Shown piece by piece: positions 1 to 64,000 of a stretch of DNA of 64,000 nt. The first letter of the stretch is position 1. Every line of letters starts with the position of its first letter. The stretch is from Clostridia bacterium (GTDB lineage: Bacteria > Bacillota > Clostridia > Christensenellales > QALW01), in the NCBI GenBank assembly GCA_017516345.1, contig JAFXDC010000026.1, positions 2,334 to 66,333 of the forward strand. Direction: 5' to 3'. Both the position numbers and the translations under genes were made by a program. A model generated the notes under the pieces. The model saw only the letters and a program-made list of their open reading frames with translations. It was not told the DNA's origin and did not search any database.

Positions 1-142
1 GCGGGGTACGGCATCCCAGAGTCTCCCTCCCGAGCTTAAGGATCACTGTCTCTTTATCCCCGACCCCTCCTCTCCGGACTCGGGCTGGTGGACCCTCTAT
101 CAGGATCCCAATACCGGCGAGGCTCTGCCGCTTAAACAGTAA
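1..142 (+). CDS. 3' end of an unknown CDS (partial, runs off the left edge)
   Basis: The frame starting at position 2 is open up to TAA at 140-142 (..GWWTLYQDPNTGEALPLKQ*) and is followed by a terminator. No family recognised. Confidence 0.35.
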   Translation, partial: RGTASQSLPPELKDHCLFIPDPSSPDSGWWTLYQDPNTGEALPLKQ

Positions 143-150
143 AACAAAAT

Positions 151-210
151 AAAAGGACGGCCAAATGCATTCTCGCGGCTTACTGCCGCGGATCTGAGCC
201 GTCCTTTTTT
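151..210. terminator. Compound bidirectional stem-loop between convergent genes
   Basis: aaaaGGACGGC ... GCCGTCCtttttt outer stem, with an inner CGCGGC/GCCGCG hairpin. A-run on the left and T-run on the right. Confidence 0.6.
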
Positions 211-216
211 ATGCCT

Positions 217-1098
217 CTATTTATATTTCTTGCTTAGCTTTTCAATGGCATCGTCACCCCAAAGCTTGCGCAAGGACTCACGATTTCTCTCAAGATAATC
301 CGCCGCCTGCTTTTTTGTAAGGGTTGCAAGAAGCTTATCCGCAACGCGATATTGCTGACTGTCACCAACTATACCGTTGCTCAGAATGACCTCAAGATTT
401 GCCTTCTCATTGCTCTGCTTTATCCTCTCCTGCTCATCCCTTAACGCCTGCTCATATCTTTTCTCGGCATCCGCAACCTCCATGCGGTATTTGTCAAGAA
501 CGTACTGCGCCTGACCTTCATTTTGAGCATCCTTCATCTGCTTTTTCCCCTCAAGCTCTCCAAGCTCGCTCTGCGCACGGGAATCTATGCTCTCCTCCAC
601 GCTCTTGACTATGCTGGACCTACCAATGCCCTGCCTTATGGCATCCTGGCGGAAATCCTCCTTGTCGGTCTCGGCATCCTCCTTGAGCCTCTGCTTGTCA
701 GCCTCATGCTCCATTTCGGCTTCTGCACTCTGCTGCTCAAGCTTCTCAAGCGCTCTGTCCCTTGCAAGCTTAAGCTCGTCCGTGGAATACTTCTCCACGC
801 TCTCAAGTGCCATTTTTTCTATCTCCTCCGCCGTGAGCCATTGCTCGGGAAGCCTTGCGTCATTCTTATTATAATCGGGCTTCATGCCATCCGTACCGCT
901 TTGCTGTATTTCCTTTGCCTGCTCTGCGTCCCGCGCAAGATCACCGATTATAAGAAAACTCCCCACCTTAAGACTTTTATCGTTTCTTATCCCGCCGTTC
1001 ATTCGGGCAAGCCTTATAACAGGTATCCCGTACTTGTCAGCAATGGACTTAAGAGTGTCCCCCTTCTCGATCCTGTGATATATAAATCCTTCCTTCAT
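217..1098 (-). CDS. LysM-domain protein with a long charged coiled-coil region (phage-associated)
   Basis: N-terminal 'YHRIEKGDTLKSIADKYGIPVIRLARMNG' is LysM-like; the rest is E/K/R/Q/A-rich. Start moved to the ATG at 1098, preceded by AAGGAGGAAAC. Confidence 0.7.
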   Translation of the reverse strand: MKEGFIYHRIEKGDTLKSIADKYGIPVIRLARMNGGIRNDKSLKVGSFLIIGDLARDAEQAKEIQQSGTDGMKPDYNKNDARLPEQWLTAEEIEKMALESVEKYSTDELKLARDRALEKLEQQSAEAEMEHEADKQRLKEDAETDKEDFRQDAIRQGIGRSSIVKSVEESIDSRAQSELGELEGKKQMKDAQNEGQAQYVLDKYRMEVADAEKRYEQALRDEQERIKQSNEKANLEVILSNGIVGDSQQYRVADKLLATLTKKQAADYLERNRESLRKLWGDDAIEKLSKKYK

Positions 1099-1140
1099 GT
1101 TTCCTCCTTGATGCTTATGCATCTGATCTCTAACCACATT

Positions 1141-1521
1141 CTAAGCTCTGCCGCCCGATATCACCGCTACGGCACCCTCGGCGGCTATGCTTGCACCCTC
1201 GCATTCCACCCTTACCGAAAGCTCACCCGAGCCCTTGTAATAGATGGGATAGCTCACTGCGTTTTCCCCCGCAATAAGCCAAAATTGTCCCGACGAGGAG
1301 CACAGCCCCCTCGGATCGTATATCTTGACCCTCAAAGCGCAGGGCGCGGCGGCGATGGGCTTAACGTGAAGCATTCCCCACCGTACCGCACCGCCCGCCT
1401 TGATCCTGAAGAGCTCCTGCTCCCCCTGCAGGGTAATGCTTTGACTGTTCTTTATAAAAAGCGGTCTGCTCAGGCAGTATACCGCCATCTCAAGCTCATT
1501 AAGCCTGTCCTTTATTTTCAT
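1141..1521 (-). CDS. Hypothetical phage structural-module protein (126 aa)
   Basis: ORF packed between the 475-aa and LysM genes on the same strand. No recognisable motif. Confidence 0.5.
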   Translation of the reverse strand: MKIKDRLNELEMAVYCLSRPLFIKNSQSITLQGEQELFRIKAGGAVRWGMLHVKPIAAAPCALRVKIYDPRGLCSSSGQFWLIAGENAVSYPIYYKGSGELSVRVECEGASIAAEGAVAVISGGRA

Positions 1522-1525
1522 ATCA

Positions 1526-2953
1526 TCATCCCGCCGTAAATATTATCACGGGCTCGGCAACCGTAAATCGGCTGCCCTCCCTGTTTCTGATGCCAAGCCT
1601 TATCATGTGCCCGCTTATCCTCATGGGCACGCTGTACATCCGACGCTCCTTGCTTAACGTCAGGCTCTTTTTCAGCTTACCTCTCTCGCTTTCTACGCTG
1701 ATCTCAAGGCTTCCCTCGCCCTCGGCACTTATCATGATGCACCTTATCTGCTTTATCATGTCGGGCTTGCCAAGGGTGCTCATGGGGCTCTCCCACACGG
1801 CGTTTATCGGCTTATCTCCAAACCTGTCCGATCCGTCAAAGCCGTAGATGTACCCGTCGTCGGCAAGAAACAGCAGCTCATCCTTGCCAAGATCGTCCAC
1901 CCTCACCATGCATTTTATGCCAATGCCCACAAGGATGTCCCACTTCTCAAGCTCGCAGTTGTATCTGAGCACCACGTTGTTGCCCTCGCCCCCGTAGTTG
2001 TCCGAGTGCACCGCAACGTAATATGCGTTGCGCCAGAACACCGATACCGCCTCGCTCTTTTCAGCACCGCCGTATATATCCCTTATGCGCTTGCTGATGC
2101 ATCTTACCCGCTCGCCGTCAAAGGAATATACGCCGTCCTCCGCCGCAAATATCAGTCTGTCCCCGCATTGCTCTGCGGTGTCAAAAATGAATTGCGAGCA
2201 TCTGTAGCAGTCCCTTAATACGAATTCCGATTGATACCCGTATCCTCTCAGCTCGGTGATGCCGTGTTGCCAGAAGATATACAGACTGCTGCCAAGCTCC
2301 GCCATGCCCACAGCCTTGCCGTATGCAGAGTTAACGTCGATATATCCGCCGTGCTCCGCACCCTCCTCCAGGTCGCTGGGATCATATTGCGCCGAAAAAT
2401 ATATTCTGTTCGGATAATACCAATCCCCCACCCCGAAAAATCTCTCTGCGTATATGGTCCCATGGCTGAAGCCGGGATATTGGTATATCTTGCCACCATC
2501 ACTTGTTATAAACTGACATCCCGCACTCGGCCCGCTGATTATCTTCATGCTTCTTTGCCCAACGCTGTAGTCGATCCATACCTTGATGTTGCTTCCGTAG
2601 CCTGCGCTCTTTTTAAATACCGTCTCGCTGAGCCCGTACCACTCCTCGTACCATCCGTCCTCACCCTCAAGCATGAGCACATCCTTGCCCATTACCTTGT
2701 TTACATGTATCCGCTTGATCCCGTCGGGTACCTTGGGAAGCAAAAAGCTCCCGTTACCGTATGGATTATACTTGCTCTTGCGCCCGTATCCCCCGCAGGG
2801 CTTCAATACCCCCTCGTCGGTGGATACGTTGTAAACCTCTGCTCCCGCATAAGGCGGGAGCACCTGTTGGTCGTAGCGTTGGTCAACTCCGCCAAGAAAG
2901 GAGTCTATCACAAAGGAGTATCTGCGCTTGGGTCTGATCCTGGGCATCATCAT
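1526..2953 (-). CDS. Phage structural protein, function unknown (possible tail/nozzle-like component)
   Basis: The ATG at 2951-2953 overlaps the upstream TGA (ATGA) and follows GAGGAGGTGG. Its size and its position after the adaptor-like gene suggest a virion protein. No family motif recognised. Confidence 0.55.
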   Translation of the reverse strand: MMMPRIRPKRRYSFVIDSFLGGVDQRYDQQVLPPYAGAEVYNVSTDEGVLKPCGGYGRKSKYNPYGNGSFLLPKVPDGIKRIHVNKVMGKDVLMLEGEDGWYEEWYGLSETVFKKSAGYGSNIKVWIDYSVGQRSMKIISGPSAGCQFITSDGGKIYQYPGFSHGTIYAERFFGVGDWYYPNRIYFSAQYDPSDLEEGAEHGGYIDVNSAYGKAVGMAELGSSLYIFWQHGITELRGYGYQSEFVLRDCYRCSQFIFDTAEQCGDRLIFAAEDGVYSFDGERVRCISKRIRDIYGGAEKSEAVSVFWRNAYYVAVHSDNYGGEGNNVVLRYNCELEKWDILVGIGIKCMVRVDDLGKDELLFLADDGYIYGFDGSDRFGDKPINAVWESPMSTLGKPDMIKQIRCIMISAEGEGSLEISVESERGKLKKSLTLSKERRMYSVPMRISGHMIRLGIRNREGSRFTVAEPVIIFTAG

Positions 2954-3492
2954 TGCCACCTCCTCTGAGGCATCAGCATGCAGGAGCACCCGCTTCCCGC
3001 AAGGGCGGCATCAGCCTGCGCATTGTAAAGCACGGCATCGTCGCTCCTGCCCTCGGATACCATAAATATGCTTAGCGCCAAAAATACGTATACCTGCGGG
3101 GATATCTCACCGCTGGGTATGCACGGCTCGTCACTGTCCTTTACCATGTATGGTGGTATGTAGCTGTAGGTTATCTCCACCCTTGAGAATGGCTTACTGC
3201 CTACAAATATGCACCCACTCTCCACCTGAGCCTCCACCGTCACTCCCCCGACCTTGACCCCTCTTAAATAGGCAAAGGTCTGGCTTAACAGACTCTTTTT
3301 TATCCTGCAGCTTCCGTCAAGGGTGATCTCCTCTGTCATTATCGGATGATAATAATTCCTTGCCACCCTCTCATATGCGTAATTTATGCATCTTGTAAGC
3401 TTGCCCTTGAGCACGGTCTGCTCCTGATGGGTCGCACTGTACTCCTCACCAAGCATATCCATGCATTGCCTTACCATTGATTTAAGATTCAT
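2950..3492 (-). CDS. Putative head-tail adaptor/connector-like protein (180 aa)
   Basis: Lies two genes downstream of the capsid gene, with an ATGA overlap to the upstream gene. The functional call rests on synteny only. Confidence 0.45.
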   Translation of the reverse strand: MNLKSMVRQCMDMLGEEYSATHQEQTVLKGKLTRCINYAYERVARNYYHPIMTEEITLDGSCRIKKSLLSQTFAYLRGVKVGGVTVEAQVESGCIFVGSKPFSRVEITYSYIPPYMVKDSDEPCIPSGEISPQVYVFLALSIFMVSEGRSDDAVLYNAQADAALAGSGCSCMLMPQRRWQ

Positions 3493-3767
3493 GCTTTCGC
3501 ACCACCCTTCATTATTTTTTCATTGTATCTGTCAAGCTCGCGAATAATGCTCTCCAGCCTCTCGATCCTGGTCATGCGCGCATGCTCGATACTGCGTGCG
3601 TCAAGCTGATCATACGGAAGCTCGCAGGCAAAGCTGTCCCTGCAGCTCCTGTCGTGAAGCTCAAATCTTCCAAGTAGCCTGTTAAATACAATGAAATAGT
3701 TTTCATCTACCTCTTTTATCCGTTGCGCTATATCGCAAACGTCATGGGTTATCTCTATTAAACACAT
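3489..3767 (-). CDS. Small hypothetical phage protein
   Basis: The ATG at 3767 follows TGAGGTGA. The track start at 3776 is a GTG lying inside that RBS. Confidence 0.45.
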   Translation of the reverse strand: MCLIEITHDVCDIAQRIKEVDENYFIVFNRLLGRFELHDRSCRDSFACELPYDQLDARSIEHARMTRIERLESIIRELDRYNEKIMKGGAKA

Positions 3768-3802
3768 TCTTATCACCTCATAATATGCTATGCAATATAA
3801 CG

Positions 3803-3830
3803 CTCTGCCAAGGGCACGCCCTTGGCAGAG
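3803..3830 (-). terminator. Perfect 12-bp stem / 4-nt loop hairpin just downstream of the capsid gene
   Basis: CTCTGCCAAGGG-cacg-CCCTTGGCAGAG. The weakly U-rich tail on the minus strand suggests a partial terminator or an mRNA-stabilising hairpin. Confidence 0.5.
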
Positions 3831-3874
3831 AAGGATTTCCCAAAGCTCTTACGTCGGCCTTATACCGCCGTGAC

Positions 3875-5053
3875 TTAAGCCTCGGTAATACCGGTGATCC
3901 TTGCCTGACCGCCGGGACGGGTGCACATAAGCTCGGCGTACTTGACAAGAGTTGCGCCAAATACAGGCTTGCCGGGGATCTGTCTTAAAATACCGCCGTT
4001 CTCACCCTCAAGCCATCTCCAGTCGCAAAGCTGATGAAGCTCAAAGTCACCGCTGGAGAGCAGATACATGGTTCCGTTGGGAACGAATCTGTCGGCTACG
4101 ATGGGCATGCCCGCATAGCTGATGGCCTTGTATCCGCCCTCAAGCTCGGTCACGTTTACGTTGCGCTTGCTGGCTTCAAGAGCGGCGGCATATGCGCGGC
4201 GTACACCGTAGGAGCAAAGCGCAATGTCCACCTTGCTGCCCGCATTCTCCTCAACAAAGTCAATGGCCTGCTGTATCTTTGCATCGGTTATGTCACCGGC
4301 ATTTGCATAGGTGTATGCCTTAAGCCAGGCATTGTCCTGCTTGGACAGGCCGTAAAGCTCTCCGCCGTCGGCAAAAATAGCCTCAAGACCGGTGATCTCG
4401 TTTCCCTTGCTTCCCTGCATAACCATAACGGAATTCTTGGAAGCGGTCACGGTACGGTCAAGATGAACGCTTGTGCCGCTTGCGGTCTTTTCAATTCCGG
4501 TAATGGTCACGCCGCTTACCGCGGGAGTGCCGTCGGAAATGGATGAGTAAATATCCACCACCATGCCTGCGGCAAGGTTGCGAGCGCTGTCCACGCCGAT
4601 CTTTTTTGCGTTTGATGCATCTGCACTAATGGTGCAGAGCTTGCCCGAGCCGTCACCGTAAAGCATACGGGAGAAGTTGAACTTTGCACTTCTTAAAAGA
4701 CCGTCCATCTCGGCGTTAAGCAGGTTTACAAAGGCACCTGCGGAGCTCTCACCGGCTCTTATCGCCTTGTCGCTTATCTGAATGGAGCCGTAAAGGTTCT
4801 TAAGCGTGCTTACGAACTGCGCGTAGTTGTTGCCTGTAGCACCGGGCAGATCTCCCGCCTCACTGCCCGCAGAAATGCCGCCGTTCACACCGTAGATGGC
4901 GGCCTTGCGTACCTCCTTGCCGTAAACACAGCTCTCGCTCTGCTTTATCATGGCATAAAAGGGATTGCTCTCCATGTTAAGCTGATGTGCCACCACATCA
5001 AGATAAAACGATTTTAATGCGTTTTCCGCATTGGTAATTGTTACTGTTGACAT
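3875..5053 (-). CDS. Phage major capsid protein
   Basis: 392 aa, directly after the scaffold gene. Strong RBS (CAAGGAGGAC). Synteny is terminase-portal-scaffold-capsid. Confidence 0.75.
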   Translation of the reverse strand: MSTVTITNAENALKSFYLDVVAHQLNMESNPFYAMIKQSESCVYGKEVRKAAIYGVNGGISAGSEAGDLPGATGNNYAQFVSTLKNLYGSIQISDKAIRAGESSAGAFVNLLNAEMDGLLRSAKFNFSRMLYGDGSGKLCTISADASNAKKIGVDSARNLAAGMVVDIYSSISDGTPAVSGVTITGIEKTASGTSVHLDRTVTASKNSVMVMQGSKGNEITGLEAIFADGGELYGLSKQDNAWLKAYTYANAGDITDAKIQQAIDFVEENAGSKVDIALCSYGVRRAYAAALEASKRNVNVTELEGGYKAISYAGMPIVADRFVPNGTMYLLSSGDFELHQLCDWRWLEGENGGILRQIPGKPVFGATLVKYAELMCTRPGGQARITGITEA

Positions 5054-5069
5054 TTTTTAGTCCTCCTTG

Positions 5070-5678
5070 TCATCTTTTGTATAATTCCCTTGTCATTTCA
5101 GCCGCATCCTCAAGGCTTGCGGCCTTGCTTCTTTCCCGCAGAGGGATATATCCCCCGCGCTTAAGCACGGGAGCACCCTGGGCGGATATCTCGGTCAGAT
5201 ACCTCATTACCACCCCGTCGTATATCCTTTGATCCTCCATGCACCTTGCAAGAAACTCCTCACTTTCAAGAAGCTCCTCGGGGGATACGTATCTGCGGTC
5301 AAGTATATCCATATACGCGGCTTTTAATTTTTGCTCGATGTCATCTCCGACCTCGGCAATGCTCCCCTCAAGCTCCGCCTTAATATCCGCCGCCTTGGGA
5401 TATCTGCGAATGAATTCCTCAAGCGCCTCACTGCGCCTTTGTGCCACCTGCTCAAGCTCACGCTCCCTTTGCTCCCTGAGCCTGAGCTCCTGAAGCTGAC
5501 CGTGCTCCCTTTTAAGCGCGGCAAGCTGTTGACTGCGTCTTGTGAATTCCGCCTCAAGGGCCTCGTATGCGCGGAGAAGCTGGTCGTTTGTCGCAAACTT
5601 CTGCGGCATTGCCTCCCCGCCCTTATCGGAGCCCACCTCGGGTTGTTCCGATATATTTTCTTTGTTATGCTCCTTCAT
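5070..5678 (-). CDS. Phage scaffolding protein
   Basis: 202 aa, highly charged E/R/L/Q-rich helical sequence between portal and capsid. Overlaps the portal stop by 14 nt. Confidence 0.65.
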   Translation of the reverse strand: MKEHNKENISEQPEVGSDKGGEAMPQKFATNDQLLRAYEALEAEFTRRSQQLAALKREHGQLQELRLREQRERELEQVAQRRSEALEEFIRRYPKAADIKAELEGSIAEVGDDIEQKLKAAYMDILDRRYVSPEELLESEEFLARCMEDQRIYDGVVMRYLTEISAQGAPVLKRGGYIPLRERSKAASLEDAAEMTRELYKR

Positions 5679-7458
5679 TATCTCGCGCCTCCAAATGCAT
5701 CATGTAGTGCTTTGTGATCTCCTCGGCTCTCTTTGAGCCCTCAGCCTTGAGTCTGCCAAACTCCTCGGTCATCATGTATCTGCCGTGCTCGGCAAGATGT
5801 ATATCGTGGTCATCCGCCACCCCGATCTGGGCAGGAGCAAGTCCCTCGTTCTCCCGCTGAGCCGCCTTGGTCTGCAGACTTGCCATGGAATCACAGCTCT
5901 CCCAATCCCCAAGCCCAAGCGCGGCAAATATCCTGCTCTTTTCATCTCTTTCCATGCCGCTGTTATTTGTAAACATTCCGCGTGCCATAAGGTCAAAGAG
6001 CATCTGTCGCCTCTGAGATACGTTCTGACTCATCTCGTTTTCGGTCTCGTGGATAACGTCGTCGCTGCTTAACTGGCTTCCCTTAAAATAAAGGGTGGCA
6101 AGACTGCCGTTATCCCCCGCTATCTGCATGAGTCTTGGCTGAGTTGCATACTGTCTGTAAAGCCTTATCCACATTTTAGCCATCTCCTTTGCCGCATCCC
6201 TTATGCTCTCGCTGGTCACGGCAAGTCGGGTGTTGTCCTGGTCGTTAAGAAGCGATAGCGCAACACCGCTCGTGGCGGCTCCGGAAAAGCTTCTTCGCAT
6301 CATCTCGCTTACCCCCGATACCATCTCAAACTCCTGAAGAAGCTGTATCTCCTCACGGGCAAACTCGTTGGGAAGCTGTCCCACCGGCATCATCTGAGGG
6401 GGATTGCTTCCCGCACGGTATACAAGTATCCGTCCCGGGCACAGGCCCTCCTGCTCAAGGCTTTGGGTGTCCACAGCACCCTCCTCCACCGCCACCACGC
6501 CAAAGGCGGCTCGGTTAAGGTATTCGTGCTTGCGGTTCTTTACCGCATTGTACGCCCTCTGCACGGGAATGCACCGCTCTATTACCGATATCCCAAAGAA
6601 CCCGGTCGCATCGGGCATGGCTACCTGGCGCACAAACGGAAGCTCACGCTTGCCGCCCTCACCGTTTTTGTAGGGAAGCTCACCCTCATATACAAGCTCA
6701 TCCCCCGCCACGATAAGCAGGCGCCCATTCTTAAACTCCACGTCGGGCATCTGATAATACTCCGATACCGTAGCGCAGTCCTCACCCTGCGAGCTTATCA
6801 TGCTGTTTAGCACTCTCCCGCCCGTGGGCTGTACCCTTACGCCGTAGAGCTGCTCTATCACGCTTACGGGCACAAGCTTTGAATGGATGATGCTTCTGCA
6901 TTCCCCCACGCTTCTGCTGCTGCAGCTGTCGGGAAATATCTCAAAGGGGGAGCACACCTCCACCGCAATATCCCCGCACTTGACTCCGCCGCTCTCCGCC
7001 TCGGGATCCCATATCACCTTGTAGAAGGCACTGCCGCAAAGCTCGCTCCATTGAGTAGCCTCCTTTATAAGCCCCGGCATGTTGAGCCTGTGGTATGCAC
7101 TGTGCAGTATGCTCCTGCAAAGAAGCGCGTTTTGTCTGTCCTCCTCGTCACTGCTTGCAGGTCGCACGCTCATTAACGGCCTTATCTGTCCAAGCCTTGA
7201 AAGCCTTGCCTCTATGATGGGGGCAATGTGGTTGAATACCTCCTGCTCCTGCCAATAATACTGCTTGGCGCAATCGTATATCTGACCCGAATAGGGCGCG
7301 ATATCGCAATATTGCTTGCCCTTCTCAAAGTTGATATTCAAGCGCCACTGAAGCTCGTAGGGCATGCGCTCGCTCGCCCTTCTTTCAAGCTCACCGTTTA
7401 CCATCTCGGCAAGCCCCTTTTTGCGCAGAGCCTCCGCCCTGCTCGTCTTGTCCTTCAT
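5665..7458 (-). CDS. Phage portal protein
   Basis: About 600 aa, immediately downstream of the large terminase. Start chosen at the ATG at 7458, preceded by AAAGAGG; the open frame extends to 7503. Confidence 0.75.
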   Translation of the reverse strand: MKDKTSRAEALRKKGLAEMVNGELERRASERMPYELQWRLNINFEKGKQYCDIAPYSGQIYDCAKQYYWQEQEVFNHIAPIIEARLSRLGQIRPLMSVRPASSDEEDRQNALLCRSILHSAYHRLNMPGLIKEATQWSELCGSAFYKVIWDPEAESGGVKCGDIAVEVCSPFEIFPDSCSSRSVGECRSIIHSKLVPVSVIEQLYGVRVQPTGGRVLNSMISSQGEDCATVSEYYQMPDVEFKNGRLLIVAGDELVYEGELPYKNGEGGKRELPFVRQVAMPDATGFFGISVIERCIPVQRAYNAVKNRKHEYLNRAAFGVVAVEEGAVDTQSLEQEGLCPGRILVYRAGSNPPQMMPVGQLPNEFAREEIQLLQEFEMVSGVSEMMRRSFSGAATSGVALSLLNDQDNTRLAVTSESIRDAAKEMAKMWIRLYRQYATQPRLMQIAGDNGSLATLYFKGSQLSSDDVIHETENEMSQNVSQRRQMLFDLMARGMFTNNSGMERDEKSRIFAALGLGDWESCDSMASLQTKAAQRENEGLAPAQIGVADDHDIHLAEHGRYMMTEEFGRLKAEGSKRAEEITKHYMMHLEARDNEGA

Positions 7459-7559
7459 CTGTTTACCTCTTTTCTGAATACTTTTTGCCATGTGTCTGAC
7501 CAAGGATCAACACTTGCACATATTCACATATCAGCATTTGTCCCTTTTTTACGCAGTTT

Positions 7560-8975
7560 TTAAAATCTTTTTCTTTTTCTTTGATAGATAAGTCTTTCCA
7601 GGTCCTTCTGCACCTCGTTTTTGGCCGCCTTGGGCAATACCGCACCCGACGGCCTTGATGCCACGAAATATCTCAGCTCGTCCAACGCATGATCGTCCTT
7701 TTTTATTGGCTCCTCACCGCTTCCGTAGCGATAGGTCTTAAACTCCCTTATAAGCTCACTGCAGCAATTAAAAATGTATAGCCTTGGCCTGTCGGGGTCA
7801 TTTGTCAGATATTGCTTTACAAGCTGTATGCCGCTTGGCACGTTCTTGTCCACCTTGGGATTGACCGCTATGCCCTGCTCGCTGAAGAGCTGAGCTACGC
7901 TCCTTGTCCCGGACAGAGTCCTTTGCAGAGCCGCCGAGTCTATAAGGGCGGCATATCTCCCCGCACTGTCCCTCTTCCAGGAAAGCTGTCGGCTTATCTG
8001 CTTTATCCTCTCGGAATGCCAAACACAGTCCTTCCCGCTTTGGAAATGCTCCGCAACCACGTATATGTTGCCGTCCCCGTCCACCGCATACCAATGCGCG
8101 CTTAACGGGTTTACAAATCCGGGATCAATGCTTATACAGCTCTGCCAATGCTCGGGAATATCAAAGGGCTCTATCACGTGCACCCTCTCGTCAAATTCGG
8201 GATAAACAAGTCCGTTCTTGGAGGCAAACTCACCGTACTGCCTGCTGCGTCTCTGCTCCTTGCTCAGCACCCTCTCCATCAGCTCAAGCTCCCCCTTATC
8301 AAGATAAGGGTTGTCCTGCCAGCTCATGGTCTGATGCCATACCTCGGGATCATCGGTGTTTAAGTATATCTGCTCGTGCACCCAGGTAAGTCCCATAAGC
8401 GGGGTCATGGTGCCCCATATGTCCCCCTTGCGGTCAAGCACCCTCATGCGGCACTCCTCGTATATCTCAAGGGGCGGCTCCTCATCAAACCATACCCAGT
8501 CAAGACTCGTGCCCTGAAAAACGCTCCGCCCCTGGTCACAGCTCTTAAAGCCTATCATGGACAGCCCTCCGTGCACGCTTCTTACCAATATAAAGTCGAT
8601 TATTCCCCCCTCGGGGTTATCCCTTCTGCCCTTCTTCATTACTATACTGTGTATCCACTCCTTGGGAAGATAGGACAGCACCTTTTTTTGCGCAACGTCT
8701 CGTTGCACCTCTCCCGTCAGACTCACCACCCACCCTTGAGTGGGGCCCTTGATCTCTCTGTAGGGGTGTATCCCCCGCGCAAACCATACCGCCTCCACCG
8801 CACCGCACTCGGTCTTGCCCGTACGGTTGCCACCGAATACCCATCGGTTGCGCGCACTGCAGCGGTGAAACTCCATCTGCTTTTTGTGCACCCTCTTGCG
8901 GTTGTAACCCGCCAGCTTAAAAAGCTCCCTATGCCTGGCCATTAAGGCCTTTTTCTCTTTATCAGTCAGACTCAT
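7560..8975 (-). CDS. terL: Phage terminase large subunit
   Basis: Walker A 'GGNRTGKTECG' and Walker B-like 'DWVWFDEEP', with a C-terminal nuclease-like region. Overlaps the upstream small gene. Confidence 0.9.
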   Translation of the reverse strand: MSLTDKEKKALMARHRELFKLAGYNRKRVHKKQMEFHRCSARNRWVFGGNRTGKTECGAVEAVWFARGIHPYREIKGPTQGWVVSLTGEVQRDVAQKKVLSYLPKEWIHSIVMKKGRRDNPEGGIIDFILVRSVHGGLSMIGFKSCDQGRSVFQGTSLDWVWFDEEPPLEIYEECRMRVLDRKGDIWGTMTPLMGLTWVHEQIYLNTDDPEVWHQTMSWQDNPYLDKGELELMERVLSKEQRRSRQYGEFASKNGLVYPEFDERVHVIEPFDIPEHWQSCISIDPGFVNPLSAHWYAVDGDGNIYVVAEHFQSGKDCVWHSERIKQISRQLSWKRDSAGRYAALIDSAALQRTLSGTRSVAQLFSEQGIAVNPKVDKNVPSGIQLVKQYLTNDPDRPRLYIFNCCSELIREFKTYRYGSGEEPIKKDDHALDELRYFVASRPSGAVLPKAAKNEVQKDLERLIYQRKRKRF

Positions 8976-9231
8976 CTATGATCCTCTGCGCCTCTTTAAG
9001 GGTTATCTCGGCATTTTCCCTGCCTCCCTGGCCGCCACCCTCCAGATACCACCTCGCCGCCGCAAGGTCTGCAGGGACGTCGCGGCTTATCACCTTGGTG
9101 AGCACTAGCTCACTCTCGGTACTGCCGTCAGGCTTCTTTATCTCCTTAAGCTCCCGCACCTCTTCCTTGGTCTTGTATCCGCAGGCTCGCTTGATAAAGG
9201 CCTTCATTACCTTTTCTCTTGAATCGCTCAT
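8962..9231 (-). CDS. Putative terminase small subunit
   Basis: 89 aa starting 'MSDSREK', after GGAGGGACCGGA. It precedes terL directly and overlaps it. Confidence 0.45.
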   Translation of the reverse strand: MSDSREKVMKAFIKRACGYKTKEEVRELKEIKKPDGSTESELVLTKVISRDVPADLAAARWYLEGGGQGGRENAEITLKEAQRIIDESD

Positions 9232-9439
9232 TCCGGTCCCTCCTAACAGAAATAAGCATATCACCCCCGACGGCCTCCTTCGCATTTTTGTGCCACTTTG
9301 TCACATATTTTTTATTTTTTATTTTAACACCTCAAAAAAAGCGGGAAAAAACCGAAAAAAAACGCATTTTTTAATGGTTTTTTTGCACTTAAGATCAAGC
9401 TTATTGCTTAAAAAAACCGAAAATACCCAAACTAAGAAT

Positions 9440-9467
9440 AAAAAAACGCACGGTTTCATGACCGTGC
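9440..9467 (-). terminator. Minus-strand intrinsic terminator at the right edge of the phage block
   Basis: GCACGGT-catgaa-ACCGTGC followed by a T7 run when read on the minus strand. Confidence 0.45.
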
Positions 9468-9484
9468 AAAAGGAGTGATATTTT

Positions 9485-10087
9485 ATGCCCTGGAGTATAA
9501 CCGTGTGTTGCATCAGCATCCTGCTTGTCCTTTCCCGACTTTGCGACCGCCTTCTGCGCGCCACAGGCACCTCCCTGTGGGGAGCCTTTCTGTTTTTATT
9601 CGCACTCTGCGTCTGCGAAATACTTCCCCCCATTCCCGTTTCACCCCTTGTGATCATTAAGCCCTACGCCACTTTTCTCCTGCTTCTCGGCAGTGCCGTT
9701 TTGCTTGCCCGCGCCTCACGAACTGCCCGAATACGCGCGCTTATAGGAGGCATAGTCCTGAGCCTATTGGCCCTTCTTATTCTGATGCTCCTTCCCCCCG
9801 AGGCATCCCCTTTGCTTATAGGCTCCCTGCCCATGGCGATCGTGGCCTTCCTTTGCGGCTATACCGCCGACGCCACAGCCGTTGCCATCATGCTCTCAAG
9901 CATCATCGCCGAGCTCAGCTACGCCTTCCTTGAGCTTCCCTACTTCGAGCTTGGCACCTCGGATTTCCTCGACGCCGCCTGCATCAGCGGATTTTTTGCC
10001 CTGATACTTTGCCGCATCTTTGCTCACTCCCCACTTGCCGACCGCCGAAGGCTCGTCGCAGACAGAGTGTCCCACCTTCCGCGTTGA
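9485..10087 (+). CDS. Polytopic membrane protein, unknown function
   Basis: RBS AAGGAG about 8 nt upstream of the ATG. 200 aa with several hydrophobic segments. Confidence 0.55.
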   Translation: MPWSITVCCISILLVLSRLCDRLLRATGTSLWGAFLFLFALCVCEILPPIPVSPLVIIKPYATFLLLLGSAVLLARASRTARIRALIGGIVLSLLALLILMLLPPEASPLLIGSLPMAIVAFLCGYTADATAVAIMLSSIIAELSYAFLELPYFELGTSDFLDAACISGFFALILCRIFAHSPLADRRRLVADRVSHLPR

Positions 10088-10092
10088 CCTGC

Positions 10093-10132
10093 CGCGACTT
10101 CCGCTGTCGCTTGCGCTCCCCTTCCGCCGCGG
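10093..10132 (+). repeat. GC-rich dispersed repeat, copy A
   Basis: CGCGACTTCCGCTGTCGCTTGCGCTCCCCTTCCGCCGCGG. Near-identical copy at 26310-26348 in the same orientation. Confidence 0.6.
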
Positions 10133-10190
10133 CTCCGCTCTTGCCTTTTTTAAGCGCCATCAAATCAACCGAGCGTTCCTGCCTTAAACG

Positions 10191-10216
10191 AAAAAAAGCC
10201 CGGCAAAGCCGGGCTT
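10191..10216 (-). terminator. Intrinsic terminator of the zinc-ribbon gene array
   Basis: AGCCCGGC-ttt-GCCGGGCT followed by T7 on the minus strand. Confidence 0.75.
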
Positions 10217-10229
10217 AAGTTTAACGCGA

Positions 10230-10790
10230 TTATTTATTTTCTTGAGCTGTAAATACTCCGTCTCTCTGCTTTTGAGCTATTGTATTCACCGTGACAGAGC
10301 AGGCTTCAAAGCGCTTTTTGTTTATTATGTGCAAGATCCAGGGCGCAGTACAAAAGATAAACATAATAACGCTTCTTACGCCGCTTTTATAACGCTTTTG
10401 CGCGGGCTTGATGTCACTGTAGAGACAGCCGCGCACCTTGTTTATGCTAAAAACGTTTATAAGGCTTACCACTCCCACCGCAAGCAGCATGATGCTTTCT
10501 GCCAGAAAGGTGTAGGCCGCGTCCGAGGCGGTAGCTAGCAGCATGAAGGATAAGGGCAGCATCATAAGGGATGCTATAAGGCTGTAGGCAATACCGAAAA
10601 CAAGGGACAGAGTGCGCTCAATGGTAAGGTTTTTGTTGGTAAGGGAAAGGAATGCCTGCTCCTCGGCGCTTGTTTCCGCACTCGCAGTGGGGGCGCTAAA
10701 GCCCTGCTCTATTGAGGATCTCAGCGCGCCGCATTTAAGACAGAAGGAAGCCGAAGGACTTAATTCTTCACCGCAATTGTGACAATACAT
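10230..10790 (-). CDS. Zinc-ribbon domain membrane protein (paralogue 1)
   Basis: 'MYCHNCGEEL..CLKCGA' followed by hydrophobic segments. RBS AAAAGGAGAAAA. Confidence 0.8.
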   Translation of the reverse strand: MYCHNCGEELSPSASFCLKCGALRSSIEQGFSAPTASAETSAEEQAFLSLTNKNLTIERTLSLVFGIAYSLIASLMMLPLSFMLLATASDAAYTFLAESIMLLAVGVVSLINVFSINKVRGCLYSDIKPAQKRYKSGVRSVIMFIFCTAPWILHIINKKRFEACSVTVNTIAQKQRDGVFTAQENK

Positions 10791-10818
10791 AATTTTTTCT
10801 CCTTTTATTTTTCAATGA

Positions 10819-11337
10819 TTACAGTTTGTCGCCGTTAAGCAGCTGATCGGTCACAGCCTTGTTGCTCTTTAGCATTGCAAAGCCTATGATGCGCATCACC
10901 AAGGCGATCTCGTTTGTAATGGCACATAAAACAATGCTCCAGGTGCCCGTGCAGTAGCCAAGGGCAAGCTCGACATCGCTCTTTTGAGGCTCTTTGTTAA
11001 GCTGAATGCTTAACAGCATATTATAAAAAGCGTTGTGGCGTTTTTTCGTGATGAACAGCATTATAAGGGTCAAGGGAAGGGCAAGGAACACGGCAATGGC
11101 GTTTTCCGCAAACGAGGAAGGCAGATCAGGTGCCGTTAAAAGGGCAAGAAGCGCCAGAAGCCCCACAAGCAGTAAAAGCACTATTGAATAGATCTTAAAG
11201 ATGCGATATTCCCATTTGAGCAGGTTATATATCCTCTGCAAAAAGCTCACCCTTTCCTTAAAAGGGGTGGGGACGCCGCAGCTTGGGCAGGACTCATAAC
11301 TATTGTGCAGCTCTTCCCCGCAATTGTGACAATACAT
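10819..11337 (-). CDS. Zinc-ribbon domain membrane protein (paralogue 2)
   Basis: 'MYCHNCGEEL..CPSCG' followed by TM segments. RBS AAAGGAGATAAAA. Confidence 0.8.
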   Translation of the reverse strand: MYCHNCGEELHNSYESCPSCGVPTPFKERVSFLQRIYNLLKWEYRIFKIYSIVLLLLVGLLALLALLTAPDLPSSFAENAIAVFLALPLTLIMLFITKKRHNAFYNMLLSIQLNKEPQKSDVELALGYCTGTWSIVLCAITNEIALVMRIIGFAMLKSNKAVTDQLLNGDKL

Positions 11338-11376
11338 AATTTTTTATCTCCTTTTTATTCTTTATTTTGTGAGGAT

Positions 11377-11385
11377 ATTATAGCA
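11377..11385 (-). promoter_or_regulatory. Extended -10 (TGcTATAAT) upstream of paralogue 2
   Basis: The reverse complement of attatagca is TGCTATAAT, about 40 nt upstream of the ATG at 11337. Confidence 0.5.
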
Positions 11386-11459
11386 AGGTGCAAGACAAAA
11401 ATAAATAATAAACTCGGTAAAATAAAGGATGATATTTTGTATTTTGAGTAAAATAAGGC

Positions 11460-11999
11460 TTATTGCATGGAAATGATCTCGTCAACAAGCTGTTTGTTGG
11501 ATTTCATTCTTACAAAGTTGATTATGTAAAAAATAAGGGCGTAGTTGTTGAAAATGGCGGCAAATACTATTCTGCCGATGCTTTCAAGACGATTGGCGGT
11601 TGGCGCGAAATTCTTTTCCATATTGTTTAAGTGAGGGGTTATTTTTAAGGCAGTCACAAGGTCTACGAGGCCCAACCCGATGAAAAGTCCGCCGTAGAGA
11701 AATGCATAAACAAACATGATGGAGGATGTAATGGCGTCCACACCCTCGTGCTTGCCCAAAACCAAGAACACAAGAGTGAATATCGCGCCCGCAACAAAGT
11801 AAAGTATGCTACATATCTTCCAAAGATTGCGTTCCCAACGCAGAAGCTTTTTGGTGGTGGCAAGAAATTCGGTGGCTCTGCGTGAGGGCTGTGCCTGTAC
11901 GGTGGGGATGACCTCGGGAGTGCTTTGAAGCCTTGTGCCGCAATTTGCACAGAAGACTGCCTGATCGGCTTGGGCTGAGCCGCAATTGTGACAATACAT
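11460..11999 (-). CDS. Zinc-ribbon domain membrane protein (paralogue 3)
   Basis: 'MYCHNCGSAQADQAVFCANCGT' followed by TM segments. C-terminus is 'KSNKQLVDEIISMQ'. Confidence 0.8.
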   Translation of the reverse strand: MYCHNCGSAQADQAVFCANCGTRLQSTPEVIPTVQAQPSRRATEFLATTKKLLRWERNLWKICSILYFVAGAIFTLVFLVLGKHEGVDAITSSIMFVYAFLYGGLFIGLGLVDLVTALKITPHLNNMEKNFAPTANRLESIGRIVFAAIFNNYALIFYIINFVRMKSNKQLVDEIISMQ

Positions 12000-12037
12000 G
12001 GTTTTCGTCTCCTTTTTATTATTTATTTTGTGAGGAT

Positions 12038-12046
12038 ATTATAGCA
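12038..12046 (-). promoter_or_regulatory. Extended -10 (TGcTATAAT) upstream of paralogue 3
   Basis: Duplicate of the element at 11377-11385. Confidence 0.5.
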
Positions 12047-12120
12047 AGGTGCAGGACAAAAATAAATAATAAACTAAGTAAAATAAAAGGTGATATTTTG
12101 TATTTTGAGTAAAATAAGGC

Positions 12121-12684
12121 TTATTGCATGGAAATAATCTCGTCAACAAGCTGCTTGTCTGATTTGAGTCTGGTGAAGTTGATCAGGTAGAATATCACTG
12201 CGTAGCCGTTTAACATTATGGTGTAAACTATCCTTCCCACGCTGTCAAGACGCTTTGCGGTTGGCGCAAAATTCTTTTCCATATTGTTTAGGTGAGGCGT
12301 GATCCTGGCGGCGGTCACAAGGTTTACGATGCCTGTCGCCAAAAATACCGAGCTGTAAAGGAAGTATATCAGGTACACGAGACCGCTCATCGGGTCAAGC
12401 TCGGCACCCTCGGGGCCTGTGGGCGGAGTGCCTGAGCCAAGTATAATAAGAGAGATCAGCATTAAAAACCCACCGCAAACCGTCATTATTATACCGCCTA
12501 TCTTCCAAAGGTTGCGCTCCCAATGCAGAAGCTTTTTGGTGGTGGCAAGAAATTCGGTGGCTCTGCGTGAGGGCTGTGCCTGTACGGTGGGGATGACCTC
12601 GGGAGTGCTTTGAAGCTTTGTGCCGCAATTTGCACAGAAGACTGCCTGATCGGCTTGGGCTGAGCCGCAATTTGGACAAAACAT
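12121..12684 (-). CDS. Zinc-ribbon domain membrane protein (paralogue 4)
   Basis: 'MFCPNCGSAQADQAVFCANCGT' followed by TM segments. C-terminus is 'KSDKQLVDEIISMQ'. Confidence 0.8.
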   Translation of the reverse strand: MFCPNCGSAQADQAVFCANCGTKLQSTPEVIPTVQAQPSRRATEFLATTKKLLHWERNLWKIGGIIMTVCGGFLMLISLIILGSGTPPTGPEGAELDPMSGLVYLIYFLYSSVFLATGIVNLVTAARITPHLNNMEKNFAPTAKRLDSVGRIVYTIMLNGYAVIFYLINFTRLKSDKQLVDEIISMQ

Positions 12685-12716
12685 AGTATTATCTCCTTTT
12701 CGTTTTCTTTAATTGC

Positions 12717-12725
12717 ATTATATCA
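12717..12725 (-). promoter_or_regulatory. Extended -10 (TGaTATAAT) upstream of paralogue 4
   Basis: The reverse complement of attatatca is TGATATAAT, about 35 nt upstream of the ATG at 12684. Confidence 0.45.
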
Positions 12726-12789
12726 AAACATGATCACGATAGCAAGTAAAGATTGGGCATAAGTATAAAAAATATATTAACAATACTGC

Positions 12790-12827
12790 AAAAAAAGACT
12801 TTTCCGTTTATAGAAAAGTCTTTTTTA
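12790..12827. terminator. Bidirectional terminator downstream of the GH32 gene
   Basis: aaaaaaAGACTTTTC ... GAAAAGTCTttttt. Confidence 0.75.
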
Positions 12828-12829
12828 CA

Positions 12830-14998
12830 TCATTTCTGCTTTTTATTTTTCAAGCTTATAAGAACTGCTGCTGCGGCTATTATCAGCACTGCAGCGGGGA
12901 TGACGATCCATAAGGGATCAAGGCTCGATTCGGCTCTTGCTTCAAGAAGGGCGGCAAGCTCTGCAGAGCCCTCGGGCATACAGTATTTTTGACCGCTTGT
13001 AAGAGCATTATATCTCTCAAGTGCCTGCTTGACTTCGGAGATCGGGGCATTTTTATTATCGGCAAGTGCCTTAAGCTCACCGTACAGAGAATTAAGGTTT
13101 GCCATATCCTTGGTCATACTGCTTCTGTCCATGCCGCTTAGAGTATAGACCTGCATGGAGACCACCTTGACGGCGGAGTCGCAGTAGAATTCACAGCCAT
13201 CTCCCACGTTTGAAATATAAGCGTTGCCTGTGTGACGCACCGCATCGTTAAACCATGCCTCCACCGAGTGTGTATCAAGTATGATGCGCACCTCCACCGT
13301 GCCGTCGGGCCGCCTTTCAAGGGCGGTCTCGTATTTAAAGGCATTTGCAGGATCAGTCTTTGTCTTGTCGGTGATAACCGTGCCTTTTTTTGCATCGTAG
13401 CGGACGTCGATGTATTTGCCTGCACCCTTGTGCAGAATAAAGCCGAATTCGTTTGCGGAGAGGGGGTCGATCACAGCGTGGATATCAAGCATGGAGCCCT
13501 TGACCTCGGAGAGGGGATCCTCCCCTGCGTTTATTTGGGTATCCTTAATATCAACAAGCTTATCCTCGCGCTTCTGCTCAAGCTCGGCTATGGGCTTATA
13601 GCACAGTCTGTACTCGCCGTTAATTTTGGTAAGGCTAAGCTCGGTAGGAAGGGAGAGTGTGTTGTACCACAGCTTGCCCGGATATGAGCCGAAGTCGCGT
13701 ATCCAGTTTACCTGAATGCGGCGATCAAGCTCGTCGTTATAGAAGGTCTGTGCGGCGTATGCCTCGGGGAAAAGCTCGCTTGAGCCGGGACCCCAGAGCT
13801 CTATAACGCCGTTTGTGGGCCATATCTGCTCGGTTCTCGGAGTGAAGGTCATTTTGCCCTCTTCTACTCCGAGGTCGCCGACAACGAACCATGCCCCCGA
13901 GCCCGAGAGCACCCATTCGGTCTTGCCGTCGCACTCAAGCGGGAACAGATCGGGGCATTCGGTCTGCAGAGAGTGGCGTCCGTTTACGTCGCGCACCATG
14001 GACTGATACTCCCAGCTTATAAGGTCGTGGGAGGTGAATATTACCGTCTTGTCGCCGCAGGCTATCATGACCCATATGCCGCCGTTTTCCATGCTTTCAT
14101 CCTCGTACCAGATGACCTTGGGGTCGCGAAGGCCCGAAGCATAGCGGTTATTTGTGTTGGGGATGACCACCTTATCAAGCTTTTTAAAGCTCTGTCCGTG
14201 ATCGTCCGAGTAGGCAAGGCCGATAGATGTAAGCCCAAGGTCTCCTACCCCACCATGGGTCTTTTCGCCGTAATAGGTAAAAAGGAATACCATACGGCTG
14301 TCTGCGGGGGTGGACTCATCAAACAGACCGCTTGTATTATTCTTATCAATAACGCCGCTTCCCGACCAGATGACACCGTTTTCATCAGGCACGATGGCGG
14401 GGCCTACGTACTCCCAATCAATGAGGTTACGGCTTACCGCATGTCCCCAATGCTTGGAGTCCCCCTGAACCTTGTAGTCGCAGTTGGGCAGAGGGAAGTC
14501 GCTTTGAAACATAAGGTGATATATTCCCGTGGTCTTATCGTAAATAAGTCCGTTAGGGTCGTTTATGGAGAACATTTCATTAGAGTAGTGGAGCTGTTGA
14601 CGGAATGTGTCGTTGAAGGCTTTATCGCTTGTCTGATGACGGATGATATTAATATAAACGGTATTTTCCCCGCTTGCGCCCGAAAGCTTCACGGGAATAA
14701 CGTTGAGTCCGGGGGTAAGGCTTACCTTGCCCGAAGCTTTGCCGCTATCCTGAATGCTTACGCTTACACCGTCAGGAGCGGTCGCGGACAGGTCAACGCT
14801 GTTTTCCGTGGTGCTTGCCCAATAATTGAGGGCATCCTTGGAAAAGGGGATATCAAGCTCAATTGAGCTTTCAAGGCCCGTAAGGTAGGGGATCTCGCTT
14901 ATTGCTTTAAACGCGGGCGCGCCTTCGGCAAAGATCAGGGTCGGAAAAACAGATGCGACCAAAGCCGGAATAAGAACCAATGCTAAAAGCTTTTTCAT
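12830..14998 (-). CDS. Glycoside hydrolase family 32 (beta-fructosidase/levanase-like), secreted with a C-terminal membrane anchor
   Basis: GH32 signatures 'SINDPNG', 'RDPKV' and 'TECPDLF'. N-terminal signal peptide and C-terminal hydrophobic helix followed by KNKKQK. Confidence 0.85.
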   Translation of the reverse strand: MKKLLALVLIPALVASVFPTLIFAEGAPAFKAISEIPYLTGLESSIELDIPFSKDALNYWASTTENSVDLSATAPDGVSVSIQDSGKASGKVSLTPGLNVIPVKLSGASGENTVYINIIRHQTSDKAFNDTFRQQLHYSNEMFSINDPNGLIYDKTTGIYHLMFQSDFPLPNCDYKVQGDSKHWGHAVSRNLIDWEYVGPAIVPDENGVIWSGSGVIDKNNTSGLFDESTPADSRMVFLFTYYGEKTHGGVGDLGLTSIGLAYSDDHGQSFKKLDKVVIPNTNNRYASGLRDPKVIWYEDESMENGGIWVMIACGDKTVIFTSHDLISWEYQSMVRDVNGRHSLQTECPDLFPLECDGKTEWVLSGSGAWFVVGDLGVEEGKMTFTPRTEQIWPTNGVIELWGPGSSELFPEAYAAQTFYNDELDRRIQVNWIRDFGSYPGKLWYNTLSLPTELSLTKINGEYRLCYKPIAELEQKREDKLVDIKDTQINAGEDPLSEVKGSMLDIHAVIDPLSANEFGFILHKGAGKYIDVRYDAKKGTVITDKTKTDPANAFKYETALERRPDGTVEVRIILDTHSVEAWFNDAVRHTGNAYISNVGDGCEFYCDSAVKVVSMQVYTLSGMDRSSMTKDMANLNSLYGELKALADNKNAPISEVKQALERYNALTSGQKYCMPEGSAELAALLEARAESSLDPLWIVIPAAVLIIAAAAVLISLKNKKQK

Positions 14999-15249
14999 TT
15001 GTTACCTCCGTTGATGCTGTTATACTAATTATATACTAAACTATACCCCTGGGGCAATGTCAAGCGTTATTTTTTTGATCTGAAATAAAAAAGAGGTTTG
15101 ATATTACCTCCTTTTATTGCTGTTTTTATCATATATTTATATATCAACTCAAGACCTTGATGAATAGTATATATTAAGATTTTGGGTCGGCTCAGCGTAA
15201 ATTTATTCCTTCAAAACAAACAATAATCCGCCTTAAGTGCATAAAATCC

Positions 15250-15278
15250 TTGCAAAACGTTGGCAAAAATGATATGAT
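15250..15278 (+). promoter_or_regulatory. Sigma-70-type promoter for fmdB-like/murA
   Basis: TTGCAA, 17 nt, TATGAT, with a TG at the extended -10 position. Confidence 0.5.
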
Positions 15279-15308
15279 ATATTAGAGTTTTAATGTTCGG
15301 AGGCAACT

Positions 15309-15506
15309 ATGCCCTTACTTGATTTCAAATGTTCAGACTGCGGAGAGGTGTTTGACGAGCTGGTCAGAAGCTCGGACGACACTCAAGGCGTAATATGTCC
15401 CAAATGCGGCTCAAACAAGCACGAGCGCATATATCAGGGAAAATGCTACGGCTCAAAAAGCAGCGGTTGCACTCACAACTGCGCTACCTGCTCGGGCTGT
15501 AAGTAG
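15309..15506 (+). CDS. FmdB-family zinc-ribbon protein
   Basis: 'FKCSDCGEVFDELV...CPKCGS' (CxxC..CxxC) with a Cys-rich tail. Confidence 0.8.
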   Translation: MPLLDFKCSDCGEVFDELVRSSDDTQGVICPKCGSNKHERIYQGKCYGSKSSGCTHNCATCSGCK

Positions 15507-15530
15507 TACTTAATTTTTCGGGGGTATTTC

Positions 15531-16775
15531 ATGGATCAATTTGTCATAAACGGCGGTCGCAGGCTTACGGGCTGTGTGTCGGTCAGCGGCGCAAAAAACG
15601 CAGGTCTGCCCGTTATGGCAGCTGCGGCTCTTTGCGACGACGTTTGTATAATAGACAATCTTCCTTACGTTAAGGATATTATAATTATGGCGGATCTTCT
15701 GCGCTATATGGGCGCCGAGGTCTCTCTTTCCCCAAACGGCAGGGCGGTCATCAATCCGCGCGGTCTTAAAAACGTCATTCCTCCCGAGGATATGGTGGCA
15801 AAGATGCGCGCCTCCACCTACCTTATGGGTATACTTTTAGGACGCTTCAACGAGGCGTGCGTGCCCCCGCCGGGCGGTTGCTCCATCGGCGCTCGCCCCA
15901 TAGACCAACACCTTCGCGGCTTTGAGGCATTGGGTGCACGCGTAGAGGAGGGTGCCTTCCTTACCCTTCGCGCAAGCAAGCTGGTGGGCAGTAACGTTTA
16001 TCTTGAGGCAAGCGTGGGAGCCACCATCAACATCATCCTTGCCGCAGTAAAGGCAGAGGGTGTAACCGTGATCCACGGCTGTGCCAAGGAGCCCCACGTG
16101 GTGGACGTTGCCAACTTCCTTAACAATATGGGTGCAAGCATACGCGGCGCGGGAACCGACACCATCCGCATACGCGGCGTACAGACCCTGCGCTCCACAA
16201 GCTACACCATCATCCCCGACCAGATAGAAACCGGAACCTGGATGATAATGGCAGCCGCCACCAAGGGCGATATAGTAATCGAAAACTGTATCCCTCCCCA
16301 CATGGAGGTGGTCTCTGCCAAGCTTCGCAAGACAGGTGCAGAGGTCATCGAGGGAGACGATTTTCTTCGCGTTCGCGCAAGCGGCAGACTTAACGCAACC
16401 AATATCCGCACCATGGTGTATCCGGGCTTCCCTACCGACCTGCAGCAGCCAATGAGCGCCATGCTCACCTGCGCAAACGGCAGAAGCATCATCACCGAGA
16501 CCATCTACGAGCAAAGATACCGCCACCTTGAGGAAATGCGCAGAATGGGTGCAAAGGTACAGGTAGAGGACCGCGTGGCCTTTGTCGACGGCGTAGAGAG
16601 ACTCTACGGCAGGACAGTGGAGGCAAGCGACCTTCGTGCGGGCGCGGCTCTAATAGTAGCAGGCCTTATGGCAGAGGGCACCACCACCATCAGCGGAGTC
16701 AAATACATAGACCGCGGATATGAGCGCATTGAGGATAAGCTCACAAGCGTCGGCGCCGATATCAAACGCATCTAA
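15531..16775 (+). CDS. murA: UDP-N-acetylglucosamine 1-carboxyvinyltransferase
   Basis: Typical MurA N-terminus 'VINGGRRLTGCVSVSGAKNA' and active-site Cys context 'PGGCSIGARPID'. 414 aa. Confidence 0.92.
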   Translation: MDQFVINGGRRLTGCVSVSGAKNAGLPVMAAAALCDDVCIIDNLPYVKDIIIMADLLRYMGAEVSLSPNGRAVINPRGLKNVIPPEDMVAKMRASTYLMGILLGRFNEACVPPPGGCSIGARPIDQHLRGFEALGARVEEGAFLTLRASKLVGSNVYLEASVGATINIILAAVKAEGVTVIHGCAKEPHVVDVANFLNNMGASIRGAGTDTIRIRGVQTLRSTSYTIIPDQIETGTWMIMAAATKGDIVIENCIPPHMEVVSAKLRKTGAEVIEGDDFLRVRASGRLNATNIRTMVYPGFPTDLQQPMSAMLTCANGRSIITETIYEQRYRHLEEMRRMGAKVQVEDRVAFVDGVERLYGRTVEASDLRAGAALIVAGLMAEGTTTISGVKYIDRGYERIEDKLTSVGADIKRI

Positions 16776-16777
16776 AG

Positions 16778-16811
16778 AAAAAAGGGACTGTCTTGTAACA
16801 GTCCCTTTTAA
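16778..16811. terminator. Bidirectional terminator
   Basis: aaaaAGGGACTGT-cttgta-ACAGTCCCTtttaaa between convergent genes. Confidence 0.8.
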
Positions 16812-16821
16812 ATTATTAGTC

Positions 16822-17655
16822 TTACCAGAAAATTATCTCGTCAAGCGGTACGCCGCTGTTGTATTTTTCAAGAAGTCCGGTAAAGTATGAGGTGTCGGTA
16901 GTATAATAGTTTATTGCTCCATAATTGTTATAATTGCCAAACAAATAATCAATGCGTCTAAGCTGCTCAATCTGCTTATTTGCTCCCTCAACGTCCTGCG
17001 CTACTACCCAATCCTCGGTCACCTTTATAACAAAATCACACCATGCAACGGCATTTATTTCTCTTCTTATGTCCTCGGGCAGGGCAGTTTCCATAAATTC
17101 GGGATCATCAAGAAAATAGAATTTTCTTTCAAAGCGTGCGCTTGTTGCCCGATATAACAGCTCATCGCGAAGAACCTCTACAAGATCCTGCTCAACAGCA
17201 ATGGCGTTGGCATACAAACGATATTTCTCGCTCTTACGAAAATTATCCACGTCCTTTTCGAGTTCGTCCCAGTTTGCGGGTTCTTTGGCTTCATCGAAAA
17301 GCTTCCGATAATATCGCTCTTGTTCTCTTGCCTGCTCATAGGTGAGCTCCTTAATATCGTCGGGAGTAGCGTTATAGTCTCGAATTTCCATTTCGGTCAT
17401 ATTCTTTCTTGAAAGCACGTCAAGTAATATCTTTTCCGCCTTGCTTCCGGGCTTTGCCTGAGGCTTTATGTCGTATTCATCTATGCTTTTAAAGGTGATA
17501 GGAGCTTCTTCGGGCTGTGGAGTAACGGTATTTTCCGCAACGGCATCCTGATTATTTATGCCGTCCGAAACTGCGAACACAACCAAAACACTGCATGAAA
17601 GTATTAAAACTGCCAAAGCAATGCCCAAAAACGTTTTTCTTGTTTTGTTTGTCAT
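16822..17655 (-). CDS. Hypothetical secreted or membrane-anchored protein (277 aa)
   Basis: N-terminal signal anchor 'FLGIALAVLILSCSVLVVFA'. No family recognised. Confidence 0.6.
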   Translation of the reverse strand: MTNKTRKTFLGIALAVLILSCSVLVVFAVSDGINNQDAVAENTVTPQPEEAPITFKSIDEYDIKPQAKPGSKAEKILLDVLSRKNMTEMEIRDYNATPDDIKELTYEQAREQERYYRKLFDEAKEPANWDELEKDVDNFRKSEKYRLYANAIAVEQDLVEVLRDELLYRATSARFERKFYFLDDPEFMETALPEDIRREINAVAWCDFVIKVTEDWVVAQDVEGANKQIEQLRRIDYLFGNYNNYGAINYYTTDTSYFTGLLEKYNSGVPLDEIIFW

Positions 17656-17899
17656 AATTATGCCCTCCTTAATTCATTATGTATTACTGATCTTCACCAC
17701 AACTATAAATTCATGTATGCCTACATCTCTTAAAATGATCCTTTTTTAAATTAAATAGCAGATCAACTTAATATGCTATTTGTTCACCTATATTATAATA
17801 TATTAAAAATACCCATGTCAATAGGGCAAATGCGGAATAGTTGTAAAATAGTTGTAAAATCTTAAGCATACGAGCCGTAAAATTATCAATATAAAACAG

Positions 17900-17941
17900 A
17901 TCAGCGTGACACTCGGTTAAGAATATCACGCTGATTTTTTC
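17900..17941. terminator. Stem-loop terminator downstream of the 913-aa lipoprotein gene
   Basis: ATCAGCGTGA ... TCACGCTGAT, flanked by A and T runs. Confidence 0.6.
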
Positions 17942-17947
17942 TTCTGT

Positions 17948-20689
17948 TTATCCTTTTCTGAACCTGAAGCTCTGCGGTCCATCACTGCTTGGCACGTTGT
18001 AGGTGTGCTGATAGCTCTGCGTGACCGCATCGTAATAGCATTGCCAATAGTCGTTGCCGTAAACCGATTGATCCACCTTGACCCATTTGCCCTCCACAAG
18101 CCTTTCAAGCACGTAGCCGCTGTAGCCCTCTGCACCCATGAAGGTAAGTGCAACGTGACCCGTGCCGCCCCTAAGGGTGATCTCCGCCTCGTCCTGCTCA
18201 AGCTCCACCGCTACCGGGTAAAGGCTCGTCACAGTGCCCTTTTGCGCGATGACCTCAAGCCTCTCGCCCCTTAAAAAATACATGGCAAGATTTTTTATGA
18301 ATTCATCACCCTCACCGGGAACGCCGCGAATGCCCTCGTCGGGACCGTAGTATCCGTTCAGGCCCTCACCTATATGGGTGGGCAGAGGAACAAACTGCAC
18401 CGTTCCCTCCACCGTGCTTCCCTTTTTGATGATGCTTCCCGCCTCTGCCGGCGCGCCGAGCTCCACCACCGCGCAGGGGATGTTGTATGCTCCGTATAAC
18501 GCCTTATTTACCTTAATGCTTACCGATGGCTTGTCATAATGCTTGCCGTTTATCAGGGAGGACCAGGAGAGAAGATGTATCATTCTTGCACCGGGCTCGC
18601 CGTATTGTTGCTCATACAAGGTACTGCACCTCTCAAGCACGAAAAGCCCCTCGCCCCCTATTTCTATGCGTTGTTGGGCATCTGCATCGATATAGCCCTC
18701 TCCTACGGTGCTGTAGTCTATATCCATGGTGCCGTTATAGCTCTTGCCTCCAAGGGTAAATGCGGCATCACCGTCCATATTGCCAAGGGTTATTTTAGAG
18801 AAGCTGGTATTGTAATCATCAGCGCCGAATGCAAAGAAGTAAAGTCTTGAAAACTCAACGTCCTTTAAAAAATCATATTTTATATTGTAGGTGGCTTTTG
18901 CCGCGTCGTTGGTGCGGGACATATTGACCTGCACCCTTATGCGTACCGCATCATCCTTGGTGATGCCGCTATATACCACCTCGTTTATGCACGGGCCCTG
19001 CTTTATAAACCGAGTTGTCAATTGCTTAAGGGGGACCTCCTTGCCGTTTTTGTCATACATCGCAAAGAAGTCCGAGCCCGATACACCGCTTGGCCAGTTG
19101 TATTTTTGACCCTCCGCCCACGAGCCGTAGCACAGCAGCGGCAGTACGTCGTTTATCGCCGCACCCGTTCCGTGCGCCTTTTCGATATCATAACAGAAGC
19201 TGTCGCTGAAGGAGCCTACCGTGCTTGTCTCCCATTGCTGATAATTTCCTCCCCATCCCGCAAGACAGAGCTGGGAATGACTGCAGGCAAAGACACCGCC
19301 CCATTTGGGATAGGCAACCGTTACCTCGTACGTTACCGTCTTGCCCGCGGGCACGTCAATGAGGGTGTAGCCGTGAAACCACGTTCCCGACCATATCCTC
19401 CTTGGATCGTTTCTTGCGGCATAGTTGCCGTTTTTATCGGTGGAATAGTTGTGCCAGTTTCGGCACATCTGCACGTAGTGACCCGTGGGCTCGCCGCTTT
19501 GCACGTCGCGGAGCATAACGCTCATGCCCTCCACCGCAAAGCTGCCCTCCTTTAAAAGCTGTACGGGCATTGTAATATCGGCATTTGTGGGATTGGTAAG
19601 GGTGATGGTCAGGCGGTCAAGCTCATCAAGCCTCTCCTCCTGTTGGAAATCGCTGTGGCGATAGGTGCTCATCGCGCTCATATCCACGGTAAGATATCCC
19701 TTGGTCATGTCAAGCACGGTCTTTTGCTCCTTACCCTCCTTGGGGGATATCTGCACCGCCTGAGCCTCAAGCTCACTCCCCGCCAGGTAGTTGACCGCAT
19801 CCTGACCGCTTGCATTTGCCGATGGGATCACTATAACGCTAAGCCCGTCCAGGTCGTTCTTTTTGATCTTTAGGGATCTTTTTATCCTGATGACGTTACC
19901 CTCAGCCTCAACCGTGGCATCCTTTGGCACCACAACCGAAAAACCGCTGCCATCCTTTTTTGCCACCGTGACGGCTCTTTCGGCGCGATACACCACGCCG
20001 TAATCCTCGGTCAGCTTAAATTCCATGCCCACACCAAGGTCGTTGCGCCTGTCATCGGGAGAGAATAAGCCTATCTCAAGGGCAAGATATCTGGGCATGG
20101 CGGATATCTCTACTCTGCCCACCACCGGATCAAGACCCTGAAACCTTATCTTCATTACGTCTATGCGGCTTATAAATCTGCCGGTCTCAAGTATTCTGGA
20201 GCTATAGCTTCCCGTGCCTATGGCGGCGGTTCCCGTATATGCGCACTCCTCGCCGTTTTGGTTTATTGCAAAATAGCTCGTGGTTATACCGTCAAGGGAT
20301 TCTATAAGATCATTGTCCGCAATTGCGGCCTGAGCCTGAGATATCTCCTCCTTTATCACCCCAAGCTTCATCAGCTTGCCGCTTACCGTGTTAAAGGCAA
20401 GCCCGTAATGGCCGGTCTGAATATTCATCTGCCATTTGCCGCCCTTGTTGAAGCCATCCCGCCACCAGGCAAGAGAGTAGTCCCGCACCTCCGAGCGCTG
20501 AATGACGTTGCCCGAGGCGTCAAACAAAAACTCCTTGCCGCTCGGTGCAGGCTCAAGGGGCGTGCCTGTCCCCACAGTCGACGAGGCGGTCGGGCGCACC
20601 TCCACGGATGCGTCGGGCGTACCCGTATCGCAGCCGCAGGAAAGCAAAAGAATAAATATCATAACTGTAATAAGATATCTTTTTAACAT
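17948..20689 (-). CDS. Large putative lipoprotein of unknown function (913 aa)
   Basis: Signal peptide with lipobox-like 'LLLSCGCD'. The ATG at 20689 lies 6 nt after GGGAGGA. No catalytic motif recognised. Confidence 0.7.
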   Translation of the reverse strand: MLKRYLITVMIFILLLSCGCDTGTPDASVEVRPTASSTVGTGTPLEPAPSGKEFLFDASGNVIQRSEVRDYSLAWWRDGFNKGGKWQMNIQTGHYGLAFNTVSGKLMKLGVIKEEISQAQAAIADNDLIESLDGITTSYFAINQNGEECAYTGTAAIGTGSYSSRILETGRFISRIDVMKIRFQGLDPVVGRVEISAMPRYLALEIGLFSPDDRRNDLGVGMEFKLTEDYGVVYRAERAVTVAKKDGSGFSVVVPKDATVEAEGNVIRIKRSLKIKKNDLDGLSVIVIPSANASGQDAVNYLAGSELEAQAVQISPKEGKEQKTVLDMTKGYLTVDMSAMSTYRHSDFQQEERLDELDRLTITLTNPTNADITMPVQLLKEGSFAVEGMSVMLRDVQSGEPTGHYVQMCRNWHNYSTDKNGNYAARNDPRRIWSGTWFHGYTLIDVPAGKTVTYEVTVAYPKWGGVFACSHSQLCLAGWGGNYQQWETSTVGSFSDSFCYDIEKAHGTGAAINDVLPLLCYGSWAEGQKYNWPSGVSGSDFFAMYDKNGKEVPLKQLTTRFIKQGPCINEVVYSGITKDDAVRIRVQVNMSRTNDAAKATYNIKYDFLKDVEFSRLYFFAFGADDYNTSFSKITLGNMDGDAAFTLGGKSYNGTMDIDYSTVGEGYIDADAQQRIEIGGEGLFVLERCSTLYEQQYGEPGARMIHLLSWSSLINGKHYDKPSVSIKVNKALYGAYNIPCAVVELGAPAEAGSIIKKGSTVEGTVQFVPLPTHIGEGLNGYYGPDEGIRGVPGEGDEFIKNLAMYFLRGERLEVIAQKGTVTSLYPVAVELEQDEAEITLRGGTGHVALTFMGAEGYSGYVLERLVEGKWVKVDQSVYGNDYWQCYYDAVTQSYQHTYNVPSSDGPQSFRFRKG

Positions 20690-20795
20690 GACCATCCTCC
20701 CGTATCTTGGGTATATCTTGATTATATCAAACCCCGTTCCAAGGATAAATACACAATACTAACTTTTTTACGCACAATATTAACCTCTTAAAAAA

Positions 20796-20829
20796 TAAAA
20801 AAATGGCTCCGAAAAACGAAGCCATCAAA
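20796..20829 (-). terminator. Terminator of the ferredoxin gene
   Basis: ATGGCTTCG-ttttt-CGGAGCCAT followed by T7 on the minus strand. Confidence 0.7.
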
Positions 20830-20855
20830 ACTAACCGTTTTGTCCCTTATGTAAA

Positions 20856-21026
20856 TTATGCCTGAGCAGGAGCATCTACGGGGCAAACGTCTGCGCAAGC
20901 GCCGCACTCGATGCAAGCGTCAGCGTCGATAACGTACTGACCGTCACCCTCAGCAATTGCATTTACAGGGCACTCACCCTCGCATGCGCCGCAGGAGATG
21001 CACTTATCGTCAATTACATATGCCAT
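20856..21026 (-). CDS. fdx: 2x[4Fe-4S] clostridial-type ferredoxin (56 aa; below the ORF-track cutoff)
   Basis: Hand translation gives MAYVIDDKCISCGACEGECPVNAIAEGDGQYVIDADACIECGACADVCPVDAPAQA*, with two CxxCxxCxxxCP motifs. RBS AAAGGAGGA. Confidence 0.9.
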   Translation of the reverse strand: MAYVIDDKCISCGACEGECPVNAIAEGDGQYVIDADACIECGACADVCPVDAPAQA

Positions 21027-21086
21027 GAGAAAATCCTCCTTTTCATATTTAACGTTTGATTTTAAGGTATCTTCATACCGTAAAAT

Positions 21087-21114
21087 ATTATAGCATAATA
21101 AATATATTTTGCAA
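21087..21114 (-). promoter_or_regulatory. Strong sigma-70-type promoter for ferredoxin
   Basis: On the minus strand: TTGCAA, 16 nt, TATAAT, with TGc at the extended -10 position. Confidence 0.55.
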
Positions 21115-21189
21115 ACAAAAAATATATTTATTTTTTAAAACCTTTGCTTTTGACGGCTTATAGAGCAGTTTTTCTTGAAAAAAGCCGTT

Positions 21190-23385
21190 TTACCACTCGT
21201 TTATTCGCTTTTTCATGCCCTGAATATCAAGCACGGAGCATGCGAAGCCCTTCTTTACCAGCTCGGGAGGCAAAAATTCGTCGTATTTGTCAAACAGCGG
21301 AAGCTCGTTTTGATAAATAAGCTCCATCGGATCAAGCTCCTTTGCCGCCTCAAGCTTTAGCGCCTCAAAAAACTCCTCACGGCTCGCCTTCATCTTAAAG
21401 ATCATAAAATACGGTCTTGACGATTCAAATCCGCTTATTCCAAGGCTTGCGCACTTAAGCTTTATAAATCGCTCAAGCGCAAGGAAGGAATAGGTTCCAA
21501 GCCACGGAAGCAAGCACCACATATCCCCGCCAAGATGCATCAGCGGGGTCTCCGTCATCCCCGAGCCCTTGGCACTCTGACGCGCCTGCCTCAGCCTCTC
21601 CGCCGCGCTTTTGCCAAGATAGGGGTATTCCTCACCCGATGCAAGCACTTGCTTTATCATAAGCAGCACCTCGGTGTGGATATCCCCCGGGCACAGTCCG
21701 AAGAAGGCGGGCACCTTGCCCTTTACCTCGGTGACGTATACCGAGCGCTTCTTGTGGTCTATCTCCTCAACAAGCCATACCTTGCCCGCTATTGCAAGCT
21801 TTTCCCCCGCAGGTGGCGGCTGTACCACGGTTCCAAGCTCCTGGGACTGACAGCGCACGGTATATTCCTCGTTATCCTTAAATACCGCGTAAAACTTAAA
21901 GGAGTTCACCTGCCGCTCCCCGTTAAGACCCACGATGAGTCCGCCCTCCTCGGTCTTGTGAAGCTGACCGGTGGCAAGCAGATGTCTGAGCAAGCACAGA
22001 TAATCCTCCTTGCTCACCCTCTCAAAGGGACTTAGCTTGAGCACGGTCGCCGCAAGCGCGGCGGGACGCAGCTCACCCGAGGAGGCAAGCACGCTCATGG
22101 TCTGATGATACAAAAGGCTGTACGGCAGACGCCCTCTTATCGGAGGCTCCACCCATCTTTTTTTAAGATAAAGCTCTATTAAGGCTATTGCCTGTAAAAG
22201 CTGCCACGGAACGGTCTGTGGAAGCATCGCCCTGGCCTCGGGCTTTTCCTCACGGATAACAAAATGCATCTCCTGAGGCTGGCCTCTTCTGCCCGTCCTT
22301 CCCATTCTCTGCAAAAATGAGGATACCGTAGCGGGAGCGTTTAGCTGAAACGCTCTCTCAAGCTTGCCGATATCTATTCCGAGCTCCAAAGTGGAGGTGG
22401 TAACGGTGGAGAGATATCTGTCCTCGTCCTTCATTATCTCCTCCGCGCTCTCCCTGAAGGATGCGGACAGATTGCCGTGATGTATCAAAAATCTGTCGGG
22501 CTCGCCGTTATATTCACAAAGCGACCTGAGGCTTGTCGTGACCCCCTCACACTCCTCGCGCGAGTTTACAAACACAAGACTCTTTTTGCCCCTTGTCTTG
22601 TCAAAGATATATCTGTACGCCCCATCTGCACCCTTGAGAGGGTCGCTCTCATCCTGCAGGGCAGGCATATTTACCTTGCTTTCATCATCCACAAAGAAAT
22701 GCTCCATGCTAAGGCGCCAGCGCATCCCGCTTGACTCTATCCTTGGAATGACCGTACGTCTGCCCGTTCCTCTGGAAAGCAGCTCCCCCGCCGCCTCGGG
22801 CTCGCCAAGGGTGGCGGAAAGTCCTATCCTTCGCGGATCCGCTCCGGCAAGAGCGCACAGCCTCTCAATAAGGCATATGGTCTGTCCGCCGCGGTCTCCC
22901 CGCAAAAGAGAGTGCACCTCGTCGATGACCACAAACCTCAGATCCCCAAACAGACGCGCAATATCCCCGTGTCTGTGCATAAGCATGGCCTCAAGGGATT
23001 CGGGAGTTATCTGAAGTATCCCCCGCGGCTTGCTTATCATCTTGCTCTTATGGCTCTGTGAAACGTCCCCGTGCCAATGCCATACCGGGATATCCGCCTC
23101 TCTGCAAAGGTCGTTAAGGCGCTCAAACTGGTCGTTTATAAGTGCCTTAAGGGGTGCAATATATATCGCCCCTATGCTCTTTGGCATCTGTTCGTTAAGC
23201 ACCGTTAATATCGGAAAGAACGCCGCCTCGGTCTTTCCCGATGCGGTGGAGGCGGCAAGCAAAAGATTCTCATCGGTGTCAAATATCACCTCGCCCGCCG
23301 CTACCTGAACTCCACGCAGGGACTCCCATCCGTTTTGATATATATGATCCTGTATAAACGGTGCATACCTGTCAAAAATACTCAT
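21190..23385 (-). CDS. sngC: SF2 DEVH-box helicase, Lhr-like (third gene of the TerB-ATPase-helicase triad; Shango SngC-like)
   Basis: Motif I 'ASTASGKTEAAF', motif II 'VVIDEVHS', motif III 'SATL', motif VI 'QRMGRTGRRG', and a long C-terminal extension. Starts 9 nt after the ATPase gene. Confidence 0.65.
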   Translation of the reverse strand: MSIFDRYAPFIQDHIYQNGWESLRGVQVAAGEVIFDTDENLLLAASTASGKTEAAFFPILTVLNEQMPKSIGAIYIAPLKALINDQFERLNDLCREADIPVWHWHGDVSQSHKSKMISKPRGILQITPESLEAMLMHRHGDIARLFGDLRFVVIDEVHSLLRGDRGGQTICLIERLCALAGADPRRIGLSATLGEPEAAGELLSRGTGRRTVIPRIESSGMRWRLSMEHFFVDDESKVNMPALQDESDPLKGADGAYRYIFDKTRGKKSLVFVNSREECEGVTTSLRSLCEYNGEPDRFLIHHGNLSASFRESAEEIMKDEDRYLSTVTTSTLELGIDIGKLERAFQLNAPATVSSFLQRMGRTGRRGQPQEMHFVIREEKPEARAMLPQTVPWQLLQAIALIELYLKKRWVEPPIRGRLPYSLLYHQTMSVLASSGELRPAALAATVLKLSPFERVSKEDYLCLLRHLLATGQLHKTEEGGLIVGLNGERQVNSFKFYAVFKDNEEYTVRCQSQELGTVVQPPPAGEKLAIAGKVWLVEEIDHKKRSVYVTEVKGKVPAFFGLCPGDIHTEVLLMIKQVLASGEEYPYLGKSAAERLRQARQSAKGSGMTETPLMHLGGDMWCLLPWLGTYSFLALERFIKLKCASLGISGFESSRPYFMIFKMKASREEFFEALKLEAAKELDPMELIYQNELPLFDKYDEFLPPELVKKGFACSVLDIQGMKKRINEW

Positions 23386-23394
23386 AATTCTCTC

Positions 23395-24702
23395 TTATAA
23401 AACAAATTCCGCAAATTCGTCCTGCTCGTCGTCTTGATCTGCCGAGGCAAACTCAAAGCCCTCCCCGAGCAGACCCTTTACCGAGGCGGTGGGGTTCTGG
23501 TGCAGGATATTCAAAAGCTCTATAAAATCCCTTATCACCTCACGCGGGGTGATATTTCTTTCCGCCCCTATCCTTCCAAGCTCTATCTTGATAAATGCCA
23601 CTATATCCTGACTGGTTACGTTGCTTTGGTATCCGAAGAGCTCGCAGTGTATCTCCTTGAGCTTCTCACAAAGCACGGTAAGCTCCTCTCCGTTTAAGGG
23701 GGAAAGCTTTATCACGGGGGCAAGCATATCCTTAACCTCATCACTGCCAAAGCGCCCCTGCTCAAGACGGGACCGTAGCGCCTCATAGCTGTATACGCCC
23801 CGTCTGGTGTCCTCTATGCATTGTGGGGTTCCGCCCATTATCACTCCAAGATAATGTGCCTTACCCTGCAGAGCATCGTTGTACATGGTGAGTATCTTCT
23901 CGTAATTATACTGCCTTGTAATGCTGTTGGGGATCTTATATATATTTACAAGCTCATCGATAAATATTATAAGACCGCTGTATCCCGCCATCTTAAGAAA
24001 GGCGGCAAACAGCTTCAAATATTCGTACCAGTCCTCATCTGTTATGATGATGTTGACCCCAAGCTCGCTCTTGGCCTCACTTTTGGTGGAATACTCACCC
24101 CTGAACCACTTTATCACCCTTGCACAAAGCTCGTCATCCCCATCCATATAGGCGTTATAATAAAGGGTCAAAAGGCGGGCAAAATCAAAGCCGTGCACCA
24201 TCTGGCTTAAGGAATTGACCGTTTTGTGGATCTCGGCGTTCATCAAGCGTCTGAACTCGGCACTCTCAGGCGCGGCATCGGCAGAGACCGCCACCCCGCT
24301 TTGCAGAGTGCTTATCCATTTTTCAAGCACCAGATTCAGTGCCCCGCCCTCGGGACGCATCCTTACCGACATGTTTTGTACAAGCTCCTTATAGGTGGCA
24401 AGACCCTGACCCTTGGTGCCCTGAAGCCTGCGCTCGGGAGACAGGTCGCAATCCACCACCGCGAAGCCGCGGTCCATAACGTAGGTGCGCACAGTCTGCA
24501 TCAAAAAGCTCTTTCCGCTTCCGTACTTGCCCACTATAAAGCGAAACGCCGCACCGCCGTCCGCCACGATGTCAACGTCGTGCAAAAGTGCCTCTATCTC
24601 GGTCCTTCTTCCCACAGTGATGTATTGCAGTCCCACTCTGGGCACAACTCCGCCCTTAAGTGAGTTTATTATTGCGCTTGCTATCCTTTTAGGTATCTTC
24701 AT
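23395..24702 (-). CDS. sngB: P-loop ATPase (DUF2791-like; Shango SngB-like)
   Basis: Walker A 'GKYGSGKSF' and Walker B 'LIIFIDELV'. The start overlaps the upstream stop (ATGA at 24699-24702). Confidence 0.65.
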   Translation of the reverse strand: MKIPKRIASAIINSLKGGVVPRVGLQYITVGRRTEIEALLHDVDIVADGGAAFRFIVGKYGSGKSFLMQTVRTYVMDRGFAVVDCDLSPERRLQGTKGQGLATYKELVQNMSVRMRPEGGALNLVLEKWISTLQSGVAVSADAAPESAEFRRLMNAEIHKTVNSLSQMVHGFDFARLLTLYYNAYMDGDDELCARVIKWFRGEYSTKSEAKSELGVNIIITDEDWYEYLKLFAAFLKMAGYSGLIIFIDELVNIYKIPNSITRQYNYEKILTMYNDALQGKAHYLGVIMGGTPQCIEDTRRGVYSYEALRSRLEQGRFGSDEVKDMLAPVIKLSPLNGEELTVLCEKLKEIHCELFGYQSNVTSQDIVAFIKIELGRIGAERNITPREVIRDFIELLNILHQNPTASVKGLLGEGFEFASADQDDEQDEFAEFVL

Positions 24703-26171
24703 CTCTCCACAATTCCTTTCAGATCATCAAAATAATCCTCTATAATGCTTCCGTCCGCATCAAGCACGGTGTCGCCAACAAGGTCAAAGAGCTTTTGGTT
24801 TATGCTCTCCGACACCACGCTCTGCATCACTGCTCTGCTCCTGAGCATTGCCCTTGGGTCACCGCCCTGAAGCAAGAGCCGTATATATTCAAGCTCGACA
24901 TCATCAAGCCCGTACTTATCATGACTGTTCTCCTGCAGGTTTTCCGCACCTTCGGGCTTGGTCTCATCCTCTATATCTCCATATGCACAATTGCACATAT
25001 CAGCATTATTATGATCATGTGCTTCATTTTCGAGCTCCCACGTATCCATCTCTTCGTGCTCGACCGTGAGCCGCTGTGCGACCACGTCGGCATCCTCCCG
25101 AATGCCGTCAAGGGCAGAAAGGTCTATTACCACTCTTTTCGTGGCCTCTCTGCGCCTCGCGGCGGCAATGCGTCTTAATCCATCCGTGTAGGCCTTCTCC
25201 ACCAAGCCCTGCCGCACCGCGTTAAGGGATGCGTTCTTAAGCTCGGGGCTTACGCCGTATTTCTTGCGCAAAAAATTATCTATTCCCTTTAAAAGCTCGG
25301 CTATTCTTCGGGCGCCGCTGCGGTATTCAAGAAGTCTTGTAAGATACCATCTCCCGTCGCGACAGATGTATCTTTTAAATAGATTTATCTCCACCGTACA
25401 GTCCTCGTGCTCCTGCGGCAGATACACCGCCCCCGCAAACATCTGGTAAGGCGCCTCGTAGCAGCTTCCGAGCAAGCGCATAAAAAAGCTTTCGCCCCCC
25501 ATGCTTTGGTAATGCTCGGATATATACCGATACGCAAGATATACCGTGTAGTCGGTCTCCTCGGGGTATTTTGTGTATATCTTGGATTTTTCTATCCCAT
25601 AGGAGCTGAGCGCGCAGAGGGCTTCCAGCACCTCGCGGGGAGAATGCTCCTCCGCCTTATAAAGCACCTCGGCATGCTTATATTGCGGCTCTTTATCATC
25701 ATTAATACCAAATCCGTTTAAAATTGCAAGATCATCCGTCCACACAGGCAGATATTTTGCCACCGCGGGGTGGTTTCCGTAAGCGTGCAGGAGCTCCTTT
25801 AGCCTTTGATATCTCTGTTGCGCGCTTCCCCCTATGCCGTTTATAAGCTCATAGATATATACGAAAACAAAGCCTGTACAGGTCTGCTCATATATTCCCT
25901 CACGCGCGGCGGCGCGCCAGGTAAAATATCCTCTGAGCTGTTGGGTCGTCATATCCTCATAAGTGGGATAATAGCACTGAAAATCCCCCTTGTAGGGCAA
26001 GAAATCGGTGTGATCCTGCATGAATCGAGCTTGACGAAGGAATATCTCCGTCCTTGTCCCTTCGACGGCAAGCTGACGCATCTGTCGGTATTTTGGAGGG
26101 GTCAGCATTATGCCTGAGGGGGATATTGCTTCATCCCTGTATACCTTTTGGGTTATTTGGTCGATATCCAC
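24699..26171 (-). CDS. sngA: TerB-N/TerB-C domain protein (Shango SngA-like)
   Basis: 'YPTYEDMTTQQLRGYFTWR' resembles the TerB-N signature. An acidic linker precedes a C-terminal 'LELEYIRLLL...INQKLFDLVGDTVLD..IIEDY' that is TerB-C-like. GTG start preceded by AAGGGAGG. Confidence 0.6.
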   Translation of the reverse strand: MDIDQITQKVYRDEAISPSGIMLTPPKYRQMRQLAVEGTRTEIFLRQARFMQDHTDFLPYKGDFQCYYPTYEDMTTQQLRGYFTWRAAAREGIYEQTCTGFVFVYIYELINGIGGSAQQRYQRLKELLHAYGNHPAVAKYLPVWTDDLAILNGFGINDDKEPQYKHAEVLYKAEEHSPREVLEALCALSSYGIEKSKIYTKYPEETDYTVYLAYRYISEHYQSMGGESFFMRLLGSCYEAPYQMFAGAVYLPQEHEDCTVEINLFKRYICRDGRWYLTRLLEYRSGARRIAELLKGIDNFLRKKYGVSPELKNASLNAVRQGLVEKAYTDGLRRIAAARRREATKRVVIDLSALDGIREDADVVAQRLTVEHEEMDTWELENEAHDHNNADMCNCAYGDIEDETKPEGAENLQENSHDKYGLDDVELEYIRLLLQGGDPRAMLRSRAVMQSVVSESINQKLFDLVGDTVLDADGSIIEDYFDDLKGIVER

Positions 26172-26309
26172 CCCGGCCGCCTCCCTTGCTTTTATATTTC
26201 GGGTATCAAATTATTATATCATATTCATTTTAATATTACAATAATTATTATAAAAAAATCATTTTTTCTTTTATCTGTTGTTTTACCTCTCAACAATAGG
26301 GCGGCGCCG

Positions 26310-26348
26310 CGCGACTTCCGCCGTCGCTCCGCTCCCCTTCCGCCGCGG
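26310..26348 (+). repeat. GC-rich dispersed repeat, copy B
   Basis: CGCGACTTCCGCCGTCGCTCCGCTCCCCTTCCGCCGCGG. One substitution and a TG/C indel relative to 10093-10132. Confidence 0.6.
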
Positions 26349-26420
26349 CACTCGCCCATCAGCGAAGGTGCGTTTTTCGTCTTTTTCTTAGTAATTGATG
26401 TTTTTTTCTCTGTTATTCAT

Positions 26421-26455
26421 TAAAAAAGTCGCCCCGCAAAAGCAGGGCGACTCTT
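26421..26455 (-). terminator. Terminator of the 242-aa secreted-protein gene
   Basis: GTCGCCC-tgcttttgcg-GGGCGAC followed by T6 on the minus strand. Confidence 0.75.
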
Positions 26456-26493
26456 TTATCATCTGAACCTCTCGGATCTAAAGCCGTATTATA

Positions 26494-27222
26494 TTATTCA
26501 GCCTTCTTCTTTTTGGAAGCAAGAACCACTACTACGACCACAACGATCACAACAACTGCGCCGATCGCAGCCCAAAGGATCCAACCGTTGTTAGCGGGAG
26601 CGGGATCATCGGGGGTATCGGTGGGCTCTGTCGACTCAATAGGATCGGCGGGAGCATCGGTAGTAGCCTGAGTGGGTGCCTCGGTAGAGGGAGCCTCGGT
26701 TACAGGGGGCTCGGTCTCGGTGGAGCCTGCGCCGTAAGCGGTCTCGGTGAAGGTGAAGGTGTAGGGCTTGGAATAGTAGTACCATTCTGCACCGTTGCAG
26801 CATCCGAAGTACATGTTATAGGTCTTACCGGTCTCAAAGAGGAATACGGACTCCGCATCGTCAAACACAGGTCCTATCCAGCGCTCTGTAGCAAGGAACT
26901 CACCGTCTGTAGCGGTCTTGTAGAGCCTGGCATCGGCGCACTCACCTGCAAGCAGAGCGTCAAACAGAGCAGCTCCCTCTGCGGGCTCGGTGCCTGCTTC
27001 AAACATCCAAATGTCTACCCAAAGCAGATCGGTACCGTAGGGGTTGTTAGTTGTTGGGTATCTCTCGGGGAATTCGTAAGAGACGAAAACGTAACCGTCG
27101 GAATACTGCTCAAGCTCAACTATGTAATCATAATCAACAACGTTGGCTGCGGCAGATGCGCTGATGGCAAAAACACTGCACATCATGATTGCGGCAAAAA
27201 GGATTGCCATAAACTTTTTCAT
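26494..27222 (-). CDS. Secreted protein with a Thr/Pro-rich linker and C-terminal membrane anchor, unknown function
   Basis: Signal peptide 'MKKFMAILFAAIMMCSVFAISASA', a TEPPVTEAPSTEAPT linker, then 'VVVIVVVVVVVLASKKKK'. The ATG at 27222 follows GGAGG. Confidence 0.7.
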   Translation of the reverse strand: MKKFMAILFAAIMMCSVFAISASAAANVVDYDYIVELEQYSDGYVFVSYEFPERYPTTNNPYGTDLLWVDIWMFEAGTEPAEGAALFDALLAGECADARLYKTATDGEFLATERWIGPVFDDAESVFLFETGKTYNMYFGCCNGAEWYYYSKPYTFTFTETAYGAGSTETEPPVTEAPSTEAPTQATTDAPADPIESTEPTDTPDDPAPANNGWILWAAIGAVVVIVVVVVVVLASKKKKAE

Positions 27223-27596
27223 GAAAAATACCTCCAATTATTATTTTGGTGCTTATATTATACAACACCGAAAACCCATTGTAAATATCCTATTCTAACT
27301 TTTTTTAATGATTTTCATTACCAAAACTAACATTTGGGTATGTTTTTTTCACAAAACTCAAAATTTTTTTCGTTTCCAACCTTTTTTCAATATATAAAAA
27401 AATCTGCTCAACAGCCCAATATCAACCTATGCTACCGCTCTTGAAATGCTACACCTCACGGTCACGGCTCGCCTTGATCCATCATCCTGCTCCTTGGCAC
27501 GCACGCTTGTTGCTTCACTTACCCCTCACACAGCAGCGCCCCAAAAAATTAATCAAAAAAAATATCAAAAAAAGCCCTCAATAACGCTATAATTAT

Positions 27597-27625
27597 TTGA
27601 CATACTATAATAATAATGATAAAAT
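27597..27625 (+). promoter_or_regulatory. Sigma-70-type promoter of the dehydrogenase operon
   Basis: TTGACA, 17 nt, TAAAAT, preceded by phased A-tracts (UP-element-like). Confidence 0.5.
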
Positions 27626-27716
27626 TAGCGTGGAGTGTTTTAAACACACACAATATGTTAAAAACGAACAGTTTTTATATTTTTCAGCCCATGAGGCAAA
27701 CAGGAGGTAATTAACC

Positions 27717-29057
27717 ATGGCAATACCAGTAATTATGCCCCGTCAGGGACAGTCGGTAGAAAGCTGTATCATCACCAAGTGGAACAAGCAGGTCGGTGAT
27801 ACCGTAGCTGTAGGCGATATCCTTTTCACCTACGAGACCGATAAGGCCACCTTTGATGAGGAGGCTAAAGAAGCAGGCGTTCTGCTCGCCATTCTCCACG
27901 AGGAAGGCGACGACGTTCCCTGCCTTGAAAACGTATGCGTGCTTGGCGAAGCAGGCGAGGACGTAAGTGCCTTTACCGCCGCCGCAGCACCCGCTGAAGA
28001 AGCAGCCCCCGCAGAGGCAGCCGCAGCTCCCGCAGAGGCAGTAGCAGCTCCCGCCGCAGTAGCCACTCCCAGCACCAAGGCCATCGAGGGTGATATTAAG
28101 ATCTCCCCCCGTGCAAGAGCTTATGCAGAAAAGACCGGCGTAGACTATCGCTACGCTACCCCCACCGGCGCAGAGGGCCGCATCATCGAGCGTGACGTTA
28201 TGCTTCTCAGAGAGCAGGGCGTTATGGTTACCGGTGCCGCTCAGGGCGCATATATGTCGGGCGACACCAGGATCGAGGGTACAGGCATCGGCGGAAGAGT
28301 TTCCCTTGCCGATCTCAACGCTCCCGCATCCGCTCCCGCCACTGCCCCCGTTGCTACCGAGGCAGCCTACACCGACGTTAAGATGTCCAATATCCGCAAG
28401 GTGATCTCCAAGAGCATGATGGCATCCCTCCAGGGTATGGCTCAGCTTACTCTTACCGCATCCTTTGATGCCACCGAGATCCTTTCCTATCGCAAGAAGA
28501 TGAAGGAAAATGCCGAGAAGCTCGGCCTTGCCAACATCACCCTTAACGATATGGTGCTCTACGCAGTAAGCCGTACCCTCCTTAACCATAAGGATCTTAA
28601 CGCTCATCTGCTTGACGACACCATGCGTTACTTCTCTGACGTTAACCTGGGCATGGCTGTTGATACCGAGCGCGGACTTATGGTTCCCACCATCTTCGCT
28701 GCCAACAAGCTTTCCCTTAACCAGATCGCTCAGGCCACCAAGAGCCTTGCGGCAGACTGCCAGAAGGGCTCCATCTCCCCGGACAAGCTTTCGGGCGGAA
28801 CCTTCACCGTAAGCAACCTCGGCGCTCTTGGCATCGAGAGCTTCACCCCCGTTATCAATCCTCCCCAGACCGGTATCCTCGGTGTTTGTACCACCGTTAA
28901 CCGCGTTAAAGAGGTTGGCGGCGTTCTTAAGACCTATCCCTGCATGTCTCTGTCCCTCACCTTCGACCACAGAGCCATCGACGGTGCTCCCGCCGCTAAG
29001 TTCCTTAAGGAGCTGTGCGCAAACCTTGAGAACTTCTCCGCTCTGCTTGCAAAATAA
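27717..29057 (+). CDS. Dihydrolipoamide acyltransferase (E2) of a 2-oxoacid/acetoin dehydrogenase complex
   Basis: Lipoyl domain with 'ETDKATF', an Ala/Pro linker, the subunit-binding motif 'ISPRARAYAEKTGVD' and catalytic 'DHRAIDG'. Confidence 0.9.
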   Translation: MAIPVIMPRQGQSVESCIITKWNKQVGDTVAVGDILFTYETDKATFDEEAKEAGVLLAILHEEGDDVPCLENVCVLGEAGEDVSAFTAAAAPAEEAAPAEAAAAPAEAVAAPAAVATPSTKAIEGDIKISPRARAYAEKTGVDYRYATPTGAEGRIIERDVMLLREQGVMVTGAAQGAYMSGDTRIEGTGIGGRVSLADLNAPASAPATAPVATEAAYTDVKMSNIRKVISKSMMASLQGMAQLTLTASFDATEILSYRKKMKENAEKLGLANITLNDMVLYAVSRTLLNHKDLNAHLLDDTMRYFSDVNLGMAVDTERGLMVPTIFAANKLSLNQIAQATKSLAADCQKGSISPDKLSGGTFTVSNLGALGIESFTPVINPPQTGILGVCTTVNRVKEVGGVLKTYPCMSLSLTFDHRAIDGAPAAKFLKELCANLENFSALLAK

Positions 29058-29075
29058 GCAGCTAACATGTTAAAA

Positions 29076-29103
29076 TCCGATTCCGACTCGCGTCGGAATC
29101 GGA
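29076..29103 (+). other. Intercistronic perfect hairpin between E2 and E3
   Basis: TCCGATTCCGAC-tcgc-GTCGGAATCGGA. No T-run follows, so it is not a classical terminator. Confidence 0.5.
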
Positions 29104-29129
29104 AACAATATAAAAAGAGGTAAAATACT

Positions 29130-30494
29130 ATGTATGATCTTATTGTAATCGGCGGCGGCCCCGCAGGCTATCTTGCGGCAGAGCGTGCCGGCGCGGCAGG
29201 CCTTAACACCCTGCTCATCGAAAAACGCTTCATCGGCGGCGTTTGCCTTAACGAGGGCTGCGTTCCCTCCAAGGCTCTGCTTTACTCCGCAAAGCTCTAC
29301 GACGGCGCGGCTCACGGCGATAAATACGGCATCACCGTAGAGAACATCAAGCTTGACCATGCCAAGGTAGTTGCCAGAAAGCGCAAGGTGGTTGATACAC
29401 TTGTAGGCGGCATCAAGGCCGGTCTTAAGGCTCACAAGGTAACCGTTGTGGACGGCGTTGCTCACATCGAGAAGCGCACCGGCAGCGAATTCAAGGTATC
29501 GGTTGGCGATACCGTTTACGAGGGCGCTCGCCTTCTGATCGCTTGCGGCTCCGAGGCTGCAATGCCCCCCATCCCCGGCGTTAAGGAAAACTTCGAGAAG
29601 GGCTTTGTTCTTACCAACCGTGAGATCCTGGACCTTGAGGCAGTTCCCGAGCGTCTTGTGGTTATCGGCGGCGGCGTTATCGGTCTTGAAATGGCAAGCT
29701 ATTTCAACTCCGCAGGAAGCAAGGTAACCGTAATTGAAATGATGAACAAGATCGCAGGTCCCACCGACGGCGACATCAGCAAGATTCTTCAGAAGAACTA
29801 CGAGAAGAAGGGCATCACCTTCCTCCTCGGTGCAAAGGTGGTTGAGGTTACCGACAAGGGCGTTAAGTACGACCTGGGCGGCAAGGTAGAGCTTGTTGAG
29901 GCAGACAAGGTGCTCCTTTCCATCGGTCGCCGTCCCTCCACCGCAGGTCTCGGACTTGAGAATATCGGTGTAGAGATGAACCGTGGCGCCATCCTTACCG
30001 ACGAGCAGGGCCGCACCAACGTAGCCGGCGTATTTGCCAGCGGCGACTGCAACGGCAAGATGATGCTTGCTCACGTTGCTTACCGCGAGAGTGAGGTTGC
30101 CATCAACACCATTATGGGCAAAAAGGACCGTATGCGCTACACCGCAGTTCCCTCCGTTATCTACACCAACCCCGAGGTTGCCTTTGTAGGTCTTACCGAG
30201 GAGCAGGCAAAGGCAGAGGGCATGGACGTTGCAGTTGTAAACACCACCATGAAGTATTCCGGCCGTTACGTTGCCGAGAACGAGGGTGGCGACGGCATCT
30301 GCAAGCTTGTTATCGACAAGAAGAACAACCGCCTTGTAGGTGTTCATATGATCGGTAACTACTCCTCCGAGATCATCATCTCCGCAGTAACCATGCTGGA
30401 GACCGAGATGCGCATCGAGGATATCAAGGAGATCATCTTCCCCCATCCCACCGTTTGCGAGATCATCCGCGAGGGACTTTTCCAGTATAAATAA
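29130..30494 (+). CDS. lpd: Dihydrolipoyl dehydrogenase (E3)
   Basis: 'VIGGGPAGY' FAD-binding motif and the redox disulfide 'CLNEGCVPSK'. 454 aa. Confidence 0.92.
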   Translation: MYDLIVIGGGPAGYLAAERAGAAGLNTLLIEKRFIGGVCLNEGCVPSKALLYSAKLYDGAAHGDKYGITVENIKLDHAKVVARKRKVVDTLVGGIKAGLKAHKVTVVDGVAHIEKRTGSEFKVSVGDTVYEGARLLIACGSEAAMPPIPGVKENFEKGFVLTNREILDLEAVPERLVVIGGGVIGLEMASYFNSAGSKVTVIEMMNKIAGPTDGDISKILQKNYEKKGITFLLGAKVVEVTDKGVKYDLGGKVELVEADKVLLSIGRRPSTAGLGLENIGVEMNRGAILTDEQGRTNVAGVFASGDCNGKMMLAHVAYRESEVAINTIMGKKDRMRYTAVPSVIYTNPEVAFVGLTEEQAKAEGMDVAVVNTTMKYSGRYVAENEGGDGICKLVIDKKNNRLVGVHMIGNYSSEIIISAVTMLETEMRIEDIKEIIFPHPTVCEIIREGLFQYK

Positions 30495-30537
30495 TACTTT
30501 ATATTAAGTATAAATAATTTTTAAGGAGGACATTTTA

Positions 30538-33015
30538 ATGCCTAAATCCCAATATATCGATCCGGCGGTCATGAGAGCCCCCGGAAAGATCGAGTTTACC
30601 GACATTCCCGTAAACCAGTATAACAAGACCATCGAAGAAGAAAAGGCTAATTACACCACCGAGGACTTCATGCGCATCTATCGCGATATGGCAGTTATCC
30701 GCGAGTTCGAGACCATGATCAACCTCATTAAGACCACCAGTGAGTATAACGGAATCTCCTACAGCCATCCCGGCCCTGCTCACCTTGGTATCGGTCAGGA
30801 GGCCGCCGCTGTAGGTCAGGCTTATCTGCTTGATAAGAACGACTACATCTTCGGTTCCCACCGCAGCCACGCAGACATCCTTGCAAAGGGTCTGTCCTGC
30901 ATCCAGAAGATGAGCGACGAAGAGCTTACCGAAATCATGAACACCACTTGGGACGGCGCTACCCTGCGCGCTCTTGAGAAGAACGGCAAGACCTACACCT
31001 CCGTTAAGGAGAAGGCCATCGACTTCTTCCTTTACGGCGTAATCGCAGAGCTCTTTGCCCGTGAGACCGGCTTCTCCAAGGGCCTTGGCGGCTCCATGCA
31101 CGCTTTCTTCATTCCCTTTGGTATTTATCCCAACAACGCTATCGTTGGCGGTAGCGCAGGTATCGCCGCAGGTGCTGCTCTTTATAAGAGAGTAAACAAC
31201 AAGGACGGCGTTGTAATCGCTAACATCGGTGATGCTTCCCTTGGTTGCGGTCCTGTATTCGAGGCCATGAACTTCTCGGCTATGGATCAGCTCAAGACCC
31301 TTTGGGACGACGCTCACAAGGGCGGTCTCCCCATCATCTTCAACATCTTCAACAACCAGTACGGTATGGGCGGTCAGACCAACGGCGAGACCATGGCTTA
31401 CAACATCCTTGCCCGTCTTGGCGCAGGTGTAACCCCCAACCAGATGCACGCAGAGCGTGTTGACGGCTACAATCCCCTTGCCGTTATCGAGGCTTACAGA
31501 AGAAAGAAGCAGATCATCGAGGATCGTGAGGGTCCCGTTCTTCTGGACGTTCTTACCTACCGTTACTCCGGCCACAGCCCGTCCGACGCTTCCAGCTACC
31601 GTACCAAGGAAGAGGTTGCAGCTTGGCAGGCAATCGATCCCCTCATTACCTACCGTGCAGCCCTTGTTGAGGCCGGCGTAGCTAAGGATTCCGAGTTCGA
31701 TGCCATCTATGCTGATATCGTTAGCCGTATGACCGATCTGGTAAGGATCGCTACCGATCCCGCCATCTCCCCCTACATGGATCTTACCGGTACTCCCGAT
31801 GCCATCGCCGACATTATGTTCTCCAATGAGCACGTTGTATCCATGGATCCCACCAGAACCCCCGACGTTCTTATGCCCATGGAGGAGAATCCCCGTGTTC
31901 AGAAGATCGCTAAGAAGGAGCGCTTTGGCTTTGACAAGAACGGCAAGCCCGTTTCCAAGAACAAGGTATATCAGTACAGAGACGCCATCTTCGAGGCAAT
32001 CATCAACAAATACTATGAGGATCCCACTCTGGTAGCTTACGGCGAGGAGAACCGCGATTGGGGCGGAGCCTTCGCAGTATACGTAGGTCTTACCGAGGCC
32101 ATTCCTTATCACCGTCTGTTCAACTCCCCCATCTCTGAGGCAGCCATCGTTGCAAGTGCCGTAGGCTACGGTATGTGCGGCGGCCGCAGCATAGTTGAGC
32201 TTATGTACTGCGACTTCATCGGCCGTGCAGGTGACGAGGTATTCAACCAGATGGCTAAATGGCAGTCCATGACTGCAGGCGCTCTTAAGATGCCCATGGT
32301 ACTCCGTGTTTCCGTTGGCTCCAAGTACGGCGCACAGCACTCTCAGGATTGGTCGGCTATGGTTGCTCATATCCCGGGCCTTAAGGTTTGCTTCCCCGCA
32401 ACTCCTTATGATGCTAAGGGTCTTATGACCACCGCTCTTAACGGTACCGACCCCGTTATCTTCCTTGAGAGCCAGAGAATCTACGACTTCGGCGAGCAGT
32501 TCCACGAGGGCGGCGTTCCCGCAGAGAGCTACGAGATCCCCTTCGGCGAGCCCGACGTTAAGCGCGTAGGCTCCGACGTTACCATCGTAACCATCGGTGC
32601 AGTTCTTTACCGCGCTAAGGATGCTGCTAAGCAGCTTCAGGAGAAGTACAACATCTCTGCTGAGGTTATCGACGCTCGTTCGGTAGTTCCCTTCAACTAC
32701 GAGAAGGTGCTTGAGTCTGTTAAGAAGACCGGCAAGCTTGTTGTTGTAGGCGACGCTTGCGACCGTGGCTCCATCATGAAGGAGATCGCTCAGAACGTAA
32801 CCGAGATGGAATTCGATTATCTTGATGCTCCCGCTGTAGTAGTTGGCGCCAAGAACTGGATCACTCCCGCTTACGAGCTTGACAGCTACTTCTTCCCGCA
32901 GGCTTCCTGGATCATCGATGCTATCCACGAGAAGATCATGCCTATCCCGGGCTACGTAGCTACCAACAACTTCACCACCCAGGAGAAGATCAGAACCAAC
33001 AAAAAGGGTGTCTGA
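30538..33015 (+). CDS. Thiamine-diphosphate-dependent E1 component, fused alpha+beta subunits
   Basis: 825 aa. The N-terminal half is E1-alpha-like (GDAS..G..FEA..NQYG) and the C-terminal half is E1-beta/transketolase-like (..GEENRDWGGAF..MYCDF..). Confidence 0.85.
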   Translation: MPKSQYIDPAVMRAPGKIEFTDIPVNQYNKTIEEEKANYTTEDFMRIYRDMAVIREFETMINLIKTTSEYNGISYSHPGPAHLGIGQEAAAVGQAYLLDKNDYIFGSHRSHADILAKGLSCIQKMSDEELTEIMNTTWDGATLRALEKNGKTYTSVKEKAIDFFLYGVIAELFARETGFSKGLGGSMHAFFIPFGIYPNNAIVGGSAGIAAGAALYKRVNNKDGVVIANIGDASLGCGPVFEAMNFSAMDQLKTLWDDAHKGGLPIIFNIFNNQYGMGGQTNGETMAYNILARLGAGVTPNQMHAERVDGYNPLAVIEAYRRKKQIIEDREGPVLLDVLTYRYSGHSPSDASSYRTKEEVAAWQAIDPLITYRAALVEAGVAKDSEFDAIYADIVSRMTDLVRIATDPAISPYMDLTGTPDAIADIMFSNEHVVSMDPTRTPDVLMPMEENPRVQKIAKKERFGFDKNGKPVSKNKVYQYRDAIFEAIINKYYEDPTLVAYGEENRDWGGAFAVYVGLTEAIPYHRLFNSPISEAAIVASAVGYGMCGGRSIVELMYCDFIGRAGDEVFNQMAKWQSMTAGALKMPMVLRVSVGSKYGAQHSQDWSAMVAHIPGLKVCFPATPYDAKGLMTTALNGTDPVIFLESQRIYDFGEQFHEGGVPAESYEIPFGEPDVKRVGSDVTIVTIGAVLYRAKDAAKQLQEKYNISAEVIDARSVVPFNYEKVLESVKKTGKLVVVGDACDRGSIMKEIAQNVTEMEFDYLDAPAVVVGAKNWITPAYELDSYFFPQASWIIDAIHEKIMPIPGYVATNNFTTQEKIRTNKKGV

Positions 33016-33037
33016 TTAAAAATAACCAAAGAAATAA

Positions 33038-33069
33038 GGTAACGAGAAATCGCTACCTTTTTCTTTTTT
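33038..33069 (+). terminator. Operon terminator
   Basis: GGTAACGA-gaaa-TCGCTACC followed by a T-rich run. Confidence 0.65.
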
Positions 33070-33263
33070 ATAACGCCAAATACGGCGCTCTTTTTTGTAG
33101 CGTATATGTTCCGATATATGATCATTTTAAATTTGATTTTTAAAGGAGTGTATGCTATTATATGAGTGTATTTGACGGATTACATACCATAATAAACAAT
33201 CTATTCTCCGTAAAAGACCCAAATGCCTGCGCTTTATACGTGGCACTAAAAGGAGTTGAAATT

Positions 33264-33593
33264 ATGAAAGGACTTGACGAAGTCAAAGTATTAAGCGACA
33301 AATACGAAAGCGAAGGCGTAAAAAAGGGTGCGATAGGAACCATTATTCTATATGAAATAAGATACAATATGTTTGAAGTAGTATTTTCTCTTCCGGACGG
33401 CAGAGATTATGCACAGATAACCATACACGTTAGTGACCTGGAGCTTGTAAGGGATGCAGGTCTTACCGATGATGACATCCTTGAAGGATTACCGGGTCAA
33501 GATCCCGCTTGGTGGTGCAAGGTGGAGGACGGCTTCATTCTAAACCTCAAGGGCGAAAAAAAGAATAAGATAGCTTATGATTATGACTCGTAA
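33264..33593 (+). CDS. Small hypothetical protein, N-terminal DUF4926-like fold suspected
   Basis: The ATG at 33264 lies 8 nt after AAAGGAG. 'VKVLSD..GVKKGAIGTII...FEVVF..PDG' resembles the DUF4926 pattern as I remember it. The open frame extends to 33162. Confidence 0.45.
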   Translation: MKGLDEVKVLSDKYESEGVKKGAIGTIILYEIRYNMFEVVFSLPDGRDYAQITIHVSDLELVRDAGLTDDDILEGLPGQDPAWWCKVEDGFILNLKGEKKNKIAYDYDS

Positions 33594-33596
33594 ATG

Positions 33597-33972
33597 CAAA
33601 AAGCACCCCACAGGGAGCTTGCGGTAGAGCAGTATGAAATTGAATATACCTACCGACAGGAAAAGGACGAGAAATTGATAAAATTTCTCGTCCTTTTTTC
33701 TTGACAAGCACTGCTCCTGTGTCCACAGAAGCTATTTTGATTTTGTCGATATACCGTCGCTTCGCTCGGTTCGATATATTTGCCTTGCAGCAAATTCGAT
33801 ATGTTTTCGCTACGCTCAAACTCTATATGATATAAATCCGCGCTCACGCAGTGAGCATATCGAGTGCAACAGCACATATCGAACGCGTTAGCGTATATCG
33901 AAAATCCGCATTAGCGGATTTATATCGATGCGTACCTGCTCTATGGCAGGTACGCTACAGGGTGCTTTTTTG
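33597..33972. repeat. About 375-bp non-coding element with ~36-bp imperfect terminal inverted repeats and an internal TCGATAT/hairpin array (MITE-like)
   Basis: Left end CAAAAAGCACCC..TAGAGCAG (33597-33632) matches the reverse complement of 33937-33972 at about 28 of 36 positions by eye. TCGATAT occurs at 33746, 33771 and 33796. ATATCGA occurs at 33857, 33876, 33895 and 33922. Confidence 0.55.
33661..33699 (+). terminator. Intrinsic terminator (inside the MITE-like element)
   Basis: aaaAGGACGAGAAATT-gataa-AATTTCTCGTCCTttttt. Confidence 0.8.
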
Positions 33973-33988
33973 TATATTCATGCTTGTA

Positions 33989-35131
33989 TCAATATTTAAG
34001 CGCATTAACCACCCTTTCATCATCCCAATCAACAAAAAGGGATAAAAGGTTACGAACGTAATCCTTAGTGGTCCAGTCGTTGGGGTGCGCTATGCCGTTA
34101 CCGAGCGTGCATAGCACCTCTTTTCTGTGCAGGGTATCAAGACCCATCTCGAAGAAGTCACAGTAGCGCAGGCCCACCCTCTGCATTGCCTTATAAGGGG
34201 TAATGAGACGGTGAGTATATATCATAAAGCCCGAATCGGGGTTGTTGAAGCTGGGGCCGAGCAGAACTATCTCGCTCTCGGGGAGCCTTTCAGCCGTGGT
34301 ATCAAGCATATATTTCATATTGTCAAGGCACTTTTCAAAGCCCTCGGCATACTTGTTATCGTTGTTGCCAAAGCCAAGAAGCAGCAGATCGGGCTTTTCG
34401 TTCAACACCGCACGCTCAAACTCCTTGACTGCCCAGTTGGAATCGGTACCGCCGACCGAGTGATTAACGTACTCTATCTTGCAGCCGTATATCTTCTCAA
34501 GCGCGTTGCAGAAAAGCACGGGGTATCCCGGCATATAGGGCTCGCGCTTATACCAAGACGTGGTGTCCGCGCCGGTGTGAGTGCTGTCTCCAAAGAACAC
34601 CACCTTGATGTGCTCCTTGTTCTCAAGACGCTTCATGGTCTTGGGCAGAAGCTCGGGCTTAAAGAAGTTGCGAACCGGATATTCCGCGGTCTCATTTTCA
34701 TCAGCCAGATAGGTTATGTACAGGGTCTTGCCGTAGTGCCACTCGTTCTCGCAGTAGACCGCGTTGCCGATCCTTCCCTTGCCGAATTCGTCAAAGCCGT
34801 AAGGCTCCTCGCCAAAGCCCTTTACCCCCTCACCGCGCGCCTCAGCCACCGTGAAGTAAGGAATACTGCTTCCCTCGGGCAGATACAGACACTGGAACTT
34901 TTCGCTCCACTCCCAGTCCACACCGCGCACATATTCCTTCTGAAGAGAGTTATCGCGCAGGCAAATTATCCTCTTTGGGGCAAACAGAAGCCTTGCCATG
35001 GGAGCAAGCGCCTCCTTCATAAAGCAAACGCCCTCGTTAAGAATAAAATTTGATTTATTAAGAGGATAAAGCTGACGCATGGGATCTTTGGTAAACTGCG
35101 CCTTTTCCTCGGGTACGTAATATTTTGTCAT
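33989..35131 (-). CDS. SGNH/GDSL-type hydrolase family protein (paralogue A)
   Basis: 'VVFFGDSTHTG' (block I GDS), 'GFGNND' (block III) and 'HPNDW' (block V-like). 380 aa. Confidence 0.7.
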   Translation of the reverse strand: MTKYYVPEEKAQFTKDPMRQLYPLNKSNFILNEGVCFMKEALAPMARLLFAPKRIICLRDNSLQKEYVRGVDWEWSEKFQCLYLPEGSSIPYFTVAEARGEGVKGFGEEPYGFDEFGKGRIGNAVYCENEWHYGKTLYITYLADENETAEYPVRNFFKPELLPKTMKRLENKEHIKVVFFGDSTHTGADTTSWYKREPYMPGYPVLFCNALEKIYGCKIEYVNHSVGGTDSNWAVKEFERAVLNEKPDLLLLGFGNNDNKYAEGFEKCLDNMKYMLDTTAERLPESEIVLLGPSFNNPDSGFMIYTHRLITPYKAMQRVGLRYCDFFEMGLDTLHRKEVLCTLGNGIAHPNDWTTKDYVRNLLSLFVDWDDERVVNALKY

Positions 35132-35164
35132 TTTTCTTTCCTTTCTCGGACATTACCGTTTATA

Positions 35165-36304
35165 TTAATAGCGAAGCGCCTTTACCGCGCGCTCATCATC
35201 AAGATCAACAAAAAGCGACAGTACGTTGGTAACGTAAAGCCTTGTTATCCAGTCGTTTGGATGTACTATTCCGTTTCCGACCAAGCCAAGAACCTCTTTT
35301 CTGTGAAGCAGATCAAGACCCACCTCAAAAAAGTCGCAGTAGCGCACGCCCACCCTTTGCATTGCCTTAAAGGGATTCACTATGCGATGGGTATATGCCA
35401 TCCAGCCTGAATCGGGGTTTTGCATGGCGGGTGACATGACCACTATCTCGCACTCGGGGAAAGTACTAAGGGTGGTGTCCACCATATATTTCATATTGGC
35501 AAGGCACTTTTTAAGTCCGTCACCGTACTTTTTGTCATTGCCGCCAAAGCCAAGTATCAAAAGGTCGGGCTTTTCGTTTATTACCGCGCGCTCAAATTCC
35601 TTTACTCCCCATTCACCCGTCGTGCCACCAACCGAGTGGTTAACGTATTCTATCTCGGCGCCGTATATACTCTCAAGCGCCTTACAGAAAAGCACGGGAT
35701 ATCCCGGCATAAAGGGCTCGCGCTTGTACCATGATGAGGTATCTGCTCCCGTGTGTGTGCTCGAGCCGAAGAATACCACCTTGATATGCTCCTTGCTTTC
35801 AAGACGCTTGACGGTCTTGGGCAAAAGCTCCGGACGGAAATAGTTGCGCACCGGATACTCCGCCGTTTCCTTTTCATTTGCCAGATATGTAATATATAAG
35901 GTCTTGCCGTAGTGCCACTCATTCTCGCAGTATACCGCATTGCCTATACGCGCCTTGCCGCTTGCGTCAAAGCCAACAGGCTCATCACCATAGTTCTTGA
36001 CCCCCTCGCCACGCGCCTCTGCTACCGTAAAGTAAGGAATACTGCTTCCTTGGGGCAGATACAAGCATTGAAGCTCGTCGCTCCACTCCCAGTCCACGCC
36101 GCGCACAAACTCCTTTTGCAGGGAGTTGTCGCGCAGGCAAATTATCCTCTTTGGTGCAAAAAGCAGCCTTGCCATAGGGGCAAGCTCATCCTTCATAAAG
36201 CAAACGGCCTCGCTTTGAATAAAATTGCTCTTATAAATAGGGTATAGCTGACGCATGGGGTCCTTGTTAAATTGCGCTCTTTCCTCTTCTACAAGATAAT
36301 TCAT
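35165..36304 (-). CDS. SGNH/GDSL-type hydrolase family protein (paralogue B)
   Basis: Collinear and highly similar to 33989-35131, but with 'FFGSSTHTG' and 'GFGGND'. Start set by alignment to the paralogue. Confidence 0.7.
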   Translation of the reverse strand: MNYLVEEERAQFNKDPMRQLYPIYKSNFIQSEAVCFMKDELAPMARLLFAPKRIICLRDNSLQKEFVRGVDWEWSDELQCLYLPQGSSIPYFTVAEARGEGVKNYGDEPVGFDASGKARIGNAVYCENEWHYGKTLYITYLANEKETAEYPVRNYFRPELLPKTVKRLESKEHIKVVFFGSSTHTGADTSSWYKREPFMPGYPVLFCKALESIYGAEIEYVNHSVGGTTGEWGVKEFERAVINEKPDLLILGFGGNDKKYGDGLKKCLANMKYMVDTTLSTFPECEIVVMSPAMQNPDSGWMAYTHRIVNPFKAMQRVGVRYCDFFEVGLDLLHRKEVLGLVGNGIVHPNDWITRLYVTNVLSLFVDLDDERAVKALRY

Positions 36305-36337
36305 AACCATTTCCTTTCCTTAAAATAAAGTTATTTT

Positions 36338-37240
36338 TTAATCGATATTATCAAAGAACGATACTCCGTCCTCTAAGCGCATAACTCCGGTCAACGGATT
36401 ACAGTTAAATCGATAGCACTGAAGCGGACACTTGCACAAAAACAGATATACTATCGGAAGACCGCATCCGCACAGGGTCTCAAAGTTGCCCTGTCCCTTG
36501 GAGATAATAAAGTCCGCACTCTTTATATGGTCAAGTGCCTCATGGCTTACCCAATCAAGCTCGGTGCCCGCTATGGCTACTCCGCTTGATACCACGGTTG
36601 AATATTCCCCAAGCCCTACCTGCCGTGCCTCAGCAAGGGTAACGTCGTTTAAAACGTTGCCTCCCCGAACTATGGATACCACCTCTTTTTCGGGGTATAC
36701 GCTTTTGATATAACGGATAAGCAGCTTATCAAGCACCACCTCACCGCAATTGTCGTGAAGCACTACGATCTTGCCCGCTTGCTCGATCTTAAGCCTTATC
36801 TGCTCGTATGCGCATATATCACAATTAAGCTTTTTGAAATCAAACATGATCTCGTAAAGGGTTTCCTTGTTAATATTGCTTACCGTTCCGCTATCAATAT
36901 AGTTGCCCGTCATGCTTATTAAAAGTGCGGTCAGAAGAGGATCGTCGCTTTTCAATATGCGACTGTATATCTCCTCCTGCTCGGGCAAAACAAAGGAATT
37001 AAAGCGCTCCTTTTCACCCTTGTAAAGGTCAAAGGGCTCCACAAATTCCGACGCGCGCTGCTGCATCCTGTAAAGGATCAGGGAGGGCGAATCGGTCATA
37101 ACGGCTTGCTGCATTACCTCGCACACCATCTTCATATATTCAAGCTGCTTTTGTGTATCCTTTATAAAGTATCTTACCGCCTCCTGCTGCTTTTTTATAA
37201 GGCAGGTGACGCACATGGGGTGCATCCTTCTTTTTTCCAT
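36338..37240 (-). CDS. DUF89 (ARMT1-like damage-control phosphatase) family protein
   Basis: N-terminal 'C..C', the 'ISKGQGNFETL' signature and size (300 aa). Confidence 0.65.
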   Translation of the reverse strand: MEKRRMHPMCVTCLIKKQQEAVRYFIKDTQKQLEYMKMVCEVMQQAVMTDSPSLILYRMQQRASEFVEPFDLYKGEKERFNSFVLPEQEEIYSRILKSDDPLLTALLISMTGNYIDSGTVSNINKETLYEIMFDFKKLNCDICAYEQIRLKIEQAGKIVVLHDNCGEVVLDKLLIRYIKSVYPEKEVVSIVRGGNVLNDVTLAEARQVGLGEYSTVVSSGVAIAGTELDWVSHEALDHIKSADFIISKGQGNFETLCGCGLPIVYLFLCKCPLQCYRFNCNPLTGVMRLEDGVSFFDNID

Positions 37241-37300
37241 TACTTTTTCCTCTTTTATTACTGTGATTCCTTGCTTTGTGCAACAGGTACGACCCCTTAC

Positions 37301-38011
37301 TTACCTGAGGCGCACCCGCGAGGTAAAGCAAACAAGCCCGTCCTGCTTTACTCCCCAAACGAACAGCTCGCCGTCGCCGCGCTTTTTATATACCTGCAGT
37401 CTCTGGCCAAGCGCAAGCTCATGCAGATAGTTAAAATCAAGCTCAAGGATGCAGTCCTCCATTTCAAGGCAGTTCTGCAAAATGTCGGCATATCGGGTGT
37501 TGTTCATGTGGCCGTTGTGGTCAAGGTCGCTGTTGCCCGCAATAAACTCACCACACACCTCGCCCTCGGGCATTACCAGCTTCTGTGCGGGCGGGCAGGC
37601 AAGCTCCTCGGGGCACTCACCCGGATATTGCACCCCCGTATCCCTTACAAGGCGGCGGGTGGTGGCGTCGATCACGCACCATTTGCTTATGCCCCTTATA
37701 TAGACCTCTCCGTCTCCGTCGGTCAAAAGATAGCTTCTGTCAAAGTCGAGCTTACCCTGTCTGGGCCAGGTCTTCACCACAAGCTCCTGGGTATAATACG
37801 GATATTTCACCACCTCATAGTGATTGCGCAAAAGCACCCAAAGCCTGTTCTTTTCAAGCATGGGCAGATATCCGCATCCAAGCTCCTCGGCGTGGCGCGC
37901 CGCGGCATCCTGAAAGATATCAAGCACCGATGCGGGACGCAGATTGTCGTTCAGATCAAAGCTGCCCGCAAGTGGGGATATATCCCGCGAAAATCTCATT
38001 ATATCGCTCAT
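37301..38011 (-). CDS. Acyl-ACP thioesterase family protein
   Basis: 236 aa double hot-dog pattern, 'LRPASVLDIFQDAA..H' and 'DLDHNGHMNNTRY'. Confidence 0.75.
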   Translation of the reverse strand: MSDIMRFSRDISPLAGSFDLNDNLRPASVLDIFQDAAARHAEELGCGYLPMLEKNRLWVLLRNHYEVVKYPYYTQELVVKTWPRQGKLDFDRSYLLTDGDGEVYIRGISKWCVIDATTRRLVRDTGVQYPGECPEELACPPAQKLVMPEGEVCGEFIAGNSDLDHNGHMNNTRYADILQNCLEMEDCILELDFNYLHELALGQRLQVYKKRGDGELFVWGVKQDGLVCFTSRVRLR

Positions 38012-38020
38012 TTTTTCTCC

Positions 38021-39574
38021 TTAGATCACCTTAAGGGTGTATTCCTCAAGGTTTACCACCCTTGATATAAAGCCCTCGTAAAATTCGGGCTCGTGGCTTA
38101 CAAGCAATACCGTCCCTCGGTACTCCTTAAGAGCGCGGGCAAGCTCCGCCTTGGCATCCACGTCAAGATGATTGGTGGGCTCGTCAAGCACAAGCAGATT
38201 TATCTCCCTGTTCATAAGCTTGCAAAGCCGCACGCGCGCCTTTTCGCCCCCCGAGAGCACCTTTACCTGGCTTGTTATGTGCTCGCTTGTAAGTCCCATT
38301 CGAGCAAGGGCGGCTCGCGCCTCACCGTTACTCATATGGGGAAAGTAGTTCATTATCTCCTCAAGCGCCGTGATGCTTGCCCCCTCATCCTCCTGCTCAA
38401 AATAGCCGATGGACAGGAAATCTCCAAGCTCCACACTTCCGCCGAGGCGGTCTATCTGCCCAAGCAGAGTGCGCAAAAGAGTGGTCTTACCAAGTCCGTT
38501 CACACCCCTTATCGCCACCTTTTCCCCCCTGAGAAGCAGAAAATCCATGGGCTTTGTCAACGGCTCGCCGTAGCCTATTACGATCTTTTCCGCCCTTATT
38601 ACCTCCCTTGAGGGTGTGCGATATTCGCGGAAGCCGAAAACAGGCTTGGGTCTGTCGCGCTCAAGGTCTATCATCTCCATCTTGTCAAGCTGCTTTTGCC
38701 TTGACCTTGCAAGAGTGGCGGTTGCCGCGCGTGCCTTGTTGCGGGCAATAAAATCCTCCAAGCGCTCTATTTCCTTTTGCTGACGCTCGTACGCCTGCCT
38801 GTTCTGTCTCTTTTTCAGCTCGTACGCCGCCAAAAACTCCTTATATGTGCCGGTGTATCTTGTCAAAACCGCATTTTCAATATGATATATCACGTTTACC
38901 ACCGATTGCATAAAGCCCTCATCGTGGGAAACAAGTATAAAGGCATTCTCGTAGTCCTGCAAAAAACGGGTGAGCCACTGTATATGCTCCTGATCCAAAA
39001 AGTTGGTGGGCTCATCCAAAATAAGTATCATGGGCTTCTTTAAAAGAAGCTTGGCAAGCAGTACCTTGGTGCGCTGTCCGCCGCTGAGACAGGAAACGTC
39101 ACGGTCAAGCCCAATATCGGCAAGCCCAAGACCGTCCGCGATCTCGTTTATCTTGGTATCAATGGTATAATATCCTCCGATCTCCAGCTGAAGAGATATC
39201 TCGGAGGCGTCCTCCATCATTTTTTCCACCTTGTCCTCATCTGCCGTCGCCATATCCTCGTAAAGAGAGAGCATCTCCCTTTCCAGCTCCGCCATATGGT
39301 CAAAGGCATCGCGCAAGCACTCGCGCACGCTCTTGCCCTTCTCCAGGGTGGAGCTTTGGTCAAGATACCCCACCGTAACGCGGGAACACCACTCTATCTT
39401 GCCCTCGTCGGGAGCAAGCTCGCCCGTGATGATATTTAAAAACGTGCTTTTTCCCTCTCCGTTGGCACCCACAAGACCAACGTGCTCCCCCGCAAGCAGA
39501 CGGAAGGAGGCGTTGTCAAGAAGCTGTCGCGCGCCGTAGCCGTGCGTGCAATTGGTAACCGTTAATATACTCAT
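38021..39574 (-). CDS. ABC-F family ATPase (two ABC cassettes, no TM domain)
   Basis: Two Walker A motifs (GANGEGKST and GVNGLGKTT), two LSGG signatures (LSGGQRTKV and LSGGEKARV) and a charged inter-domain linker. Confidence 0.88.
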   Translation of the reverse strand: MSILTVTNCTHGYGARQLLDNASFRLLAGEHVGLVGANGEGKSTFLNIITGELAPDEGKIEWCSRVTVGYLDQSSTLEKGKSVRECLRDAFDHMAELEREMLSLYEDMATADEDKVEKMMEDASEISLQLEIGGYYTIDTKINEIADGLGLADIGLDRDVSCLSGGQRTKVLLAKLLLKKPMILILDEPTNFLDQEHIQWLTRFLQDYENAFILVSHDEGFMQSVVNVIYHIENAVLTRYTGTYKEFLAAYELKKRQNRQAYERQQKEIERLEDFIARNKARAATATLARSRQKQLDKMEMIDLERDRPKPVFGFREYRTPSREVIRAEKIVIGYGEPLTKPMDFLLLRGEKVAIRGVNGLGKTTLLRTLLGQIDRLGGSVELGDFLSIGYFEQEDEGASITALEEIMNYFPHMSNGEARAALARMGLTSEHITSQVKVLSGGEKARVRLCKLMNREINLLVLDEPTNHLDVDAKAELARALKEYRGTVLLVSHEPEFYEGFISRVVNLEEYTLKVI

Positions 39575-39583
39575 ATCTTTTCC

Positions 39584-40234
39584 TTATATTTTTCCTTTGG
39601 TGATGTATCTGTAAAGCTGCTGCGCATCCTCCGCCAAAACGTCAGCGCCGCTTTTTTCAAGCTCCTCGCGTCCGCCACAGCCCCAAAGCACCCCCGCGCA
39701 GGGCATGGAGTTGTTGTGCGCCGCAATAACGTCAAATTTTCTATCCCCAACAAAGAGATAATTACCCTTGTCGCACCTTGTAAGAAGGGTGGCAAGAGCC
39801 TCGGTCTTGTCACTGTGCTTTCCATCCATGGTGGTGCCCAAAACGTCAATAAAATATCTTGATATATCAAAATGATCAAGCACTATGCGGGCAAATTTCT
39901 CGGGCTTACAGGTGCAGATATACATTTTGCATCCCTTGTCAAAAAGCCGCGCAAGCATATCCCTTATCCCGTCGTAAAGTGAGTTTTCATATATTCCCTT
40001 AACCGAGTAATATTCTCTGTAAAGGCTCTGCAGACGCCTGCCCTCCTCGTCATCCACACCCACAAGATAGGCAAGATGCTCAGCAAGAGGCGGCCCCACG
40101 CAGGAGAGAAGCTGCTCCTGTGTAAGGGGCGGATATTCCGCCTTAACAAGCGCGTATTTTATGGAATTGATTATCCCCGGAACCGAGTCGCTTATGGTTC
40201 CGTCCAGATCAAAAAAAACCGTATCGTAATGCAT
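39584..40234 (-). CDS. HAD-superfamily hydrolase (phosphoglycolate phosphatase-like)
   Basis: Motif I 'FFDLDGTISDS' and motif IV 'GDRKFD'. 216 aa. Confidence 0.85.
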   Translation of the reverse strand: MHYDTVFFDLDGTISDSVPGIINSIKYALVKAEYPPLTQEQLLSCVGPPLAEHLAYLVGVDDEEGRRLQSLYREYYSVKGIYENSLYDGIRDMLARLFDKGCKMYICTCKPEKFARIVLDHFDISRYFIDVLGTTMDGKHSDKTEALATLLTRCDKGNYLFVGDRKFDVIAAHNNSMPCAGVLWGCGGREELEKSGADVLAEDAQQLYRYITKGKI

Positions 40235-40407
40235 TTTATCTTTTCTTTCCTTTTTTGTTAAGTTACATTATACCACATTACCCGCTTATGTACAAATATT
40301 TTTACTTTACTGCGGAATATTTTAAAGAATATTTTTATTGCATTTACCGCTCTTATGGTATATAATAATACCGATATCCTTACTTACCAAAACAAAAGGA
40401 GATTTTT

Positions 40408-40689
40408 ATGAAATACTGCCCTCAATGCGGACGCCCCACCAAAAGCGAGCACCTCTTTTGCATCTTTTGCGGCGCCAGATTTCCCGAATATACCGTGACG
40501 CAGCCCCACAGCGAGCCAGAGCTCAGCTCCCCCTCGGATCCCGCCATGTCCGAGAGCGAGCCTGTTTTTGTTCAGTCTGCCCCCGAGATACACACCACGG
40601 CAGGAAAATATAATATAAGCTATTGGCTCATATGGGCAATAATGGCGGCAAGCACGGCTCTGCTTGTGACCCTTGCCCTTATCCTTTAA
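40408..40689 (+). CDS. Small zinc-ribbon protein with a C-terminal TM helix
   Basis: 'MKYCPQCGRP..CIFCGARF' and C-terminal 'WLIWAIMAASTALLVTLALIL'. RBS AAAGGAG. Confidence 0.75.
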   Translation: MKYCPQCGRPTKSEHLFCIFCGARFPEYTVTQPHSEPELSSPSDPAMSESEPVFVQSAPEIHTTAGKYNISYWLIWAIMAASTALLVTLALIL

Positions 40690-40713
40690 TGCTTCAAGTC
40701 GCAAATTTCATTG

Positions 40714-40787
40714 TTTTTCGACATTTTTACCCATTTTTTCGACATTTTCTTGGCTTTTTTCGACAAATTTGTGACTTTTCTGTCGAA
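40714..40787 (+). promoter_or_regulatory. Phased array of the TTTTTCGACA motif (3 direct copies plus 1 inverted copy, 21-bp period)
   Basis: TTTTTCGACA at 40714, 40735 and 40756. Inverted TGTCGAA at 40781. Confidence 0.5.
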
Positions 40788-40830
40788 TTAATAAGTTTTT
40801 CTTGTAATTTTTAATATTTTTATGTATAAT

Positions 40831-40873
40831 GAATATAGCTTACAGGTAGGAGCGTAAGCGTATTCATTTTTTT
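40831..40873 (+). terminator. Terminator-like hairpin with a T-run, between the motif array and the next gene
   Basis: GAATA-ta-GCTTAC-aggtaggagc-GTAAGC-g-TATTC followed by ATTTTTTT. Confidence 0.5.
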
Positions 40874-40923
40874 ATTTCAAAATGGATATCATTAAAAGGA
40901 TCAAGGTATATTAGAGGTAATTT

Positions 40924-41754
40924 ATGAAAAGAAAAGACGGAAAGCGCTTTAAGGGCGCAGATATGCTCTACACCATCGCTCCGTTTATCATGGATAAGCG
41001 TTGCGACAGCTGTAACAGCGTAACCGAGCACTTAAGCTACGACAAAATGCACGCTTATATTCTTAAAAAGCGCGCAGAGGGTGTAAACCTTAGCTATATG
41101 ACTCTGCTCATAGCCGCCTACGTTCGCGTGGTGTCAAAATACCCCGCGCTTAACCGCTTTATTGTGAACAAGCGCATCTATTCAAGAAACGATCTTATCG
41201 TGGCAATGGTGGTACAGCGTCCCGACGGCGCAGAGGGCACCATGAGCAAGCTCAAGCTGGAGCTTACCGACACCGTATTTGACGTAAATAATAAGATCGA
41301 GGAGTTCGTAAGCAATAACCGCGCGGAGGATACCAACAAGACAGACAGCCTCATGCGCAATCTTACAAAGTTCACCTGGGTGCTTCCCCCCGCCATCGCC
41401 ATCTTTAAATGGGCGGATAAGCACGGACTTCTGCCCAAGGCCATTCTTGACGCCAGCCCCTTCCACGCCTCCATGGTAATAAGCAACCTCGCAAGCATCA
41501 GAACAAACCACATCCACCACCATATCTACGATTTCGGCACGGTGGGCATGATAATCACCATGGGTAATATGGTAAATCTGCCCAAGGAGCAGGACGGCAG
41601 AGTGGTGCTGGAGAAGCACATTCCCCTTGGTATAGTCTGTGACGAGCGCATCGCCTCGGGCTATTACTACTCCAAATGCTTCCGCGAGCTTCAGACCCTC
41701 ATCAATCATCCGGAAATGCTCGAGCTGCCCCCTCAGCAGGTGGTCACCGACTAA
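40924..41754 (+). CDS. 2-oxoacid dehydrogenase acyltransferase catalytic-domain-like protein (no lipoyl domain)
   Basis: 276 aa. 'DERIASGYY' occupies the position of the E2/CAT-type 'DHRxxDG' motif. The overall call is tentative. Confidence 0.5.
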   Translation: MKRKDGKRFKGADMLYTIAPFIMDKRCDSCNSVTEHLSYDKMHAYILKKRAEGVNLSYMTLLIAAYVRVVSKYPALNRFIVNKRIYSRNDLIVAMVVQRPDGAEGTMSKLKLELTDTVFDVNNKIEEFVSNNRAEDTNKTDSLMRNLTKFTWVLPPAIAIFKWADKHGLLPKAILDASPFHASMVISNLASIRTNHIHHHIYDFGTVGMIITMGNMVNLPKEQDGRVVLEKHIPLGIVCDERIASGYYYSKCFRELQTLINHPEMLELPPQQVVTD

Positions 41755-41866
41755 AAAACATAAAATACCACCCGAAAAATTAGAAAAATATATAATTTAG
41801 TGTTGTATTTATTCAACATTTGTAGTATTATATATAATAAAGATAAAGTTGAAAAGAGGTAACGAC

Positions 41867-42715
41867 ATGGCATCCAACAAACAGGAGCTCATAATGGACG
41901 ACAGCTTCGGCCAATATATCGACGTTGACGGCGTAAACGTGCATTACTACGAGGAGGGCTACGGAACCCCGGTTATCTTCCTGCACGGTATAGGTCAGTC
42001 CATGTACACCTTCCGTAATAATCTTAAGGATTTCTCTGCTTGCTTCCGCGTAATTGCCCTGGACCTTCTCGGTCACGGCGGCACCGACGGAAACGATTCC
42101 GACCTTTTGATCGAAAACTACAGCGATTTCCTGCTTTCCTTTATGAATACCCTTAACATCGAGCAGGCTCACTTCTTTGCCTTCTCTACCGGTGCGATCA
42201 TTGCTATGGATTTTGCACTTGCCTTCCCCGAAAAGGTAAACAAGCTCATCCTCATCTCGCCCGGCGGAGTAACTCCTACATATCCCGCGATTATAAAGAG
42301 CGCCGCCACCCCCATCATCAAGGACTTCACCTTTACCTTCTTTAACAAGGGAATGATCCGTAAGACCCTTGAGAGCGGTTACTTCGACAAGACCATGGTC
42401 ACCGACGATATGGTGGAGAATTACTTCTACGAGCTTAGCGACCAGAAGAATCTGGATACCGCAATGCACACCATCTCCCAATGGAACGATTGCGACGTTT
42501 ACGACAATATGTCCGAGCTTGGCGACGGAGTGTACATCTTCTGGGGCGAGTGCGACGAGTGGCATCCCCTGGAGCAGCTTGAGGAGTTTGAGGACGCCAT
42601 CCCCAACCTCTACGCCGCAACCGTGCGCAACGGCGGTCATATGATCCACGAGGAAAAATCCCGTGAGATCAACCGCAAGGCCATCGAGCTTCTGCTTACA
42701 GACGATATTACCTGA
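41867..42715 (+). CDS. Alpha/beta-fold hydrolase
   Basis: 'VIFLHGIGQSMYTF', nucleophile elbow 'FAFSTGA' and C-terminal 'GGHMIHEE'. The ATG at 41867 follows AAAGAGG. Confidence 0.8.
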   Translation: MASNKQELIMDDSFGQYIDVDGVNVHYYEEGYGTPVIFLHGIGQSMYTFRNNLKDFSACFRVIALDLLGHGGTDGNDSDLLIENYSDFLLSFMNTLNIEQAHFFAFSTGAIIAMDFALAFPEKVNKLILISPGGVTPTYPAIIKSAATPIIKDFTFTFFNKGMIRKTLESGYFDKTMVTDDMVENYFYELSDQKNLDTAMHTISQWNDCDVYDNMSELGDGVYIFWGECDEWHPLEQLEEFEDAIPNLYAATVRNGGHMIHEEKSREINRKAIELLLTDDIT

Positions 42716-42730
42716 TAAAATGCTTTTTAA

Positions 42731-42761
42731 AAAAACCGTTCGGATGCCCGAACGGTTTTTT
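42731..42761 (+). terminator. Intrinsic terminator
   Basis: aaaAACCGTTCGG-atg-CCCGAACGGTTtttt. Confidence 0.8.
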
Positions 42762-42884
42762 GCCGTGCTTTTTTGTTGCTTTTTTTCAATAAAAAGGTTA
42801 TAATATAGAAATCAATAACCATATTGCTTAGCTTATATGATCTTATAAGCCTTTAAATTACATCAAACAAGTAAGGAGGCATCT

Positions 42885-43658
42885 ATGGAACCTAACGATA
42901 CCAATAAAATAATATACGTTAAGGACGAAAACGGAGAATACGTTCCGGAAACGGAACGGCAAAGGCCCAAAAAATCCAGGGTGGTATCCTCTGCCGAAAG
43001 ACGGGAGCGTATCATCTTCTGGGTACGCTTTGCAGCTCTTGCTGTGCTTGAAACGGTTTTTTGCTTTATAATGCTCAACGTTCTTCCAAATTCACCTCTG
43101 CCCCTTAGCCTTGCAATGGTCTTCGTGGTCATCACCGCCGTAATGTACGGTCCCTCCATGGCATCGGTCATAGGAGCGGTGGGCGGCACGGCAAGCATCA
43201 TCGCCTACACCTTTTTGCCTCAGGCCTCCAAGGTGGCATTTGTCTACTCCCCCTTCGTAACCGGCGGCGGTCTGCATAGTCCCCTTGTCAGCCTTATCCC
43301 CTTCATCCTCGCAGGAGCCATAACCGCAGTATCCTACTCGGGCATCTCGGCAATCCATACGTTGCACCTTAAAAAAAGCGGTAAAAGTAAGGCCTGGTGG
43401 CATACCCCCCTCATATACGCAATATGCGCGGCAGTGGGCGCTATGCTTCACGTAGCACTTACCGCTGTGGGCATCAGCCTCTGCTTCCCCGAGGCCTTTG
43501 CAAATGCGGCGGGCTACGACGTGGCGCTGACCCCCATAATGCTTGGCGGTTTGATCCTGACCAAGGGCACCGTAGAGGCCATACTTTGCGCCCTGCTCAC
43601 GGTCGCCATCTGCATCCCATTTAACTTTATAAAGGAAAAATTCAAAGGAAAGGCATAA
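42885..43658 (+). CDS. Polytopic membrane protein, possibly an ECF-type substrate-binding (S) component
   Basis: Strong RBS AAGGAGG, about 6 hydrophobic segments, and a stop 3 nt before coaX. The S-component idea is inferred from topology and context only. Confidence 0.6.
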   Translation: MEPNDTNKIIYVKDENGEYVPETERQRPKKSRVVSSAERRERIIFWVRFAALAVLETVFCFIMLNVLPNSPLPLSLAMVFVVITAVMYGPSMASVIGAVGGTASIIAYTFLPQASKVAFVYSPFVTGGGLHSPLVSLIPFILAGAITAVSYSGISAIHTLHLKKSGKSKAWWHTPLIYAICAAVGAMLHVALTAVGISLCFPEAFANAAGYDVALTPIMLGGLILTKGTVEAILCALLTVAICIPFNFIKEKFKGKA

Positions 43659-43661
43659 AAA

Positions 43662-44429
43662 ATGCTTCTTGTAATAGATATCGGAAATACAAACATCAAA
43701 TTCGGGCTTTTCGACGGCGACCGTCTTGCCCACTCCTGGCGTCTTGCAACAAATCGCAAGAAAACAGGGGATGAATACGGCGCTTCCCTTTGCTCCCTGC
43801 TTGACCTTGCAGGCATTTCGCGCGGGCAGATAGACGGCGTCATTATGTCCTCGGTGGTACCGGGCATCAACTTCACCATTGAGCATATGCTACTTCACTA
43901 CCTTAATAAGACCCCCATGGTGGTGGGCCCGGGCATCAAGACCGGCCTGAATATTAAACTGGATAACCCGCGCGAGCTGGGCGGCGACATTATTTGCGAC
44001 TGCGTAAGCGCCTACCGTCGTTACGGCGGTCCTTGCATTGTAATGGATTTCGGCACGGCTACCACCGTAAGCGCGGTCACCGAAAACGGCGAATTCCTTG
44101 GCGGCGCCATCTGTCCCGGAGTCAAGCTCTCCCTTGATGCTCTTACCGGCAACGCCGCAAAACTCCCCAATATAGAGCTTAATATCCCGCCGAGTGCCAT
44201 CGGTAAGAACACCGTAACAAGCATGCAGTCAGGTCTTCTGTTTGGCTACGTGGGACTTGTGGAGTCCCTCATCTCCCGCTTTAAAGACGAGATGGCAGCT
44301 CCCCACGCAAGGGTCATCGCCACAGGCGGTATGAGCAAGACCATAGGCAAGCTCACCCCCGCCATCGACGTCCTGGATCCCCTTCTCACTCTTGAGGGCT
44401 TGAAGCTCTTATACCACAGCAATCAGTAA
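43662..44429 (+). CDS. coaX: Type III pantothenate kinase
   Basis: 'MLLVIDIGNTNIKFGLF', the 'DFGTATT' motif, and size (255 aa). Confidence 0.9.
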   Translation: MLLVIDIGNTNIKFGLFDGDRLAHSWRLATNRKKTGDEYGASLCSLLDLAGISRGQIDGVIMSSVVPGINFTIEHMLLHYLNKTPMVVGPGIKTGLNIKLDNPRELGGDIICDCVSAYRRYGGPCIVMDFGTATTVSAVTENGEFLGGAICPGVKLSLDALTGNAAKLPNIELNIPPSAIGKNTVTSMQSGLLFGYVGLVESLISRFKDEMAAPHARVIATGGMSKTIGKLTPAIDVLDPLLTLEGLKLLYHSNQ

Positions 44430-44461
44430 GACCGAATCAATACCCGAAAGGATCACGTCAG

Positions 44462-45742
44462 ATGAAAGAAGTAAAAATAGGATTTTTAGGTATGGGCAAC
44501 GTCGGAAGCGGCGCGTACAGAATACTTCGCGACAATGCCGACATCATCACCCATAGAGAGGGCGTAAAATACACCGTAACGGGCGCCCTTGTGCGGGATA
44601 AAAGCAAAAGCAGAGGGGATATCCCCAACGAGCTCCTGACCACCGACCCAAACGATATCCTAAACGACCCCGAGGTGGATATCGTTGCCGAGTTTCTCGG
44701 CGGAGTGGAGCCTGCACGCACATACATTCTGCAGGCACTCAATAACGGTAAGACCGTGGTCACCGCCAACAAGGTGGTGCTTGCAAATTGCTGGCCCGAG
44801 CTTGAGGAATGCGCACGCGCAAACGGTGTGGGCATCTATTGCGAGGCAAGCGTAGCGGGCGGCATTCCCATCATCCGCACCCTTTACACCGCCATGCAGG
44901 CAAACAGAATAACCAAGGTGATGGGCATAATCAACGGCACCACCAACTATATCCTCTCTGCCATGAGTCAGCAGGGCAAAAGCTACTCCGAGGTGCTCTC
45001 CGAGGCACAGAGCATAGGCCTTGCCGAGCCCGATCCCACCCTCGACGTCGAGGGTCTGGATGCGGCATACAAGCTCTCCCTCCTCTCCAGCATAGCCTTC
45101 CACGGAAAGGTGCCCATGAAGTACGTTTACCACGAGGGCATCACCAAGGTATCCAAGCAGGATATCGCGGTGGGTAAGGAGATGGGGCTCACCCTTAAGC
45201 TTCTTGCCATAGGTAAAAAGGAAAACGACCGCATAGAGGCGCGCGTCCACCCCACCTTCATTCCCAATTCCCACCCCCTCGCCGCAATAAACGGCGCCAC
45301 CAACGCAGTGTATCTTGATTGCGATGCTCTGGGCGAGCTGGTGCTTTCGGGTCAGGGCGCAGGCTCTCTCCCTACGGGAAGCGCCGTGGTGTCGGATATA
45401 GTGTACGCCTCAAAGCAGAGCACTCCCACCTATAACACCTTTAAAAATGACGATAACGTATCGGAAAATTGCTTTAATTTCAACTGGGAAAGCGAGTATT
45501 TCATCTCCATTATGGCTCCCGACCGTCCCGGCGTGATGGCGGCTGTAGCAGGAGTGTTCGCCGCAAACAACATCTCCATCGCCTCCATGGTGCAAAAGCG
45601 CTCGGGCGAGCCCGGAGTCCCCGTCATCTTCCTTACCCATATCTGCCATGAGCTTGATATGAAGCGTGCAATAGAGCAGATAGGAAGCCTTGAGGGTCTC
45701 AGCGTAAGCAGCTGCATCAGGGTGGAAGCGTTAAGTAAATGA
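44462..45742 (+). CDS. hom: Homoserine dehydrogenase
   Basis: NAD-binding 'IGFLGMGNVGSG', 'INGTTNYIL' and a C-terminal ACT-like domain. Confidence 0.9.
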   Translation: MKEVKIGFLGMGNVGSGAYRILRDNADIITHREGVKYTVTGALVRDKSKSRGDIPNELLTTDPNDILNDPEVDIVAEFLGGVEPARTYILQALNNGKTVVTANKVVLANCWPELEECARANGVGIYCEASVAGGIPIIRTLYTAMQANRITKVMGIINGTTNYILSAMSQQGKSYSEVLSEAQSIGLAEPDPTLDVEGLDAAYKLSLLSSIAFHGKVPMKYVYHEGITKVSKQDIAVGKEMGLTLKLLAIGKKENDRIEARVHPTFIPNSHPLAAINGATNAVYLDCDALGELVLSGQGAGSLPTGSAVVSDIVYASKQSTPTYNTFKNDDNVSENCFNFNWESEYFISIMAPDRPGVMAAVAGVFAANNISIASMVQKRSGEPGVPVIFLTHICHELDMKRAIEQIGSLEGLSVSSCIRVEALSK

Positions 45743-45791
45743 CCGATGTATAAAAATATAAATTAAAATAAAATTTTAGCGGAGTTATGAC

Positions 45792-46133
45792 ATGATTTGT
45801 AAAGCAGGAAAGGGTGCCCCGGAAAAGCGCGACAATATGCGCGGCGGCGAAGGCACCGTTAACATTGAACATTTTTTTGATATTTTGCCCTCAGGGTGTA
45901 GGCTTGCCTCTATACTTAACCTCAGCAAGGGCACGAGCATCGGTGAGCACGAGCATGTCCACGAAGCCGAGCTCTTTTACGTGCTCTCGGGCGCGGCACT
46001 CTATAACGATAACGGCGTTCCCACCATGCTCACTCAAGGGGATTGCGCCATAACAAGCAACGGCAGACATTCCATCGAGGGCATAAGCGACGAGCCCTGC
46101 AGGGTGCTCGCCGTCATCATTACGGAAAAATAA
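45792..46133 (+). CDS. Cupin domain protein
   Basis: 'GEHEHVHEAELFYVLSG' cupin motif. 113 aa. Confidence 0.75.
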   Translation: MICKAGKGAPEKRDNMRGGEGTVNIEHFFDILPSGCRLASILNLSKGTSIGEHEHVHEAELFYVLSGAALYNDNGVPTMLTQGDCAITSNGRHSIEGISDEPCRVLAVIITEK

Positions 46134-46202
46134 TTTTTTACATAATAAAACGGCACTCCTTAAATGCTGATTTGTTATACCGTCAGAAAGGATGATTTTA
46201 AT

Positions 46203-48002
46203 ATGCAACAAAAAGGTAATCTTTCGGTAAATACCGAAAATTTAATGCCCATAATAAAAAAATGGCTCTACAGCGACCGCGATATCTTCCTTCGCGAGCT
46301 GGTCTCCAACGCCTGCGATGCCATAAGCAAGCTTAATAAGATAGCCTCCCTCGGTCAGGCAGAGGCGGTGGAAAAGCCCGAGGTAAGGATCACTCCCGAC
46401 CCCAAGAGCAACACCCTCACCATCGAGGATAACGGTATCGGCATGACCGCCGAGGAAATAATGAAATATATCAACCAGGTGGCATTCTCAGGCGCCGCGG
46501 AGTTCATTGAAAAATATGAAAAAAGCGGCACCGACGGCATAATCGGTCACTTCGGTCTTGGCTTCTACAGCGCCTTTATGGTCTCGGACAGTGTGGAGAT
46601 AGACACCCTTTCCTATCTTGACGGCGCCACCCCCGTTCATTGGGAGAGCGACGGCACGGTAGAATTCTCCATGCAGGATGGCACAAGAGACACCCACGGC
46701 ACCACCATTACCTTGCACCTCAACGAGGAAAGCCTCGACTTTTTAACCGATGCCGAGCTTGGCAAAGTGCTCAACAAATATTGCTTCTTCCTTCCTTATC
46801 CCGTGCTTCTCGGCACCGTTAAGGAGGAAAATTGCGAGTACCGTCAGATAAACGATACCACCCCCCTGTGGAACAAGAGCCCGAGCCAATGCACCGACGA
46901 GGAGTACCGCGACTTCTACCGCAAGGTCTTCTTGGACTACAACGAGCCTCTGTTCTGGATACACCTTAACGTGGAATACCCCTTCCGCTTGAAGGGCATA
47001 CTGTATTTCCCCAAGCTTACTCAGAATATCGACACCATGCAGGGACAGATCAAGCTTTATAACAATCAGGTCTTCGTTGCCGATAACATCAAGGAGATCA
47101 TTCCCGAATTCCTTATGCTTTTAAAGGGAGTCATCGACTGCCTCGATATGCCCCTTAACGTCTCCCGCAGCTTCTTGCAGAACGACCGCACGGTCAAGAG
47201 CATATCAAACCATATCACCAAGAAGGTGGCAGATCGCATCTGCGCAATGTTTGCCGACGACCGCGACAAATACAACGAATACTGGAACGATATTGGCCTG
47301 TTCATAAAGTACGGCTGCATGAAGGACGATAAATTCTACGACCGCACCAAGGATTGCCTCATCTTCCGCACCATGCAGGATGAATACCTCACCCTGCCCG
47401 ATTACCTTGACTATGCCAAGCAAAAGCACGAAAACAAGGTATATTACGTCACGAACGAGATCCAACAGGCACAGTATATCCGTCTGTTTAACGATAACGA
47501 TATCAAATGCGTGCTGCTTGATGGGGTCATCGATCCCCCCTTCGTCAACTTCATGGAAACCAAAAATCAGGGCGTCCGCTTTATGCGCATAGACTCGGAT
47601 CTCGGCTCTCTCCTTGGCGAATCCATAGGCTACGACGGACTTTGCGGGGAGTTTACCGCAATGCTCGACGACAAGAATACCACGGTCAAGGCAGGAAGCC
47701 TTGCATCCAATATGCCCGCACTGCTGCTGCTTGACGAGGACAATCGCCGTATGCAGGATATGAGCCGTTACTACAGCGGCCTTAATATGCAGGAGATGTT
47801 CCCGGGCAAATATACCCTCACCTTAAATACCGACAGCGAGCTTGTTAAAAATCTTAACGCCATGGCACCCTGCGAGGACAAGACCCTCATCATGCGTCAG
47901 ATATACGATCTTGCATCCCTTGCAAACGTACCCCTTACCCCCGACCGTATGAGCGAGTTCTTACAGCGAAGCACCATTGTGCTTAATAAGCTGGCAAAAT
48001 AA
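46203..48002 (+). CDS. htpG: Molecular chaperone HtpG (Hsp90)
   Basis: 'LYSDRDIFLRELVSNACDA' and 'DNGIGM'. The ATG at 46203 follows GAAAGGA; the open frame extends to 46164. Confidence 0.92.
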   Translation: MQQKGNLSVNTENLMPIIKKWLYSDRDIFLRELVSNACDAISKLNKIASLGQAEAVEKPEVRITPDPKSNTLTIEDNGIGMTAEEIMKYINQVAFSGAAEFIEKYEKSGTDGIIGHFGLGFYSAFMVSDSVEIDTLSYLDGATPVHWESDGTVEFSMQDGTRDTHGTTITLHLNEESLDFLTDAELGKVLNKYCFFLPYPVLLGTVKEENCEYRQINDTTPLWNKSPSQCTDEEYRDFYRKVFLDYNEPLFWIHLNVEYPFRLKGILYFPKLTQNIDTMQGQIKLYNNQVFVADNIKEIIPEFLMLLKGVIDCLDMPLNVSRSFLQNDRTVKSISNHITKKVADRICAMFADDRDKYNEYWNDIGLFIKYGCMKDDKFYDRTKDCLIFRTMQDEYLTLPDYLDYAKQKHENKVYYVTNEIQQAQYIRLFNDNDIKCVLLDGVIDPPFVNFMETKNQGVRFMRIDSDLGSLLGESIGYDGLCGEFTAMLDDKNTTVKAGSLASNMPALLLLDEDNRRMQDMSRYYSGLNMQEMFPGKYTLTLNTDSELVKNLNAMAPCEDKTLIMRQIYDLASLANVPLTPDRMSEFLQRSTIVLNKLAK

Positions 48003-48039
48003 TTCATCAAGCAAAATACAATAAAAAGGAGCGTATAAT

Positions 48040-48597
48040 ATGTCAAACGAAGTAAAGGCAATAGCCGAAAGAATAAAGGAATTGCGCAATATCTGCGAAT
48101 ATACTCCCGAGGAGGCGGCAGCAGCGGCCCACGTAAGCCTCGAGCAGTACCTTGCCTTCGAGGAGGGCAACGAGGATATCCCCGTAAGCGTTTTGTACGC
48201 TCTTGCAGATTTCTATAACGTAGAGATGGTCACCCTTCTTACCGGCGGCGACGCCCGCCTTCGCACCTACACCTTGGTGCGCAAGGGAGAAGGGGTCAAG
48301 GTACAGCGCCACGGCGAATACGACTACACCTCCCTTGCCTATAAGTTTATGAACAAGAAGATGGAGCCTCTGTACGTTACCGCCCCCATCGAAAAGGAAA
48401 ACGACGTTATTCATACCTCCAGCCACGCAGGTCAGGAGTTTGAATACGTGCTCGAGGGCACCCTCAAGCTTCTCATGGGTGGTAAGGAGCTCATCCTTAA
48501 CCCGGGAGACTGCATCTATTTCGACTCCACCATACCACACGGTATGCGCTCGGTAGGCGACACTCAAGCAAAAATGCTGGTTATAATTCTTAACTGA
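48040..48597 (+). CDS. XRE-family HTH plus cupin transcriptional regulator
   Basis: N-terminal HTH (AERIKELRNICEYTPEEAA) and C-terminal cupin (GQEFEYVLEGTL...HGM). Confidence 0.8.
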   Translation: MSNEVKAIAERIKELRNICEYTPEEAAAAAHVSLEQYLAFEEGNEDIPVSVLYALADFYNVEMVTLLTGGDARLRTYTLVRKGEGVKVQRHGEYDYTSLAYKFMNKKMEPLYVTAPIEKENDVIHTSSHAGQEFEYVLEGTLKLLMGGKELILNPGDCIYFDSTIPHGMRSVGDTQAKMLVIILN

Positions 48598-48619
48598 GGC
48601 ATTTAGAAAGGTTTTTTCT

Positions 48620-50281
48620 ATGAATTTAGCAAGCAAGTATCTTGATACCACCTGCCGCAGCTACGAGGAGATGCAGCAGCGACTCAAGCTCAACATCCCC
48701 GAAAGCTTTAACTTCGGCTTTGATATAGTGGATGAATATGCCCGCCTCTGCCCCGAAAAAAGGGCGTTGGTGTGGTGCAACGATAAGGGCCAGGAGAAGT
48801 CCTTCACCTTCGGTGAGATCTCCACTCTTTCCAATAAGCTGGCAAGCTCTCTTGCCGCTATGGGCATCAAAAAGGGCGACTTCGTAATGCTCATCATGAA
48901 GCGCCGCGCCGAATATTGGATAACCTATCCCGCACTTCATAAGCTGGGCGCGGTTGCCATTCCCGCAACCCATATGCTCACAAAAAAGGACGTCATCTAC
49001 CGCAACAACGCCGCAGGGGTAAAGATGATAATCGCCGCAGAGGATGAAAATATCCTCTCCCACGTTGACGATGCGTTAGAGGACTCCCCCACCCTTGAGC
49101 ACAGGGTGCTTCTGGGCGAGCCTCGCGAGGGCTGGATAAGCTTTGATTCTCTGCTTGAGGCAGGAAGCGAGGAATTCACCCCCGCAGAGCGCGCAGGCGG
49201 AAGCGATCCCATGCTCATGTTCTTTACCTCGGGCACTACAGGCATGCCCAAAATGGTGCTCCACGACTTTAATTATCCCCTTGGCCATATCCTCACCGCG
49301 GTGTATTGGCATAAGGTGGTGGATGACGGACTGCACATCTCGGTTGCAGATACGGGCTGGGCAAAGTGCGGCTGGGGCAAATGCTACGGTCAATGGATAG
49401 CGGGCAGCGCCCAATTCGTATACGATTACGACGGAAAATTCAATCCTCTGGAGCTCATCACGGCGGTAAGCAAGCATAAGGTAAACACCTTCTGCGCTCC
49501 CCCCACCATCTACAGAGGTCTGATAAAGCAGGACCTTTCCCATATAGATTTCTCCTGCTTCACCCACTTCACTACGGCGGGCGAGCCCCTTAACCCCGAG
49601 GTATTCCGACGCTGGAGGGAGATAAGCGGCCACCGCATCTTCGAGGCATTCGGTCAAAGCGAGGGCACTCCCATCCTTGGTACATACTTCTTTATGGATC
49701 CGAGAGAGGGCAGTACCGGTAAGCCCAACCCCCTTCTTAATGTAGATCTTGTGGACGAGGACCGCATGACCGTTGGCACGGGTGAGGAGGGACAGATAGT
49801 CCTGCACGTGGAAAACGGACGCCCCGCAGGTCTCTTCTGCGGATACTATAAGGACGTGGATAAGACCGCAGAGGTATGGCAGTACGGCCTTTACTACACG
49901 GGCGACGTCGCCTGGAAGGACGAGGACGGCTACTTCTTCTTCATAGGCAGAAGCGACGACGTTATAAAAAGCTCAGGCTACCGCATTGGCCCCTTCGAGG
50001 TGGAAAGTGCCCTCATGGAGCACCCCGCAGTGCTTGAGTGCGCAGTCACGGGTGTTCCCGATGTGGACGGTGACCGCGGTCAGCTTGTAAAGGCAACCAT
50101 CGCACTTACAAACGGCTACGAGGCAAGCGACGCACTTAAAAAGGAGCTGCAAAACCACGTTAAGCGTGTTACAGCCCCCTATAAATACCCCAGAATAATT
50201 GAATTTGTTGATGAGATCGAAAAGACCATCAGCGGAAAAATGAAGCATAAAGCGATCAGAGAAAGGGACGAGCGCAAGTGA
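48620..50281 (+). CDS. AMP-forming acyl-CoA synthetase (medium-chain-like)
   Basis: 'FFTSGTTGMPK', 'YYTGD' and the C-terminal 'SGK..' lysine motif. Confidence 0.88.
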   Translation: MNLASKYLDTTCRSYEEMQQRLKLNIPESFNFGFDIVDEYARLCPEKRALVWCNDKGQEKSFTFGEISTLSNKLASSLAAMGIKKGDFVMLIMKRRAEYWITYPALHKLGAVAIPATHMLTKKDVIYRNNAAGVKMIIAAEDENILSHVDDALEDSPTLEHRVLLGEPREGWISFDSLLEAGSEEFTPAERAGGSDPMLMFFTSGTTGMPKMVLHDFNYPLGHILTAVYWHKVVDDGLHISVADTGWAKCGWGKCYGQWIAGSAQFVYDYDGKFNPLELITAVSKHKVNTFCAPPTIYRGLIKQDLSHIDFSCFTHFTTAGEPLNPEVFRRWREISGHRIFEAFGQSEGTPILGTYFFMDPREGSTGKPNPLLNVDLVDEDRMTVGTGEEGQIVLHVENGRPAGLFCGYYKDVDKTAEVWQYGLYYTGDVAWKDEDGYFFFIGRSDDVIKSSGYRIGPFEVESALMEHPAVLECAVTGVPDVDGDRGQLVKATIALTNGYEASDALKKELQNHVKRVTAPYKYPRIIEFVDEIEKTISGKMKHKAIRERDERK

Positions 50282-51480
50282 TGGAATTACTTTCGCCCGC
50301 AGGTGGCAGGGAGAGACTTGAATACGCCATAGCCTACGGCGCCGATGCTGTGTACATGGCAGGCTCAGGGTACTCCCTGCGCGCATTTGCAGATAATTTT
50401 ACCGACTCCGAGCTTTCGGATGCAATTAAATACGCTCACATCTTTGGCAAAAAGGTGTATATCACCACCAATATCTACGCTCATAATTCGGATATCGACT
50501 CCATGGCGGATTATATCCGCCGCCTCACCGAGCTGGGTGCAGACGCACTGCTTGTGGCGGATATGGGTGTACTCGCCCTCGCCAAGAAGACCGTTCCCCA
50601 TATGCCGATACATATATCCACACAAGCCAACATCACAAACCATATGGCGGCTCAGATGATGTACGACCTGGGCGCCTCAAGGGTGGTGCTCGCACGCGAG
50701 CTCTCCATCGATGAGATCGCCGATATCCACGCCCGCGTCCCCAAGCTTGAGCTTGAGGCATTCGTGCACGGCGCGGCATGCATCTCCTATTCGGGCAGAT
50801 GTCTGCTCTCCAATTACCTCACCGACAGAGGAGCAAATCAGGGCAAATGCGTCCAGGCTTGCCGTTGGAAATACGAGATACGCGAGGTAAGCCGAGAGGA
50901 ATGGCTCCCCATTGCAGAGGACGAGCGCGGCACCTATATCCTAAACAGTAAGGACCTTTGCATGATAGAGCATCTTGATAAGCTCTCCGCCGCAGGAGTC
51001 TCCTCCTTTAAGATCGAGGGCAGAATGAAGACCGCCTACTACGCCGCTACGGTCACTAACGCCTACAGACGTGCAATTGACGATATGCTCGCGGGCAAGC
51101 CCTATGATCCTGCGCTGTATGATGAGCTTGGCAAGGCGGCAAACCGCGAATTTACCACCGGCTTTTACTTTGGCAAGCCCGAAAACGCTCAGCGCTACCA
51201 TAGCAGTAAGTGTACCCAGAGCTACGATTTCGTTGCAGTAGTGCAAAAAAGCGAAAACGGCGTTCTGACAGTAGAGCAGCGTAATAAATTCAGCGTAGGC
51301 GACACCCTCGAGGTACTCTCACCCGATAAAAGCCGCCACGGCAAGACCTTCACGGTGCAAAGCATCACCAACCGCTACGGCCAAGACGTGCCAAGCGCCC
51401 CCAACCCGCAGGAGATAGTCACTCTTCCCTGCGACCTCGACCTTCGCTTCCGCGATATTTTAAGACGCAGATCAATCTAA
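50281..51480 (+). CDS. U32-family peptidase-like protein
   Basis: 'ELLSPAGG...AI.YGADAVY' N-terminus and the conserved 'E.FVHGA.C.SYSGRC' motif. TGATG overlap with the upstream gene. Confidence 0.85.
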   Translation: MELLSPAGGRERLEYAIAYGADAVYMAGSGYSLRAFADNFTDSELSDAIKYAHIFGKKVYITTNIYAHNSDIDSMADYIRRLTELGADALLVADMGVLALAKKTVPHMPIHISTQANITNHMAAQMMYDLGASRVVLARELSIDEIADIHARVPKLELEAFVHGAACISYSGRCLLSNYLTDRGANQGKCVQACRWKYEIREVSREEWLPIAEDERGTYILNSKDLCMIEHLDKLSAAGVSSFKIEGRMKTAYYAATVTNAYRRAIDDMLAGKPYDPALYDELGKAANREFTTGFYFGKPENAQRYHSSKCTQSYDFVAVVQKSENGVLTVEQRNKFSVGDTLEVLSPDKSRHGKTFTVQSITNRYGQDVPSAPNPQEIVTLPCDLDLRFRDILRRRSI

Positions 51481-51533
51481 AAAGATCCTTCCGACACTTT
51501 GGTTGATAGGTTTTTAGTATTATCTCGATCCTT

Positions 51534-51560
51534 AAGGCCTATCACGATAGGCCTTTTTTC
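51534..51560. terminator. Bidirectional terminator between convergent genes
   Basis: AAGGCCTATC-ac-GATAGGCCTTtttt. Confidence 0.8.
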
Positions 51561-51580
51561 ACAAAGCAATTGTCACAATA

Positions 51581-52696
51581 TCATTCGGAGGACTTGAATA
51601 CACCGATATCCTCCTCTCTGACGGCGCTTATTCCCACAATAGCGCCGTTTTCTGTTTCTTGGCAGTAAAAGGACAGCTCGGCATCGGGGGCGGTCTGCTT
51701 CATCTCATTTTCAAGCTCTTCTCTGCACTCCTCAAGACCCTGCTCGGCAGTCACGCTATATGTTATTACCTGTTGACGTATATACCTTCGCTCCACACGG
51801 TATATAGGCACCCCTATGCGCGAAACGGGCTCTATCCTCTCCTCGATACGGAAATCCTCAAACTCAGGCATTTCCATGCCAAACTCCCCATCAAATATCC
51901 TTATGCCGCTTGTTATAAATACCTCACCCGTGTCGGTGCGCTTTTCCCTCGTCAGGCTTATCTCCCTCTCAAGACTGTACCACACCCTCGCCATGCATTT
52001 TCCCATTGCGGCAACCCTCTCGGGCTCTGCCCCCGCGTAAGCAAGCTCCCCCTTGATGAGCACCTCCCCCGGGAGCACAAGCTTGCCCTTTTCCGCCACC
52101 GCCTCACCCTGAAGCACGGTCACCTCGCTTATTACCCCCACCTTGCTCGCCACTATGTCCCCCGGGGTCTTGTAGTCCTCGCTTGGCAAAAGCGGCTTTT
52201 CCTTTACCGTCACGGTCAATCTTACACCTTTTTGAGTAATGGATACCCATTGTAATCTCTCATCCTCAAGCATATCCTGCTCCAGCTTCTCCATTGTGAT
52301 GCCATCCACCCGCTTGTACAGAAGAGATGGCGCATCCATCAGACTCAGGATCTCCTCCCCCGTTACACCGCTGTTTCCCAAAACGTCGATAAACATCACT
52401 CTGCCCTGAAGCAGGATAAGAGCCGCCGCCACGGCAACCACCCCAAGCGCAAGACCTATCCTCCTTCGCGCCGAATACGCAATGACGGTAAGTCCTCCCT
52501 TCAGGTCGGTTCTGTATTTTATCCCCGCTCGCCTTAGCCTTGGAAGCTCGTGGGGAAATATGTCAAAGCTGCAGCTTGTGGCAGAGTCCCTTTTCAAATT
52601 CCCAAGAACCACGCCAAGGGAGAGTATTTTCCTTATCTGCCGCTCAATATCAAGCCCGACTATGCGCAGGCGCAGATATCCCATCCACCTTCTCAT
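51581..52696 (-). CDS. yqfD: Sporulation protein YqfD
   Basis: N-terminal 'GYLRLRIVG', one TM segment, size, and an ATGA overlap with the yqfC-like gene. Confidence 0.75.
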   Translation of the reverse strand: MRRWMGYLRLRIVGLDIERQIRKILSLGVVLGNLKRDSATSCSFDIFPHELPRLRRAGIKYRTDLKGGLTVIAYSARRRIGLALGVVAVAAALILLQGRVMFIDVLGNSGVTGEEILSLMDAPSLLYKRVDGITMEKLEQDMLEDERLQWVSITQKGVRLTVTVKEKPLLPSEDYKTPGDIVASKVGVISEVTVLQGEAVAEKGKLVLPGEVLIKGELAYAGAEPERVAAMGKCMARVWYSLEREISLTREKRTDTGEVFITSGIRIFDGEFGMEMPEFEDFRIEERIEPVSRIGVPIYRVERRYIRQQVITYSVTAEQGLEECREELENEMKQTAPDAELSFYCQETENGAIVGISAVREEDIGVFKSSE

Positions 52697-52986
52697 CCTT
52701 CTCCCCCTCTCTTGTCATAGCTGATCCCAAATATCCGACCCCTCAGCACCACCATTCCCTCGCTCAGCTCCCGCGCCACCAAGCCCTTGCCGCTTAACGT
52801 AACGGTAAAATCCTCACACACAAGCTTTACAAGCTCATCGGTAAGCACGGGAATATATTTGAAGTTCTCTACCGTGCAATAGCGATCGCTCACAATGTGT
52901 ACCCCAACGCTTCCCGCCACCGCCTCGGGCGGAAGATCTATAAAATGTGCCACCGCCTCCAGGCGGCGTCTTATACCTTTTGCCAT
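52693..52986 (-). CDS. yqfC: YabP/YqfC-family sporulation protein
   Basis: 97 aa. Pattern '..VENFK.I....D..V.......V.G..L......' and position upstream of yqfD. Confidence 0.7.
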   Translation of the reverse strand: MAKGIRRRLEAVAHFIDLPPEAVAGSVGVHIVSDRYCTVENFKYIPVLTDELVKLVCEDFTVTLSGKGLVARELSEGMVVLRGRIFGISYDKRGGEG

Positions 52987-53097
52987 TTTTACCCCCGATC
53001 ACCTTGTTCTTATGATAAATATTCAAAATAAAGGTATTTATCTTTGGATAAAAATATGCTATAATATTAAAAAATAATAAAAAAAGGAGTCCCAGCC

Positions 53098-54282
53098 TTG
53101 CCGCGCTACGAACAGCCCTCCAAAGAGATAATAGACCTTATTTCCCAAAACAAGCCCTCTGCTTATGCTTTTGATAATGCCCTTGCCACCCGCAGAAGCA
53201 ATAACCCCCACGATGCACATACCCCCTGGCGCCCCGCCTTCGTGCGGGATATCGACAAGATCATGCATTGCCCCTACTACAACCGCTATGCCGATAAGAC
53301 CCAGGTCTTTTCCTTTTATAAAAATGACGATATCACCCGCCGCTTCCTCCACGTTCAGCTCGTCAGCAGGATCGCCCGCACCATCGGAAGCGCATTGGGG
53401 CTTAATACCGACCTTATAGAAGCCATCGCTCTTGGCCACGATATCGGTCATACCCCCTTCGGTCATGCAGGCGAAACCTTCCTCGACAATATTCTGCATA
53501 ACTGCACAGGTATGCACTTTTCCCATAATATCCACTCAGTCAGGGTACTTGATACCATCTTCCCCTATAATATCACCCTACAGACCCTAAGCGGCATAGC
53601 CTCTCACGACGGGGAGCTTGAGCAGGATAATTACTCCCCCAAGCCCATAAGCTTTGAGGAATTTGATGCCCTTATCGCCGCCTGCTATCGCGATAAAGCA
53701 CAGGTCAAAAAGCTCGTCCCCTCCACGCTTGAGGGATGCGTCATGCGCATAAGCGACATCATTGCCTACCTTGGTAAGGACCGCCAGGACGCAAGCCGAG
53801 CAGGACTCGTGGCGCACGATGCCTACTCAGAAACCGATACCGGTGTCATAAACGCCGAAATAATAAATAACCTCATGGTCAACGTCATCCAAAACAGCTA
53901 CGGCAAAAACTGCATCACCATGGACGCCTCGCATTTTGCGGATCTTAAAAAGATCAAAGGCGAAAACTACTCCTTCATCTATAAGGACCCTCGCGTGGAG
54001 CAGACCCTGCAAAGCGTCATCCGTCCCATGATGGAGCAGACCTTCAAAAAGCTGCTTGACCATCTTGTAAGCCACAACCAAGCCTCCCCCATATTCACCC
54101 ACCATATCTCCCTTGTGGAGGGTGCGCACTATAAACGTACAAGTCCCTATCGCGATCAGCCCCCCGAGCTCATCGTGGCAGATTATATCGCCAGCATGAC
54201 CGACGACTACTTCATCGACCTCCACGCCCACCTCTTCCCAAGCAGTCCCTATAAGGTCACCTACGTAGGCTACTTCGATTAA
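53098..54282 (+). CDS. HD-domain dGTP triphosphohydrolase-like protein
   Basis: 'RDIDKIMHCPYYNRYADKTQV' and 'HDIGHTPFGHAGE'. TTG start 8 nt after AAGGAG. Confidence 0.8.
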   Translation: MPRYEQPSKEIIDLISQNKPSAYAFDNALATRRSNNPHDAHTPWRPAFVRDIDKIMHCPYYNRYADKTQVFSFYKNDDITRRFLHVQLVSRIARTIGSALGLNTDLIEAIALGHDIGHTPFGHAGETFLDNILHNCTGMHFSHNIHSVRVLDTIFPYNITLQTLSGIASHDGELEQDNYSPKPISFEEFDALIAACYRDKAQVKKLVPSTLEGCVMRISDIIAYLGKDRQDASRAGLVAHDAYSETDTGVINAEIINNLMVNVIQNSYGKNCITMDASHFADLKKIKGENYSFIYKDPRVEQTLQSVIRPMMEQTFKKLLDHLVSHNQASPIFTHHISLVEGAHYKRTSPYRDQPPELIVADYIASMTDDYFIDLHAHLFPSSPYKVTYVGYFD

Positions 54283-54304
54283 CAGCAATCGAAAAAATCG
54301 CATG

Positions 54305-54332
54305 AAAAAAGCGCCCTCTCGGGCGCTTTTTA
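54305..54332. terminator. Bidirectional terminator
   Basis: aaaaaAGCGCCC-tctc-GGGCGCTtttt. Confidence 0.8.
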
Positions 54333-55058
54333 ATCATCACATTCCTGCTCGTCTTCATCATCATCTTCATCTTCACGATCGCTTCTTTTAAACAGCCTTG
54401 CAACGGAATAAAACACGGGCACGGTCAGCAATAATATCCAACTCCATCCCCACGCTCCCTGCACGGTGCATCCAAGAAGCAAGAACACCGCAGTTATAAA
54501 CACAGGGTAACAAAAGTGCCTTATGCTTTTTCTTATAATGCAGGTAATGACCGAATCTATCACAGGTATCATTAAAAACACTATCCAACCCGGATGCCAC
54601 AGCTCTGCGGCAAAGCCCAACGCAAGATATATTATCGTTATAATAATGGGTACGGGAATACGTCTTAAATAGCTCTCGGGCTTGCCGATCACCTCGGTGG
54701 TCTCTCCGTCCTTATTTACGGTTATGTGTCCGTCCGCCACGTCCACCCTGGTCTCCTTGTCTCCCTTGTAGCACTTGATGCATCCGTTGCTTATGTACAC
54801 CCTTGTGTGAGCCTCGCTCTCATCACGCTGCTCGCCCCCTTGCTGCTCCTCCTTTATGCATACTCCGAGCAGCTCGTCAAGGGAAATACCGTATAGCCGC
54901 GCAAGCGCGATCAGATTATCGGTATCGGGGGATGCCTCACCGCGCTCCCATTTTGATACCGCCTGTCGCGAAACGTAAAGTCTTTCCGCAAGTGCCTCCT
55001 GGGACAGCCCGTGCTGCTTTCTTAATTCAACAAGCCTCTGTGCCGTTTCCTTGTTCAT
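54330..55058 (-). CDS. XRE-family HTH protein with C-terminal TM segments and an acidic tail
   Basis: 'LRKQHGLSQEALAERLYVSRQAVSKWERGE', four hydrophobic segments and a DEDDDEDE tail. The ATG at 55058 follows GGAGGA. Confidence 0.8.
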   Translation of the reverse strand: MNKETAQRLVELRKQHGLSQEALAERLYVSRQAVSKWERGEASPDTDNLIALARLYGISLDELLGVCIKEEQQGGEQRDESEAHTRVYISNGCIKCYKGDKETRVDVADGHITVNKDGETTEVIGKPESYLRRIPVPIIITIIYLALGFAAELWHPGWIVFLMIPVIDSVITCIIRKSIRHFCYPVFITAVFLLLGCTVQGAWGWSWILLLTVPVFYSVARLFKRSDREDEDDDEDEQECDD

Positions 55059-55165
55059 AGCAGATCCTCCAATCAAAAAAGCTTACGGTAATATTATATC
55101 CGCAACCGCGCATTCCTTCCACCCATTTCACCTTACATTGCCCGCAACTAACGGTTGCGATGACA

Positions 55166-56284
55166 TCATCTGCTTAATATAAAGTCGCACAGGTCGCGTG
55201 CGGAGTTTGGGTTGATATTCTCTCTCTGCGCCCTCACCATGGCTCTGCGTGCATCGTCGTTATTTAAAAGATAATGTATCGCGGCAAGCTGCTCCTCAGT
55301 GCTTGGGCAGTTGAGCGCCATACCGCGCGAGGTAAAGAACTGTGCGTTTCTGGTCTCGCACCCGGGGATGGGCTTGGTAAATATCGCGGGGACTCCCTTT
55401 GCCGCAAACTCGGTGGTGGTAAGTCCTCCCGGCTTGGTAAGAATAACATCGGCCGCATCCATGAAAAGGCTTACCTTGCTTGTAAAATCCACCACCTTAA
55501 CGGCGGGATATTTGGCAAACCTCTCTCTTACCGACCTCTTTAGCTTCTCGTTGTTGCCTCCCAGCATCACAATGCTGATATTTTCCCCATACCGCGCAAT
55601 AAGCCCCTCCATAAGCTCACCTGCATCGCCAAAGCCCATAGAGCCCGACATTATTAAAACGCAATTCTTATCCTTCGCGATCCCAAGCTGCCTTCTTGCC
55701 TCGCATTTTTCGGTCTTGACGGTAAAGCTCGGGTTTACGGGTATTCCGATGGATAAAAGCTTGCTCTCGGGAATGCCTTCCTTTATGTATTGTCCTTTTA
55801 TATCTGCATGGGGCAGCACAAAGTAATCCGGCGAGACCTCCTGCGAAAATGGCACGTAGTCGTAGTCGGTTCCTATGGATATGGACAGTACCTTGGTATC
55901 GCTGTGCTTTTCCAGACTGGTAAGAGCCTGAGAGGGAAAAATATGCGGCATGACCACCACGTTGTAGCCGTTTTCCTCTATTATCTTACGAAGTGGTATC
56001 GCCTGAAGAGAATTTACAAAATACGCCGCGGATTTCACACGCTTGAACTTTATTGCCCCCGCCGCATTGTACATTACCCCGAACAGCCTGGGAACGCGCT
56101 TTATTATACCAAGATAGGAGTTGCTTACCCCCTTGCTGATGACCGGACTGGTTATAGCATAAAAATCCATCATCTCGCATTCCACGTTGCGGCTTACAAG
56201 CTCACTGCACACCGCCTTGCCCGCGGCATTGTGGCCTCCTCCGGTGTTACAGGACAGTATCAGTACCTTCTTTTTATTTTCCAT
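55166..56284 (-). CDS. Diacylglycerol glycosyltransferase (MGDG-synthase/UgtP-like, GT28)
   Basis: 'KVLILSCNTGGGHNAAGKAV' N-terminus and a C-terminal GT-B fold pattern. Confidence 0.8.
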   Translation of the reverse strand: MENKKKVLILSCNTGGGHNAAGKAVCSELVSRNVECEMMDFYAITSPVISKGVSNSYLGIIKRVPRLFGVMYNAAGAIKFKRVKSAAYFVNSLQAIPLRKIIEENGYNVVVMPHIFPSQALTSLEKHSDTKVLSISIGTDYDYVPFSQEVSPDYFVLPHADIKGQYIKEGIPESKLLSIGIPVNPSFTVKTEKCEARRQLGIAKDKNCVLIMSGSMGFGDAGELMEGLIARYGENISIVMLGGNNEKLKRSVRERFAKYPAVKVVDFTSKVSLFMDAADVILTKPGGLTTTEFAAKGVPAIFTKPIPGCETRNAQFFTSRGMALNCPSTEEQLAAIHYLLNNDDARRAMVRAQRENINPNSARDLCDFILSR

Positions 56285-57566
56285 TACTCAACATCCCTTT
56301 AAGATATTTTTCTATCTCGCGCCTGTCGTTTTTTATCTTATCCTCTATCACCGCATCAAGCGCAAGCTGTAAGGCTCTTCCTATCTCTTTTCCGCAATAT
56401 CCCGCCTCAATAAGGATATCACCATCTATATCAAGTCCCCGGAGACTATAGCATTCTCCGCTTTTTATTATCTGCTCCATGCGCCTTCTTTTATTTAACA
56501 GCTCACGGCTTACTCCTGCCCCCGCCTTCTTTGCGGCACTGTCCGCCATCATAAGCTCAAGCAGTCGCTCCGCTCCCTCCGGGGAGAGCTTTAAAAGCAT
56601 TCTTTTAAGCTCGGCATCACTCTTAGGGATATCTCTGTGATGCTTTATCCACCCCACCACCGCCTTGACCGTGGAGTTGTCCGCCCTGAGACGCCTCAGT
56701 ATCCCCTCCGCCATCTCAGCGCTTTTTTGAGCGTGCTCCGGAAAATGTCCGCCCCGCTCGTCGGAATAAAAGCAGTCGGGCTTGGCGATATCGTGTAAAA
56801 GCGCCGCCAAGCGCAGCTCGGCATGCCTCGGACATTGCGATACCGCAATGGCTATGTGAGTATAAAGGTCAAAATCGTGATGTCTGCTTTTTTGGTCAAA
56901 GCCTATGCATTTTTTAAGCTCGGGAATAACGGCGGAGATCACCTGACTGTACCCTGTCAAAGCACGCCTTACCCCCTTGCCCATCAAGGTCTTTACAAGC
57001 TCAACGTATTTTCTCTCGGGGGATACCCCATCAAGCCTCCACGCCATGCTCTCCGCGGCACGGGCAGTAGCATCATCCATGGTAAAGTCTAACCTTGAGC
57101 AAAACCGCACGGCGCGAAGTATCCTGAGCGCATCCTCGGAAAATCGCCTTTCGGGATCACCCACCGCACGAATTACCCCTCTTTTTATATCCTCCATCCC
57201 CCCGAACGGGTCAATATACCCAAGCTCAGGATGATAAGCTATAGCATTTACCGTAAAATCCCTTCGCGCAAGATCCTCCCTGAGGCTTCTTGTAAAGCTT
57301 ACGCTGTCGGGATGACGCGAGTCGCTGTAGCTGCCGTCCACGCGGTAGGTGGTTACCTCCACCGGCTCGGGCATAAGCACGGTCACCGTGCCATGCTTTA
57401 TCCCGGTGGGGATGACCCTGTAGTCCTTAAAGACCTCAAGCATCTCCTCGGGCAGTGCACTTGTGGTAACATCCATGTCCGAGCAAGGGATGCCCATTAT
57501 CCTGTCCCTCACCCAGCCTCCCACAAGGAAGCCCTCAAAGCCATGACTGTTTAGTTTTTTGATCAC
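56274..57566 (-). CDS. cca: CCA-adding tRNA nucleotidyltransferase
   Basis: 'LVGGWVRDRIMG', 'DMDV' and an HD-like C-terminal region. Confidence 0.88.
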   Translation of the reverse strand: MIKKLNSHGFEGFLVGGWVRDRIMGIPCSDMDVTTSALPEEMLEVFKDYRVIPTGIKHGTVTVLMPEPVEVTTYRVDGSYSDSRHPDSVSFTRSLREDLARRDFTVNAIAYHPELGYIDPFGGMEDIKRGVIRAVGDPERRFSEDALRILRAVRFCSRLDFTMDDATARAAESMAWRLDGVSPERKYVELVKTLMGKGVRRALTGYSQVISAVIPELKKCIGFDQKSRHHDFDLYTHIAIAVSQCPRHAELRLAALLHDIAKPDCFYSDERGGHFPEHAQKSAEMAEGILRRLRADNSTVKAVVGWIKHHRDIPKSDAELKRMLLKLSPEGAERLLELMMADSAAKKAGAGVSRELLNKRRRMEQIIKSGECYSLRGLDIDGDILIEAGYCGKEIGRALQLALDAVIEDKIKNDRREIEKYLKGMLSNGK

Positions 57567-57682
57567 CTCAAGCCCGCTTAAAATCCTGAGTCACTCCCAT
57601 TATCCCGCAACAGCTCTTGCGTTTTTTATTATCACTATATTAATTATGATACCATAAATGCCGCGATATTTCAATAATTTTC

Positions 57683-57711
57683 TTGATATCATCGGGTTAT
57701 AGTGATATAAT
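57683..57711 (+). promoter_or_regulatory. Sigma-70-type promoter for metF and split metH
   Basis: TTGATA, 17 nt, TATAAT, about 48 nt upstream of the metF ATG. Confidence 0.55.
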
Positions 57712-57758
57712 ATAATGGAGTTATTATGTTTTCACCACTAAAAGAGAGGTACATATAA

Positions 57759-58628
57759 ATGAAGATCTCCGAGCTTTTAAAAAAACAGACCCTTTCTCTG
57801 TCATTCGAGGTGTTCCCTCCAAAGACCGAGACCGCCTTTGACAGCGTTCGCCTGGCCACCGAGGAAATAGCGCGCTTGCGCCCCGCCTTCATGTCGGTCA
57901 CCTACGGCGCGGGGGGCGGCACGAGCCGATATACCCTTGATATCGCAAAAAACATAAAATCCCTCTACGGAGTCCCCACCCTGGCTCACCTTACCTGCGT
58001 CTCATCAACTCGTCGCACGGTGCACGAGCGCATCGAGGATATCAAGCGTGCGGGCATACAGAACGTAATGGCTCTACGCGGGGACATCCCTCAGGGCATG
58101 AACGAGCCCTTAAGGGAATATACCCACGCCATCGAGCTTGTACGCGAGCTCAAGCAGGCAGACCCCGAGCTGTGCGTGGGAGGCGCGTGCTACCCCGAGA
58201 TTCATCCCGAAAGCCCCGACCGAAAAAGCGATATTACCTACCTTAAACAAAAGGTGGATGCAGGATGCGACTTTTTAACCACACAGATGTTTTTTGATAA
58301 TAATCTGCTTTATGGCTTCCTTTATAAGATTCGGGAAAGCGGTATCACGGTCCCCGTCATACCGGGCATAATGCCCATCACCAATGCAAATCAGGTGGAG
58401 CGCGCCATCAAGCTCTCGGGCTCCTTTATGCCACAGCGCTTTAAAAGCATAGTGGATAAATTCGGGCATCAGCCCGAGGCAATGAAGCAGGCGGGCATCG
58501 CCTACGCTACCGATCAGATAATAGATCTCTTTGCCAACGGCATCACAAACGTCCACGTCTATTCTATGAATAAGCCCGACGTCGCGGCAAAAATACTTGA
58601 TAACCTTTCGGATATTTTGTCAAAATGA
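57759..58628 (+). CDS. metF: Methylenetetrahydrofolate reductase
   Basis: 'SFEVFPPKT', 'VTYGAGG' and 'LTC' motifs. 289 aa. Confidence 0.9.
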   Translation: MKISELLKKQTLSLSFEVFPPKTETAFDSVRLATEEIARLRPAFMSVTYGAGGGTSRYTLDIAKNIKSLYGVPTLAHLTCVSSTRRTVHERIEDIKRAGIQNVMALRGDIPQGMNEPLREYTHAIELVRELKQADPELCVGGACYPEIHPESPDRKSDITYLKQKVDAGCDFLTTQMFFDNNLLYGFLYKIRESGITVPVIPGIMPITNANQVERAIKLSGSFMPQRFKSIVDKFGHQPEAMKQAGIAYATDQIIDLFANGITNVHVYSMNKPDVAAKILDNLSDILSK

Positions 58629-59272
58629 GTACTGTTATATTTCATGCCCTCCCAATCCCCGAGCTTGACGTCTCGGAGGCACTGCGCTATGCAGGCTGTA
58701 AGGAGGACGGGCAAATGCTCGCCCTTGCACACTCATGCTATGATATGCTTAAAAAAAGCGTCGCCCCCAAGGTCAGCTATTTGACGAGCCCCCTTCTTGT
58801 CAAGGGGTGCACCTGCTCCTTTTTGGATCAGAGCTTGCAATCCCACCGCCTGGCAGAGCACCTGGGAAAAAGCAAGAGCATACTGCTTATGGCTCTTACC
58901 CTGGGAATCGGAGCGGACAGACTGCTTGCCCGCTTTTCCGTAGAGCCCTCAAGGGCGGTAATGCTTCAGGCGGTCGCCACCGCAATGCTGGAGCAGGTCT
59001 GCGACTCCTTTATGGAGCAATACCAAGCACAGCACGGCGTGACCCTGACCTCTCGCTTCAGCCCCGGCTACGGCGACCTGCCCATCGATACCCAGACCCT
59101 CATCTTTAAGCTGCTCGACCCAAAGCGAATAGGGCTCTGTCTTACCGATTCCTTAATTATGACACCGTCTAAGTCTGTCACCGCCTTTGCGGGAATAAAT
59201 CAAGGAGAGCACACTCCGCATTGCACCAATAAATGCGACGGCTGTACCCTCTCCTGCCAATTCAGGAGATAA
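58625..59272 (+). CDS. Stand-alone methionine synthase activation (AdoMet-binding) domain protein
   Basis: 215 aa. 'FSPGYGDLPI' is typical of the MetH reactivation domain. ATGA overlap with metF. Confidence 0.7.
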   Translation: MSTVIFHALPIPELDVSEALRYAGCKEDGQMLALAHSCYDMLKKSVAPKVSYLTSPLLVKGCTCSFLDQSLQSHRLAEHLGKSKSILLMALTLGIGADRLLARFSVEPSRAVMLQAVATAMLEQVCDSFMEQYQAQHGVTLTSRFSPGYGDLPIDTQTLIFKLLDPKRIGLCLTDSLIMTPSKSVTAFAGINQGEHTPHCTNKCDGCTLSCQFRR

Positions 59273-59273
59273 T

Positions 59274-61688
59274 ATGGATTTCAAGACCTTCTTAAACCAA
59301 AGCATCGTATACCTCGACGGAGGCATGGGCACCCTGCTTCAAGCGCGCGGCCTTAAGCCGGGTGAGCATCCCGAGGAGTGGAACCTCTCACGCCCCGAGG
59401 TAATATGCGATATACATAAGCAATATTTCGATGCGGGCAGTAATCTTGTTTGCACCAATACCTTCGGGGCAAACACCCTTAAATTTACACATGAACGACT
59501 GGAGTGCATCATAAGGGCAGCGGTGGAGAACGCCAAAAACGCCCGCGCCGCCTCAAGGGGCGAGCAGGAAAAATTCATTGCTCTGGATCTTGGCCCCACG
59601 GGCAAGCTTTTAAAGCCTCTGGGGGATCTTGACTTCGAGGATGCCGTTTCCATCTTTGCCGCCACAGTAAGGCTGGGCACAAAATACGGGGTGGACGCCA
59701 TTGTCATAGAGACCATGAACGACTCCTACGAGACCAAGGCGGCGCTTCTTGCCGCAAAGGAAAACAGCACCCTCCCCGTGCTTGTGACCAACGCCTACGA
59801 TGCAGACCAAAAGCTTATGACCGGAGCAACCCCCGAGGCAATGGCGGCGCTTCTTGAGGCAATGGGCGCCGACGCCATTGGCGCCAACTGCTCGCTCGGA
59901 CCCAAGCAGCTCGCACCTATAGCAAGAAGATTGCTCAAGTGCGCCTCTGTCCCTGTAATACTTAAGCCCAATTCCGGGCTTCCCCGCGAGCAGGACGGCA
60001 CTACCGTCTTTGACGTCTCCCCCGACCGATTTGCCTCCGAGCTTAAGGAGCTTGTTATGGAGGGTCTGCGCGTGGTGGGCGGCTGTTGCGGCACCACCCC
60101 CGAGCATATCCGCGCCCTTAACATGGCTACCAAGGCGCTCTCTCCCTTGCCTATAACCAAAAAGGATATCACGGTGGTGTCCTCCTATAGCCATGCCGTG
60201 ACATTTTCCTCCCCCGTGCTGATCGGGGAGCGCATCAATCCCACGGGCAAAAAGCGCTTCAAGCAGGCTCTTTTAGACAATGATATGGATTATATTTTAT
60301 CCCAGGCTCTGGAGCAGCAGGATAAAAGGGTGCATATTCTGGATGTCAACGTGGGTCTTCCGGGCATCAATGAGGCCGATATGCTCACCCGCTCGGTCTG
60401 TCAGATCCAGGCGGTCTGCGACCTTCCCCTTCAGATAGATACCTCCGATCCCACCGCAATGGAGAGCGCACTTAGACGCTATAACGGCAAATGCATGATA
60501 AACTCGGTAAACGGCAAAAGGGAGAGCATGGACGCAGTTTTCCCGCTTGTAAAAAAATACGGCGGAGTGGTGGTGGCACTCACCCTTGACGAGCACGGCA
60601 TTCCCGACACCGCCGAGGGTAGGGTAAATATCGCAAGGCGCATCCTTGCCGAGGCGGAAAAATACGGGATAGATAAAAGGGATATCGTCTTTGACACCCT
60701 TGCAATGACCGTGAGCGCCGATGCAAACGCCGCTCTGGTCACCCTTGAGGCGTTAAGAAGGATAAGATGCGAGCTTAACTGTCACACCTCTCTTGGCATC
60801 TCCAACGTCTCCTTCGGGCTTCCCTGCCGCGATGCGGTAAACTCCACCTTCTTTGCCCTGGCACTTGCAAACGGTCTTTCCTCCGCCATAATGAACCCAT
60901 TCAGCACCGAGATGATGCGGACCTACTATTGCTTTAACGCACTTTCGGGGCTTGATGCCAATTGCGAGCAGTATATTTCGGTCTCGGGCGAGCTGGGAAC
61001 GGTCTCTCAAGCCGTACCCCCATTAAATAATACCAATATAAATAATGAAAGTATAAGTGATGACCTTCAAAACGCCATTATAAAGGGACTTAAGGACAAG
61101 GCGTCAAGGCACACGTTGATGATGCTTGAGCATACCCCTGCACTTGATATAGTAAATAACCATATCATCCCCGCCCTTAACACGGTGGGCAAGGGCTTTG
61201 AGGAAAGAACGGTCTATCTCCCTCAGCTTTTGATGAGCGCCGAGGCGGCAAAGCACGCCTTTGAGCAAATAAAGGGTCATCTTTCAAAAAGCGGCGTAAG
61301 CAGCGACGGCGCCACCGTCGTGCTTGCCACGGTTTACGGGGACATCCACGATATCGGCAAAAACATAGTCAAGCTGCTGCTTGAAAACTATGGCTTTAAG
61401 GTCGTGGATCTTGGCAAAAACGTTCCATGTGACGATATCGTTGATGCCGTCATTGCTCACAATGCCCCCATCGTCGGCCTCTCCGCACTTATGACCACCA
61501 CCGTCCCCGCAATGGAGCAAGCAATAAGGCTGTTAAAGGAAAAGGCACCCTGGTGCAGGACCGTGGTGGGCGGCGCCGTGCTCACGGAGGACTACGCCCA
61601 AAAAATAGGGGCGGACAAGTATGCCCGCGACGCCATGGAGACCGTGCGCTACGCTCAAAAAATAACCGAAAAAATAAAAAACGGATAA
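59274..61688 (+). CDS. metH: Cobalamin-dependent methionine synthase (Hcy, pterin, cap and B12 domains; no activation domain)
   Basis: 'LDGGMGT', 'GGCCGTTPEHI' and the B12 motif 'GDIHDIGKNIV'. 804 aa. Confidence 0.9.
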   Translation: MDFKTFLNQSIVYLDGGMGTLLQARGLKPGEHPEEWNLSRPEVICDIHKQYFDAGSNLVCTNTFGANTLKFTHERLECIIRAAVENAKNARAASRGEQEKFIALDLGPTGKLLKPLGDLDFEDAVSIFAATVRLGTKYGVDAIVIETMNDSYETKAALLAAKENSTLPVLVTNAYDADQKLMTGATPEAMAALLEAMGADAIGANCSLGPKQLAPIARRLLKCASVPVILKPNSGLPREQDGTTVFDVSPDRFASELKELVMEGLRVVGGCCGTTPEHIRALNMATKALSPLPITKKDITVVSSYSHAVTFSSPVLIGERINPTGKKRFKQALLDNDMDYILSQALEQQDKRVHILDVNVGLPGINEADMLTRSVCQIQAVCDLPLQIDTSDPTAMESALRRYNGKCMINSVNGKRESMDAVFPLVKKYGGVVVALTLDEHGIPDTAEGRVNIARRILAEAEKYGIDKRDIVFDTLAMTVSADANAALVTLEALRRIRCELNCHTSLGISNVSFGLPCRDAVNSTFFALALANGLSSAIMNPFSTEMMRTYYCFNALSGLDANCEQYISVSGELGTVSQAVPPLNNTNINNESISDDLQNAIIKGLKDKASRHTLMMLEHTPALDIVNNHIIPALNTVGKGFEERTVYLPQLLMSAEAAKHAFEQIKGHLSKSGVSSDGATVVLATVYGDIHDIGKNIVKLLLENYGFKVVDLGKNVPCDDIVDAVIAHNAPIVGLSALMTTTVPAMEQAIRLLKEKAPWCRTVVGGAVLTEDYAQKIGADKYARDAMETVRYAQKITEKIKNG

Positions 61689-61694
61689 ATTAAA

Positions 61695-62834
61695 ATGAAA
61701 AGGCTTTTTATTATTCTTTTTTTGATCTCCTTTCTGTGCGCTTGCGCTCCAAATACCGTATCTCCCACCTTAAGCGCATCCACATCTGACGCAATAAGCG
61801 TATCCCCATCCCCCGCACCCACCGTCTCGCTAAAGGACAATCTCCCCTTTGACGAGCCCCTTGAGCTATCCTTTAACTATTGCCCGTCAATAATGGAGCT
61901 TGAGGACGGCACAAGGTACGTTTATTACTGCGCCACCAAGGAAAGCGGCGTGGTTCAGGATCATATCTATTGCCGCAAGGGGACCCCTACGCCAAACGGC
62001 TACATTTGGGGGGAAAAGACCCTTGTGCTTGCCCCAACCGATGGCACCTTCGACGGACTGCATTGCTGTGACCCGTCGGTCATCAAGGGGGACTTTTGCT
62101 ACAACGGCGAAAAATATCAGTATCTTATGGCATATACGGGCAACACCTACCACGTCAATAACAAGGTGGGACTCGCCCTTTCCAACCACCCCACCGAGGG
62201 CTTTGTAAGCATAGGAGAGCCGTTTATAATAAACGACGGCGACGAATCCTTCTGGGGTGTTGGTCAGCCCTCCCTTTTGTCGGTGGATAAAAAGGGTACG
62301 GTCATGCTCTTTTACTCCTACGGCGGACTTGAGACCTGCACCTTTGCCGAAAAATGGGATCTTTCCGACCTTGATGACCCCAAAATGCTCTCGCGAGTCA
62401 AGCTTACCTCCTCGGGCATAAAGGGGCACGACGGCTCGGCGGACGTAATAAACAATATCGACGTCGCCTTCGATCCCTCCACAAGCCGATACTACATGGT
62501 TAGGGATTGCCACCCCAACCCCACCGACGGCGAGCCCTCCTTCGTTGCATCCCACTTTAACCTCTCTTATCTGCCCGAAAACGGCGATGCTTCGGCCGCC
62601 TTTGCCGACCAGGCCACTCACGACGCTCTTGAGTGGGTAAGCGTTGTAAGCGTCGGCCCCGACCAAACGGGCTTTGTGCGAAACAGTAACTGCGGCATTG
62701 TCAGAGATGAGTTCGGCGCCGTTAAAAACAGTCACAGGCTTGATATCCTTTATTCCATGAGCGAGCTTGGCACCGACGAGGAGTATTATGCCTGGAGCTA
62801 CCGCATACATTCCTACAGCATTGAGCTTAAATGA
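61695..62834 (+). CDS. Putative lipoprotein, possibly a five-bladed beta-propeller glycosidase-like fold
   Basis: Lipobox 'LISFLCAC'. No firm catalytic motif; the fold suggestion is weak. Confidence 0.55.
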   Translation: MKRLFIILFLISFLCACAPNTVSPTLSASTSDAISVSPSPAPTVSLKDNLPFDEPLELSFNYCPSIMELEDGTRYVYYCATKESGVVQDHIYCRKGTPTPNGYIWGEKTLVLAPTDGTFDGLHCCDPSVIKGDFCYNGEKYQYLMAYTGNTYHVNNKVGLALSNHPTEGFVSIGEPFIINDGDESFWGVGQPSLLSVDKKGTVMLFYSYGGLETCTFAEKWDLSDLDDPKMLSRVKLTSSGIKGHDGSADVINNIDVAFDPSTSRYYMVRDCHPNPTDGEPSFVASHFNLSYLPENGDASAAFADQATHDALEWVSVVSVGPDQTGFVRNSNCGIVRDEFGAVKNSHRLDILYSMSELGTDEEYYAWSYRIHSYSIELK

Positions 62835-62848
62835 CGAAAGGAGCAAAA

Positions 62849-63367
62849 ATGAAAAATCAATTACTTGATAAGACGGTGCTTGATTTTCCCAATATTCGCA
62901 AGCAGGAGGCAATAAACCGACTGCGCGCCCTTCCCCGCTATTCCCTGTGTAACCATCACCTTTCAAACGGTGATCAGCTTGCGTTTTATTGCTCAAAAAA
63001 GGGCAGATTCATGCTCTATAAAAGGGGCAAGCGCGCCCGCCTTACGGATTATTTCGTCAGGGGCGAGGTCACAAGCTGTCAGGGCGATGCCCGCATCACT
63101 ATAAGAAAATATAAAAGAAACGGTACCCTTGGCAAGACGGTCTCTGCCATCCTTGGCTCTGTTATGATATTTGCCCTGGTGCACCTTTTTACAAGCTTTG
63201 AGCTAAGCCTTGGCTCCATCCTTATATCCCTTGCGGCAAGCGCCATCTATCTTATTCCGATATTAGCCTACGTTACCGACGGAGACTATCAAAGAATGGA
63301 TGCGGAAACCGAATACCGGGAGCTTATCTCCATAGCAAAAACAATTCGCACCTGGGATGAGGAATAG
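62849..63367 (+). CDS. Hypothetical membrane protein
   Basis: The ATG at 62849 follows AAAGGAG. Two hydrophobic segments in the C-terminal half. Confidence 0.5.
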   Translation: MKNQLLDKTVLDFPNIRKQEAINRLRALPRYSLCNHHLSNGDQLAFYCSKKGRFMLYKRGKRARLTDYFVRGEVTSCQGDARITIRKYKRNGTLGKTVSAILGSVMIFALVHLFTSFELSLGSILISLAASAIYLIPILAYVTDGDYQRMDAETEYRELISIAKTIRTWDEE

Positions 63368-63448
63368 CCTCTTTTTAGCCTTAAAAAGCGCCGAATAATT
63401 ATGCGTCCAAAAAAACCCAATAAAAAACCGCGAAAAAAGTGCAAAAAA

Positions 63449-63495
63449 AGCGCGAAAAAGCATCAAAAAACAGGTGTTTTTTCGCGCTGTTTTAT
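63449..63495 (+). terminator. Possible terminator (long-loop hairpin)
   Basis: AGCGCGAAAAA ... TTTTTCGCGCT followed by a GTTTTATTT tail. Confidence 0.4.
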
Positions 63496-63704
63496 TTCGT
63501 CTCGGATTTTTGCATATTTATAAATCAAAATGCATAATTATAAGTGCTTTTTAAGCGGCTTTTCTTTTGTGAAAAAAATTATATGGATTATTAGATTTGT
63601 GCTACAAACAAGTTAGTATCGTGCATTGACATGGGTATGTAAGGCGTGATATAATTTAATTGCAAAAAGGAAGTTTTTGTAAAATAAACAAGGAGGAATT
63701 GTAT

Positions 63705-64000
63705 ATGAAGAAACGATTCATCAGTCACGCCGAACACAAGGTCATGATAACCTGCAAAAGACTAACTGTGCTTGTGCTTGCTTTGCTTTTGTTTATTATG
63801 ACAATTCCCTCCGCAATTGCCTTGGGAAACGAGCCGCCCGTATTACCCGATTCAGACATTCCCGAGACCTTGACCCGCGCACAGCTTGAAGCTCACGGCG
63901 CTGTGGCAAGGTTAAGAGCAGAAGAGCCCGATGAGTTCACATTTGTGTATCTCAATGAGGACGGAACCCGCACCTCTTACAGCTACGGTGTAGCGGTAAA
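63705..64000 (+). CDS. 5' part of a secreted protein gene (partial, runs off the right edge)
   Basis: The ATG at 63705 follows AAGGAGGA. Signal-anchor 'LTVLVLALLLFIMTIPSAIA'. Confidence 0.6.
   Translation, partial: MKKRFISHAEHKVMITCKRLTVLVLALLLFIMTIPSAIALGNEPPVLPDSDIPETLTRAQLEAHGAVARLRAEEPDEFTFVYLNEDGTRTSYSYGVAV

Follow-up and report, generated by a model that had tools for sequence, protein, structure and literature searches.

Organization of the sngABC locus

The DNA stretch analyzed in this work (the window, 64,000 nucleotides in length) stems from a MAG of an uncultured Clostridia bacterium, recovered from gut or rumen metagenomes, and the locus of interest, here termed sngABC, is a chromosomal copy. 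Its three co-directional genes are located between a ferredoxin gene and a gene for a secreted protein, and the following features were identified in and around them.

3875..8975: phage terminase, portal, and capsid genes, 12.2 kb from sngABC
20802..20826, minus strand: intrinsic terminator, beyond the ferredoxin gene and the first recognizable one downstream (terminator scan)
20856..21026, minus strand: ferredoxin gene (56 aa)
21115..21087, minus strand: the ferredoxin gene's own promoter (promoter scan)
21190..23385, minus strand: sngC (731 aa)
23395..24702, minus strand: sngB (435 aa)
24699..26171, minus strand: sngA (490 aa, GTG start)
26180..26187, minus strand: ribosome-binding site AAGGGAGG, 8 nt before the sngA GTG (26171), read directly from the sequence
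26213..26241, minus strand: probable sigma-A promoter (TTGTAA, 17 nt, TATAAT, extended -10 TG)
26494..27237: gene for a protein with a signal peptide and a C-terminal anchor

The three genes had been predicted to form a coupled unit, and both signs of such an arrangement are present: the sngA stop and the sngB start have an ATGA in common (24702..24699), and sngB and sngC are separated by a gap of 9 nt (GAGAGAATT, 23394..23386). The reading of the first gene as a 490-aa frame that starts with GTG behind AAGGGAGG also matches the sequence. The promoter was identified by a consensus scan, with 10 of 12 consensus matches in addition to the TG, and its -35 and TGATATAAT boxes are unchanged in the diverged relatives L088, L091, and L092, despite the drift of the coding regions. 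The terminator and promoter scans revealed no terminator-like site downstream of the sngC stop before the ferredoxin promoter is reached; transcription reading past sngC, if any, would stop at the terminator at 20802..20826. Searches of the window for Rfam families and tRNAs gave no RNA elements. A GC-rich stretch upstream of the promoter, at approximately 26290-26390, was considered as a conserved leader element and rejected, as it is missing from L091 and L092.

Features of the encoded proteins

SngA had been proposed to be TerB-N-like and TerB-C-like, and Pfam matched it to TerB_N (6.7e-27, residues 30-199) and TerB_C (8.9e-14, residues 338-484); the motif quoted earlier for this protein, YPTYEDMTTQQLRGYFTWR, is found in the translation. 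The PADLOC SngA model was matched at 2.2e-65, with residues 22-487 aligning with positions 65-526 of the 528 profile positions. The first 64 profile positions are without a match, and the N terminus of the Clostridia protein is about 40 residues shorter than the profile. TerB_N and TerB_C are separated by an unannotated alpha/beta region. The acidic linker of the original prediction was located at residues ~372-417 and is both acidic and disordered: the AF2 model of SngA has a pLDDT of 84, with values below 50 in the linker. Every SngA homologue examined possesses such a linker, with net charges of -4 to -15 and lengths of 17 to 91 aa. No transmembrane segment was found in SngA, which indicates a soluble protein. 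The TerB core domain, which we take to be Pfam PF05099, was detected neither in SngA nor in the 47 homologues scanned alongside (n = 48), even at E values of up to 1.

These features set SngA apart from related proteins. Bunzi BnzA and Dionysus DinB are grouped with Shango in the literature as "TerB" defense proteins with a suspected surveillance role, whereas SngA has TerB_N and TerB_C, as do all 47 homologues scanned alongside, and lacks the core domain and a transmembrane segment, so that the membrane-surveillance idea is without direct sequence support here. The Ter (tellurite resistance) stress cluster differs in both the TerB core domain and the ter genes nearby; none of the latter lies near sngABC, which instead adjoins dehydrogenase, ferredoxin, and MurA genes. 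PDB sequence searches with SngA and with SngB gave nothing usable, and a Foldseek search of the PDB and of viral predicted structures with the confident SngA model returned nothing at E values below 0.08; the predicted fold of SngA thus yields no functional clue.

SngB is a BrxD-like AAA+ ATPase. It matched Pfam BrxC_BrxD (PF10923, formerly DUF2791) at 1.4e-166 and, over its full length, the PADLOC SngB model at 7e-186 (617 bits), as compared to 1.2e-50 (171 bits) for BrxD. Its 172 bits against the NCBIfam BrxD equivalog are under the cut-off of 350. Both the Walker A motif GKYGSGKSF (K64) and the Walker B motif IIFIDELV (D249/E250) that had been read from the DNA are in the translation, and 48 systems showed no variation at K64 or D249/E250.

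SngC is an SF2 DEVH helicase of the Lhr/BrxHI clade. Pfam DEAD and Helicase_C were matched, and the translation contains all the SF2 motifs that had been named, namely, GKT (50-52), DEVH (155-158), SAT (190-192), and QRMGRTGRRG (359-368). Motifs I, II, III, and VI, as well as many C-terminal residues, are invariant. The PADLOC SngC model was matched at 2.6e-265 (881 bits; residues 3-726 aligned with positions 5-715 of the 720 in the profile), and BrxHI at 1.3e-128 (428 bits) over the full length.

The Lhr-like nature proposed for the C terminus called for one correction. The protein has a conserved C-terminal region of ~350 aa, and the full-length match to BrxHI and the fold match to Lhr-core argue for the proposal, whereas Pfam DEAD_assoc was not matched; nor was DUF1998. 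The best solved neighbors, found by sequence in the PDB, are the bacterial 3'-to-5' SF2 helicases MrfA/YprA and Lhr, to which SngC is only ~20% identical and which have different genomic partners. In the Foldseek search the top match was Lhr-core (5v9x, E value of 1.9e-17, low-confidence query model), which spans the helicase core and the C-terminal region. Since the AF2 model has an overall pLDDT of 61 and is confident for the C-terminal 160 residues only, which is due to the available homologues all being ~70% identical, this match is indicative rather than firm. SngC remained well under the cut-offs of the NCBIfam Lhr-type models (192 bits versus 850 for TIGR04121 and 162 versus 849 for PRK13767), and its resemblance to the Lhr/ligase-associated DEXH helicases is confined to the overall fold, which is similar to that of Lhr-core. 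BrxHI has been described as an SF2 helicase with a wHTH, a beta-barrel, and an Lhr-like CTD (PMC12839542), and SngC, BrxHI, DruE, and DpdJ were assigned to a single clade of defense helicases (PMC12278908).

Identity as Shango and conservation as a unit

The three genes are almost certainly an intact copy of Shango (SngABC), as had been suggested. For each protein, the best match was the corresponding PADLOC SngA, SngB, or SngC model, near full length, well above BrxD and BrxHI, and with scores that chance would by no means produce. Among the profiles that had been named for the three proteins, TerB_N, TerB_C, DUF2791 (BrxC_BrxD), and DEAD/Helicase_C were matched, whereas DEAD_assoc was not. 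At the level of sequence, the membership of SngA, SngB, and SngC in their families and the intactness of their catalytic motifs are established. The locus has the same three protein families as the Shango systems of E. coli and P. aeruginosa PA14, in the same order and orientation, and the same domain content of a TerB-like protein, an ATPase, and a DEAD/DEAH helicase.

Clear evidence emerges for conservation of the triad as a block. Of 80 loci in other genomes, 74 have the A-B-C order, and the remaining 6 are interrupted by contig ends; the genes are thus collinear wherever the contig is long enough. The TerB-N/C protein is the partner of SngB and SngC in all 74 complete loci, and the 4-nt overlap between sngA and sngB is present in 29 of 47 loci. 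Systems that differ more in one of the three proteins also differ more in the others (r of 0.77 to 0.87 between the pairwise divergences), and the locus is inherited and diverges as one unit. Clustering of the neighboring ORFs at the 74 loci revealed no recurrent fourth gene or hidden effector, and no nuclease was recognized in the system. Occasional insertions between sngB and sngC were considered as system parts and proved to be unrelated cargo (ABC transporter parts, a dockerin protein, and DUF389).

The evolutionary rate of SngA far exceeds that of SngB and SngC. The mean pairwise identities are 38% for SngA, 73% for SngB, and 75% for SngC, and within the lineage SngA identities of 97, 65, and 40% compare with 99.5, 91, and 81% for SngB. 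Against a close relative, dN/dS values of 0.38 (sngA), 0.07 (sngB), and 0.015 (sngC) were obtained. The gene-wide value for SngA is below 1, and purifying selection acts on all three genes. There is a clear contrast between the diversifying TerB-N/C subunit and the ATPase-helicase pair, with its strong conservation across phyla.

In agreement with the original prediction, the anti-phage activity of Shango has been validated by experiment, whereas its mechanism is unsolved. Millman et al. 2022 showed protection in E. coli and Johnson et al. 2022/23 in P. aeruginosa PA14; it was reported to be modest (10-100 fold). The family has a patchy distribution across phyla, with identities of ~70%, and is also plasmid borne. 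The view that no characterized example is known from Clostridia holds as far as "characterized" is concerned. Shango is not rare in Clostridia: it has been found bioinformatically with standard tools in Clostridium perfringens and rumen MAGs, and a Clostridium estertheticum plasmid carries a triad. The find is therefore largely ordinary, a catalogued system that is detectable with PADLOC, and a single copy adds little. Its value lies in the material that a compact, intact Gram-positive version offers for the question of how Shango works.

Genomic context

The expected setting was found: both flanking genes, those for the ferredoxin and the secreted protein, were identified, and the phage remnant reported at about 12 kb corresponds to the terminase, portal, and capsid genes listed above. 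Flanking mobility genes are absent, as had been stated; the immediate flanks contain neither an integrase nor a transposase, and the window-wide Pfam tally covers the best 25 of 71 families. The neighbors of sngABC are core genes (2-oxoacid dehydrogenase, ferredoxin, and MurA), and sngABC occupies the same chromosomal site in relatives, including those with an E2 that is only 87% identical. Apart from a dGTPase-like gene, no other defense systems were detected in the window, an ABC-F protein having given generic ATPase matches, and SngB had no match in the phage collection. The locus is not within a defense island, and a single fixed site in the lineage, as opposed to the variable defense hotspots of known Shango systems, is atypical for defense cargo. 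A further difference is that the present host is an uncultured Clostridia bacterium.

Function and possible mechanism

By analogy with the systems for which protection was shown, sngABC very probably has a defense function in its Clostridia host. The explanation that best accounts for the data as a whole, in which we have good confidence, is that of an intact chromosomal SngABC anti-phage defense operon in a gut or rumen Clostridia bacterium. A possible mechanism is the following. SngA would be a soluble sensor or regulatory subunit that recognizes a phage cue and, in response, sets free or activates SngB, a BrxD homologue and AAA+ ATPase of the ORC/Cdc6 type. SngB would in turn load or turn on SngC at phage nucleic acid (ssDNA or RNA:DNA hybrids), and SngC, as a 3'-to-5' SF2 translocase of the Lhr/BrxHI type, may stop phage replication by ATP-driven unwinding or protein stripping, without a dedicated nuclease. 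BrxD is an ORC/Cdc6 AAA+ ATPase that is tightly linked to BrxHI and has been proposed as the loader or activator of BrxHI (PMC12839542). We infer this order of sensor, loader, and translocase only tentatively, and it has less than an even chance of being correct. As none of the recognized domains is that of an effector, such as a nuclease, the blocking or killing step is a guess; since the SngA fold has no solved relative, it is solely the evolutionary rate that points to a sensor role.

Shango may instead act by abortive infection, in that triggered SngB and SngC work on the host's own nucleic acid or use up ATP; the infected cell would then stop growing or die, and phage nucleic acid would not be selectively targeted. 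Such a mode would be in line with two ATPases making up two thirds of a system in which no nuclease or other selective effector is recognizable, and in P. aeruginosa a modest plaque reduction is accompanied by strong protection in liquid culture, which fits an effect at the population level. However, Lhr-type helicases are not known toxins and the sequence holds no sign bearing on toxicity, and we consider this alternative improbable.

A housekeeping or stress-related DNA-processing module, dedicated to DNA repair or the handling of replication stress rather than to immunity, is very unlikely. Ter-associated triads were reportedly read as a DNA-processing complex in the original comparative genomics of Ter, and the core-gene surroundings without mobility genes, the site kept in diverged relatives, and the repair helicases MrfA and Lhr as nearest solved relatives of SngC are consistent with such a role. 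However, the Shango models outscore all others by far for SngB and SngC, the NCBIfam Lhr-like and ligase-associated helicase models are far from their cut-offs, and the adjacent genes include no ligase, exonuclease, or other repair partner. The patchy spread across phyla and the occurrence on plasmids also correspond to the pattern of a mobile defense gene, and members of the Shango family give phage protection.

That the locus is a degenerate remnant of type 2 BREX (Pgl), in which a BrxD ATPase and a BrxHI helicase homologous over the full length to SngB and SngC form a likewise tightly linked gene pair, and to which the Pfam name BrxC_BrxD alludes, can practically be dismissed, since the Sng models gave 3-4 times more bits for SngB and about twice as many for SngC, SngB is under the BrxD equivalog cut-off, the remaining 48 ORFs of the window, when scanned with PADLOC, gave no PglX, PglZ, PglW, or BrxC, the locus has no methyltransferase, and the partner is the TerB-N/TerB-C protein in every complete locus.

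Within the preferred reading of sngABC as a Shango defense operon, the divergence of SngA permits a further, rather doubtful suggestion: SngA may be a hypervariable specificity determinant that senses phage factors directly, and its acidic linker may be a nucleic-acid mimic that holds SngB and SngC off until a phage cue displaces it. If this were the case, the three positional alleles, with their graded SngA identities and conserved promoter, would constitute a natural allelic series for mapping Shango sensing. Diverged alleles at one chromosomal site could in any case be swapped to find the subunit that sets phage specificity. The positional alleles of the lineage adjoin an identical ferredoxin gene.

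Identity and organization of the sngABC operon

The identity of the sngABC operon as Shango can be regarded as essentially settled, and the operon is a further instance of this already catalogued anti-phage system. Its three minus-strand ORFs were found exactly where the original prediction had placed them, packed as it had described: an ATGA at 24702..24699 is common to the sngA stop and the sngB start, and a gap of 9 nt separates sngB from sngC.

Genes and expression signals of the operon
26241..26213, minus strand: sigma-70-type operon promoter (TTGTAA, 17 nt, TATAAT, extended -10 TG)
24699..26171, minus strand: sngA (gene 1), 490 aa, GTG start
23395..24702, minus strand: sngB (gene 2), 435 aa
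21190..23385, minus strand: sngC (gene 3), 731 aa
Next after sngC, minus strand: ferredoxin gene, 56 aa, 2x[4Fe-4S], own promoter
20826..20802, minus strand: terminator after the ferredoxin gene

All three proteins were named Sng by PADLOC, each with a nearly end-to-end match (SngA, 2.2e-65; SngB, 7e-186; SngC, 2.6e-265). The Pfam domains agree and support the Shango interpretation made from the sequence alone: SngA contains TerB_N (E 6.7e-27) and TerB_C (E 8.9e-14), as had been proposed for gene 1, SngB matched BrxC_BrxD (PF10923, formerly DUF2791; E 1.4e-166), and SngC matched DEAD (E 2.1e-26) and Helicase_C (E 9.7e-16). Over 48 systems, Walker A K64 and Walker B D249/E250 of SngB, as well as motifs I, II, III, and VI of SngC, are invariant, and the window operon shows every defining feature of Shango that can be assessed from sequence. 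Exact matches to the window trace to an NCBI MAG labelled 'Clostridia bacterium', in which the proteins MBR3750601 and MBR3750603 have generic names. Phage protection by Shango was shown in E. coli and P. aeruginosa, its mechanism is still called unknown in the 2025-2026 literature, and it has already been reported by DefenseFinder and PADLOC in rumen MAGs and Clostridium perfringens. Compared with the validated examples, the window copy has another host, occupies a fixed chromosomal site outside any defence island, and encodes an SngA whose N terminus is slightly shorter.

The sequence AAGGGAGG is located 8 nt upstream of the sngA GTG, and no terminator-like site was found between the sngC stop and the ferredoxin gene. 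The -35 and extended -10 boxes of the promoter are invariant in the close relative L088 and in L091 and L092, two diverged relatives with Shango at the corresponding site. The spacer that separates the sngA promoter from the terminator of the secreted-protein gene is AT-rich apart from a GC-rich stretch of approximately 100 nt (GCGAGTGCCGCGGCGGAAGGGGAGCGGAGCGACGGCGGAAGTCGCGCGGCGCCGCC; about 26290..26390, minus strand). L088 shares this stretch with the window, but L091 and L092 lack it; a 63-aa ORF was predicted within it by one gene caller, and no Rfam match was found.

Conservation and mobility of the triad

An SngA profile search of species-representative genomes retrieved at least 596 relatives. 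The co-conservation of the triad was confirmed in the best 80 of these: 74 loci have SngA, SngB, and SngC in this order on one strand, and in the other 6 the sequence ends before the missing gene. Loci were found in many Oscillospiraceae and Ruminococcaceae, Lachnospiraceae, Selenomonas, Collinsella, Eggerthellaceae, Victivallis, Desulfovibrio, and others, and 29 of 47 complete loci share the 4-nt sngA-sngB overlap. No further recurrent gene was found next to the triad, except for local synteny inside one genus, and the rare insertions that separate sngB from sngC carry cargo unrelated to it. In two Collinsella genomes (L042:10870-16822 and L065:10894-16954), a 6-kb block with ABC-transporter-like genes and a methyltransferase separates sngB from sngC, showing that the two are separable without obvious loss of either ORF.

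SngB relatives were detected on 696 plasmid records and on none of the phage records. An annotated Shango-like triad (L086; NZ_CP086238.1 273087-278262) directly follows a relaxase gene on the 344-kb Clostridium estertheticum megaplasmid pCF002-344; an 848-aa ABC-type ATPase gene lies 18 nt downstream, followed by IS110 transposase genes.

In the lineage of the window, all contigs with an identical ferredoxin that are long enough on its upstream side have Shango directly upstream of it, including two diverged versions.

Identity of relatives to the window
L088: SngA 97.6%, SngB 99.5%, SngC 99.9%
L091: SngA 65%, SngB 91%, SngC 88%, 915-aa neighbour 65%
L092: SngA 40%, SngB 81%, SngC 71%, 2-oxoacid dehydrogenase E2 87%

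Synonymous divergence from L088 is 0.03-0.04 for the Shango genes and 0.03-0.07 for the flanks, a match that fits vertical co-inheritance. Since the Shango genes of L092 have diverged more than E2, they may represent a replacement at the same site.

Protein architecture and evolutionary rates

SngA contains TerB_N and TerB_C; a TerB core domain was not found in the 48 proteins scanned (the window SngA and 47 homologues), and SngA has no hydrophobic segment of membrane-span length. Apart from residues 372-417, SngA was modelled confidently by AF2 (pLDDT 84), and the model had no significant match among PDB or viral predicted structures. Residues 372-417 form a linker that is acidic throughout the homologues (net charge -4 to -15, 17-91 aa). 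Aromatic and arginine residues are abundant in the conserved core (PTY..LRGYFTWR..R, YIYE, W144, W275, R302, IR358, N458, D467).

SngB is a BrxD-type, stand-alone AAA+ ATPase. BrxD was classed as ORC/Cdc6-like in a 2026 analysis, in which it forms a tight dyad with BrxHI and was proposed to load or activate the helicase (PMC12839542). SngC matched the PADLOC BrxHI model over its full length, and a published phylogeny groups SngC with BrxHI, DruE, and DpdJ in a single SF2 clade associated with defence (PMC12278908). The nearest solved structures are MrfA/YprA and mycobacterial Lhr, and the SngC model, which is of low confidence, appears to align best with Lhr-core. The C-terminal 350 residues of SngC have many invariant positions and no recognisable nuclease domain.

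Mean pairwise identity among 48 systems is 38% for SngA, 73% for SngB, and 75% for SngC, and the divergences of the three proteins correlate (r 0.77-0.87). The dN/dS values relative to L088 (SngA, 0.38; SngB, 0.07; SngC, 0.015) indicate that all three genes are under purifying selection, with SngA by far the least constrained. This clear rate asymmetry and the natural allelic series could help to identify the Shango sensor.

Possible mode of action

The best model, which goes beyond the identity of the system and is tentative, has four steps. SngA would sense a phage cue and relieve the inhibition of SngB, a putative AAA+ loader or activator; SngB would engage SngC, an Lhr-like 3'-to-5' translocase, on phage ssDNA or RNA:DNA hybrids, and ATP-driven remodelling through SngC would block phage replication. 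The main mechanistic rival, abortive infection through uncontrolled motor activity, is rather unlikely. A housekeeping role of SngABC in DNA processing, suggested by the core-genome setting of the locus, is quite improbable. It is contradicted by how patchily the family is distributed among phyla, by its presence on plasmids, and by the protection reported in the literature. A remnant of BREX type 2 is ruled out for practical purposes; the runner-up PADLOC models BrxD (1.2e-50) and BrxHI (1.3e-128) are far behind. Among the NCBIfam models, those of BrxD and Lhr-type helicases were matched only far under their cut-offs.

Chromosomal setting

Several gut or rumen metagenomes contain the same contig type as the window. 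The operon is flanked by core genes or genes without a known function, which encode 2-oxoacid dehydrogenase E1, E3, and E2, a secreted protein with an anchor, the ferredoxin, a 915-aa putative lipoprotein, MurA, and a GH32 enzyme.

Further features of the window
217..1137, minus strand: LysM protein
3875..5053, minus strand: capsid-like gene, SU10-like major capsid protein
5665..7503, minus strand: portal gene, P22/SU10-like
7560..8975, minus strand: terminase large subunit gene, T4-type
17948..20695, minus strand: putative lipoprotein, 915 aa, lipoprotein-type signal sequence (…LLLSCGCD…)
53098..54282, plus strand: HD-domain protein, 394 aa, TTG start, PADLOC dGTPase model (full profile, 2.7e-47)

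Of the 48 remaining window ORFs, only the dGTPase-like gene, about 30 kb away, matched a dedicated defence model, and the window ABC-F protein matched generic ATPase models only. The phage terminase, portal, and capsid genes (3.9-9.0 kb) lie 12.2 kb from sngC, close to the 12 kb originally estimated. Given these distances and the single match, the Shango locus is not in a defence island. The HD-domain protein could be an anti-phage dGTPase or an ordinary housekeeping Dgt-like enzyme.

The putative lipoprotein, in which no Pfam domain was found, diverges quickly (65% identity in L091), whereas the adjacent ferredoxin is 100% identical. The phage structural and packaging module (1-9000) runs past the window start and may be a complete prophage or a remnant. 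A low-GC stretch (0.43) that separates the phage genes from the GH32 gene holds four tandem ORFs of similar sizes (10230..12684, minus strand; 186, 172, 179, and 187 aa), three of them with an N-terminal zinc-ribbon; together, the four may represent a small expanded family without known function.
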